From Lingula anatina (taxonomy: Eukaryota; Animalia; Brachiopoda): a stretch of 64,000 nucleotides of DNA. Positions 1 through 64,000 of this stretch are shown here, piece by piece. The stretch spans positions 21,908,534 to 21,972,533 of the forward strand of contig CM120644.1 in NCBI GenBank assembly GCA_051362555.1, read 5' to 3'. The position numbers and the translations under genes were made by a program. How positions within the stretch are numbered: the first letter of the stretch is position 1; each line of letters starts with the position of its first letter. The notes under the pieces were generated by a model. It worked only from the letters and a program-made list of their open reading frames with translations. It was not told the DNA's origin and made no database searches.

Positions 1-1
1 C

Positions 2-1093
2 AATGTATTTATCTATTTTATAAGACTGCGTGACCTCTCCATTTCTAAGTGCGGAGTGAACAATTTGGGTTGCATCCTTTGCAAGTTTCCAGAAGGCGGA
101 ATACGTGACAGTTGTCGGGGTCATTATGGTGACAGCAGGTACCCAATTTAAAATGCCAAAGGCAGCGTTTAATTCCGGTGGAAGAAAACGCCGCATGTTA
201 ACAGCGTGAATAGAACCTATGTTCAAAACGCTGGGTGGTTTTCCATCATTTATCATATTTGCTATGGCCATGGATGCAGCAGCAAAGAAGGCACCATGGA
301 CAGTTGTCCAATGTTCCTTACATTTCGCTAGAATTCTATCCGTTTCTGAAATTGAAAATTCAACTGCTACTGTCTTTGTGTACGTGTCATCATCTATTGC
401 AACCGGTGGCGGGAATCGCTTCATATAAAGACTCTTGCTGGGAAACCACTGTATAAACTTTGCCTTTACTACATGGAGATAATCTCGCCAACTAAATGCC
501 ATTTCATCTTGTGGCAAGAGATCTTCCAAAGCTGGCTGGAGCATCACGGCATCGCCATCCTCACAAGACACACCCAACATGGCGGCGTTTAGGATATCAA
601 TTAGTCTGCGTAACATTAATAGCTTAGAAGTTCCATCCATGATAGAGTGATGGATCCCAAACACGACTACGCTGTTGAAGAGGTCGTTATCATTTACGAC
701 GTATCCCTCCATTGTTGAGTCAGCATTTTGTTTGGGCATGCGCACTACTCTCACCCTCCAAAGCGGACCATTGGCTGTGTCAAACAACACGGGCATCATA
801 TCCTCGTGGACCTTCTCCCAGTCATCTTCCGCCGTCCCTTCAACAGCCTCGTAGTCTACACGAGGGACGTCCATATACTTGAAGTGCCTCTTCCCTTCCT
901 GCCAAACTATGGCCAGTCGAAGGTGCGGAATGTCTCTTTGCAGTTGCCCGAGACACTGTACCCAGACATCATCTGTTATCAACCTTTTCGAGGTGATCCA
1001 CGTGGTAAACGCCATTGTGGAGACTTTTGCCTCATGCATCAAAGCGCAGTTGGTTTCGTCATGTCCTAGTGGGCGAATAATGTTATTTGCCAT
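2..1093 (-). CDS. Stand-alone condensation-domain / alcohol-acetyltransferase-type CoA-dependent acyltransferase (3' end beyond window)
   Basis: Manual translation gives an ATG at 1093 (in-frame TAA upstream at 1112-1114) and 364 open codons to the window edge: MANNIIRPLGHDE...GPLWRVRVV...GIHHSIMDGTS...KCKEHWTTVHGAFFAAA...VNMRRFL...FWKLAKD. The HHxxxDG catalytic motif is at 632-652 (residues 148-154). A possible 5'UTR splice acceptor (CTTCCTAG) lies at ~1142. Confidence 0.88.
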   Translation of the reverse strand, partial: MANNIIRPLGHDETNCALMHEAKVSTMAFTTWITSKRLITDDVWVQCLGQLQRDIPHLRLAIVWQEGKRHFKYMDVPRVDYEAVEGTAEDDWEKVHEDMMPVLFDTANGPLWRVRVVRMPKQNADSTMEGYVVNDNDLFNSVVVFGIHHSIMDGTSKLLMLRRLIDILNAAMLGVSCEDGDAVMLQPALEDLLPQDEMAFSWRDYLHVVKAKFIQWFPSKSLYMKRFPPPVAIDDDTYTKTVAVEFSISETDRILAKCKEHWTTVHGAFFAAASMAIANMINDGKPPSVLNIGSIHAVNMRRFLPPELNAAFGILNWVPAVTIMTPTTVTYSAFWKLAKDATQIVHSALRNGEVTQSYKIDKYI

Positions 1094-1256
1094 CAGTGGT
1101 TGCTTAAACGGTTACGTTTCAACGAGGCACACGAAAAGAGTCTAGGAAGTAGGTAGTCGGAGTTGTCTACAGGCTTAAAAGAAAACATTGATTGATTGGT
1201 AGTAAAACAGGGGATGCAGGAATCATGCAAAAATCTTGATATATAGTCTTTCAATC

Positions 1257-1451
1257 CAGGCCCGTAGCCGGGGGGGGGGGGGGGGGGGGGGGGTGGGGGG
1301 GGGGAGGGGGGTTCGAAAGAACTGCCCCCTTTAGTGGGAAAAGGTCCACTCTGGGTAAAATTTGATCTAGGTACATGAAGTTTTAATGGAAAAAGGTCCA
1401 CTTTTTCTAAAAAAGAACCCCCCCCTTTTGAAATTGCTGGCTACGGGCCTG
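1257..1451. mobile_element. MITE with CAGGCCCGTAGCC terminal inverted repeats
   Basis: caggcccgtagcc...ggctacgggcctg with flanking CAATC duplication. A related copy is at 61316-61479. Confidence 0.7.
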
Positions 1452-2597
1452 CAATCCATTGAGTAACTGACTAGATCGAGTGAATGCTTTACTGACTGAC
1501 TATACGTCCTCCCCATTCCCACAATACTGAATTTAATCATTTTTAAACATTAAAAGGACGTTGTGAAATAAATATATTGATCAGCACTCTTTAGTCTGCT
1601 GTAAACTCTTCTACTTGTATGTGATGCCAGTTTTTCTGTAAGTGGTACCTACCGGTTAAGTGCTTTCAAAGATTCCACAAAATGAGACGCTTTCACTGTG
1701 AGATCAAAGCTTGTGTCTGTTTCGTTAAAAAAAACAACCCACCTACATTCTATATGGCGTGGATTCTAATTACGACACGCATAATATGTCTACGTCCTTA
1801 TTAACCTGGATTCTTATGAATAAAAAGACACCATGGCGAGCGTGCAGAGCCTAGTAAACAGTGAATGCTGTAAAATAGTGATTTGCCCTAGTTACGGTCA
1901 CCTGTGCCGTTCACTAACCGTGTTTGAAAAATGTCTCAGAAGCTACATTTATACAAACACTGCCTTGTCATAGACTTGTGAAGATTCTTTTGTCTATAGC
2001 TATTTATATTAGTTTGATCTTACCATCCAATATTTCATCTGCTTGCAGTCAGATTTCATCAGGGAATGAGGTTGTGACAGGTATGACAACCTGTCACCCC
2101 CTCTGGTGTGCTATTTGGATGGTAAGATCAAACTAATATAAATAGATATAGACAAAAGAATCTTCACATGCCTTGTCATAGCTTTAAAACTATAAACTAC
2201 ATACATGTTTATATGGTTATGGGGAGCATCACATACAGGCTGAAACAGAATCTAAGGACAAACATCACAATTTTTAGCCGTATATTCCTGGCTAAATAAC
2301 ACTGGGGTATCTAGTTACTGCCCGGACATACAAACAAACTGTAGCAACACAACTTCTCAGCTATTTCAATAATATGTATTGAGATAATCATCAATAGATA
2401 ATTTGGTAGGATGGCTAGTGTAATTTTCATATACCACATAAATTAATTAATGTATTTATTCAACTATACAAGTCAACTCCCTTCTACACAAATATGCCCA
2501 TTACCTTGGGTGCGTTTAGTTCATCTTCTCTCTCTAACAATCCTCGTTCTGTCTTCACTAACACAACTGGGCGGTGTACGTGTGTAAGCCGTCACAA

Positions 2598-2883
2598 CGA
2601 GGCATAGACCGCATCACAGGCAATACACAACTGCAGCCTAAGGCGTGTTTCCATTGGTATAAGAGACTACGAGGCTGAGACCACATCACAGGCAATACAC
2701 AGCTGCAGCCTAAGGCGTGTATCCATTGGTATTAGAAACTGTGAGGCTCAGACCACATTACAGGGAATACACAGCTGCAGCCTAAGGCGTGTAGCCATTG
2801 GTATAAGAGACTACGAGGCTGAGACCACATCACAGGCAAAACACTGCAGCCTAAGGTGCGTTTCCATTGGTATTAAAAACTGC
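2598..2883. repeat. Minisatellite, 4 units of ~72 bp
   Basis: Unit gaggc(t)gagaccacatcacaggcaatacacagctgcagcctaaggcgtgt..ccattggtat starts at ~2598, 2670, 2742 and 2814. Confidence 0.9.
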
Positions 2884-4691
2884 TCAGATGAAATGGAACA
2901 CGATGTTTATTTTTTGTGTATGAAAAAGATAATTTCGATTATCTATTTGGAATGGAGGATGCGATTACGATAAAATAAATAGGGCAAATGAATATAAATT
3001 ATTAAACGCAAAAAGACTTGACTTGCCTTTATTGCACTGTTGTTCATCAATTATGTGTAATTATAGTATTTTAAAATCAGATTTATTTTGCAGCTCACTG
3101 CTGACAAATCCAATTTCCAACGTCCGTATCGCAAGCAACATTCGCCATTGCCTCACATTAGGATGTTCATTTATAATATGTCAATGTTTAACATCATTGT
3201 TTTTGCCACATGCAGCGACGTTTACGCCATAACGTAGGCTTGTTTTCACAATCTTATGATTTATTGATATGTAAAATAAAGAATGCCCCTGAACTTACTT
3301 GACATTCGGAGTTTCTTCTTCTCATTAATGTCGCGGAGCACCGTAACAAAACGTGAGTTTACCAAACTGCACCATGGCGTCTGGAGGTCCGAATTTGATT
3401 TTTTTACACAAAACTCTTTTTACGTCTGGTTCGTCAGAGGTGACGTGTATTTACATGTATACATGACGGTCATGTCTTGAACACGGACAACTGAAGAACG
3501 GTTAAAGCATGCGCACTGATAAAGTACCGAGGCAATGTACTAGTAAGTTTTTTCTATCCCACTTCTCGGCCATTTTAAAACTTGTTACATTTCATATCTT
3601 TTTTCGTTTGACTTATTTTCTTCACCCTCTGATTAACAAGTTATATACATTTGACTAATGAAAGTGTACAACTCAAGAATAAAGCAATCTAAAGTAATTT
3701 TATTCATTCAGAGGAACAGAACACGACTGAAGATACATGTGTCTAATAGGCCTATATTTCACTTAAAGTGACTGGGGCGATTTTTACAAAGATTTTCTCA
3801 AAAAAGTCCACATTCTTGAAAACGACGATTTTTAATTATATTACATTTCAAAATGTACGCAGACCTGTACGATAATACATGTAGAATGGAATACTCATGT
3901 TTCTAATAATAATGTTCAAAACACCTTATTACACATAGCAAAATTATCTTACAAACTAGAATTTATAAAGAACAAAACATATACATATTTAAGCTATAAG
4001 AAATAATTATATTATAAGTGAACATAATCAAACACAAACCGAAAAACTTTCATACTGTCAGCTTAATTACGGCCAACCGGGACGTAGTCCTTCATCAGAC
4101 TGATGTGACCAGATATTCACACTCACTGACCACTAGGTGGTATAGCGGCTAGGACCATCTTATACATGTCAGGTAGAACGAACCCCCCCCCCCCCGTCCC
4201 TATTCATGGGTGGCAGGTGACGGCTGATGTTGATAGCCTCTCGTATCTAACGCAGGATGTCAGATGACTCGGATTCAAGGATCTTGGTTGAATTCCAGTC
4301 AGTACTGTGGTCGGTGTCTATTACATCTCCACCTAACAGTATGAACGTCTTTCGGCTTTTGTTTGATATTTTCATTTATGGTCAGACTACCAAGCTAACA
4401 AACATTTTTGCTCATTTACGAGATAATTATATAATGATTCAAATGTTTGGAACACAATTAATATTCAAATAAAGGAAAACAAAAGAGACGAGGAAAACTA
4501 GCCATTTTTACAACCCTGTACCCTTTATATTATGGTAAAAGACGTCTACTGTTTTATGTTTCTCTCGCTTCGTACCGTAACTTTTCATGAACATTGCCAC
4601 TCTCCCCTTAGCGACAACCTGGGTAAGCCAGTACCTTTGAATACCAAAGTGAAACGTACAGTTCGTCAGCGCTTTTCCTGCAGAACACTGT

Positions 4692-7600
4692 CTAGTCACC
4701 TCTTGGTGTGAGTGTGATACCAAGAGGTTTGTCTGGTTTCCCGAATGTAGTATACGTGATTCCAATGTCCTCCGAGCCCGAGTGTTGTATCGTGAAATTT
4801 TGGACAAGCTGAAGATAGAAATAGAATGAAATGGTGGAATAAAAAGGTAAACTATCCGCGTTTGAAAATGTCCCCAAAACATGAATTCTATCTCTACATT
4901 TCCTGCATGAATCGTAGCAATAACTTAGCAATTAGAAACGGATTCAGGTACAGAGGCTGGTCGATGATTCGCGAATAGGAGAAAATTCAATTTGGCGGGA
5001 AAATCTGGAAAGGATTCCTATAAGGTAAACATGATTTCCTATGCGCAAACTAGGGCTTGTTGAAGAAAAATACCATATCAAATAAATACCTTATGAATTA
5101 CATCCACATATCTAAATAAGATCAAGTGAATTACGTTGTTTTCTTGTCCAAATATGAAGGAGAGTGTGTAGCAGAAAATGTGCTTGTATGTATAGCAGAA
5201 AAAGAGTATGTGAGAGAGAGGGAGAGAGAGAGGGAGGAGGGAAAAAGAGAGAAGAGAGAGACTGAGAGATTGGGGTTAATACCTTGCTGATAGCAATGTA
5301 CATCTGCTGTTCTGCGAACCGTTTCCCTATACACATTCTGGGGCCGTGGCCGAAGGGCAGCATGAGGAAAGGGTGTGGCTGCACGTTATCCTCCTTCATC
5401 CAGCGTTCAGGAGAGTAGGTGTGAGGGTTAGAGAAATACTCGGACTGTAAGCACGGGATGTTGTTACAGTTTATCACACAGGTCTGAAAGAAAAAAGGTC
5501 ACGTGACTGAGCATGAAATATCACCCATACTTTACATATAGATTAACAAACGCCACCTCCTTACAATAGACAGGCAAATTGTTATAATTACGAATTTACT
5601 TTTACGTTTAAACTCGACTTTTTAAAGATGAGAATGTGATTACCCAATAGGAGAATTTTAAATAAATTTGTGGCGGTTTAAGTAAGTGTTAAGACTTCTC
5701 CTGTCTTAGGAGAACGTGCACGGTTAATTTAGCTTCTAGTCTAATTTGAGATCAGACCACGCTTGCATCAATATGATGTGACAATAAATATCTACAAACC
5801 CCTTTTGGTACTAGGAAACCTCCCAGAACAGCGTCTTCGGCCAGGGCTCTCGAAGTCCCTGCCGCTGTGGGGAAGATTAATCTGAAAACATGACAAATAC
5901 CAATGCCAAAATATTCTGCAACAAAAATGTTATTTCAAGAAGATATGAATTGGCAGTTACAGCTACATTCAAACACTAAACGGTGATAAAAAACTCTTAA
6001 CTTACACACGATAAACTATAGTTCTGAGAAAGTGGTGGTGATTGACAAGTGTTATACCACCTAACTACATGTATACTCCCCCCCCCCCATCAAAAAAAAA
6101 AAAAAAAAAAGTGCAGATGAAGGTAGAACTCTTTAGGCGTGTCATTGCATACCTCATAGACTCCTTCAAACACGCTTTCATATAAGGCAGACGATTGAGG
6201 TGTTCGGGGGTCATGTGACCATCTCTCGGCAACACTCGGGTCACTTCGGTCCTCAATTTGTCTTGTTTGTCTGGGTTGCAGGCCAAATTGTACATTAAAA
6301 AGGCCAGGGTGTTAGAGGTCTGAAACAGAAAACGACAGATTTGATTTGATTTGAAATAATTTATTGAGTACAAAATTATAAATATCATGTTTAAAGCAAT
6401 CAGTCTGTCTTTATAATTCATTTGGTTACCAAGAATATGTCTTGTGGCAGATCGCTGCACCCTTTCTAGTTTTATCAAATTTTCTTTTGTGATGTGATTA
6501 CAAGATACAGAAATTAACTCCAGCTTTGACCGTACTAAAGAATCAAAAAGAGGCCGCATTAATCTCGGGTTCCTATTTCTGTCAAATACTCGCATAATAG
6601 CTGCCCATGTCTAGTTTACACACTTAACAATGTTCTTTATATGTAAATTAAAGGTCAGCTCGCTACTAACGGTTACTCCTAAATCCCTTACTTCATGTAC
6701 CTTTGTCAACACGTCCAGAGATGTTATAATAAAATACAGTTGGATTGACCTTCCGTGTGACACTTAGCAGCATACATTTTTTAGCATTCAGTTTCATTCC
6801 CCACGTATTACACCACTCTACTACTTTCTCAAGATCCTCCTGGAGGGCCAAACAATCAGCCAAAGAACTAATTAATATATGCATTTTTGAGTCATCAGCA
6901 AAAAGAGACATAGTTGTTAACCGGTCAAAAACCTCAGGTAAGTCACTGATATAAAGTAAAAACATCAGTGGCCCCAAGATTGATCCTTGTGGAACTCCAG
7001 AAGTTACATCACTAGTATATGAGATTTCACTATTTAAGAATACTCTTTGCTGCCTTACGGTTAAATAAACGCTAAACCAGTTTAATAATCTACCATTTAT
7101 ATCAAAACTACACAGGCACAGCATCAAACGCCTTGCTAAAATCTAGATAAATGACATCATCTGCTCAACTCTATCCAAATTTCCCCCTATTGAATGTGAT
7201 GCTTGTATTAGTTGGGTGCTAGTTGAACGCTGTGCCCTAAAAAACCATCATGAGCCTCATTAATTTTAGGTAGGATTATTTGGTCAGTTTAGTGTGGATC
7301 AACCTCTCCATAACCTTGGAAATAGTACATAACAAAGACACTGGCCTGTAGTTTTCTACCTTACCCTCGTTACCCTTTTTATTCGCCAACTTCCAAATAA
7401 TAGGCAGATCACCACACAACATACTACAATAAAATAAAAACGCACAAGAGTCACTTAACGATGCGGCACATTCCTTCAATAGTTTTGGCGGAATTCCATT
7501 CTTTACATCAAGACCTAGGCTTCGTAACTCAAATTCGGACAGCGATATCATCTTTCATTTCGAGGCTACCATATGGGGCAAGTAAATGCCAAGTTATGGA

Positions 7601-10600
7601 ATAGAAACGCTTGGGCTTGATCGCAATTTGCGTTGCTTTTGAGTTACGGAGCCTTTAAATACAATTTAACACCTCTTCGGTTGTAAATTCAAAACAATCT
7701 AATGAAGGTTCGACCACAATGCCAATATCTGGCAAAACTACATTATCATTAGAAAAGACGACAGTAAATTAATCATTGAACAAGTTGGCTTTATCACTGC
7801 AATCAACTCCCTTCACAACATTGTAACTTATAGATTTGGGTATCCTATCAGCATTTACTTTATTGTGTTTAAACGACCAAAAGCGCTTCGGTTTGGACCT
7901 TGACACCCTACCTATTGTTTCGATATATGCTTTCACTAGTTGGCCTGATTGGGTCTTAAAGTGCAATTTAAGACCAAAACTGGACTGACGCTATCTTAAA
8001 GATTAAGTAAGAAGCATTAATTTGATCTTAAGACTAAAAAGGAACTAAAACTGCAGTGAGTAAGACTATAATTTGTCTGCCTTCAAATGAAGTGGTAAAG
8101 CAATTATCTCCCCTCACGCGTCTAAACGTGGACTGACTTTCCAGCTAGCCAGGTGAAGATGGCAATCAAGAAGAGGACCATTGTGTGAGTAGCAAAGGGT
8201 GCGTGGTCTCTTGTCAAGTAAGTGCCATTTACCTAATTGCTAAAGGGTGGTTTAGATACCATCTCAGATCATTTTTAAAGCAAGGAAATACTTCGTTGTA
8301 GAAGTACTAGTGCAGCATACTTTTTAATGTTGTGACATCGGAGTTTAGAAATATAGCTTCAGATTTGACCAAATCAGGCCCACTATTGTTTGTAACTAGT
8401 ACGGGACTTTCCTCAACCTATTTCTCAAACCTCTATACCTATTTCAAGATGTAACTCTACCATCATTTCTAGCTTTACGCAACGCTGACTTCACCCTATT
8501 TGACAAATGCTTTAGCTCTCCCATAACCCTCCAAGGCCTACTTGAAACCTTTAACATGCGCTTAGGTACAAAGCAATCTATTCCCGTATTTACCACAAAC
8601 AGCCAATCATTCCACACATGTTCAACATTATTGTTGGCATTACGTGCACTAAAATGAAAACCATAACCAAGCCTATCACAAAGGAATTCCTCAATCCTTG
8701 TACGTACGTAGATCGACACGCTTCCAACCTAAAATTGACCTTGACCTCTGATTCACGTACCCTACTCGCATTCATTTCAAACGTAAACACTACTGGATAA
8801 TGATCCGAGCAAAAACCGTCAGGCCAGACCTCTAAATCACAGATTTGCTCATGTCTAGTTGGCAAAACTAGATCGAGGGTATTCCCTGTCCTATGCGTAC
8901 ATGCAGGCTCATGTTCCATCTGCATCAAAGTAAAATCAGACAATAGATCACAGAACTCCTATGCTCAGCGGCGCACCCGGCAGCCCATGACGACAGCGGT
9001 CTACCGGTAACTTCGACAACAATCTCACCAGCAGCAGTTTTCAATGTGTTTCTATCAATTAGATTGTTTTTCGGTCACATTAAATTTATTATTTATTTAT
9101 TTATTTTTTCTTCTTGTTGCCTTTTGATCTAAGATCCGCCAAGAACAATCGTCGTATTCAATGTCAACTTTCGACTCCACGTGAAACATTTAATTTCTCA
9201 TAGCTGATGATCGGGTTAATGCTAAACTCTGCATTCAAAGAAAATATGAAATCATTGAGGGGGAAGAGAGAGAGAGAGGACAGAACAGGTACACGATATG
9301 CTATTTTAAGAATTACCGCAAGCATTTCTACAAAAATATAACTTATAGCACGTCAAACAAACTGACAAAATAACAAGGCAGAAAAGCTGTCAAATGTACA
9401 GACAAAAAGCAGAAAATAACAATGCACAAAATAGGCTACTGTTAATTCTGATGCAATAATACATTGTGTTTAACTGTAGAGCCAACATTTGTTATTATGC
9501 ACAACAAATAATACCAACAAAAGTAACAAGCATAAGGCTTCAGGCCCATGGGAGTTCAAGTTCACACTTTGAATATGCCAAAATGTTAATTCACAAATAA
9601 TTGTATAAATTCAATTAAAAATGATAATCCAATCGAGTAGGTTTTCTTATTTGAGATGTATGTCAATGCTTAGAATCATTTTTGTAAGTTAAAACAATAA
9701 TAAGTGACATTTTTTATTTTCATACCGTTTGTGCTGACAGTGCACAAAGTACATTTTCTTTCAATTTTAATGCAGTATTAAATAATGATTAATGGTATTA
9801 CCACCATTTTTAACCATCTAACAATAAATATCATGGACATTTAGAAAATTTGATCACCACTTGGCTTCAATATGTGAAAAATGAAAATTTCCAAAAGAAA
9901 AAGCTTATTTGCCTGCCTTTCCAATAGAGGCCCGTGTTTCTTCTTTGTATGTTTGAGAATAATAACTAACAAGGCTAACATGGTTTTTCCTTTAATGTTC
10001 ATCATTAGCAGCAGCGTTCAAAATAGGGTTTTCATGAAATTGATGCAATATTACATAACGCTTAACAGTATAATAACAATCAATTTTTAATAATAAAATA
10101 TAGGTATGGTGGATATTCAGAAAATTGTTGAGATGGGAAAATATCAAAACAACAATTTTAAATGTCCAATGTGCTCCATTCTGAGATTCTGAACATACAC
10201 CCCATTTCCATAGATTTTTAGATCGATCTATCCCTGTGGGAAGTCTCACTAGATTACTGTCAGCTTGGCTGGCTTAAGCGTCTGTCCGGCCTACTAAAAG
10301 CTGTAAGGGGTAATTAACTATGGTGCGCGCTCATCTGATTGCAATTTAGCGTGAAACCCCAGGGAGTTAGGTCGATCTAAATTTTAATTCCTAGATCGAT
10401 CTAAATTACTGGAAATACACCCATAGTGAATGATTGAATCTGACAAACCGCAATGATATGAGTTTATTTCTATTTTTAACACTTTTTTACATAAAACCAA
10501 GTAAATCATTTACTTTCATTTTCTATGATCAACTAAGAAAATTGATGAGATGAGAAATACCAAAAGAACAATTTTAAATGTCCAATTCCTCCATTCTGAG

Positions 10601-13600
10601 ATTCTGAACATAGTGAATGATTGAATCTGACAAACTGCAATGATATGAGTTTATTTCCATTTTTGACACTTTCTTACACAATACACAATAAGAGGTTTAC
10701 CACCATGTTTATATAATCAACTAACAATATTGTAAAGGGATAACAACTCTTTGTCCAGGGACTGACTATGAATTTAGAAATGAATTCATTTACTAATGGA
10801 AAGTATGGGACAATTGCTGTTTACCCCAGGAATATTAATTTTTTTTTGGCCAAAATGAACAGTTGTTATTCCTTTAAGATGCAGAAAATCTCAAAAAAAA
10901 AAAAAAAAAAAAAAAACACTTTTACATATCTAATTACTTTGATAGTGACACTGTAAACATGCGTATGAATTGAATCTGTACAAAAAAGCCTTCCTTCATC
11001 AAAAGTGAACCAATCAAGCTAATTTACAAACTTGATCTATATATAAGCCCTATGAATCAGACACAAGTTTTTAAGCAAAACATTACGTGGCTTTCATGTT
11101 ATTCGTATAATGGTGGATAAAATATGCTGAAAAAAGCGGAAAAATAGCTTAACTTTATTGAAATTGGTCCGATTGAGCTGATTTTTGAACTCGACCTGTA
11201 TTTTAGTAAGACTGCATGATCACACCTGTGAATTTCAAGGCCAATCGATTTTCCTTGAAATGTGTTATCAGTGTTGCATATATGCTGAAAAAAGAGAAAA
11301 AACTGCATTACTTTTGAAAAAATAGTCCGATCAAGGTGATTTTTGAACTCGACCTGCGTTTTATGAATATTTATCAGTTCTGTATCTTTCAAGCCAAAAG
11401 GTGAAACGGTTTTCCACTTTTCGGTGAAAGTGCACGGCGACGCAGGTGAGGGCTATATGCACAGACATAGATGTGTCTGTACATAAAAATGTATTTTGGA
11501 AATGTTTATCAAGTCACCGATTCAACTCCTGCCATAAAGAGGGTCGTGGCTGAATCCGAGGCGTTTTCAATGGATTCGCCGTCCTTGACAAGGTCGGTAA
11601 TAAAATGCTGTGGACTGTCTTCCGTAGCCCTCAACTCGGCATCTTTCGCGAGACTCTTTTCGATAAGATCCGCAGAAAATCTGAAAGAAATAAAACAAAA
11701 ATCAAACAAACTGCATGTAGGACAACTGAAGTCATGTCGGTGGATACAACTTTATGGGTGCATGATACTTATATTTCACGTTTACTGGCAAACATGCTCA
11801 AACAATGGGAAGGGACAAAGCCTACTAATTTGAATTCATTTTATTTAATCTATAAGCCGTACGGCTCATGAAAGTAATATACCATATAATAAAATATAAT
11901 AACATACAACATAAAATTATATAAATTAACAAATACCCAAAGGGATCCTTATCTTGATTCGGAGATGTTTTTACCTTAATTATTTAACTGAAGTATTGTT
12001 CAAAGATAGCCTTTGATAGGTTTAAGGGTGTTTTATTTGATAAATTTCTGCCTAAATATTATACGGAAGGGGTATATGGGAACATAAAGAAACCCGTCTC
12101 CTATATCGTTCACATAACAGAGTTTAAAGATTTTATTTTATTTAGAAATGTTGGAGTGTCTTCCTCGTTTAATGGCTATTTTGTGAGATAAAACTTTAAT
12201 TTCTTCTGGGCACTCCCCGTTGCTGTGGCATGGGCTTGAGTAGACCATAATGTATTGTAAAATCACCAGTTTATATTTTTCTTAAATTAACTTTTAACCT
12301 TTCCTCAATCACGGAAAGCACCAAATAATCTAAAATAAAAGAGATCTCCCCCACAACTAATCCCATTGAGTGCGTGTAAAAGGTTTTGTCATACCTCTGT
12401 ACTTACTGTAAAATAAAGGTGTATAGGTCCTCAAACCGGGCATAGAGAGGAGTTGGAAACCACTTATACAGCTGTAAAGAGTAAAGGCTATCGGCGAGCA
12501 GGGCAAAGAATTCTTCGTTTTTCTGAATAAACATCCGCTCCTTGGCATCGTGTGGCAATTTAGCTCCAAGCACGTTGAGTCGCATATTAAAACATACATT
12601 GCCAATCGCTAAAAAAATAGGCGAATAAAGATATGGTAATTTTACAAAGGGTAAAAAAAGGTAAAATAAAATGTTTGTTCTCCAATTTGAACAAGAGCCA
12701 TTTCTCTAAATTGAAAGAGAGAAATCGCTACCGTAAAGCAATACTATTAGTGACTGCATGCTATAATGTTGACTAAAAGTGCATTCAGAGCAGCGGACTA
12801 GCAGAAACGCAGATCAAATATGGTGACCCACGTGAAATCTTGTTACCCAATCGCCGATTATATATGAATAGATTCCATGCGAGGATTACGCAATTCAAGT
12901 GGGTCGGCCATATTTCATCAGCGGATCCGTAAGTCTGCTGTTCTGAATGCGCTCTAAGGACCGCTTTTCTCTGTTTTTTACGTCTTGTGCATTTTGAATT
13001 GTGAATTACCTAAATGGATCCTCGACACTCGACAAGGACAATTAGTTAGCTAAACTAAAATGTGACAAAATTTTGGGGACAGATATCGAATTTTATAAAA
13101 ATCCAGTAGTATAATTGCATGTTAGAACTCACCAAAATGAGAGCATTCAGTTAAAAAGACCTTATATCTTGCAAAAACATACTAACACTAACGTCGTTAT
13201 AACATAAAACTGGGGGAACAAACGTTCCTTTATATATTCACTTTTCAGTGCAGTCACAGTTCATTCCTCATTTCAAAACATGTAGATACGCATTTGCTTC
13301 TGCTTATGAAATATTTTGTGTGAAATGAAGCTTACATTCCATGACGTACTGGACCAGCTCCTCCTGGATGTCAAGCTCTGTCTTTTCCTCGGCCATCCTC
13401 CGCAGGTAAGCCACGAATTCATCTGTGACTTGAGACTGCATACTTAGGTAGAGCTGCACGGCTTGGGGGCGGAGCATTTTCTTCTGGGTCGTCGTACGCC
13501 GGTCATGCCACTGTTTGCCATCTCTTGAAAGAGAAGCTAAAATGTTTTCACTGAACAGAGAGCATGCCTACGCCAGGACAAATAAGCTAAATTTTGAAAT

Positions 13601-16600
13601 TGTTTACCTCCAATACTTCGATGTCAGAGTATCTACAGGGAACGAGGCCTTTCAGTTGAATATCCTCTGTTCAGCAGATATACCTGCCCCCTCCCCCTCA
13701 AACCCCAGCTATTTCCAGGTATAGGCCAGGAAGGACGGCACAGGTAAATTAATTATAATCACTATTGTAACTCAAAGAGAGTGTATCCTTAGCACTAATA
13801 AATGTACATTTTATCCATATGACCCGTGTTGTCTTGAATTTATATGGCTCTTTAACATGACTACTGTATAAGCAGACAAAAACTACAATGTTTAAACGCG
13901 ATCTTGTGTACAAAAATCTCTTATGATGTTATTTTCATCGGTGAATTTTCTGATTTTCAAAGACGAACAGAATAATTTAACTTGAATCAGAAAGTAAAAC
14001 TGCTGTTTTATGCACTACAGATAACTTCTGCATATTACATGTAGGTTGGTGTTTCATTTAATTTTTTTTCATGTTCAAAGAAATAAAAAATACTGCGCTG
14101 TTTAACTTTGAACTAGTATAACAACTCGTTTTTTTGCACTAATATAAGGAGAAAAAGACTTTTTTTACATTTTACATTACTTTTTGGACAATTGTAGTCA
14201 TAAACCACCGTTTAGATCTTGTATATCATAATCAAATGTTAAACGTTTGTCCGTAAAGAAGGCAGACTAGCCGAAAGCATGGATATTATACTTTTTAAAC
14301 AAAATATTTTTAAAGATGTATTTAAAATTTAAATTTAAACAAGAACGAAAACACTGAATTTCAAAGATGGACAGAAAAAACAGCTACACCTGTATGTGTA
14401 GCGTTGAATCGGAAAAATCTCTTAATTTTTTCACTTATAAGTGAAGAATACTTTTCCATTTTCCATTGATAAAAACAAGGACGTTTCATTTGATGGAGAA
14501 CAAATTATCAATTTGAAAAACAAACAGAAAAAAATACTGCAATATTAAGCTCTGCTCTGCAATATTAATCAGAAAAATGCTAAGAAAATTTGACTAAAAA
14601 TAAAAAAATACTAATTTTTTAAGGACGAAGAGAAGAGTAACAATGTTCAGCTTTGAATAGGAAAAATGTAGTTACTGGAAAGAGAAAAATAATTTTCCTT
14701 TTTTACATTACGAACACTAGCGTGTCATGGAAATGAAGAAAAAAATACTCAGATTTGTAAAGGTGGACAGGAAATATCAAAATGTCTAGTTTTAAAAAAA
14801 AAAAAAAAAACACTGTTCAATGTTACTGAAAGAGAAAATATCCAAATCTTTTTAAAGGCAAAGAGAAGGGTACTCCAATGTTTAACATTAAATCAAAAAT
14901 ATTGCTTAGAAATGGTTTTGGCCACAAAAGTCCCCTCTCTAGACAAATTGTTTACGGACGCCTGCATTACTGTTTTGCTTGTATAAACCAAGGTGACCAA
15001 TTAGGAATAAAGGGTTGGGGGATTTAGAGAAACCAAAAGTATTTGATGCGGCGTTTAAGTACAAATAAGCCACTAATACAGTTGATTCAAGGGCACATAA
15101 TATAGATTTGGTATAATACCCGTCTCATATTATAATAATGTCATTCATTTAGTGCCGACCACTGTTCATTCATCTACTAAGTGTTTGCGAACCACACACT
15201 ACATATATCACAATACTCAAGGTATTTGGTTTGTACACCTCTCTATTTGTGAATTAAAATAGTCTCACCTGACTGTTAGCGGACCCCTGTTTGTATGCTT
15301 TTAAATGCCACCTCTTTTTTTATCATCGTGGTCAAACAAACACCTGCCTTTCACAGCTTGTGTATACACCTGATACGTCAACCAATATAAACATCTTTTT
15401 TAACCAAAACAAAACAAGAACGGCTCTGTCACATTTTCAATAGCTCTGCTCTTTTTTTCAACAACTATGGCAATTTTTCAATAGCTCTGACAAGTTTTGG
15501 TAAGCCATGTCGGGTTTTATTAACTACTTGGTACCATCAGTTTTGTTGAGAGTGGCCCCTGTCTTCTTGATGTGAATATTGGAGGGCAACTATTTTAATA
15601 TTCAGCTGTTGATTAAAGAAATAATTACTATACTTATAACATAACACAGCTGATGATATTCTTCTTTGAAATAACTTTTAGCTGCTCAATGGATCATCGC
15701 CAAAATCTAGCTACTTAAAAACTTTTAAGTTAGCCCATTCGTGACCTATTCCGAAAATGTAGACACAATCCATCCTTAACGTTTTGAGTTGGGCTGGTGT
15801 CATTTAGACAAACAGAGGTAAAATCATAGTTTCCTTAGCGGAGGTAAGAACAATATCCTAGCGCATTACAAGTATATTCACAGACAGGCTGTGCCTCGCC
15901 TTCACTGACACAAAAGTAAAAAAAATGTATTCCATTAATGTAGTCTTGAAAATTGACGCAAATTTACAAAAAATAATACGATGAGTGATTTTCAACTAAA
16001 ACTAAAAATACACAGGAGCACTGCAAAACTGCGTTCAATAAAAGTAGAATTTTTCTAGAATGGAATGACATGGGACATGCCAAAATAAAAGAAAAAAAGT
16101 CACATTGAAAAGACCGCCGTGGCAAGGCCAGAAGTTGGTCTATGCCTCTCCTTACCCCATCCCTAAACCAACAGGTTTTCCTGTGCGCTTGTAATAGGCA
16201 TCCATCAAGGCAAACGAAGTCCCTCGGCTTGGGTAACGCCCCTCCTTTCTGAACACAGTGGCAATATCTTCAGGGTCGGACACGTAAATCATGTATGTGC
16301 TGGGCCCGAGTCTTGTCTTGAAAATTTTTCCATATTTCTCAAAGTCCTTAGCGAGCTGCAGGTGTAATTTAGATATTTTTTTGTTCCCTGGAAGATGATT
16401 TGATTAATTTTCATGTTATACTTAAAATATCAAACGATGGTTTTAACATTAAAAATATACCGATATTTGTCTCATAAACAAGGGTCGTAAAACTACTCCA
16501 CCTAAAGGAATATTCTATAAAATATACCGGTATAATAATGGTTTATCTGACCGGCTAACACACTAGATGACAGTGCAAAATGAGCGTACCAAACTTGGTA

Positions 16601-16806
16601 TAGTCCAGAAGGTTTCCCAGCAAAGGCAGGCCCTTTGGTCCTGGCATTTCTTCCAGCGGCCGTGCCTGAGGTACGTGTGTAGCCGCCCCGTGGGGTGTGG
16701 GCGGGTCTTTGATTTTGGTGGTAGCGGAGGTCGTGCAGGACCGGCCGGTGATATAGTACAGGACACATTTAGTCCATCTCCCATGCTGGTGTAAATGTAC
16801 AGGCAT
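4692..16806 (-). CDS. Cytochrome P450, mitochondrial clan-like, paralog A (9 coding exons, ~522 aa)
   Basis: Exons 16806-16590, 16387-16156, 13523-13336, 12608-12407, 11680-11518, 6319-6153, 5881-5800, 5483-5283, 4808-4692. All junctions are GT-AG with consistent phases (1569 nt). Motifs: MPGPKGLPLLG, WHDRR (WxxxR), AGVEST (I helix), ESMR (ExxR), PERW, FGHGPRMCIG (heme Cys). The N-terminus is basic and S/T-rich with no TM anchor. Confidence 0.93.
6384..8960 (-). mobile_element. Degenerate non-LTR retrotransposon (CR1/L2-like ORF2: APE endonuclease + RT) in intron 5 of P450 A
   Basis: Frameshifted fragments GNTLDLV..SDHYPV (APE), NYRPVSLLCTISKVMER, GVPQGSILGPLMFLLYISD, FADD and LERVQRSATR. 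Absent from the equivalent ~620-650 bp intron of paralogs B and C. Confidence 0.88.
7939..8383. mobile_element. Non-autonomous TIR element nested inside the LINE relic
   Basis: Imperfect inverted ends gttggcctgattgggtc / gaccaaatcaggcccac flanked by TA; it interrupts the LINE reading frame. Confidence 0.5.
10198..10425. mobile_element. MITE with subterminal tagatcgatcta inverted repeats
   Basis: Interrupts gattctgaacatagtgaatga (intact at ~10600) with a CATA/TA duplication; ends tttcca..tagatcgatcta / tagatcgatcta..tggaaa. Confidence 0.55.
10736..10873. mobile_element. Internally deleted TTAA-site (Kolobok-like) MITE
   Basis: Same AGGGATAA termini as the copies at 20936 and 43261. Confidence 0.6.
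12777..12954. mobile_element. Harbinger/PIF-like MITE
   Basis: gcattcagagcagcggact...agtctgctgttctgaatgc with TAA duplication. Family members at ~25731-25890, ~25894-25948, ~44250-44432 and 48821-48995. Confidence 0.65.
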
Positions 16807-18022
16807 CCTGGACCTCTGTTTATGAGGCGATGACTTGATGTGAGAAGGAAAAAGCTGGAAATCATTAAACAAGGCAGCAAAGCTGTCAAATGCACAGGCA
16901 AAAAGCAGAAAATAAGGATGTAGGAAGTTGGTCCTTTTTTCAATTTTGATGCAATAATAAATAATGCTTATAACAACACAGTCAACCAAAACTAAACTTT
17001 AATCATGCACAACAGGTAACATGGTCAATAAGATTACAGTTTCAAAACCATGACAGTTTAAATTCACATAAATGAAAATCCCAATATATGAAAAATGATG
17101 ACGGTGCAGAAACTAATATAATATAACATAATATAATGTTTAATGGCATAAACACCAAAACTATTGCTTATGTAGAAATACAGAAAGTGTATAGAGCTTG
17201 AGATGGATGGGAGTTAAAATTCACAACTTGAAAATGCCGGCGTTTGAAAATATCTATATAAAAAATTATAAGAAAACCCCAAAAGAAAAAATTGTGTAAA
17301 AATGGTCTGATTTTCGAACTGATTTTCGAACTCAACCTGTATTTTAGTAAGGTAGATCAGTCCTGTGAATTTCAAGACAATAGGCCGATCGATTTTCCCC
17401 TGAAATGTGTTATCTGTGTTGCGTATATGCTGAAAAAAGAAAAAAAAAACAGCCTCAAAATGACATGATCATGTTGATTTTCGAACTCGACCTGTGTTTT
17501 ATGGATATTCATTAGTTCTGTAAGATTTAAGCCAAAAAGTAAAACGGTTCTCCACTTATCTTGTTATTGGTGTTGCATATATGCTGAAAAAAGCGAAAAA
17601 ACAGCACAACTTTTAAAAATGACCTGATCATGCTGATTTTAAACGAGAACATTTATCGTGTTTGCTACGGCAACGACAGACGCAGGTGACAGTTATACGT
17701 ACAGAAGCATCTGTCTGTACATGAAAAATAGATCACTCAGATCTAGTGGGCACATTCTAAAGTGAAAAAAGACAAAAACACATGCATGGAGTTTGAGTCT
17801 CTTAATCCATTTTCCTTCAGTCATCGTCTCTGGCATCTAGATACGTACCCAACAACATACCATCTGGCTGTTATACGTAGAAATACACTGTAGGCTGTCA
17901 GCAGCTGCCCCCCCCTCCCCTCCACTCCCCCCATTCCCCTTTCACGACATTTAATGTGGAATATTTTTTTCTCAAAGCCCCAAAGCATCTTTTCAGTCTA
18001 TGGAAATGTGGTGTCAGCTTAC

Positions 18023-18190
18023 CTTAACGTTAGCCGTTACCTGCAAGGTATCCGCTAGTGTCTCGCTGTAATCTTCTAGTGAGACGTTTACGTCTCAGTC
18101 TTCCACATCTATACGGTATCTGTACACTGTCTGCTGTGATGGTTAGGATTATACTCGGGTGTTTGCTTGTGCTAAGCACTCTTGTAGAAC
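18023..18190 (-). promoter_or_regulatory. Putative non-coding first exon / core promoter of P450 A
   Basis: Block conserved upstream of all three paralogs (also ~30920-31020 and ~47013-47180). Strong donor AAG|GTAAG at 18022, stops in all frames, and a TATA-like TTAAATA at ~18215-18221. The transcription start is not determined. Confidence 0.55.
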
Positions 18191-20935
18191 ACACCTACCT
18201 AGAAGACTCCTGTATATTTAAGGCATATACCGCTACCGCCTTGCTTGTTCTGGGGACGGCTGTACCCGAGCAACAATAATAACACGGGAGCTGACCCAGT
18301 TACAATAATAGGTTTTTATTCTTTGTGTCGCGGCCTAGGCGGTTTTGTTATAGTAGGCGACCATTGTATTAAGTGCCTGCTTTTATAAGCACCAGACTAG
18401 TGCATCAAGGTGAAGGTTCACAGAATTTGACCTTATCGGGCTGAAGTACTTGCCTGGGACCCTTTTAACTTCTGACAAACGTAGGCCCCAAACCGTATTT
18501 CATGGGATGCATGCCCAATTTTCGATTTTTACGGCTTCGAAGCAGACATGCAACTCATATATGTTCTTATTTCCCCTTATCTAGTTGTATACATTTACAA
18601 TGCACATATATGGAGTTTTTTGTTAATCAATACTTCCCACCTAGTCCACTCTAGTTGAGATGCACACGTATTTGATTGACAGTAATATAGTAGTTTAGAT
18701 CAATAAAAAGCTATAGATCAATCACTCTTTAATAGTTCTTCGCTCCCAGAAAGTACTCTCCCTATAGGGCTAAATACAATGTGGCTTGCAGTGGGTAAAC
18801 AAACGGGAAAACAAGGTAGCAAATCTGTCAAATGTACAGACACATAGCAGAAAATAAAAACGCACAAAATAGTAAAACGGTTTTCCACTTATCTTGTTAT
18901 TGGTGTTGCATATATGCTGAAAAAATTATCTGATGCAATTATATATTATAATTAACTTCAAAGTCAGCATCAAATTTCAATCATGCACAACAGTTAATAC
19001 CGATTTAAGTAAAATGTGTAACAAGCAAAATGCTTCAGGCTCATGAGAGTTCAAGTTCACACTTGAAAATTCTAGAATGAGAAAAATGAAAATTTCACAA
19101 AATTGCACATATTAAAATAGATAATCCAACAGAGATAATTTGAGCTTTATGTTAATCTTTAGAATAAATTCTTGTAACTTAAACACAGTTTTCCTTCCAG
19201 AACATTTGTGGTGGCAGTGGACAAAGAAGTTTACTTTGTAAATTTTGATGCAGTATTTCATAATCATTAATGGTATAATTACCACCAATTTTTAATTATC
19301 TACTAAAAATAGCATGCACATTTAGCAAAAGTGAATTAGACTGCTTTTCCAACCCAGGCTGCATTTTTAGTGCTGTGATTCTTCTTTGCAAGTTTGAGAA
19401 TCATAATTAAAATGGTTTTCCTTTAATGGTCATGATAGGGACAATTTCCAAAATAGGGTTTTCTTTATTTTGATGCAATATTACATAATGCTTAACAACA
19501 TAATGACCATCAACTTTTAATTATAATAGAAAAGTATCATGAATATTAAAAAAATGTGACTAGCAAAAGTCTTCAAGTCCATAGAAGTGTAAAGTCACAC
19601 CTTGAAAATGCCAATATGTGAAAAATGAAAGTTTCACAAAAATGTTTAACATCCAGAAAAATCAACCAATCGGACTGGTTTTCAAACTGACGCTGAAAGT
19701 TAGTCTTTTTTCTTTCCTGTAAGTTTGAGAAGAGTTACTGACATAGTTTTCCTTTTTATGGTGACTATGGCAGCAATGCCTAAAATAGGTTTCTTCAATT
19801 TTGAAACAATATTACCGAATGCTTAACAGCATAATCACCACCATTATTTAATAATGCACTGCAGGTCACATGGATATTTAGAAAATGTGACTATAGCAAA
19901 GGTCTTCAGGCCCATGGAATATCAAAGTCACACCTTGAAAACGCCAAAATGGAAACAAGAGATAACTGTATTAAAATGAGTTTATTTCTATTTTAACACC
20001 TTTTTTACATAAAACAAAAAAGAAAAAAAAAAAAAACAACAACATTTACTTCCATTTTTATATGAACAACTTAGAAAATTGTTAACATGAGAAAAAATAT
20101 CAATAACAATTACAATGTCTAATTTGCTCCATTCTGAGATTATGAATATAGGGAATGATTAAATATGACAAACTGCAATGACGTGAGATTTTTTTCACAC
20201 TTTATTACACCATACACGATGGCAGGTTTACCATCATTTTTATATAATCAACTAACAATGTTATTAAGATGCAGAAAATGTCAAAGAACACTTTTACGTA
20301 TCTAATTAGTTCAATAATAAGACTGTTAACATGCCTTAGAATTAAGTCCAATTAAAAAACACTTATACAAAAAGCATAACTTCATCAAAACTGCACCGAT
20401 CAAGTTGATTTTTAAACCCAACCTGTATTTTAGTAAGATTGATCTCTCCTGTAGGTTTGAAGACAATAGGCCGATCAGTTTTCCTTGAAATGTGTTATCA
20501 GTGTTGCATATATACACTGAAAAAGTGAAAAACAGAATAACTTTTGAAAAAAAAATGTCCCGATCATGCTAATTTTCGAACTCGACTTGCGTTTTTTGCA
20601 TATTCATTAGTTCTGAAGCCAAAGGGTAACGATGGCAACGGCGACGATAGACGCAGGCGTCGGCTATATGTGCCAGAGATCATTTTCTTTCTTTGTTGTC
20701 TTTTAAGACAATATATTAATATAAACATAGTTAAAACATAGTTAAAACTAGCACAATATGGACCAAATTGTGGAGAGTGCAACAATCAGATTTAGACAGA
20801 AAGTGAGGGTAAATACTTCTTTCCTGGTCAGAGATCACTAAGTGCTCACTGCAAACTTGATAACGTGACTCTTTCAACCGGAGCGCGTTATTTAATTTTA
20901 TTTAACCCTTTGATTAACAAGTTATAAATATTTAA

Positions 20936-21272
20936 AGGGATAATAACTATTCGTTTTGGCCAAAAAATGAATTTTTCTGGCGTAAACAACAATTTCCCAT
21001 ACTTACCAATGGTTCATGAATCCATTTTACTTTCAAAGTTAGTCCCTGTTTTTTTTTTCTAAAAAGTTTGGTTTTTTGTTAAAATCTCTTAAGAGATTAT
21101 AACAAAGTATAGCCATCAATGGAAGTCACGTAGTCTGAGGACAAGCTCAGAAGTCAGAATAATAGCTATAACTGCCGTTTTTGTGGTAAAACAGAATGTA
21201 TTATATTTCTATGAGTTGTTCACAATGTTTTCATTGTGAAATATAGATCTCATACAAAGAGTTATTATCCCT
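20936..21272. mobile_element. Kolobok-like MITE (AGGGATAA TIR, TTAA TSD)
   Basis: ttaa|agggataataact...agttattatccct|ttaa. The empty site (catttaactaat) is seen at ~31835 in the paralogous unit. Confidence 0.75.
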
Positions 21273-21822
21273 TTAAATAATCGAAGTGTACAACACAAGA
21301 ATAAAACAATTAAAATTAATTTTATGCATTCAGAGATATAAACACGACTGAAGATACACGTGTCTAATATATATCAATGAAAGTGACAGAAACGATTTTT
21401 ACAAAGATTTCTTTAAAAAACTCCACAGGCTTGAATACGAGTTTTATATTACATTTGTGCTCAGACCTCTAAGATAATAGACTAAGACATTCATGTATTT
21501 TAATAATAATAATCTTTAAAACACCTTATTACACATTGCTAATTTATTTTACAAAATAGAAATAAGAAAGAATAAACTATGTACATATTTGAGTTATAAG
21601 GGATAATTATACAATGTTTGGAACACAATTAATATTAAAATAAAGGAAAAAGAATGAGACGAGAAAAACAAACCAATTTTACAACCCTGTACCCTGCATA
21701 TTATGGTTAAAACGTCTAATTTCGCTTCGCTCTGTGATTTTTCTTTTACATTGCCCCTCTCCCCTTAGCGATAGCCTGGGTAAGTCAGGGCCTTTAAATA
21801 CCAAAGTGAAACGTACAGTTCG

Positions 21823-24512
21823 TCAGTGCTTTTCCTGCAGAACATTGTTGCTTCTTGGTGTGACTGTTAGACCAAGAGGTTCGTCTGGTTTCCCAAATGA
21901 AGTATACGTGATTCCGATGTCCTCCGAGCCCGTGTGTTGTATCGTGAAATTCTGGACAAGCTGAAGAGAGAAAGATAATGGAATGGTGGAATAAAAAGGT
22001 AAACAATCCGCGTTTGAAAGTGTCCCCAAAACACGAATTCTATCTCTACATTTCCTGCATGAATCGTAGCAATAACGTAGCAATAAGGAATGGTATAAAA
22101 CACGGATTCATGTACAGAGGCTGGACGGTGATTCGTGAGTAGAAGAAATTTCAATTTTTCCGGGAAAATCTGGGAAGGATTCCTTTATAAAGTTAAGATG
22201 ATTGCCCATGCGCAAACAAGGGCTTGTTGAAGAATAAGATCATATCAAATAAATACCTAATGAATTATATCCACATATCTAAGTAAGATCAAGTGAATTA
22301 CGTTGTTTTCTTGTTTAAATCTGAAGGAGACTCCGAGAATGTTGCAGAAAAAAAAGTGTTTGTATGTATAGCAAAGAGGGAGAGAGTGAGAAGAGAGGGA
22401 GAGGGGGAGGAAAGAAAAAGAGAGAGAGAGAGCGAGAGAGGGGGAAAGAGGGGGGAGAGAGAGGGAAGAGAGAAAAAGAGAGCAGAAAGACAGAGACAGA
22501 GAGATTGGGGTTAATACCTTGCTGACAGCAATGTACATCTGCTGTTCCGCGAACCGTTTCCCTAAACACATTCTGGGGCCGTGGCCGAAGGGCAGCATGA
22601 GGAAAGGGTGTGGCTGCACGTTGTCCTCCTTCATCCAGCGTTCAGGAGAGTAGGTGTGAGGGTTAGGAAAGTACTCGGACTGTAAGCACGATATGTTGTT
22701 ACAGTTTATCACACAGGTCTGAAAGAAAAAATAAAGTAATGATCAGTCACGTGACTGAGCATGACATATCACCCAAACTTTAGATTAACCACCGCTACCT
22801 CCTTAAAACAGACAGGCAAATTGTTAAAATTAGAAATTTACGTTAAAACTGAACTTTGTAAAGTTGAGAATGTCATACTCCAATAGGAGCACTTAAGTTG
22901 TGGCGGTTTAAGTAAGTATTAAAACTTTTTTCTTAAGAAAATGGTTAATTTGGCTTCTAGTCTAATTTGAGATCAGACCACGCTTGCAACAATATTATGT
23001 GACAATAGATATCCACAAACCCCTTTTGGTACTAGGTAACCTCCCAGAACAGCGTCTTCGGCCAGGATTCTCGAAGCTGCTATCACTACAGGGAAGTATA
23101 ACCTGAAAAAACAAACTTACATATTCTGCAACAAAATTTTAAAGAAGATATGAACTGATCGTTACAACTATATTCAAACACTAGACGGAGATTAGAAAAC
23201 TCTTTAACGTACACACAATAAAAGTAGTTTCTAAGTCCTTTTAAAATATTATAATTGTCACTATGGACTGGGCTTAATGGGCTCGGCTGGGCTATATCTA
23301 TATAATATGTCCCTTCAAATTATCTTCTACCACCAAACAATATCAAAAATAACTTATGAACCCGTAAAATACATGTAGTAAGAGAATTATTGCACGTATA
23401 TGTAGGTCAAACGCTAAAAAAAAATAAAATAAAAATAAAAATAAAATAAATAATAATAAAATAATAATAATAATAATAAAAATGGCAAAATTATGTCCAC
23501 TTTCAAAATGGCGGATGGCGTCCATCTTGAATTTGAGACACCAAATGTCAGGCAATTGTTTCCATAAATGGGTTCCTGGTAATTAAGTCAGGTTTGATAA
23601 TATACGTTTTTAGTCATAAAAGTGAAGCTAATATGATATATCATATTTTTGTATCTAATTATGCTAATTATGTAAATTATGCAAATTTATGCATCAATAG
23701 AAGTATCTCTATGGATAAAAAAATGTCATTTGGCCAAGGAACATTAATGCCAAGTTACTCATTTGTACTACAAATGCAGCGTTTGGCTTACTACCCAGAA
23801 AAATGTAGATAAAGGTATATCATTTTTACGATTTCATTGCATACCTCATAGACTCTTTCACACACGCTTTCATATAGGGCAGACGATTGAGGTGTTCGGT
23901 GGTCATGTGACCATCTCTCGGCAACACTCGGGTCACTTCGGCCCTTAATTTGTCTTGTTTGTCTGGGCTGCGGGCCAAATTGTACAGTAAAAAGGCCAGG
24001 CTGTTCGAGGTCTGAAAAAGAGAGCAACAAAAAATACAAGTAGACACAAAGCCTAACTTACAAGTAAGTAAGGCCAAAGCTACGCAGGAAAACAGGACAT
24101 ATTCCGTCATGACATGTTGATAGTAAAGAGGGTATAGAGAAATTCAAAATGAATATACAGTAATATCTTTCTCGTCTCTACTACCTATGTTGGGGTGTGT
24201 CTGTTTTTCCGGGGGGGGGGGGGGGGGAGGGGGTGTAGGGAAGAGGGACTTACCACCAATATGTTAAGTGAAGAAAGGTAACATGGGAAGAAGCCTTGGG
24301 GATGCATCTAGCATACGTTTATCCTGACGCTCTCTTTCCGTATTATTTCGGCTCCTTTTAAACATTTTTGTGTATTACACGTAAAATAGTCGGTTTCAAT
24401 GTCAGCTTTCGACTCCATATCAAACATTTAATTTCTCACAGCTGAATGGTCGTGTTAATGATAAACGCCCCATTCAAAGACAATATGATATCGTAAAGGG
24501 AAACTGTCGAAT

Positions 24513-24549
<37 letters not shown>

Positions 24550-27500
24550 GTTATACGATTTGCTGTCATAAGTATTTCCTTAAGTATCCTCAGAAATATA
24601 ACTTAAAGCACTTCAAACAAACTGACAAAATAAAAAAATATTTGGAAATGGTTTACAAGTCACCGATTCTACTCCTGCTACAAAGAGTGCTGCGGCGGAA
24701 TTCGAGGCGTTTTCAATGGATTCGCCGTCCTTGACAAGGTCGGTAATGAAATGATGCGGACTGTCTTCCGTTGTCCTCAACTCGGCATTTTTCGCAAGAC
24801 TCTTTTCGACAAGATCCGCTGAAAATCTGAAACAAATAAAACAAAGATTAAATGAACTGCATGTAGGATAACTGAAGTCATGTTATAAAATCAACAAATA
24901 GCCAAAGGGATTCGTATTTTGATTGTGATATATTTTTACCTTAATTACTTAATTTCGTATTATTTTTCAACGATAACCCTTGGTAGGCCTTAGGGTGTTT
25001 TTTTTAATAAATTTCTTCCTTAAATGTAATATGTTATGTTTATATCAGAGTATAAAGAAATTCCTCTCCTATCTCGTTCACATAACAAAGATTAAAATTT
25101 TATTTTCTTTGTAGTGTTGGAGTATCTCCCTTGTTCTTTTGCTAATTTGTTAGATGAAAGTCTTAATTCTGCAGGGAATCCCCCATAACTGAGGCATGGG
25201 CTTGGGTAGATCATATTGTATTGTAAAATCACCTGTCAATTTTGGTCTGAATTTCAATTTTAATCTTTCCTCAATCACGGCGGTCACCAAATATTCTAAA
25301 TTGAAAATATTTGCTCCCACAACTGATCCCATTGAGTGCGTGTAAAAGGTTCTGTCATACCCCTGTACTTACTGTAAGATAAAGGAGTACACTTTCACAA
25401 ACCGAGCATAGAGAGGCGTTGGAAACCACTTAAAGAGCGGAAAAGAGAAGATGGTATCGGCCAGCAGGGCAAACAACTCTTCGTTCTTCTGAATAAACAT
25501 TCGCTCCTTGGCATCGTGTTGCAATTTAGCTCCGAGCACGTTGAGTCGCATATTAAAACATACATTTCCAATCGCTAAAAGGTAGGCAAATAAAAATGAG
25601 GTGATTAAAAAAGGAAAAAAAAAGTGAAATAAAATAATTTGACTCCAACCTGAACAAGAAACATTTTCTGAAATGGAAATAGCTACCAATAAGCAATACT
25701 AAAAGTGACTACATCCTCAAATGTTGACTAAGGCTCCATTCAAAATAAGGGACTAATTAGTATGAAGGTAAAATATGTCTGACCACTTCATTACTTCCCC
25801 AGTGTCCATTAGCAGATTAGACGGCAAGCTTTGTGGTGGGTCGCCATATTTGATCCACGGGCTAGTTAGTCCCCTTTTCTGAATGGGGCCAAAGAGCGCA
25901 TTCAGAACAGCAAACTAACAGATCCGCGATCAAATATGGCGACCCACAGGCTGTGCAAAAACATATTAACATTAAAGTGTTATATCATAAAACTGGCGGA
26001 AGAAACGTTCCTTTATATATTCACTTTTCAATTCAGTCACGGTTCATTCTTTATTTCAAAACATGTAGGTACGCATTTGCTTTTGCAACATTAAAACGTG
26101 TGTGAAGAGAAGCTTACATTCCATGACGTACTGCACCAGTTCCTCCTGAATATCGAGCTCTGTCTTTTCCTCGGCCATCTTCCGCAGGTAAGCCACAAAG
26201 TCATCTGTGACTTGGGACTGCATACTTAGGTAGAGCTGCACGGCTTGGGGGCGGAGCATTTTCTTCTGGGTCGTCGTACGTCGGTCATGCCACTGTTTGC
26301 CATCTCTTGAAAGAGAAACTAAAATGTTTTCACTGACTAAAATCTAGAAAGACACGCAGGGAGTGCATGCCTACCACTACGTCAAGACAAATAAGCTAAA
26401 ATATGTGATTGTTTACTTTTCTGATTTTCAAAGGAGAACAGAAAACTTGATTCTAAAAGTAAAACTGTTGTTTCATGCACTAAAGATAACAATACTTCTG
26501 CATATTAGGTTGATGTTCCATTCAATTTTTTGGTATACAAAAAATGAAAAAATATTACACTGTTTAACTTTAAACAGATATAAAAACTCCTTTCTATCCC
26601 TAAGGAAAAAATACTTCTACAGATTACATTGGTGTTTCATTTTCAATGGGAAGTTTCTCTGATATTCAAAGACGAACAGGAAAAAACTGCACTGTTAAAC
26701 TTAAAACTGTCGTTTCTTGCACCAAGGAGAAAAAAAATTTTACATTTTACATTACAACTTAGACAATGCTAATCATAAATCACCGTATAGATCTTGTATA
26801 TGAGAATCAAGCGTTAAATTTGTGTCCATGAAGAAGGCTGACTAGCCGAAAGCATAGATATTATACTTTTAAAACAGAATATTTTTAAAGATGTATTTTA
26901 ATTTTAAATCTAAACAAGGAAAACACCGATTTTCAAAGATAGACAGAAAAAAAAAATACAGCTATGTGTAGCGTTGAATCAGAGAAAACTCTTACTTTTT
27001 TTTTACTTTGAAGTGAAGAATACTTTTCCATTTTACATTGAAAAAAAAAAGACGTTTCATATGAACGAGAAAAAATAATTAGTTTTAAAAATAAACAGAA
27101 AAATACTGCAATATTAAGCTTTTAAATAGAAATATTCTGAGAAATTTTGTCTTGAAAGAAAAAATACTCATATTTTTTAAAAACGAAGAGAAGAGTACCA
27201 ATGTTTAGCTCTGAATCTGGAAAATGTTATATGCCTCTACTTACCCCATTCCTAAAGTTAAAGGTTTTCCTGTGCGCTTGTAATAAACATCCAGCAAGGG
27301 TATCGAAGCCCCGCGGCTTGGGTAACGGCCCTCCTTTCTAAACACAGTGGCAATATCTTCAGGGTCGGACACATAAATCATGTATGTGCTGGGTCCGAGT
27401 CTTTCCTTGAAAATCTTTCCATATTTCTCAAAGTCCTTAGCGAGCTGCAGGTGTAATTTAGATATTTTTTTGTTCCCTGGAAGATGATTTGATAAATTTT

Positions 27501-27895
27501 CATGTTATACTTAAAATATCATACGATGGTTTTAACATTAAAAATATACCGATATTTGTCTCATAAACAAGGGTCGTAAAACTACTACACCTAAAGGAAT
27601 ATTATATAAACTATACCGGTATAATAATGGTTTATCTGACCGGCTAACACACTAGACGACAGTACAAAATGAGCGTACCAAACATGGTATAGTCCAGAAG
27701 GTTTCCCAGCAAAGGTAAGCCTTTTGGTCCTGGCATTTCTTCCAGCGGCCGTGCCTGAGGTACGTGTGTAGCCGCCCCGTGGGGTGTGGTCGGGTCTTTG
27801 ATTTTGGTGGTAGTGGAGGTCGTGTAGGACCGGCTGGTGATATAGTACAGGGCACATTTAGTCCATCTCCCAGGCTGGTGTAAATGTACAGGCAT
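21823..27895 (-). CDS. Cytochrome P450, mitochondrial clan-like, paralog B (9 coding exons, ~529 aa)
   Basis: Exons 27895-27679, 27476-27245, 26305-26118, 25574-25373, 24826-24664, 24011-23845, 23102-23021, 22718-22518, 21960-21823. Same exon sizes and phases as A except a longer last exon; no internal stops found. FGHGPRMCLG heme motif; C-terminus extended (…TPRSNNVLQEKH*). Confidence 0.92.
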
Positions 27896-28309
27896 CTTGG
27901 ATGAGGAGATGACTTGAAGTAAGAAGGGAAAAGCTGGAAATCATTAAACAAGGCAGCAAAGCTGTCAAATGCACAGACAAAGAGCACAAAATAAGGATGT
28001 AGAAAGTTTGTCATTTTGTCAATTTTGATGTAAAAATAAATAATGCTTATAACAACACAGTCAACCAAAATTAAACTTAAATCATGCACAACAGGTAACA
28101 TGGTCAATAAGATTACAGTTTCAAAACCATGACAGTTTAAATTCACATAATAAAAATCCCAATATGTGGAAAATGTTGACAGTGCATAAAATGATATAAC
28201 AATGTTTAATTACATAAACCCCAGTACTACCGCTTATGTGGAAATACAGAAAATGTTTATAGCTTTAGGTGGATGGGAGTTAAAATTCACATTTTGAAAA
28301 TACCAGTGT

Positions 28310-28313
<4 letters not shown>

Positions 28314-28387
<74 letters not shown>
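28314..28387. repeat. (TA)n microsatellite
   Basis: Direct read; a second (TA)n is at ~29527-29586. Confidence 0.95.
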
Positions 28388-28391
<4 letters not shown>

Positions 28392-28424
28392 ACACTGGTA
28401 TATAATAAAAAAAAAAAAAAAGAA

Positions 28425-28841
28425 CAGCAGCTGTTTTGCCCCGACAGGTTTCATTGCATCTTCAGGTGGTTTGTTTATTTTGGTTACTAAAAGATGTCAA
28501 AGAGGCTGAATGTGATGTTTCTAACAATGGGTATTTCATTGTTGCTTTTACCAATGATGTTACCTGTTTAATGTAGGTTTATATTTATTAATAAATAGGT
28601 TTTCTTTTATTTCCCTTTCTGTTTGGGTTGTTTCCCTAGTGAATTTATAAAATGGGAATACCCTAAAGTCCTTGTTTTTGTTCATAGAGCATTCCCTGAT
28701 GTGTCCACTCACAGACGTGCACTGATATTTAGGTTGTCTTATTTGTTGTCTGTGAACGGTCATTCTATGTCGGAGAGTGTCTCCGGTTTGTCCTATATAG
28801 TTCTCACCACATCCACTGCAAGTTAATACATAAATTAAATC
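28425..28841 (-). mobile_element. Penelope-like element 3' fragment (GIY-YIG endonuclease)
   Basis: Translation DLIYVLTCSGCGENYIGQTGDTLRHRMTVHRQQI...REIKENLFINKYKPTLNR* ends at 28560 and is followed by a degenerate CTGAAGA..GCAAAAC hammerhead-like motif at ~28432-28465. Confidence 0.8.
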
Positions 28842-28844
28842 TTT

Positions 28845-29525
28845 CTCGTCATCTGGCTCATGCCAATCTTATCTGCTTGTGTCTGTTGGTCGACGGTGGC
28901 TTTTGACGAGGTCTTTTAGATGAAAGTTCGGCTTGTAAAAGATGCCCGTTGACTGTTTGCCTACTGATTCGAGCTCTTCCTAATCCAGGCTAGATGTTCC
29001 TCAGTTGTTTGGCCAACATGAACTGGTTCTGATGGCATAATCAAACCAGACATTTTCATCTCTTGCGTCGGTTAATATTGGTCTACCAGAAAAAGGCTTG
29101 TCCAATACATGATGAGTTTGGTGCCATTTTGCTACCAGCTTGGACACTTGACTTGCGCTATTTTTGTTGCCTTGCAATCTGTCTCTTTGGCACCCCAGCT
29201 CGATAAGTTCCTATTATTTGCCACCTGATGGCCTCGTTAAGTACTCTACTAACCATTAGTTGGTGCAATATAACAATTTGTGCCCATGAAACTAGCCAAA
29301 CTGGAAGCTGCACATGGCATGGCCAAACTGTGTTTTTCGCAAGTGTCACCCCCATTGCATATTCTACTGTGTCCAGCAGTAAAAAGTACTCAAATATAAG
29401 GGTACAGTTAGTCAAAGTAAAAACAAGAGATATATCTAGCTACTGTACCAATTTTGTCTCAATAAAAAGCTTGGTTGCTGAGAAATTTGAGAAATTAGAA
29501 AGTGTTGCTTAACTTATGAGCATCA

Positions 29526-29527
<2 letters not shown>
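28845..29527 (-). mobile_element. Truncated Tc1/mariner transposon (5' half), same family as 52677-53992
   Basis: TIR gtgttgcttaacttatgagcatcagt at ~29502-29527; LNEAIRWQIIGTYRAGVPKRQIARQ and ISRQTVNGHLLQAELSSKRPRQKP HTH fragments. Confidence 0.8.
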
Positions 29528-29588
<61 letters not shown>

Positions 29589-30444
29589 ACTTAATTAGTC
29601 AAGTGACTTACTGGCTCTAAACTTAGCTAGTGACTACCCAAGGGACAATTACAGACTGACCACCTGTTGTATCTATATGGCACCAAAGAGTATGTGAAAA
29701 TGAGAATTTCATAAGGAACTGCATTGCTACCAAAACAGAAAGCATTCTCACTGATTTTCCAACACTTCAGTCCTATGAGTATTTGCAGTAAATTTCAGAA
29801 TCATGAGTAACATGGTCATCATGGCAGCAAAGTCCAAAATAGGAATTTCATACAATATACAATATTAGATAATGCTTAACAGCAAATGACTGTCAATGAA
29901 TCTATGTTTTAAAGCTAAAACTGCATTTAGGTCCTATGTTTTTTTCTGTAAGTTTGAGAAGAGTTAAAGATATGGGTTTCCTTTAATGGTCACTATGGTG
30001 ACAGTGCTCAAAATAGGTTTCCTTCACTTTTGATATGATATTACATAATGCTTAACCGCATAATCACAATCGATCTTTAATCATGCACTGCAGGTAACAT
30101 GATATTAAGAAAATATGACTTGCAAAGGTCTTAAGGTCGATGAAAATAAGTCACACCTTGAAAATGCAAATATATGCACAAGAGATATCTATTCTAAAAT
30201 GAGTATCTTTTCTTTTTCAACACTCTTTTTACATAAAACAAAATGCAAAACACATGCATGGAGTTTGAGCCGCAGGGGGGGGGGGGGGCAGGGAAAGTTG
30301 ACATACCATCCCAACGATCTCCCCTAGAAATTCTTGAAAAGTATATTTTGAAGTTTTATACAGGGTGCGCATTTTCTTTTAGCATAGTAAATCAGGAGTC
30401 TCTTAATCCATTTTCCCTCAGTCAGCGTCTCTGACGTCAACACA

Positions 30445-30672
30445 CACTGGACAATAGAAGTGTCACCTCCTGCATCAGAGTAATCAAAATTATTAACCTG
30501 AAGAGGCCGAATATAAGCAATGTCAGAATATCGATACAGTTGAATTGTTCAGTCAGAACCGTTTCTCTTGTGAAATTTGATGTTAATAAAATGATACCAG
30601 GAGTATATCATTCCACAGTTATTTATCTTCCCCAAAGTATTGGTTCAGTAGGGGTGTCACTTCTATTGTCCA
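30445..30672. mobile_element. Tc1/mariner-type MITE (CACTGGACAATAGAAGTGTCACC TIR)
   Basis: Inverted ends; a second, inverted copy is at 51724-51953. Confidence 0.65.
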
Positions 30673-32315
30673 TGTAGATGCGTACCCAGCAATATAAATC
30701 AGGAGTTTCTTAATCAATTCATTTTCCTTCAGTCAGCGTCTCGGACGTCTTGATGCGTAGGCCTACCCAGCAACATACCACCTGGCTGTTTACACGTACA
30801 AGTACACTGTAGACAGTCAGCAGCTGCCCCATTCTCCACTCCCCCATTCAACCATCACGACATTTAATACAGAATTTTTTCTCACGTCCCAAAGCATCTT
30901 TTCAGTCTACGGAAATGTGGTCTCAGTCTTTCACATCTATACGGTATCTGTACACTGTCTGCTGTGATGGTTAGGATTACTCGGGTGTTTGCTTGTGCTA
31001 AGCACTCTTGTAGAACACACCTACCTAGAGGACTCCTGTATCTTTAAGGCATATACCGCTACTGCCTTGCTTGTTCTGGGGACGGCTGTACCCGAGCAAC
31101 AATAATAACACGGGAGCTGACCCAGTTACAATAATAGTTTTTTTTTTGTGTCACGGCCTACGCGGTTTTATAAGAGTAGGCGACACTGTATGAAGAGCCA
31201 GTTTTATAAGCACCAGACTAGTGCATCAAGGTGAAGGTTCACAGAATTTGACCTTATCGGGAATTAAACTTGATGAAAAACCACTTAAAAAAAGGCATAA
31301 CTTCATCAAAACTGCACCGATCAAGCTGATTTTTAAACCCAACCCGTATTTTAGTAAGATTGATCTCTCCTGTGAGTTTCATGACAATAAGCCAATCAGT
31401 TTTCCTTGAAATGTGTTATCAATGTTGCATACATACTGAAAAAAGTGAAAAACAGAAGAACTTTTGAAAAAAATGACCCGATCATGCTAATTTTCGAACT
31501 CGACTTGCCTTTAATGAATAAACATTAGTTCTGAAGGATTAAAGCCAAAATGTTTAAGTGCATGGCGACGACGGTGACGACTGCAAAGGCGACGATAGAC
31601 GCAGGTGACGGCTATATGTGCAAGAGATCATTTTCGTTCTTTGTTGTCTTCACTAGCACATTATGGAGCAAATCGTGGTGAGCACAACAATCAGATTTAG
31701 ACAGAATGTGAGGGTAAAAAATGCTTTCCTGGTCAGAGATTACTAAGTGCTCACTGTAAACTTGATAACTTGGCTCTTTTTACCGGAGTGCATTGTTTAA
31801 TTTTATTTAACCCATTGATTAACAAGTTGTAAACATTTAACTAATGGAAGTGTACAACACAAGAACAAAGCAGTTAAAAGTAATTTTATTTATTTAGAGA
31901 TACAGAACACGACTGAAGATACCTGTGTCTAATATATTTCAATTAAAGTGACTGAAACGATTTTTACAGAGATTTCTTCAAAAAACTCCACATGCTTGAA
32001 AATAACGAGTTTTATATTATATTTCAAAATGTACACAGACCTCTAAGATAATAGACTAAGATATCCGTGTATTATAATAATAATAATATTTCAAACACCT
32101 TATTACACATAGTAAAATTATTTTACAAACGAGATTCAAGAAATTAAACTATATACATATTTGAGTCATAAGGCACTATAGGATTATTATTAATGTAGAC
32201 TTATGTAATTCATCTTCTGTTTCAGATAGCGATCAGTGTCAAGTTGGACCAATAAACGCTTAACGAGAAATAGTACAGTGTACTTATATATGATCGCTAT
32301 CCCATACCTGACATC

Positions 32316-35300
32316 ATGCCGGCGGTCCAATGCCCAATAGAAGGCTGTGACTACACCACAGATGACCTTGACGCCACTATCGTAGCAGCCCTACTCACCA
32401 CACACAGCTCTGTTCATACCAATGCCCCCGTTACTGCAGCCAAAGTGGAGAAAGTCAAGCGGCCCACAATATCAGCCTGTGGTACCAGCGAAGAGTGGTC
32501 ATACTTTCAGTCCAGATGGACAGAATATGCCTATGCAACAAAGATAGCTGGCAAAGACAGGGTTATCCAATTGCTGGAATGTTGTGATGACCCCTTGCGA
32601 TAAGACCTAAGTAGGACAGCATGTGGGAGCCTTGCAAACTAATCCGTTGATGAGGTGATGGCTGCAATCAAAGCATTAGCAGTACGCACAGAGAACACAA
32701 TGGTGGCAAGAGTGACACTACAGAACATGCGCCAAGACAGAGATGAACCTGCTCGCAACTATGGAGCCCGTCTAAAAGGCCAGGCAGGAGTATGCAAATT
32801 TTCTGTCTCATGCCCCAGTTGCAACACTGCTGTAAGCTACATGGAGGAGATGACCCGTGATGTTCTAACCCATGGACTAGCAGACTCTGAGATCCAAATA
32901 GACCTTTTAGGGGATAAGAACCAGGACATGACATTGGAGGAAGTCCTCCAATTTGTGGAAGCAAAAGAAGCAGAAAAGTGCTCCGCATCACGCTTACAAG
33001 AATCCCAAGCAGCTGAGGCCATCGGTAGCACTTACCGACGCAAGAAAAAAGAGACCCCCGCCCCTGCCTAAAAACCACCCCAGGACCCCTGTGGCTACTG
33101 CGGAAAAACTGGCCATGGCAAGGCTGCTCCTCTACGCATTCGTAGGAAAGATTGCCCCACCTTTGGGCACAAATGCCAGACCTGCACGTGATACCACCAC
33201 CTTGAAATAGTGTGCCGTAGCAAAGATAAACCCAAGCCGAGCCAGAAGACTACTTCCTGTCATGAGGCAGATGACTGTGAAGGCGCAGTCTATGAATCGC
33301 TCTGCTCTGTCACCATCACAACACAACATAGGAAAGGCAGGGCCATTGCTTTAGATCATCATATCTATGATCAATTGAATGACACGTGGGTGCGAAGAGC
33401 TTCCAAACCACAACCGTTCGTCAATCTCAGAATCACTGTCTGTGCAGATGATTACAGAGAGCTAGGCTTCAGCCTTCTATCCTCAGCCACACCAATAGAA
33501 CATCCTTCAATGGCTGACACTGGTTGTCAGAGCTGCCTTGTGGCATTAAGGTAATCCAACGTCTAGGCCTGAAGCAACAGGACCTGATCCCAGTCACTAT
33601 GAAGATGCACACTGCTGTCAACAATGGCATCAACATTCTTAGAGCAACTATACTTTCCTATGCTGGGAGGGGCCCATCTGGCAAACTGGTGGAAACAAGA
33701 CAGATGACTTATGTCACCAACAACTCTGACAAGCTCTTAATCAGCTGGGAGGCATGTTTTGCACTTGGCATCATACCAAAGACCTTCCCGACTGTGGGTG
33801 CAGATCACATGTCGCAGTGTGCATCCGTGTTCCCTGACATTACCCTTACAGCATGTGGCACTGATGCCCAACACACATGCACTTGCCCCAAACGTCAACC
33901 ACCTCACCAGCCTCCAACCAAGCTGCCCTTCCCTGCAGAGGAACAGAATCGTGGGCGACTGAAGGAATACCTTCTGGACTATTACAGGTCCAGTACGTTT
34001 AATACATGTGATCATCAGCCCTTGCCCCTTATGGACAGCCCGCCAATGAAATTGATGGTAGACCCTTGAGCTGCACCAGTAGCCTATCACACTCCAATAC
34101 CATTCCCACTTCACTGGCAGGAAGAAGTGAAAGCAGGTCTCGACCAAGATGTCAGACTGGGGGTCATCGAACCAGTCCCAATTGGTAAGCCAGTCACCTG
34201 GTGCCACTGCATGGTTGTATGGGCGAAGAACAATGGCAGGCTACGCCGCACAGTTGATCACCATGACGTCAGACTGGGGGTCATCGAACCAATCCCAATT
34301 GGTAAGCCAGTCACCTGGTGCCACTGCATGGGTGTATGTGTGAAGAACAATGGCAGGCTACGCCGCACAGTTGATCTACAGGCCCTAAATGCACATGCTA
34401 CACGAGAGACCCACCACACCCCTTCTCCTTTTCACCAAGATAGGGCAAGAAAAAGACAGTTCTGGATGCGTGGAATGGATACCACAGTGTACCCATTCGT
34501 GAGGAGGATCGCCATTTAACAACGTTTATCACACCCTGGGGCAGATACCGATATTAGGTTGCCCCCCCCAAGAATACATTGCTTCAGGTGATGGGTACAC
34601 CAGGAGATACGACGAAATTGTCTCGCACATCACTAACAAAACCAAATGTGTCGATGATGTCCTACTTTTGTCCAGCTCAATAGAGGGGAGTTTCTTCAAA
34701 GCCGTGAAGTGGTTAGACATCTGTGGTAGACATGGCATCACCCTGAACCCAGAGAGGTTTGTCTTTGCACAAGATGAGGTGGAATTTGCAGGATTTGACA
34801 TTACCCTGGACAGTGTCAAGCCCAGTTCCAAGTACCTTCAGGCCATCTTGGACTTTCCCACCCCTCGAAACATGACTGATGTGCGATCATGGTTTGGTTT
34901 GGTCAACCAGGTATCATATGCCTTCAGCATGGCAGACAAAATGCTTCCCTTTAGATGTTTTCTTCAACCTGGAACCCCCTTCAGATGGGACGAGGATCTC
35001 AACAGTCTCTTCGAAGAATCCAAGGCTGTCATCTCCAAGGAAATTGAAGAGGGGGTCCGAATATTTGACAAGTCCAGGCCCACATGCCTTGCAACTGACT
35101 GGTCCAAAAATGGAATTGGGTTCTGGCTCCTACAGAAGAATTGCTCTTGCCAGCCTATCCGACCATTCTGCTGCCCATCTGGATGGAAGATTACTCTTGT
35201 AGGCAGCCGTTTTACCCACTCTGCTGAATCGCGATATGCCCCCATCGAGGGTGAAACCCTAGCTGTTGCTGATGCTCTGAACAAGACAAGGTACTTTGTC

Positions 35301-36714
35301 CTTGGATGTCATGACCTCATCATTGCAGTTGACCACAAGCCATTACTGAAGGTCTTTAGCGGCAGGTCCCTTGATGATATCAACAATCCCTGCCTAAGAA
35401 ACTTGAAGGAGAAGACCCTCAGATACCGCTTCCAGATGGTACATATACGTGGGGTCAAACACCTTGCTGCAGATTGCGTATCTCGTCATCCCACAGGAGA
35501 TCCAGATAAGCTCCCCCTCCCTGACGACGTTGCTTCTGTCAGCCAACATCACCCTCTGTCTCAAATCCGATCCCCTGCCCCCAATCACATCCTCATGGAG
35601 GAAGACATGATCTCTGCACTTACATCTTCTCTGGCATCCATCACCTTGAAATCAGTGACCTGGGACAGAGTACGCTCAGCAACCACAAGTGATGCAGATA
35701 TGGCTATGCTAGTAGACTTAATAACCTCAGGTCTGCCAGAGAGCCACCAAGAGTTCCCCATGAAGCTTCACGAGTATTATCAGTTCAAGGAGGACCTCAG
35801 CACAATCGACGGAGTTGTGTTGTATAGAGACCGTGTAGTCATCCCATCTGCATTAAGGCAAGACGTCCTCTCTACATTGCACAGTGCCCATCAGGGGATC
35901 TCCTCTATGATAACCAGAGCCGAGTCCTCAATCTTCTGGCCTGGCATTACACCCGAAATAATATCCACCAGAACAGGTTGCAACCACTGCAACCGCATGA
36001 CCCCCTCCCAACCGAGTGCCCCTCCGACACCATTGATGTATCCTGACTACCCATTCCAGTGCATCTGTGCTGACTACTTCCACTACATGGGTAATTACTA
36101 CCTTTTCATCGTTGATCGGTATTCCACCTGGCCGATTTCGGAGAGAGCATCCCAAGGAGCGGCTGGCCTGTTAGCTTCTCTTCGAGGGACCTTTGTCACC
36201 TTTGGCATAGCCGATGAGCTATCCTCAGATGGGGGACGGGAGTTCACATCAACTGCCACCAAGACGTTTCTTTCTGATTGGGGTGTACATCATCGTATGT
36301 CATCAGTAGCCTTTCCCCATAGTAAATGCCGTGCTGAAGTTGGAATTAAACGTAAAACGCCTCATCACAGACAATACCAGCCCTAATGGTGACCTGGACA
36401 TGGACAGCTTTCAGCGTGCTATGCTTCAGTACAGGAACACCACAGACAGAGACACCAAACTCTCACCGGCAATGTGCGTCTTTGGGCACCCCATCCGTAA
36501 TTTCATCCCCATTCCACCAGGAAGATATAAACCACACACCACTTGGCAAGTGACCCTTAAGGCTAGGGAGGAAGCGCTCAGAAATCGCCATATGCACACC
36601 AAGAGACTTGTAACCCTTGCAATAGGGGACCGTGTCCGAATCCAGAACCAGACAAGCCCTCACCCCCTGAAATGGGACAAGACTGGGACTGTAGTTTACT
36701 TGTTTACACACTAG
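32316..36714 (+). pseudogene. Disrupted gag-pol of the Gypsy element
   Basis: ORF pieces 32316-32603, 32655-33071, 33210-33554, 33524-34069, 34127-34519, 34668-36386 and 36331-36714, joined by stops and frameshifts. Confidence 0.88.
34143..34376 (+). repeat. 117-bp in-frame tandem duplication in the RT N-terminus
   Basis: DVRLGVIEPxPIGKPVTWCHCMxVxxKNNGRLRRTVD occurs twice (34143-34259 and 34260-34376). Confidence 0.9.
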
Positions 36715-37158
36715 TGACCTCTCATGGATCACTGAAACATTTCAGTATTTCTGCTGACTTTGGTTATCAGTGAACCTAAAGACTTGGGGGGAGATATAGG
36801 ATTATTATTTATGTAGACTGTTTCAGATAGCGATCATTGTCAAGTTGGACCAATAAACGCTTAACGACAAATAGTACAGTGTACTTATTTAGGCACAATT
36901 ATATAATTCAAATGGCATGAACACAATTAATATTAAAACAAAGGAAAAAGAATGAGACGAGGAAAACTAGCCATTGCTACAACCCTGTACCCTACATATT
37001 ATGGAAAAAGCGTCCACTTTTTTGTATTTCTCTCGCTTCCTTGTGTGATTTTTTAAAACTTTCCCCTTCTCCCATTTGCCACAGCCTGGTTAAGCCCGTA
37101 CCTTTGAATACCAAAGTGAAACGTACAGTTCGTCAGCGCTTTTCCTGCAGAACGCTGT

Positions 37159-40100
37159 CTAGTCACCTCTTGGTGTGACTGTTAGACCAAGAGGTTCGTC
37201 TGGTTTCCCGAATATAGTATACGTGATCCCAATGTCCTCCGAGCCCGTGTGTTGTATCGTGAAATTTTGGACAAGCTGAAGAGAGAAAGAGAATGAAATG
37301 GTGAAATAAAAGGTAAACTATACGTGATGGAAAATGTCCTCAAATACATGAATTTTATCTCTACATTTCCTGCATGAAACGTAGCAATAACATAGCACTT
37401 AGAAATGGTATAAAGCACGTAGGTAGGTGATTCGTGAGAAGGAGAAAATTTAATTTGGCGGGGAAATCTGGAAAGGCCTCCTTTAAGGTAAACACGATTG
37501 CCCATGCGCAAACTAGGGCTTGTCGAAGGAAAATATAATATCAAATAAATACCTAATGAATTGTATCCACATATCTAAATAAGATGAAGTGAATTACGTT
37601 GTTTTCTTGTCCAAATATGAAGGAGAGTGTGTAGCAGAAAATGTGCTTGTATGTATAGCAGAAAAAGTGTGTGAGAGAGAGAGAGATAGAGGGAGGAGGG
37701 GAAAAGAGAGACGAGAGGCAGGGGGGGGGGGGGGGTCGATACCTTGCTGATAGCAATGTACATCTGCTGTTCTGCGAACCGTTTTCCTATACACATTCTG
37801 GGGCCGTGGCCGAAGGGCAGCAGGAGGTAAGGGTGTGGCTGCACGTTGTCCTCCTTCATCCAGCGTTCAGGAGAGTAGGCGTGAGGGTTAGGAAAGTACT
37901 CGGACTGCAAGCACGAGGTGTTGTTACAGTTTATCACACAGGTCTGAAAGAAAGAAGGAATGATCAGCCGCGTGACTGAGCATAACATTACACCCAATCA
38001 GCGCCAACTCACCGCCTTACAATAAACAGGTATACTGAAAGTTAAAATTACGAATTTACTTTCATGTTAAAACTTATTAAAGATGAGAATGTGGTTACCC
38101 AATGGGAGCATTTCAAAAAAGTTGTGGCGGTTTAGGTAAGTGTTAAGACTTCTTCTGTCTTAAAGGTACATACGAACCGAGCATCGGTGGAGCGTGGATT
38201 CCCAGTAACACATGTAAACCACTTCTACTAGTTTCTTATACAACCCTAATAAATTCGACATGCCAAGGGATAAACTGAATAAATCACCCGATCAGCCATT
38301 AAAGAGCTTTAGAGTGCTCCTTTCTTTAAATTTTTGGTTGTCAATTTAACCTACTTTCATGACCTACTTTTCTGCCCCACTGACATACAGCATAGAATGC
38401 TAGCAGAAAAATCTGTTCAAACATCACTTTCGGGTAAAATTAAACAAAGCCTTTTGGTAATTCTCTTAGTTATACTACTTGAAACTAAATGCTGGCATTT
38501 GGTTGGTTTTTATGAGAAGAAATTGACTTTGTATGTATCTTTAAGAGAACGTGCACGGTTAATTTGGCTTGAAGTCTAGTTCGAGACCACGCTTGCATCA
38601 TTATGATGTGAGAATAAATATCCACAAACCCCTTTTGGTACTAAAAAACCTCCAAGAACGGCGTCTTCGGCCAGGATTCTCGTCGCCCCAAGCACTACAG
38701 GGAAGGATAGCCTGAAAACACGATAACAAATGAAAATAGAGCGTAATAGAGATTTCCTCTACGCAGGACTATATTGCACACTGCAGAAAAAACAATTTAC
38801 TTCATATACAACAATGGTCAAAAAGGTTGTCCCACTTCCAATACCATGCGTGTTAGAGGGTTAGTTCTCATCTGCATTGCACACTCCAATTCATGCCACA
38901 GGTGCTCAGTATGGTTAATATCAGGGCTCAATGTTGTGGTTCTTCCCTCCGAACATTGTGTTTTTGCATCAAATCACTGGGCAAACGAAAACTGTGAGGA
39001 AGTGTGTTGTCATGATAAAGCCTGGAGTTAACCCTGAAGTCAGCTCTGCAGATGGAGTGAGATATGAGCTGAGAATGTTACGCTCAGTGATCCCAGAGGC
39101 ACCGGAACCTGGTCAACCATAACTGGAATGAAGCTGGTTTTGCTGAAGAACCAATGTATTTCTTATATCTCATTGATGGTCAAATGAGGGTCCATATACA
39201 TGGTGCAGAATGCTCCTTGGAAGGGTGTGTGGAGAATAATATCGCCTGAGGTGTCAGATCTGTCCGCGTTTGGAGCATCCCAAGTCCATGATATTCGTAC
39301 GTTGTTCCATCTGGAACAGAACGTTACAGGGACATTTTACTGTAGCATTCTCAACAGATATCTAGCTCCATATGCAAGGGGTGACTTCATTGTGACAACA
39401 GTCATTTGTTGCAGAAACTCGGTGTTCTGAAGATGGAGCAACCATATTTAAGCCCTGATACTAACCTTACTGAGCACCCGTGATATGAATAAGAGTGTGC
39501 TATGTAGAGGAGAACCAATCTCCTAATAATCTGAAACAACTCCACCAAGCTCCTTAGGAAGACTGGGTCAAAATTCCTTAAAACAGAATTGTTACATTTG
39601 TCATAGCAAGCTGCGCCACCTTCAGGAGATAATTGCAGTACCCGGTATACACGCACGCTTTTAGATTCGTGATCTTAAACGAGCACACCCTAATGCTAAT
39701 TGTATGTAAATTTGATGCCATTCAGTAGTAAGTTTTCAATTTACTGAACATTTCTTTACCTTTGTGGAAACCACAGTGAAATATCGGTCTTAACGGGAAC
39801 ATATCAAAAATTTAAATAAATGGTATGACTTTTGGATATTTTCACTGCTATTTTGTATTTTCCGAACCATTTATTAGGTTATATATGATATCTGGAACAA
39901 AAGGCACTGTTTATAATAATTAACACTAGTGAGGTGATCATTTGTAAATAAAAGCAAATGGAATTGAGTGGGACAACCTTTTTGACTAATGTTGTAAATT
40001 AAACTAGTTCTGGTTTTACCACTTGTATACCCCAAAAATGTTGATAAATGTAGTTCTCTTAAGGATTTACTTTGCATACCTCATAGACTCTTTCACACAC

Positions 40101-40700
40101 GCTTTCATATAGGGCAGACGATTGAGGTGTTCGGGGGTCATGTGACAATCTCTCGGCAACACTCGGGTCACTTCGGCCCTTAATTTGTCTTGTTTGTCTG
40201 GATTGCGAGCCAAATTGTACATTAAAAAGGCGAGGCTATTTGAGGTCTGAAACAGAAAGCAACAGAAAATATAAATAGACACAAAGCCTAACTTAAAGAT
40301 AAAAAAGGCCAAAAGTACGCAGGAAATCAGGACATATTCCGTCATCACATGTTGATAGTAAAAAGGGTATGAATAAGTTCAAAATGAATGTGATATCTTT
40401 CCCGACTCCACGACCTACACTGGGGTGTGTCTGTTTCTTGGGGGGGGGGGGGGGGGGGGGGGGGGAGGAAGCCTTTAGGGAGGAAGCCTTTAGGCTTTAG
40501 TGCTGTCGGAGATTCATCTATCATGCTTTTGTTCTGACGCACTTTTTCCGAATTCTTTCGGCTTCTTTAAACGTGTTAGTGTATTACTTGTGCAATCGTC
40601 GTATTCAATGTTGGCTTTGGACTCCATATCAAACGTTTAATTTCTCATAGCAGAGCTCCCCATTGAAAGATGATATGAAATCGTAAAGGGAAACTGCTGA

Positions 40701-40747
<47 letters not shown>

Positions 40748-43700
40748 AGTTATACGATTTGCTATTTTAAAGTTTTTCCGCGAGTGTTTCTCCAGAAATA
40801 TAACTTAAAGCACTTCAAACAAAATGACGAAATAAAAATGTATTTTGGAAATGTTTAACAAGTCACCGATTCAACTCCTGCAATAAAGAGTGCCGCGGCT
40901 GAATCCGAGGCGGTTTCAATGGATTCGCCGTCCTTGACAAGGTCGGTAATGAAATGCTGTGGACTATCTTCCGTAGCCCTCAACTCGGCATCTTTCGCAA
41001 GACTCTTTTCGACAAGATCCGCTGAAAATCTGAAAGAAATAAAACAAAAATCAAACAAACTGCATGTAGGATAACTGAAGTCATGTCGGTGGATACAACT
41101 TTCTGGATGCACGATGCTTATATTTCACGTTCACTGGTAAACATGCTCAAACATTGTAACTTCTATTCATTTCATTCTATAAAACATTTTTAGGCGCACG
41201 GCGTATCAGAGTAATATACCATATAAGAAAATAGAATAATTTATAAAAAATATATATAAATTAATAAAACTTGTTAATATTGTTCAACAATAATATTTGA
41301 TAGTTTTTAGGGTGTTAGGCCTTATATAGCAGAAATACAACATTGGTCAAAAAGGTTGTTCCACGTCCAGTATCATGTGCTTTTATTTATTCATGATCAT
41401 ATCACAGGTGAAAGTTGTTATAAATAGTGATTTTCATTGAGCCAATTCACTGAAATATTCTCAACAAATATCTCACTCCATTTGCAAGAGGTGACTTCAG
41501 GGATATTCGTACATCGTGGGAGTGCACTTGCACACAATTCTCGCCTGCTGAGTGATGTGTTGCAGAAACCCAATGCTCAGAGGATGGAGCAACCATCTTT
41601 GAGCCCTGATATTAACCGTACTAAGCATGAATTGAAGTGTGCAAAGGAGAACCAAACTCCTAATAATGTGGACCAACTCTCCCAAGCTCTTCAGGAGTAT
41701 GGGACAATATTCCACAAAACAGCTTTGTTATCATTGTTAAAGGCAGGCCGCGCCGTCTACAGGAGATAATTACAGTACGCGGTAGACACACACGCTATTA
41801 GACATGTGACCTTTAATGAGCACATCTTAATGCTAAATGTGTGTAAATTTCGTGACATTTGGCGGTTTCTTTTCAATATTATGGAAATTTCTTTAACTCT
41901 GTGAAAGTCACAGTGAAACGTCGGATTTGAGGGGGTACATGTAATAAATGTAAATAAATGGTATTAAATATGGATATCTTAACCGCTAGTTTGAATTTTC
42001 CGTACCATTTATCATGTTAGTTAGGGTAAAACCACCATTCATAGCAATTAGCTCTTGTGATGTAATCATTTATGAATAAAAGCACATGAAACTTGGGGTG
42101 GGACAACCTTTTAGACCAATGTTGATTTGATAAATTTCTGCCTAAATGGGCATATGAGAATATAAAAAATTCGTCTCCTCGTTCACATTACATTTTTTAT
42201 AGATTTTATGTTGTTTAATACTGTGGCTAATTTGTGAGATAAGACTAAATTCTGCAGTGAATCCCCATGGGCTTGGGTAGATTGTATTGTTAAATACCCA
42301 GTCAAATTTTGTATGAAGTTATCTTTTAATCTTTCCCCAATCACGGAAAGCACCAAATAATCTAAAATAAAAGAGATCTCCTCTCACAACTTATCCCACT
42401 GAGTGCGTGTAAAAGGTTTTGTCATACCCTTGTACTTACTGTAAGACAAAGGAGTACAGTTCCTCAAACCGGGCGTAGAGAGGCGTTGGAAACCATTTAA
42501 AGAATGGCAAAGAGAACAGGTTATCACCGAGGAGGGCAAACAATTCTTCGTTTTTCTGAATAAACATCCGCTCCTTGGCATCGTGTTGCAACTGAGCTCC
42601 GAGCACGTTGAGTCGCATATTAAAACATACAGTTCCAATGGCTAAAAAAGTAGGAAAAATAAAATTTATGCTATTAAAAAAGGGAAAAAGTGAAATAAAA
42701 TCATTGTACTCTAACCTAAGTTATAACCATTTTTCTGAAGCTTCCCAGCACAAAAGTATATAAATATATTTAAACTGGATGAGAGAAATCACTACCAATA
42801 AACAATACTATTAGTAAGTGTATTCCTCATTGTGGACTTTGATCCGTTTTGTTTTGTTTTTTTTTTCGCCTTTTGCTATTAACTTAGTAAATAACCCCAA
42901 CGGATCCTCGACGCTCGACAAGGCTGATTAATTAGTAAAAATAAAACGTAGGAAGTCAGTAAAGGGACAACTTATGACTGGTATAAAATTCCAGTAGTGT
43001 AATTGCATGTAAAAACCCGCACAAATGGACTGGTTCAGGTTAATATAAGTATTATTACTGATGCATCTCTTCTTTACAGATGTCATATATATCATCCGAG
43101 CTTTCGGCCCCTAGGCCTTCTTCGGGTATTATCAATCCCTAGGAGTCGAAAGTACGGATTATATATGACATCTGTTCAGTAGATCTTCATAGATGCATCA
43201 GTAATAATACTTATTTTTTTCCTTAAGATCTATACGGTGAATCGACAGGCTTCAGGTTAAAGGGATAACAACTCTTTGTGTGAGATCTATATTTCACAAT
43301 AAAAACATCGTGAACAACTCATAGAAATATAATTAATTCTATTTTACCACAAAAACGGCAGTTATAACTAATATTCTGATATCTTAGCTGGTCTTTAGAC
43401 CATGTGACCTCCATTGATGGCTTTTTTTTAGAAAAAAAACAGGGACTAACTTTGAATGTAAAAATATATTCATAAACCATTGGTAAGTATGGAAAAATTG
43501 TTGTTTACCCCAGGAAAATTCATTTTTGGCCAAAACGAAGAGTTATTATCCCTTTAATGAAACGGCCGATGTGAAAAAACTCCGCAAAAATAATAACACT
43601 GTAGTGGTTATATATTAAAAGTGGGGGAACAAACGTTCCTTTATATATTCACTTTTCAATGCAGTCACGGTTCATTCCTCATTTCAAAACATGTAGGTAC

Positions 43701-45427
43701 ACATTTGCTTGTGCTTATGCAACATGAAAACATGTGTGAAGAGAAACTTACATTCCATGACGTACTGTACCAGTTCCGCCTGAATATCGAGCTCTGTCTT
43801 TTCCTCGGCCATCTTCTGCAGGTAAGCCATAAAGTCATCTGTGACTTGGGACTGCATACTTAGGTAGAGCTGCACGGCTTGGGGCCGGAGCATTTTCTTC
43901 TGGGTCGTCGTACGTCGGTCATGCCACTGTTTGCCATCTCTTGAAAGAGAAACTAAAATGTTTTCACTGAGTAAAACTAGAGGTAACAACAATATCTTAG
44001 CGCATTACAAGTGTCTGAATAGGCAGACTGACACGATAGTCAAAAATTTTTATATTAATTTAACTTTAAAATTGACACAAATGTATAATAAGTAACAAGA
44101 AAGGCAATTTTCATGAGCAATCAAAAATACAATTGTGAAAGAGCACTGAAAAATCGTTTCTATAAAACTCGGATGTTTCTAGAATGGAATGACACGGGAA
44201 AGCAGTAACATTGGAAAGACCACCATGGCAATGTCAGAAGTTGATCTATGGGCGCACTCAGAACTGTGGACTCACAGATTCGCGGATGAAATATGGCGAC
44301 CTCCTAAAAAGCTTGCCGCTCAATTCTCGATTGGACACTGAATAGATTCCCCGCGGGGATTGCCCAACAAGCATTCAGTGGGTTGGCCATTTTTGATCCG
44401 AGAATATGTAAGTCCACTGTTCTGAATACGATCTTTTCCTTCCCTTACCCCATCCCTAAACTTAAAGGTTTTCCTGTGCGCTTGTAATAAACATCCAGCA
44501 AAGGTAACGAAGCCCCGCGGACTGGGTAACGCCCCTCCTTTCTAAACACAGTGGCAATATCTTCAGGGTCGGACACGTAAACCATGTATGTACTAGGCCC
44601 GAGTCTTTCCTTGAAAATCTTTCCATATTTTTCAAAGTCCTTAGCGAGCTGCAGGTGTAATTTAGATATTATTTTGTTCCCTGAAACATTGGATTAATTC
44701 TCATGTTACACGTTAAATATAAAACTATAGTTTAGACATTAAAAATATACCGGTATTTATCTCATAAAGAAGGGTCGCAACTCTACTACACCTAAAGGAA
44801 TATTTGTAAATTATACCGGTATAATTACGGTTGACCTGACCATTAACACACTAGACGACAGCACAAGATGAACGTACCAAACTTGGTATAATTATGGTTC
44901 TTCTGACCATTAACACACTAGACGACAGCACAAGATGAACGTACCAAACTTGGTATAATTATGGTCTATCTGACTGGCTAACACACTAGACGACAGTACA
45001 AGATGAACGTACCAAACTTGGTATAATAATGGTTAATCTGACTGGCTAACACACTAGAAGACAGTACAAAATGAGCGTACCAAACTTGGTATAATTATGG
45101 TTTATCTGACTGGTTAACACACTAGACGACAGCACAAGGTGAGCGTACCAAACTTGTTATAATTATAGTTGACCTGACCGGCTAACGCACTAGACGACAG
45201 AACAAGATGAGCGTACCAAACTTGGTATAGTCCAGAAGGTTTCCCAGCAAAGGTAAGCCCTTTGGTCCGGGCATTTCTTCCAGCGGCCGTGCCGGAGGTA
45301 CGTGTGTAGCCGCCCCGTGGGGTGTGGGCGGGTCTTTGATTTTGTTGGTAGCGGAGGTCGTGTAGGACCGGCTGGTGATATAGTACAGGCCACATTTAGT
45401 CCATCTCCCAGGCTGGTATACAGGCAT
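37159..45427 (-). CDS. Cytochrome P450, mitochondrial clan-like, paralog C (9 coding exons, ~520 aa)
   Basis: Exons 45427-45217, 44680-44449, 43939-43752, 42641-42440, 41029-40867, 40246-40080, 38711-38630, 37943-37743, 37275-37159. GT-AG junctions with consistent phases; AGVEST, ESMR, PERW and FGHGPRMCIG present. Confidence 0.92.
38809..39994 (+). mobile_element. Degenerate Tc1-like DNA transposon in intron 6 of P450 C
   Basis: ta|caacaatggtcaaaaaggttgtccca...tgggacaacctttttgactaatgttg|ta, with decayed transposase remnants inside. Confidence 0.78.
41338..42124 (+). mobile_element. Internally deleted Tc1-like copy in intron 4 of P450 C
   Basis: Same TIR (caacattggtcaaaaaggttg); RMEQPSLSPDINRTKH resembles the WPxxSPDLNPIE motif. 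Confidence 0.75.
43046..43213. repeat. Long palindrome containing a hammerhead-like motif (probable Penelope-like remnant)
   Basis: Arms taagtattattactgatgcatct / agatgcatcagtaataatactta plus inner arms. The minus strand at 43093-43129 reads ATACCCGAAGAAGGCCTAGGGGCCGAAAGCTCGGATG. Confidence 0.7.
43261..43553. mobile_element. Kolobok-like MITE (TTAA TSD), inverted relative to the 20936 copy
   Basis: ttaa|agggataacaact...agttattatccct|ttaa. Confidence 0.75.
44818..45229. repeat. Six-unit 67-68 bp tandem array spanning the exon1/intron1 junction of P450 C
   Basis: Units start at 44818, 44885, 44952, 45020, 45088 and 45156; there is a single unit in paralogs A and B. Confidence 0.93.
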
Positions 45428-45544
45428 CCTGGACCTCTGTCTACAGACCTCGACACAGGAAGACAATGAGGTTACTTGTGAGAAGGAAAAAGCTGGAAAT
45501 CATTCAGAAATAAATCAGTCTAAAGCGGAAAATTACAATTCTAA

Positions 45545-45547
<3 letters not shown>

Positions 45548-45597
<50 letters not shown>
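45548..45597. repeat. Poly(A) tract (~50 nt)
   Basis: Direct read. Confidence 0.9.
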
Positions 45598-45599
<2 letters not shown>

Positions 45600-48500
45600 C
45601 CAAAACACCTGTTTTAGCCGCAGAACCAAATGTATGAATGGTTCATCCAAAACGAGGCCACTCCTCTCTCAACTCTGCCATCTAAATTATAATAGCACAG
45701 AGAACAGCGTAAAAACACTTATTATTTAAACAACGCGTATGTATATTTTGCATATTTTCGTTTTCATTTCTTTTTATTATTATATTAATCTTTGTTGTTT
45801 TCTATGTCAATTGTAATAAATTATGCCAACAGTACGTGGAACACGGTCTTAAGATATTAATATTTCCATAATTACAAAGAGCTCTCAAATTTGGAAGGGA
45901 TGTGGTGTCTTTGACTTAATGCACTGGGACTATTTACGTATCGCGGTGGTGGACACGGGGAAATGACGCTCTTGATATACATGGCATACATGAACATCCG
46001 GCTGTACATCTGTTATTCTAAATCTCTCTGTAGTCAACTCTGTATAAAATGGGCTTCGGACAATATTGGGGAGGTGAATTAAGTCGCCCAGTGATAAAAC
46101 AATGAAAACAAGCTTTCAGATATAGCTTGCATATTCATAAGGACGCCCTAACAAATCGATGCTTCGTAATAAAGCTGGGAGGTAATTCAACTTTAAAATA
46201 GTCGACGCATTTATAGCTATTACTTTTATTTATTAATGTATAATCTAGTGACATATTATAAAAAATACCTACAAAAGATATTTCTTGAGCATCCAAAAGC
46301 ACCACGATGTATCTTTTCACGTCTGAAAACAAAAATTTATTTCAAATTTAGAAAAATGTATTAAAATTATTTCAGATACGATTAACTCCCTGGCATCAAC
46401 ATACGAGTTCCTATTTGTATGCCTTTTTACTTTCACTGGCTAGGCGGTTATATAATAGTGGACGGCCATTGATATATTGACCGTTTGTGAGCAGACACTT
46501 AAGTACTGACTTGAATCTTTTTTATTTTCCTTTCTTACCCGAAGTGTAAGCCAGTATATTAAAGTAAACGTTCTTGTGCCTTGTCAGCTGGAAATAATGA
46601 CCATTAAATGACCTTAAGTTCCCTCTGTGTCATATTGTGGGCACCTTAATCATATAGCGTGAGTCATGTCCAGCTTCTCTTAACACTTAAATATGTACAT
46701 TCGCAACATGTTAGAAGTCTTAGAAGCCAGGCAATCATGTTGCAGGGGGATGGGATTGGTGGGATGGGGGGAGGGGGGCGGTAGGAAGGGGCAGGAAAAG
46801 TTATATTTAAAGGATCGAGAGTCTCTTAATTCATTTTCCTTCAGTCAGCGTCTCGGGCGTCTAGATCCGTACCCAGCAACATAACACCTGGCTGTTTACA
46901 AGTACATGTACATTGTGGGACGTCATCAGCTGCCCCCTCCCCCTCCTCACACCCACACCCCTCCTCACCCCAAAACATCTTTTCAGTCTACAAATATCTC
47001 GTGTCGGCTTACCTTAACGTGAGCAGCAACGTGGAAGGTATGCGCTCGGATCTCGCTGTAATCTGCTAGTAAGACGTTCCCGTCTCAGTCTTCCACATCT
47101 ATACGGTATCTGTACACTGTCTGCTGTGATGGTTAGGATTACTCGGGTGTTTTTCTCTTGCTAAGCACTCTTGTAGGACACATCTACCTAGCGGACTCCT
47201 GTCTCTTTAAGGCCACTACTACCGTCCTGCTTGTTCTGTTGACGGCTATATTCAAACAACCACAATAACACCGGACTTGACCCAGTGTGCGTCACTGGCT
47301 AGGCGGTAATATAATAGAGGACGGCCATTGTATATTGACCGTTCGTGAGCAGACACTTAGGCTTCATTCACATGCAATGTCTATTTTCTAAATTCTATTT
47401 TCTATTTGCGGTATGTCTTATGATCACGGTCTGTGCCCTGAATATCCCGCGGCGTAATTACTGGCAGCGCGAGCCAGTTACTATAAGTTACAATAAGTAA
47501 CTTATAGTATATTGACCGTTCGTGAGCAGACACTTATACCGACTTGAATCGTTTTTCATTTTCATTTTTTAAATTTTATTTTTATTCATTTATTTATTTG
47601 ATACGCTTTCACTTAAATTTATTAAGAGTAAGTGAAATCACTAGAAAACTGTGGGCCAAATACAACGTTGCTTGCGGTAGGTAAACAAAATGGAGGAAAG
47701 TAAAACAGATGATCTTTTATATTCTTTGTTGTCTTCACTAGCACAATATGGAGAAACTTGTGGAGAGCGCAACAAACAGATTGAGACAGAAAGCTAGGCC
47801 AAACACTGCTGTCTCAGCGAATTTTTCCTGGTCAGTGATTACTATTCCGTTTATATGGGCTCACTGTAATATTAGATACGCATCTTGTTTTTCTTTGAAG
47901 TTCCCCTACGGTGAAATACGTGAAGTACTTTCCCTCCTAGAACTCTCTTAAAACTCTGACAAAAAGTATAGTATAGTATAAGCGGCGGATTTAGAACTCT
48001 CGATTGATCTCAGACAGAGACGCGCTGCAGAGGAGAAAAATACGAAAGAAAATCGACAACCCAATAACTTGATGATATTAAAATGCTGTGCTTGGGAAAA
48101 TAGCGGCGGTCTACCTAATACATTGAAAGACAGCTTTCATGGACTTTATAAATCAAACGATTCATATGGCTTAACAGAATTAACGTTGGAATGAAACTGA
48201 TTTTTAATAGGAAATCCTTGGTCCACGCCTTTTTATCTCCTACTCCGATCTGCAGCCAAGTATATATAAGCAAAGGGTGGTAAGATGCGATAGAAATCAA
48301 TGGTTTTTACGTTATCCACATCCATCGAAATTAAAACAACAATCACGCCGTTGCTGATATTGACGCACTTTAATTTTATCCAAGTGGCGCTTCAATTTTA
48401 AGGCACATTTTTAGCCTTTGCATTATTAAAAATATACAGAAATATACTGTTAAGATTGAACACAGATAAAAATATAATTACAATATCAGTGAAGACTATC

Positions 48501-48820
48501 TGACGGTATCTTCTGAAACCATCCGAAAACACAGAGTTACTGCCTACTGGTGTTAATATATGATAGCGGAAATATACAGTTTTACGTAACCTTGATGTCA
48601 GCGAGAGTAGAGCACAATTCCGACAATTTTTCTCTCGGCTGATATAAAATTAGATTGGTTCAGATGTATGGATATTTTTTTCCATTCCGATTGTTTCTCA
48701 CCGCATATGAATATCAATGCTAACGTCATTAATAATAGGTTCCAAAGCTGTATATATACAGGGAGTACGCCGCCAGGGGGCGAAGCGGTGCAGTACGTTG
48801 ACAATGTGAGACACATGTAT

Positions 48821-48995
48821 GGCCTCATTTAGAACAGTGGACTAACTAGTCCGAGGGTTACAAATATGGTCGAATCACTTGAAGACTTCCCCACGGAATC
48901 TATTCAGCGTTTAATAGTTGATTAGACGGCAAGCTTTGTAGTGGGTCTCCATATTTAATCCTCGGACTAGTTAGTCCTCTGTTCTGAATGCGGCC
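48821..48995. mobile_element. Harbinger/PIF-like MITE
   Basis: tat|ggcctcatttagaacagtggactaactagtccgagg...cctcggactagttagtcctctgttctgaatgcggcc|tat, a 3-bp TSD. Confidence 0.72.
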
Positions 48996-49310
48996 TATGA
49001 CGTTGACGTCCTCTCACTGTTGTAGCAAGCAGTTGCCAAACTGGAAAAATGTTTCCTTTCCTCAACTCTTATAATGTGACATATTACATAGATTAACCCT
49101 ATGTGTCAACACGGGGGCCCTGTGGAGCTGGGCAAAAAGGCTCATCAGAAAAATTTGCGATTTTCGACACAACTACGGAATAAACCTGGCTGACAAACGC
49201 TTTAAAACATATTCCTAGAAACAGGTTAAAATCTGAGGAATGAACGCATTTGGGGGAAGGCTGTGACTTGGAGTTCCGCGCTCCACTGACTTCACGCAGC
49301 CTGGAATGAT

Positions 49311-50453
49311 TCAAAATGTTTCAGCGACGTTGGCGGCGGCTGTAGCAGCGGTTCCAGTGGTCTGATTTGACTCGTTCCCCACCGAGCAGTTATCATTGGA
49401 ATCGTCTGTAGTGTATTTCAGTCCCAGCATTCTTCTAAATTCTCTTTTAAAGTCACACATCCGGTACGCGTACACCACCGGATTGACGGCACTGTTCAGT
49501 ACGGCTAGAACACTGGCGTACACACGTAGTTCAATCAACAGCTGAGAGTTGACCAGCCCGCCGTACACTTGGATGGCCAGAATGATGAAGAACGGGGACC
49601 AAAAAATCAGGTATAACCCGATCACGATGGCCGCCGTCTTGGCGATACGAAAGTTGCGACTGAACGTCCTACTGGAATGGTTTGGCTGCAGCGTTGCTGT
49701 GTCGTTAATCTGCGCGTTGTGGCGTCTGGCGACGTGAAAGATCCGACTGTACAGGCCGATTATCACCAGGGTCACCGTCAGGAACGCTCCAACCGTTACG
49801 TAGCGGTTGTAACCCAGCGTCAGCGTCTTTCCGAAGTCACAGTCTTTTTCGCCTTCAGCCGGCCAACCGTTATACCATAGAAAAGGCAACATGAGGCCGC
49901 ACACAAGGGGGGTCAACCAAACGATGAAAATGGTAAAAATTGACCTCCGACGCGACATAACACTGTAATAACGCATGTGGTATATAACGGCAGAGTATCT
50001 GTCAATGGTAATGGCGAGGAGACAGAGGATGGACGCCGACTGGGTGACGACCATAGTCGCATATCTGAACAGACACACAAAAATATTCTCCAGTATCTCT
50101 GGATGTAGAAAGCAAGTCATTTGGAAGGGCAAGAAGAGACCGACGGTGAAGTCCGCACAAGCCAAATGCATTATGTAGTAGTTTGTAATGGTCTTCAGTT
50201 TCTCTGACCTGTAGAAGGCACCGATGACCATCCCATTACCGAAGCATATTAGAATCATTAAAATTCCTTGCGCAGCTGCGGTGATGATTTTGTACAGATT
50301 GACCGGGGTTCCGTCCACCACGCCACTGCCTTCACTGGTCAAGTTGTTTCCGAACTCGCCAGAGGCTCCAAGAAGAGATACGTTCATGTTGGCGCCAATC
50401 GCGGTACTAAAATTAAAGTTACTGCCATTTGAAAATGACGAGTCTATTTCCAT
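49311..50453 (-). CDS. Class A (rhodopsin-like) GPCR, orphan, adenosine/GPR119/amine-receptor-like; intronless CDS, 380 aa
   Basis: Seven hydrophobic segments; GN (TM1), LACAD (TM2), DRY, W (TM4), FWSPF (TM6), NSAVNPVVY (TM7); N-terminal N-glycosylation sequons. Confidence 0.93.
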   Translation of the reverse strand: MEIDSSFSNGSNFNFSTAIGANMNVSLLGASGEFGNNLTSEGSGVVDGTPVNLYKIITAAAQGILMILICFGNGMVIGAFYRSEKLKTITNYYIMHLACADFTVGLFLPFQMTCFLHPEILENIFVCLFRYATMVVTQSASILCLLAITIDRYSAVIYHMRYYSVMSRRRSIFTIFIVWLTPLVCGLMLPFLWYNGWPAEGEKDCDFGKTLTLGYNRYVTVGAFLTVTLVIIGLYSRIFHVARRHNAQINDTATLQPNHSSRTFSRNFRIAKTAAIVIGLYLIFWSPFFIILAIQVYGGLVNSQLLIELRVYASVLAVLNSAVNPVVYAYRMCDFKREFRRMLGLKYTTDDSNDNCSVGNESNQTTGTAATAAANVAETF

Positions 50454-51723
50454 TCTGAATAGAAACGTTACTCACTAGTTGTATTCTCGTCTACTTAACA
50501 AGTGCCGCGGCCTGTGAAAGTTATTAAAATGTATGTCTTGTCAATTTGAGTCAAATTCTATGTAATTCAGCACCCCTATTATTTTACCACGTTCCCAGTG
50601 CCAGGACTCCAATATTTTGTTCGCAAACAGCTGAATTTAACTCCGACTGTTGTGCACAGCGTAGAGCAGTCGCACTTCACAAGTTAACTCTACAAGAGAA
50701 GCTCTTCTCTCGAAGGCAGGCAACTGCAGCCTTGTATTCCTGTGATCCTGCGAGTGACGCATTGGGCCTTGATACATTTCCAACTTTGTCAATAGACTGT
50801 TTCCCGTTTCCGTTGAATATGTTATAACCCTCTTATTAATTTGTGTCACAAGAGCATCTTTTCTGGAGAGTAAAAAATTAAAGCTCCTAAATAATCCAAG
50901 AACGCCTGTTGCCAACGTTAAAGCCAATCATTTATCATCAAGATAGAAGGCCTGTTGTTATTTATCTCTGATTTATACCAAACCCATCCTTATGCTCCTC
51001 TTGAAAATATTGCGCCACTTAAATAGTAATGTTTTAACAGGGGAAAGCAGGTCACCGTGCCCGCGATTTGTCAAGCCGATAACTGTGAGATGTCCACTGT
51101 GTAGTTTGTAGGTTCCTATAAACCAGAAATATGTTCCTGATTTTCAGTCATTTCATATTCCGCCACCTAATTCGTGAAAATCAACTTCTTGGGATTAAGC
51201 TGGTACCGGAGTCTGCGCTGCTTCTCTATGCTGGCTCTCCATGGTTTGGTATGGTATCCAATCACAATAGGCTTTGATTTATAGTTCTATTAGAAAAACC
51301 ATCCGCACAATTTCAACAAGGCGCTGATCCACGGCAACGGGTGAAAATGTAAAAAGTTTCTCTTTGAATTGTGTCAGCAGACCTGAAATGTGAAAGAGAC
51401 AAGAGCCCTGTGAGATCAGTGAAATTTGATTTTAAAAATATCAGAAGGGATCATTGCACAGTTGTGAGTTCAGTATGGGGATGCCAAGTTTTTCGTGTTA
51501 TTCAGCAACATCAGCCCGTAGTAGAATTTTTGATGTCTTAGTACCTGGGAAATTCAATCTCAAGCAATCAGTGTTTTTAGACCATTTCTTTTGAAAGTAG
51601 GGTCACAGGTGGTTTTCGAGAAAAGATCTGAATTTTTCGGAGAAAATTTCACATTAACGAAATAAAAGATTAGTTCTGGAATAAATTACCGACTACCTAC
51701 TGGATTATTAATTGACATACACA

Positions 51724-51953
51724 CACTGGACAATAGAAGTGTCACCCCTACTGAACCAATACTTTGGGGGAAATAAATGACTGTGGAATGATATGCTCCT
51801 GGTATCATTTTATTAACATCATATTTTACAAAAAGACCAACAATACAATTCCATGGTACAGCGGTTTTATACTCATTAGTCACATTATAAGTAGACCAGG
51901 CATTATAACTTTGATTACTCTGATTCAGGGGGTGACACTTCTTTTGTCCAGTG
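51724..51953. mobile_element. Tc1/mariner-type MITE
   Basis: cactggacaatagaagtgtcacccc...ggggtgacacttcttttgtccagtg. Confidence 0.72.
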
Positions 51954-52435
51954 TGTGCATAAAGTTGAGTAACTAAGCGAAACCACCGCCTCTGTCTTGT
52001 TTGCCATTATTTCCTCAATTAGCATAGCTTATTACATGTGATTTGTTGCGATGTTACTAAGCTAATACAAACGTCTTACATTGTCTATTGCATAAAATAA
52101 ATCAATATGTTTCCCATTAAATAATTAAGATTTAATTTGGGTAAAAGCTTTCTTTTTTGCTAAAAACAAAGATTCTACGTTATCCACAATGACTGTTTGA
52201 AAGACAGTGTCATGGTTGATAAGAAGTTATAAATGGTAATGTTAAACGGTTTACAGGCATGGCTGCTAGCAGAAATAGACCGCACATACTCTTGTCGAGT
52301 GAATTAAGACATCGCGGAGAGATCTAAAGGTGCTGCATATACGTTTAAGCTAAAACTTGGAAATAAACAAACAAGCAGGACTCGAATATTTTATTATAAG
52401 ATGAACAATTGCCGTGCACTTTGTTAAATACAAAA

Positions 52436-52437
52436 AA

Positions 52438-52483
<46 letters not shown>
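52436..52483. repeat. (TAAA)n microsatellite
   Basis: Direct read; similar tracts at ~55421-55457 and ~62881-62923. Confidence 0.9.
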
Positions 52484-52484
<1 letters not shown>

Positions 52485-52676
52485 GATTTCAAGTAAAAAA
52501 ATTGGCAATTATGTGTTTCCAAAATGCAGTATTATCATAACTATTCATGATCATAATGAATTTATAATGGTTAGGAAAATTTTAGCACCTATTTTGTGTA
52601 AGATGTTTTGAAATTCGATAGGAAGTCATACGACTACACGGAAAGGTTGTTATGAACCGCAAGTCATTTCAAATTA

Positions 52677-53992
52677 CACTGATGCTCATAAGTTAAGCAA
52701 CACTTTCTTATTTCTCGAATTTCTCAGCAACCAAAATTTTTATTGAGGCAAAATTTGTACAATAGTTAGATATTTCTCTTGTTTTTACTTTGACTTACTG
52801 GACCGTGACATTAGAGTACTATTTACTGTTGGACACGATAGAATATGCTTTGGGGGTGCCACTTGCGAAAAACACAGTTTAGCCATGCCATGAGGAGCTT
52901 CCAGTTTGGCTAGTTTTATGGGCACAATTTGTTATTTTGGACCAACCAATGGTTAGAAGAGGACTCAACGAGGTAATCAGATGGCAAATAATGGGAAGCT
53001 ATAATGCTGGGGTGCCAAAGAGACAGATTGCAAGGCAACAAAAAAGCAGCACCAAGCCAAGTGTCCAAGCTGGTAGCAAAATGGCGCCAAACTTAGCATG
53101 TATTGGACAAGCCTCTTTCTGGTAGACCAATATTAACCGACGCAAGAGATGAAGACATCTGGTTCGATTATGCCACCAGGACCAGTTCATTTCAGCCAAA
53201 CAATGAAAAATTGCCACCATACGTCATTCAAGGGAGGCGCCGTGGTCAACAATACAGAGACGAAATACCATTGGGGTGCATACAATCACACATTCAAGCA
53301 AATCCAGAAAGAAAAATCATTTTGGTGCAGGACAATGCGCCCATCCAGAAAGCATGGTCCGTGCAAGACGCGCTGCAACAGCGCGGTATCCCACATTTGG
53401 ATTGGCCTGCATATTTACCAATTCTCAATGTAATCGAGCATGCTTAGGATATGATTGACAGGGCAATAAATGAGAGACAACCTCCAGTTAGAAACATTAG
53501 GGAGGTCCAACAGGCAGTAAATAAAGATTGGAACCAGCTCTCAAAGCAAGATTGGCAGAATTTAGTGGCAAGTTGCAGGAGACAATGTGAAGCTGTTGTT
53601 CAAAACCAGGGAAAGCACACCCAATATTTATTGCATAATAGACGATTAATCATCTATTATCCACTGTCTTCTTTTATTAAAACTAATTCTTAGATGATCG
53701 AACTTTATTTTTTCATAATAAGCTGTTTTAATCAGCACGTTCTTTTTGCTGTGTGAGCATACTTTTTTGACACATGGTTTGGCATATTTTAGTACCGTTT
53801 GGTTAATAAAGTCATTTTGATTATTACAATAAGCTGTGTGGTGTATTTCATTAACCGAAATATTCAATTTGAATAAGTTATTTGTAAAATATGAAAGAAA
53901 TATGCATAATCCCACCAACAAATGAAATAATGATCATGATAGAAGAAACTTTTGAAAAAATCGGGGTGTTGCTTAACTTATGAGCATCAGTG
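52677..53992 (+). mobile_element. Tc1/mariner DNA transposon, internally deleted, dead transposase
   Basis: Perfect 27-bp TIR cactgatgctcataagttaagcaacac with TA TSDs; HTH fragment plus QDNAP...WPAYLPILNVIEH (DD34E-like) with stops. Confidence 0.88.
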
Positions 53993-55422
53993 TATATACC
54001 AATTTACAAAATATATGACGAGGAAAAAAAGAAAGAAACACCTTTTTCCATTCTTTCTAGCACTTGACTGAATTAAATGCAGAACATGTTCTTAATCAGA
54101 ATTTTATTTAAATAACTTAGCATCTTACAGGTACACGTGTATAGGTAGCCAGAGAATCTTGTCATCCGTCAAGCAATTACCTTCAGATCATATTGATTGT
54201 AAGTGATGACGATAGAATTGAAATCAGACAAATACGATTTACGACTAAGCTATACGGGCAGAGTGTAAGAGTATTACTTACCACACAGTTTGCCAGTCAG
54301 GCAAACCACAAAATAAAGAAAAAGAAAAAATAAACCAGTTAGCATTTTATAAGATCAATAATCACTTTATATAAAGTCAAACTACATACCATTTGATATG
54401 CATTTTGCCCTTGTCCACAAACAAGACATGATTACCTTCCCATAAATCAAATTATCAGCATTCCAAGTGACAATAACGATGATAATGATGATGGTTAATG
54501 ATAAATGTATATATAACTGTGTCGAGATTTGGAAGGCAGGCTTTCCTCGCCAAATTGTTGGTCTGTCCTAGAAACGATTCCGCCGGGATCAATGAAGCAA
54601 AGTGGGCGTTAAAGTCCGCCCTGCTCGACAGAAGAGATAAAGACCAGTATCGAACAACTCCTTCACGGGGTCTTCATGGCCGGGTCCCTGGGGTCATTTT
54701 CCATTCTAGGATAAATCGATTTGTTTGTGTCTCGTAGGTAACTACTGAAATGTTAATCAAGGCATTTCAAAGTGCGTATTTCTGAAATGCAGACATTAGG
54801 TCCATGCCTGTCCATAACGTGTATATTTCCATGAAGAATAGAAATAAACTGTGGCATCTTTTTATTGATCACCCAAAAACGAAAATAAATAAATAAACAG
54901 AGGTACATATGACTATTTGGTGGTACTTACTAATTTATATATTAAACTTGGAAATATCAATGTATTTCCAATTCAATCAATAAAAACGTGCCACAGTTCA
55001 TTTCTATTTTACCCTATTAATGACGAAAACAGTGGATCTATGTAATACTCTTCATGTGAGAAGTGCTGGTGGGGAAAAATGTGATTCAAGGAAAATTAAG
55101 AGAGAGATGCTTATATAGTATAACTTGAAATACACAGTAAAGATAAGTCTTAAAAACGCATTAAAAACTGCATTACATTGTTCAGTTCTTTTCAGATGTG
55201 ACGGCGAATTTTGGTCTAAATAATCGATCTACATTAAATATTACTTAGTATTCGGCATTTATTTATCGCTATGACAATTTTGTGGATTTGTGTTAATGAG
55301 CGTTGAACATTGCGACATTTTCTAATGATACATATTTGTGAATTAGAACCAAAATCGTTCTTCATTCGGCCGCAAACCCGGTGTAACACTGCCTTTAATA
55401 CTTGACAGTATCGGCACAAAAA

Positions 55423-55457
<35 letters not shown>

Positions 55458-55481
55458 AGACAAACTGCGTTTGGATAGAGC

Positions 55482-55485
<4 letters not shown>

Positions 55486-55526
<41 letters not shown>

Positions 55527-55769
55527 GTGCTACTGCCACGTGATTCTATAAACTGAATCAGCATTGATTTGATGATCGTCTGATTTACGGGACAAGATGA
55601 TCGGTGATTTACTAAATGGGCTATTGGCTAGTTTATGGTGAAAATGGAATATTGGAGACGCAGGAGATATTGCTGTATTCGGAATAAAGGATAATATGAA
55701 TGTTTATTACGTTCTACAGATTGAATTTATAAGCGCCAAGAGAACACACTTGTCTCTATATGTGTCTGC

Positions 55770-55849
<80 letters not shown>

Positions 55850-55866
55850 AGCATTTGTATGTGAAG

Positions 55867-55912
<46 letters not shown>

Positions 55913-56039
55913 TGCTTGTGTGTCTGTCATAATCTTTAATATCAAGCACCTTTTTGAAAGCGTGCATTTCCACGTGTGTGCACATGTGTGTACGTGTATG
56001 TACGTATGTGCGTGTGTGTGCATGCTTGTGTGTGTGTGA

Positions 56040-56070
<31 letters not shown>

Positions 56071-56085
56071 ACAGTGTGTGTGTAT
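55486..56085. repeat. Compound (GA)n/(GT)n microsatellite region
   Basis: (GA)n at ~55486-55525 and ~55772-55840; (GT)n at ~55869-55907 and ~56030-56082. Confidence 0.9.
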
Positions 56086-59000
56086 GTGTTCTAAGGTGGT
56101 GGCTTCTATCTGCGTTGTGTTCATTCACTTGTGAAAAGACCAAAAGGACTGAAAGCCGGTCTTTGTTTTGGACATTTCGGATTTTCACGTTTTTATTATT
56201 AGCAGGCAGCGGTTTTACGTCTTGAGATGGCAGCCTTCTGACCTTTAACGTCACAAGAGTGTAACCCAGCAGACTTTTAGCTTGAACGAAAATACGTTAA
56301 CGATACCCAAGCCACATCGTGCAGACAACACCTGTAGATTAATGATACTTTCGCCCCGTTTCAAAGTTTACTTAAGAATATAACTCTCTACCAGCGTTGC
56401 ATTTTTCAATATGTGCATTTTTCTCTGACGCGACTACTGCCCTGGCGTTATTCCTACCAAACAACTTAGAAATAGCAATCTACGAATAGGAATGTTAGTA
56501 ATGCAAATAGATAGAGTTATGATATTCGCAGGTTCGGATCCTATCTCCTCCACTACTCTCAGCGGAGCATAACGCACTTAAGTGCAGACATCAGGTTGTT
56601 GACTGTCTGTTCAGGAGTCTTCACAACACAGCCTTTCCACCGTCTGCCTGCTCTAATGGTCGTCCATCCTGAGTACATTTGTCCACTTCACACCTCGTTT
56701 ATTGTTGTTATCTCATAAGCCCGAAGGAGTGGCAGTTTTCCTCAATACATAATACCTGACGTTATAATAAATAAACGAATGAAGAAAATATGGGTGTGTG
56801 ATTTGGTGTCTTAGTGAGAAGATTGTTGAACATTGTTGGAATACGAACCTAAATTATTAGGTTAGTATTTAATTTTTCATTCCGGAGGTTTTATTAATTT
56901 AATTGTATATTTTATATTGAATCATTATTTCTTGGAAATTTGAAGGGAAAAACATGAAACCTTTTATGTCATGTAAGATGCCTCAATTGAATCAGCAGTC
57001 AGAAGTCCTCGAGACTGCAGTAGACATTTTCTGTTCATACAGACAGTGCACTGTAGTAAGGAGCTGTAGACGATGGTCTATTTGACAGGATCATCCTTAA
57101 GCAGACAGATAGAAAAAGTATTGGTGAAAACAATGAAAGGCACCTGCCCCCCCCCCCCCCCCAACTCCAAAGCTTCGAACCTCACCTCCCCCTTCCAGAG
57201 CGAAACACGACAAAACCAATCGGTTCTCCATTGCCTGTCTACCATATTCTAGTTAATAAATAAGACTGTCCCGGTCAAGTGTTTATAAACGCATATGACA
57301 TAATATGACGGATATTGAGAGGCTACAATAACCCACGAGCAGACGATGAATAAAGAAATGTAGATGTTTTGAGTATGGAGTTTCTAAGAAGAACAATACC
57401 TGGAAATTGCAATATATGCGTTATTTTTTTAACACAAATGTTTCCGTCGTGAAATAGAGTTGATAATGAAATGTACCTATGATTGACGTCACATTTTGGC
57501 ACCTACAGTGATTAGCCATGGAGAGGGAAATAAAAATACATAATGCTTTACCATGTATAATAATCAAAAAGGATAAAATCTTTAATTACGGAGCTGATGC
57601 CCGGTCACAGAGGTGGCAAAGTCTCAACTATTGGTGACACGAACCAGTTTTGGACAGAAACCCAAGAAAAAATGCTCGGCAAAAGAAATATACTTGATTG
57701 CTGAAATTGCCTCAAGTCAGTCGAAGAAAATGTAGATTCCATACAAATTTAAAGCATTTTTAGAATTAAGTAAACATGTGTATGGAGTCCAGATCATTCT
57801 CAATATTGCAATAGCAAAAAATAAGTCATAAAAACTACAATCGTGTTCTCTCTCAATGATGATTGTGTCGTTTTGAAACTAAGGAGAGATAGCTACATGT
57901 AAGTTTTGTTTGTCTGTCTTGTGCCTTTATCATGGCTTTTCCAGCCAAATTGAATTTCCGTTCAAAAAAGTAATTTTCTCTTACTCATGATTCATTGCTT
58001 GACCTTCCCCTTGGATCTGATGTTTTACGCCATTTGTAATTAAATAATTAATGTTATGTTAATTAATGTTCTGTTTTGATCTTTTTCAACATTTCAGAAG
58101 GAAAAAACCGATTCTTTTATTTGAACGATTCTTTTATCTGAATGGTTTTGTCATTTTTAATTCCTAAATTGGGAAAACAGAAGTAGTCTTTTTAGGATAT
58201 GATAATATTACTTTCTGACAGTTTTAAACGCGAATAGTATACCTTTAAAATAAAATCACGACCTCTCTCTTGTCATTTCCCTCATTTTCGTCTCTCCGCT
58301 ATGATGGTGGCCTCACTTGCTAAATACTACCAGTAGTCGTGGTAATGACAGAGCGTGCATGAAGCTTAACGGGTATAATTATATACTCCATATCGCGGTA
58401 CCACAGGTTGGCCATCTGTACTGTATAGCCCTGTATATGACACGGCCATCTAATGTCCACCTTGTGTTGGCCAGAGTGCAGTGGCTTGGAGCTAGTGCTG
58501 GCTTTCTCTTCTCTATGTCAGCATTCTGTGTCCTAGGCAGACAGAGAAGAGGCAAAGTTGGCCATCCCCACCTCCAACCCCATACAGGAAGTTTTGGAAG
58601 AGCCCCTTTCACGACCCCCCCCCCCCCGGCCCAGAAGCAATTTTTTCAGTCATTTGTCTTAAATTTTACTAAAGTTGACGGTGCCTACAATATAGTCTTC
58701 GTACCGCCCCCCTCTCCAGTCCTTCTCTTCTAGGATCCACTCCAGGTGATATCACCCCACGTTTTAAAACACCTGCAGTGACAATAGTCTTCCTGTCACC
58801 TCTGGACACTCTGACTTTCCGGGTGACAGAGAAATGGCACCAGCATATTCCCACGCCGAGTTTGTGTGCATGTTTAATTAAATACGGGTCAAAATAGCAT
58901 TTTCCTCTGATTGCTCTGTAACGAGAATTTGTAGGCAACAACACTGTACTGGTGTCGACTATGATTTCAATTTGAGTCACGTTTCCGAGTCAAAGATTAG

Positions 59001-59678
59001 CGCTTTTTAATTTCAAGAAAATATGTATTGTCACATTCGGGAACAGAGTACAGTTTCTCCAAGGTTTTGTCTCGGCTCAAAGTCCATTTCTATATTGCGC
59101 GCAGTGAACACGGGCGAATGTATTCATAAAGCAACGGGAACAACAACTTTACGCGCTTTTTTTTCACGATTTAATAATACTTACATTTTGTCATCAGAAA
59201 ACGTTTTGTTCTTGAACAATTATAACAAAGGCTGGGGCTAACGGCGGCGGGGGGGTTTGTATGTTTATCTAACTATCTAGAAAGCATCCTCTCAAAATCT
59301 GTACGATATTTCTTCAATTGTAATAGAACCAAAACTTACCTGTCATACTGCTAACTGAGACGGTCACTTTTAACGAACAGCAGAGATGTTATATGTGGGA
59401 GTACACCTGAATTAAATCCGAACCCATTCAGCCTGCGCATGCGTATTATTTCCAACTTTTTTAAAGTGCACTGATGTTAATTTCCGCCCTTGTTTGTACA
59501 AGTCAAAATGTCCTGCTTCATAAATGTCCTGTTTTACAAATACAACAACACATCCCTCACTACGTTCACAGTGTAGTTTGTTTGTTAGTTTACTTGATTC
59601 CCACATATCATACATTGAACGGGACAAACAATTAACATTACATGTACTACTGGTATATAAGTACAGGTTTGACCAAGC

Positions 59679-60296
59679 CACCCTGAGCTTCAGAGCTAAC
59701 TTGACACTAACCTTTTCACTGTAGCCTATCTCCATCGTGTCAAGTAACCTCTGACCAGATTCGAGTGCCTCCGCCGCCCGCCAATCAAATTTAAAGCCCG
59801 CACTCAATGACTCATTGAACGATCTAGCCAATGAACGCGAACGAGTCAAAGCGCGCTTTGTTCAAATCCGGACCAATCAAAGATAAGGCTGAATATCAGG
59901 GACTTGCCGTAACCTGTGGGCAGCACGCAAAATACATCATCCCTCAGTAGATAATAATGCAGGGCATCATACTGCTCTGGTTTCAATTCCGATATACTCC
60001 ATGCTTTAATTCTTTGTGTACGGTTATGCACTCGGAACCACTCGGAACTACTCGGATGTCTCCGCACTCGACAATAACTATGTTGTTAGTATGGAGCTTG
60101 CGGAATCAGCCGAGGATTGCCGATTGACGATCAACCAATCAGCGTTTTCACCAAACTTTGGTGAAAAATTTTGAAACATGGATTCGATTGGCTTATATAA
60201 AATAGGTCAAACTATTTTCGTCAGAGGTTACTTGACACGATGGAGATAGGCTACAGTGAAAAGGTTAGTGTCAAGTTAGCTCTGAAGCTCAGGGTG
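59679..60296. mobile_element. Non-autonomous TIR DNA transposon carrying a RecQ-type helicase fragment (AcademH-like)
   Basis: Perfect 77-bp inverted repeats (59679-59755 / 60220-60296) and an 8-bp TSD GACCAAGC. The minus strand at ~59890-60010 encodes ELKPEQYDALHYYLLRDDVFCVLPTGYGKSLIF (Q-motif + motif I). Confidence 0.8.
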
Positions 60297-61315
60297 GACC
60301 AAGCGTACACGTCCATATATTTGCTACAATCAACAGTCCTGTGTAATGCTAGCGTAACACTTCTCTGATATTAGAATCCAATTAAATCTAAAATGACATC
60401 ATTGTAAGCCTTGTGCGTGGCCATTTCTTTGGTGAGTGTACATCACATGTGTATCTTGATTGTCTGGGAGACTTGTTTGCCGTTAATCTCCGTTCCTGTG
60501 GCCCTTTATTGGCAATAAATGCCATCTTTTGGCTCACCAGTAAAAACTGTATTGTAGTTATTATCTACCATTATCTCCATTCGCATTCTATTTATTTTCG
60601 GCATCATGGTAAATGGATATTTTGCATTAACTTCTGTTTTGGGTTTTATCTTTTCAAGCAGAATACCGGGGTAGATCTTCGGTATCTTTTGATAATTTGG
60701 ATCACAAAAATACCGGTGTATTTTCCTTGTGTTTATCTTTGTATTGAGTACAAACTGCGAGGTGTATCTCAGTGTTAACTGCTGCCTACATGCGGTACAT
60801 TGCACTAAGATGAGTTTGTCGACAAAGAATTAGAAAGCGAGATTTGCCCTCACCTCAACACAAAACCCAGATACACCCCACCCCCACCCACCCAAAACCA
60901 AGACCCACCCCCACCTCCACCCACCCAAAACCCATCCACACCCAGCATTACCTCGTTAATGTGAGACCACCCACGGACGATAATGATACTCAGGGATGGT
61001 AACGTGTGTATTCATGCATTGTTTTAAAAAATACTGGGCTTCATGAAAAAAAAAAAGAAAATGTCCCCCAAGAACCCTTCCTTCTTGTACCTTACATAGG
61101 AAGACGATCACGTGCACGAGGACTGATTTGTATGGTTCTGTAATCTGTATCTGGTCCAAACTGAGCGGTTATAAATTGTCTGAATGGCGCCGTGTTCACA
61201 TGATGAACAAAGGATTATGGAGCCGTGCTTGATTGTTCATTTCCGATAAGAGGAGATTCGACATCATTTCCGTGGAATTCACGTACATAACAGCTGATAT
61301 TCCATGTACAAAAAA

Positions 61316-61479
61316 CAGGCCCGTAGCCAGCAATTTTATAAGGGGGTTTCTTTTTCTGAAGGTGTACCTTTTACGATGAATCCTTAGTTTACCTAGATCA
61401 AATTTTACCCACAATGGACCGTTTCATGACAAAAAGGGCGGTTCTTTCGAACCCCCAAAACCCCCTGGCTACGGACCTG
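61316..61479. mobile_element. MITE, CAGGCCCGTAGCC family (inverted relative to the 1257 copy)
   Basis: caggcccgtagccag...ctggctacggacctg, sharing the internal cctagatcaaattttaccca segment. Confidence 0.65.
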
Positions 61480-62883
61480 TTTTTTAAAAACCATACCACA
61501 ACACAATGCCTTACGTCCACGTATCTTAAAATTGGCTCTGTCTTCTTGTTACTGAGAAGTACTGGTATTAATTATGACTGATACAACGAAAGTACTGGCT
61601 GCAGTTGAAGGCGAACAAGCCTGGAAATGGCCAAGATTTTGCTTAGGGCAGCTTATTTATTTATTTATTTGTATTTGCAGTTAGGCATCAATTGATCTAC
61701 GACAACTTTTGCGCATTTATTTATTTTACCTATCTTATATTATTTCACTCTTCTAGATCTGTTTTGGAAACCCCGTTGTCCTCACTCTCCCCTTCCCTCC
61801 CCTCTCTCGTTGATTTCCATACGGTGTTGTCACTCACCCCGCCGTCACCCCTTTTTTCTAGCGAGCACGTTAAAGGTGACAGAGACAGATCACGACATGA
61901 GGTCTTAATGTACAGGTGCTAGAGCTAGTGAACATCTGTTAACTACAGGAGAGTGCTCCTCTATCTTACCATACTGAACGCTAACCCACAACCACTGCAT
62001 AATTATGCTTGATTATTCCAATAACTACATGCAGTTAGAATGATTTAGGTGTCATTAGGGAGTGTTTTGTCCTATCTGTCTTCAAAATATGTGTTATCTG
62101 CGGTGAGTGGTCTGAATTCGGGAATAAATCAATTGCCGACCAGGAAATTACTGGATATTACTCCGATCAAGAATGTATTACTGGTTTTTGTATATCAACG
62201 TGCGAGCTGCAAGACTTCAATGAACTGCTGAACTTGCTGAAAGTCCACATTCCCTAAGGATAATAATTGATCAATTTTTATTTTTACCATTATATAATAA
62301 TGTTTATAGCCTGTAATATGTTGGTAATAGAATTTATATGATCAAAAGTTGGTTGAGTATATATATGGTAAGGCGTTTCTCCGGTTTTTGGTCCATTTAA
62401 CGTTGTTTTAATCACGTCCTCGTCAAATGCCTGAACTGGTGCAGGGTGCAGCCGCTCACTGCGATAGATGAGAGCGCGTCTCGAGATAGCAAAGTCACCT
62501 TTTGTAACGCAAGCTGGGGGAGAGGGGGGGGGGGGGGGGGGGCGTGACCTGACCACACCGTCGTAGTGAGCCTATTAGATAAATATGGTTCCTCGGCAGG
62601 AAAATGAGATACGCTGCCTTTTTTACGGAATTTGATAATGATAGAAGCGCAAAAGAAGTGGTTTTATGAAAGATAAATGGACAAGATCGAGGCACGGCCG
62701 TGAACGCAGGAAAGGTTGTGACAAGAAAAATTGCTTTGATTGATTTTATGTCATTGATTAATTTTTACCGTATCTTTAGGTTATGATTCAACGTGTTTAC
62801 AATACGCCGTACTTGAAACTGTGGTCCAATTTCTTCACCACGGTCTGCAACCGTGACACTGGACACATCTTATTTTGTTGAAA

Positions 62884-62922
<39 letters not shown>

Positions 62923-64000
62923 AAGTAAATGAATAGATCGATAAATAAATAAAAAAGAAAAATGTAAATTTTGTAATAATGTAACACGTTCAGGGATCAA
63001 ATGGATAAAAATAAATAAAAGCCTGGCAATAGATCTCTGATACCTTTGATTTGTCATTGCATGTAAAAATATCGATTTAAACTGGGCACATCAGAGAGTG
63101 GCGTTACCAGCTACCATTAGGCACAAAGTTACTCGTTAACTAAACATCCCTTTCGTATCTTCGTGACGGAGCCAGGGATGTTACAGTGGTCCACGCGCTG
63201 CCATCCCCTCAGCTTCACACGGGTCATACTTCCTTCCTAAATACATGTATATAATGACAATAAGATTTATTTATAGTCTAATATTCATATAAAATGTTCA
63301 GTAGACTCTACATATCAAGTGAACCGCAACGAAATCAAACAACTGTCCCTCTTTTTGCCCTATTATGCAGGAATAATTTGAAATTGCCTTTACCATTTTT
63401 TTTTTGCTGAGCCAAGCAAAAAACACTTTTTATCCAAGTGCCAATAAAAGACAAAAGCAAGAAAAAAAAACACAATATCCTGACTTCACCAGTACGTATG
63501 AAATTGTAAATCCCTTTTTGAAGACGCCCAATCCAGAATTAAGCACAAACAAACAAATCCTGGCAGTCAACATGTTTTTGAAACCGTAGCTTTGGACTGG
63601 ATTCCCGTTACACAACCATAGTTAGAACTGACACTGCGGGAAGCTACAATTATCACAGGACACGAAAGTCTGGGTTTGTCCTAATGAAATGAGACTTGTA
63701 AGATGTCTCAGATTCTGTGAAAGACAGCAAGTGTGCATGGCATATTGTTTATTTTCAGGACGCAGGACGGTGCGCCGCTGCCTTTCCTTGGGTTTGAACG
63801 AAACTCACATCAACCGTTACTGCGTGAATATGTAATTATGCAGTTCTATTTACTTATGTATTCCTTTATTCCTCGATCAGCCGCGTAGAGAAGAAAAATA
63901 TGACACATACGTAAGCGGTAAATTTACAGGGGTATATAAATGTATATACGCAAATAGAAACGTCGAACTATTACAAGACCATTAAAAAACTTGACAGGAA

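What the first reader, a model, noticed from the sequence alone, without database searches (positions are those of the whole stretch)
32177..32315. Gypsy element whose primer-binding site is complementary to its own LTR: tRNA-independent self-priming
Seen: the 11 nt immediately after the 5' LTR (TGATCGCTATC, 32291-32301) lack the TGG start of a tRNA PBS. They are the perfect reverse complement of GATAGCGATCA in the LTR (32225-32235, also conserved in the 3' LTR at 36826-36836). That motif begins at an Inr-like TCAG and precedes AATAAA (32251-32256), so it plausibly forms the transcript 5' end. Also seen: a hairpin AGTAC-AGT-GTACT (32272-32284) just before the PBS, and an imperfect stem between 32237-32247 and 32302-32313. 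Established: S. pombe Tf1 primes reverse transcription with the first 11 nt of its own mRNA, supported by similar flanking stems. Inference: this element self-primes. Its Gag and Cys-rich RT/RNase H region do not look like Tf1/sushi to me, so this may be an independent or unreported occurrence.
Basis: partly seen in the sequence, partly recalled or inferred. Interest (0 to 1): 0.8.

Follow-up and report, generated by a model that had tools for sequence, protein, structure and literature searches.

The report
Self-priming jumping genes of marine invertebrates
This decayed jumping gene and dozens of relatives in marine animals carry, where a borrowed tRNA would normally dock, a short sequence that pairs with the element's own end repeat and changes in step with it, so the group likely starts copying itself with its own RNA, a trick it probably evolved apart from the yeast Tf1 family.

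Summary
Confirmed. The 11 nt right after the 5' LTR (32291-32301) are the exact reverse complement of 32225-32235; 0 of 20,000 shuffled LTRs give this. The copy is a decayed Gypsy element with TA...TA ends, 5-bp target duplication and RT motif CVDD, from a large marine-invertebrate clade. Of 73 loci with a Gag start, 63 show a 10-18 nt duplex starting at the LTR end, with 45 different primer-site 10-mers and none starting TGG. On an RT tree the two arms change together: 144 and 148 changes, 149 for the pair. Self-priming is very likely. In one subclade the duplex starts at an initiator A (17 of 21) and is followed by C (20 of 21), a likely cap-copying footprint; the window's group lacks it and has a splice-acceptor-like motif. 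Start site not shown. The leader stem is not conserved. No chromodomain; not Tf1/sushi by the features tested; no reference tree was run. The clade matches an unnamed-mechanism tubeworm family (PMC8220671). The scan reported similar self-priming Gypsy clades on other DNA.

The parts
32172..32176 (+). left target-site duplication GGCAC
   Evidence: repeated at 36892-36896
32177..32290 (+). 5' LTR, 114 nt, TA...TA ends; only 48 nt lie upstream of the primer motif
   Evidence: ends match relatives
32209..32225 (+). T-rich tract plus TCAG: initiator-like, and equally like a 3' splice acceptor
   Evidence: sequence; same motif in most basal families; function not shown
32225..32235 (+). predicted self-primer, GATAGCGATCA
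32251..32256 (+). AATAAA poly(A) signal candidate
   Evidence: sequence; exact AATAAA in 9 of 20 basal families, 0 of 18 derived ones
32272..32284 (+). U5 hairpin AGTAC-AGT-GTACT
   Evidence: a short hairpin at this place in many relatives, weak statistics
32291..32301 (+). primer-binding site, directly after the LTR end, complementary to the element's own LTR; next base is C (32302)
32302..32313 (+). leader segment able to pair imperfectly with 32237-32247; not conserved in the clade
32316..36714 (+). broken gag-pol (Gag, protease, RT, RNase H, integrase): several stops and frameshifts, a 117-nt tandem duplication in RT (34148/34265), integrase 3' part missing; RT motif CVDD at 34647-34658
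36784..36794 (+). polypurine tract TTGGGGGGAGA
   Evidence: same in relatives
36795..36891 (+). 3' LTR, 97 nt, with the second copy of the primer motif (36826-36836)
36892..36896 (+). right target-site duplication GGCAC

Best explanation
This is a decayed copy of a Ty3/Gypsy retrotransposon whose primer site pairs with a motif in its own LTR, and its clade likely starts reverse transcription with its own RNA instead of a tRNA. Shown: the pairing, its position at the LTR end, and its covariation across about 46 families. Inferred, by analogy with Tf1: the first 10-14 nt of the transcript fold onto the primer site, the element's RNase H cuts after the paired stretch, and the new 3'-OH primes minus-strand DNA. 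Also inferred: plus-strand synthesis then copies the primer back into the primer site, which would explain why the two arms change together so completely, and in one subclade it appears to copy the cap G as an extra C. For this copy the predicted primer is 32225-32235 and the predicted RNA start is 32224-32225.
For: Longest inverted repeat upstream of gag is 10 nt or more in 55 of 69 loci, against 4 of 67 coding controls and 1 of 69 shuffles; its 3' arm starts at the LTR end, which the scan did not impose. 61 of 64 tabulated loci have 10-18 nt with at most one mismatch (58 perfect), plus L043 and L069 read by eye. 45 different primer-site 10-mers, 0 of 64 start TGG; at positions 4-10 three or four different pair types occur; own-family pairing 9.8 of 10 against 4.3 of 10 across families. 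Parsimony on an RT-RNase H tree of the 64 loci: 144 changes in the LTR arm, 148 in the primer site, 149 in the pair state, against about 292 if independent. Within one young family a single-base variant is matched on both arms in 9 of 10 copies. In the derived subclade the duplex starts at A in 17 of 21 families (initiator context in 16) and the next primer-site base is C in 20 of 21 (about 7 expected), shifting with 13- or 14-nt primers; L1 insertions show an extra G from the cap (PMC11702581, passage). This copy also has C there. Tf1 mechanism: PMC7175516 and PMC10085805, passages.
Against: No experiment. No start-site pile-up in the reads (6, 19, 32 reads and one contig; 2, 0, 8 reads and the same contig); some reads cross 32225 from upstream, which may be 3' LTR or read-through RNA. 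The one contig of a close relative (X1) has a change at 32226 with no listed change at 32300, i.e. one mismatch. In the 25 basal families, which include this copy, the initiator-start and following-C pattern is absent (1 of 25 and 9 of 25, 7.4 expected), so a capped 5'-end primer is not supported there beyond analogy. Three divergent loci have only 7-8 nt (L039, L071, L080); no LTR or duplex was found in L052. The duplex anchors were picked as the best inverted repeat, so the own-family score is partly by construction. The third Tf1 duplex is not conserved. The C could be inherited from one ancestor; families are related.
Confidence: 0.72

Rival explanations
1. The clade self-primes, but in the basal families (this copy included) the primer is not the capped 5' end: it is an inner piece of RNA, either set off by a splice acceptor just before it (cis- or trans-splicing) or taken from the 3' LTR copy of the motif.
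For: A T-rich tract plus YAG lies 10-22 nt before the primer 3' end in 17 of 21 basal representatives (mean T 0.52 against 0.36 in the derived group); the duplex ends 0-3 nt short of the AG in 15 of 24 and reaches the A exactly in 1; no cap-C pattern; U3 is often only 30-60 nt. An in-silico splice extends the duplex from 10 to 15 nt in L003 and from 10 to 14 nt in L030/L031/L033. The motif is present in both LTRs.
Against: No such junction in the other families or in this copy; chance rate about 3.6% per family (28 cross pairs only). No conserved splice donor in the reading frame. No joints in the reads (low depth). TCAG after a T-rich stretch also fits an initiator (TCAKTY, PMC3601003 passage).
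Confidence: 0.2
2. The duplex is a structural stem (packaging, dimerisation or translation control), and priming uses a tRNA half, tRNA fragment or other host RNA.
For: No host tRNA set could be searched (no genome held; no tRNA gene in the window). Half-tRNA priming exists in Copia lineages (PMC6317226, passage).
Against: 45 different primer-site 10-mers that follow the LTR base for base cannot match one host RNA; a purely structural stem would tolerate G-U pairs and drift in position, whereas these are almost all Watson-Crick and fixed at the LTR end.
Confidence: 0.06
3. The complementarity is a chance or local inverted duplication in one dead copy.
For: This copy is decayed.
Against: 0 of 20,000 shuffles; the same arrangement with different letters in 63 of 73 loci.
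Confidence: 0.01

Closest known systems
Tf1/Tf2 of Schizosaccharomyces pombe and the Tf1/sushi group of chromoviruses (PMC7175516, PMC10085805; passages)
   Same: Primer site directly after the 5' LTR and complementary to about 11 nt of the LTR; no TGG; Ty3/Gypsy domain order; a hairpin at the U5 end.
   Different: No chromodomain; TA...TA ends instead of TG...CA; RT motif CVDD/CIDD instead of YMDD/YLDD; Cys cluster in RNase H; the leader duplex of the three-duplex 'pretzel' is not conserved; primer 10-18 nt; mechanism untested here.
The 13 'TATA-motif' LLGY elements of the tubeworm Lamellibrachia luymesi (PMC8220671; sections 8-9 and supplements 1 and 4)
   Same: All 13 RT rows with the ASGDG motif are the 13 named elements with TA...TA ends; CIDD/CVDD-type motif, 5-bp target duplications, LTRs of 117-191 bp, length 5.1-5.6 kb. 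Very likely the same clade.
   Different: The paper's main text does not discuss priming ('self' 0 times, 'PBS' only in general passages). Which LGF family they form could not be read because the tree figures are not held; LGF2 or LGF4 fits by size, LGF7-9 (inside Mag) is not excluded.
TAR (Ty1/copia) and Tcn1 lineages of plants (PMC6317226, passages)
   Same: Self-priming predicted from complementarity between the primer site and the LTR; TAR shows that self-priming has been proposed outside Tf1/sushi before.
   Different: Other superfamily (TAR) or inside the Tf1/sushi branch (Tcn1); plants, not animals.
Mag lineage of Ty3/Gypsy (A, B, C clades; PMC6238403, PMC3601003; passages)
   Same: Non-chromoviral, abundant in marine invertebrates; by eye the RT start (P-x-x-W-C-H, TPWG) resembles a neighbouring Mag-like row more than Tf1 or Sushi-ichi in the alignment of PMC8220671.
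   Different: Mag A and C LTRs end TG...CA; no reference row of that alignment has the ASGDG motif; placement not tested by a tree here.

Membership tests
Ty3/Gypsy LTR retrotransposon | Two LTRs, target-site duplication, polypurine tract | tested here: met
Ty3/Gypsy LTR retrotransposon | Domain order protease-RT-RNase H-integrase | tested here: met
   Pfam; best solved relative Ty3 Gag-Pol, E 6e-42; RT fold
Self-priming mechanism as in Tf1 (works like) | Primer site adjacent to the 5' LTR and complementary to the LTR, not to a tRNA 3' end | tested here: met
   63 of 73 loci; 0 of 64 start TGG; covariation
Self-priming mechanism as in Tf1 (works like) | Primer is the first nucleotides of the mRNA | tested here: inconclusive
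   Indirect support in the derived subclade (17 of 21 start at A, C follows in 20 of 21), none in the basal group; reads too few
Self-priming mechanism as in Tf1 (works like) | RNase H cleaves the RNA duplex to free the primer | not testable with these tools
   needs biochemistry
Tf1/sushi group (member of) | Three-duplex 'pretzel' structure | tested here: not met
   leader-R duplex: 0 of 38 families below the 5th percentile of cross-family pairs, median 0.55; U5 hairpin weak: -2.7 against -1.5 kcal/mol, 10 of 42 at or below the 10th percentile
Tf1/sushi group (member of) | Chromodomain at the integrase C-terminus (usual in chromoviruses) | tested here: not met
   none in 5 long relatives scanned at E 0.1 or in the precomputed domains of 120
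Tf1/sushi group (member of) | LTR ends TG...CA | tested here: not met
   LTR end TA 57, GA 5, CA 2 of 64; start TA
Tf1/sushi group (member of) | Placement inside the chromovirus branch of an RT tree | not testable with these tools
   no named reference proteins were available as stored sequences; PMC8220671, whose RT alignment holds TF1, Sushi-ichi and Maggy, assigns no tubeworm family to chromoviruses in its text
TATA-motif LLGY family of Lamellibrachia (PMC8220671) | RT with PQGYIASGDG and C[IV]DD; TA...TA ends; 5-bp duplication; short LTRs | tested here: met
   CVDD 60 and CIDD 54 of 120 relatives; comparison by motif only
Mag lineage | Placement in an RT tree; TG...CA ends | tested here: inconclusive
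   ends differ; motif resemblance by eye only; no tree with references

The most novel reading that the evidence does not exclude
A large animal Gypsy clade evolved self-priming independently of Tf1/sushi and uses two ways to make the primer: a derived subclade primes with its capped 5' end and leaves a copied-cap C in every primer site, while the basal families, this copy included, have almost no promoter and get the primer's 5' border from splicing at an acceptor inside the LTR, so that host splicing or host transcripts license their replication.
Probability: 0.18. Interest if true: 0.82.

Novelty: new variant of a known kind. Interest (0 to 1): 0.55.

Why it matters
If true, tRNA-free priming in animals is not confined to the Tf1/sushi chromoviruses but runs through a large, still active clade of marine invertebrates (at least 1011 long relatives; young copies with identical LTRs in PMC8220671 supplement 1). 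That would be a further independent origin, with a different anatomy (TA...TA ends, no spacer, no full pretzel, CVDD/CIDD RT, Cys-rich RNase H), giving a natural comparison for how RNase H comes to cut an RNA-RNA duplex. The C after the duplex offers a purely genomic marker of cap copying and of transcription starts. Such elements would also lack the tRNA site through which tRNA fragments can silence LTR elements (inference), and they are likely under-annotated by tools that need TG...CA ends or a tRNA match.

Tried and rejected
Own genome: not held, so no host tRNA set and no sister copies. Viral contigs: 9 pattern hits, none a relative; a second scan with the alignment did not complete. RNA reads: too few for a start site; one read in X2 has its aligned part beginning at 32225 (read from a depth of 0.32 in a 34-nt bin), n = 1, given no weight. 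Rfam: 0 matches in 31500-37500. Leader stem as a conserved feature: rejected. U5 hairpin by shuffle z-score: not significant (3 of 38 below -1); by cross-family halves: weak. Copia-like spliced Gag RNA into the LTR acceptor: no conserved donor in the reading frame. Splice-junction primer as a clade rule: seen in 2 families only; the 9-nt hit in L086 lies in flanking, non-element DNA. ESM Atlas on Gag: top cluster unnamed, others Gag/zf-CCHC leads under 0.9. Cluster look-up gave no names. AlphaFold model of RT-RNase H of L003 (pLDDT 71, pTM 0.56) confirms the RT fold but says nothing on the Cys cluster. Clade naming in mollusc and polychaete papers: motif not found in the supplements searched (one file in the first and three in the second were not searched). 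Earlier-finding look-ups by sequence found no look-alike. Papers on cap copying: PMC4668388, PMC7353768, PMC7472051 gave nothing useful.

Full report
Observation. Every coordinate of the finding holds. The 5' LTR is 32177-32290 and the 3' LTR 36795-36891; both start TATAGG, they end in TA, they share 93 of 97 aligned bases apart from one 17-nt gap in U3, and GGCAC stands on both outer sides. A polypurine tract precedes the 3' LTR. The 11 nt directly after the 5' LTR are the exact reverse complement of 32225-32235. None of 20,000 dinucleotide shuffles of the LTR holds the full complement; 8 hold 10 nt.

The element. Pfam finds RNase H and integrase domains in the long frame at 34503-36386, in Gypsy order. 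The copy is dead: stops and frameshifts along gag-pol, a 117-nt tandem duplication in RT, and a missing integrase 3' part. A search with residues 20-420 of that frame among long proteins gave 1011 hits among 4541 candidates; the 120 listed are 51-85% identical, and the few named ones come from a sea urchin, an oyster, a sea anemone and a shrimp. Of these 120, 60 have CVDD and 54 CIDD at the RT active site and 116 have a Cys cluster in RNase H. Intact relatives have one Gag-Pol frame of about 1,600 residues with no chromodomain. Earlier notes on this genome call the host a lamp shell; I did not test that.

Relatives. Two scans with a protein alignment gave 71 loci (the best 80 of 365 confirmed stretches) and 21 loci (of 29 stretches); bacterial labels on some are best read as host DNA in symbiont assemblies (inference). 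With the window this is 93 loci; 73 contain the Gag start. A blind scan for the longest inverted repeat upstream of gag gave 10 nt or more in 55 of the 69 loci with enough sequence, against 4 of 67 coding stretches and 1 of 69 shuffles. The 3' arm begins at the LTR end as defined independently by the second LTR. Read by eye, a 5-bp target duplication is exact in 11, has one mismatch in 3 and is absent in 1 of 15 loci with both outer flanks. After adding loci whose partner lay in the 3' LTR or held a mismatch, 64 loci were tabulated: 58 have a perfect duplex of 10-18 nt, 61 with one mismatch allowed, and three divergent ones have 7-8 nt. Of the 9 left out, L043 and L069 show 12 and 13 nt by eye, L021 has a partly deleted primer site, L009, L012, L018, L020 and L092 lack one arm in the contig, and L052 shows no LTR. 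So 63 of 73. Many loci are close kin; they fall into about 46 families.

Covariation. The 64 primer sites have 45 different first 10-mers and none starts TGG. For 42 representatives, own-family pairing over ten positions is 9.8 against 4.3 across families (1 of 1,722 cross pairs reaches 10); the first number is partly by construction. On an RT-RNase H tree of the 64 loci, positions 1-10 need 144 changes in the LTR arm, 148 in the primer site and only 149 for the pair, where independent change would need about 292. In one young family a single-base variant is matched on both arms in 9 of 10 copies (the copies are not independent). No single tRNA can follow this. The completeness of the match, with almost no G-U pairs, is what one expects if the primer site is re-copied from the LTR motif in each cycle (inference from the standard plus-strand step).

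Where the primer starts. The tree separates a derived subclade with 64-72 nt between the arms. There the LTR arm starts at A in 17 of 21 families, in an initiator context in 16, and the primer-site base after the duplex is C in 20 of 21 (about 7 expected), moving with 13- or 14-nt primers while later bases vary. This is the footprint expected if the primer is the capped 5' end and RT copies the cap G, as the extra G of full-length L1 insertions is read (PMC11702581, passage); shared ancestry of the C is not excluded. In the other 25 families, this copy among them, the pattern is absent (initiator start 1 of 25, C 9 of 25, 7.4 expected), although this copy has the C. These families instead have a T-rich tract and YAG just before the primer (17 of 21 representatives), and the duplex mostly stops 0-3 nt short of the AG (15 of 24). 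That may be an initiator variant or a splice acceptor. I found no conserved donor in the reading frame. An in-silico splice extends the duplex in two families only (L003, 15 nt; L030/L031/L033, 14 nt), near the chance level, and not in this copy. Public RNA reads were too few to place a start; some cross the site from upstream, and the one contig of a close relative has one uncompensated change.

Flanking stems. Tf1 needs three duplexes (PMC10085805, passage). Here the leader stem is good in this copy but not in the clade (0 of 38 families below the 5th percentile). A short hairpin at the U5 end is visible in many families with different letters, but statistics are weak.

Mechanism. Most likely (0.72) the 5' end of the RNA folds onto the primer site, RNase H cuts after the paired stretch and the piece primes minus-strand synthesis, as in Tf1 (PMC7175516, passage). 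Some form of self-priming has about 0.92; what is open is the source of the primer in the basal families (0.2 for an inner or spliced piece). The pairing and covariation are shown; cleavage, priming and the start site are inferred.

Comparison with what is known. Self-priming is shown for Tf1 and inferred for the Tf1/sushi group, for Tcn1 and for the Copia TAR lineage (PMC6317226, passages); the primary papers by Levin, Lin and Butler I saw only as citations. This clade works like Tf1 but fails the membership features that could be tested (chromodomain, TG...CA ends, pretzel). A tree with named references could not be run. The clade matches the 13 TATA-motif elements of Lamellibrachia luymesi: the 13 RT rows with ASGDG in supplement 4 are the 13 named TATA-motif rows in supplement 1, and no reference row has that motif although TF1, Sushi-ichi, Maggy, Tor2, Cigr1 and SURL are in the alignment (PMC8220671). 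The text assigns the tubeworm families to CsRN1, Gmr1, Mag or new families, none to chromoviruses (sections 8 and 9); the tree figures are not held, so the LGF number is unknown. That paper and the mollusc and polychaete surveys do not discuss primer sites of their clades (passages).

Novelty. Eight library searches for self-priming or this clade's marks gave no report of self-priming in this clade; the library lacks subscription journals and Repbase Reports, and some supplements were not searchable, so absence from print is not proven. Earlier AI notes of this scan describe self-priming Gypsy clades in other animal genomes (62 notes hold the words); look-ups by sequence found no look-alike, so I cannot say whether they are the same clade. 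They are unchecked and add no support. Verdict: a real, strongly supported feature; a new variant of a known mechanism in a likely independent lineage; interest 0.55.

Noticed in passing
L002, L015, L022, L025, L035, L038, L042, L044-L046, L049, L050, L054, L061, L068, L074, L076, L084, L090 (base after the duplex): A C follows the primer-site duplex in 20 of 21 families of the derived subclade, shifting with primer length: candidate trace of RT copying the cap G.
   Followed up: partly
L003 (donor 194 nt before the LTR acceptor); L030, L031, L033 (donor inside U3, 147-152 nt): An in-silico splice extends the duplex to 15 and 14 nt; near chance level over all families, but worth a look in RNA data.
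   Followed up: partly
derived subclade, between primer and LTR end: No exact AATAAA in 18 of 18 families, against 9 of 20 in the basal group; the poly(A) signal of this subclade is unknown.
   Followed up: no
window 34647-34658 and about 35130-35185: RT active-site motif CVDD/CIDD in 114 of 120 relatives and a C-x-C...C-C cluster in RNase H in 116 of 120, a possible metal site; function unknown.
   Followed up: partly
window 34148-34381: 117-nt tandem duplication inside the RT region of this copy.
   Followed up: yes
window about 4600-16800, 21700-27900 and 37000-45400: Three dispersed copies of a long segment, 61-96% alike; the element sits between the second and third (families D3-D11).
   Followed up: no
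window 44818-45250: Tandem array of a 68-nt unit, with single copies at 16530 and 27619.
   Followed up: no
window 29005-30672 and 51727-53203: Long inverted copies, 88-93% complementary, about 21-24 kb apart.
   Followed up: no
window 2-1111 (-) and 49314-50471 (-): Open frames of 370 and 386 codons that were not examined.
   Followed up: no
L034:2791-3844, L061:15020-16223, L066:3496-4357, L068:10943-11804: Decayed RT fragments of an unrelated Gypsy type (YIDD-like motif) in the flanks.
   Followed up: no
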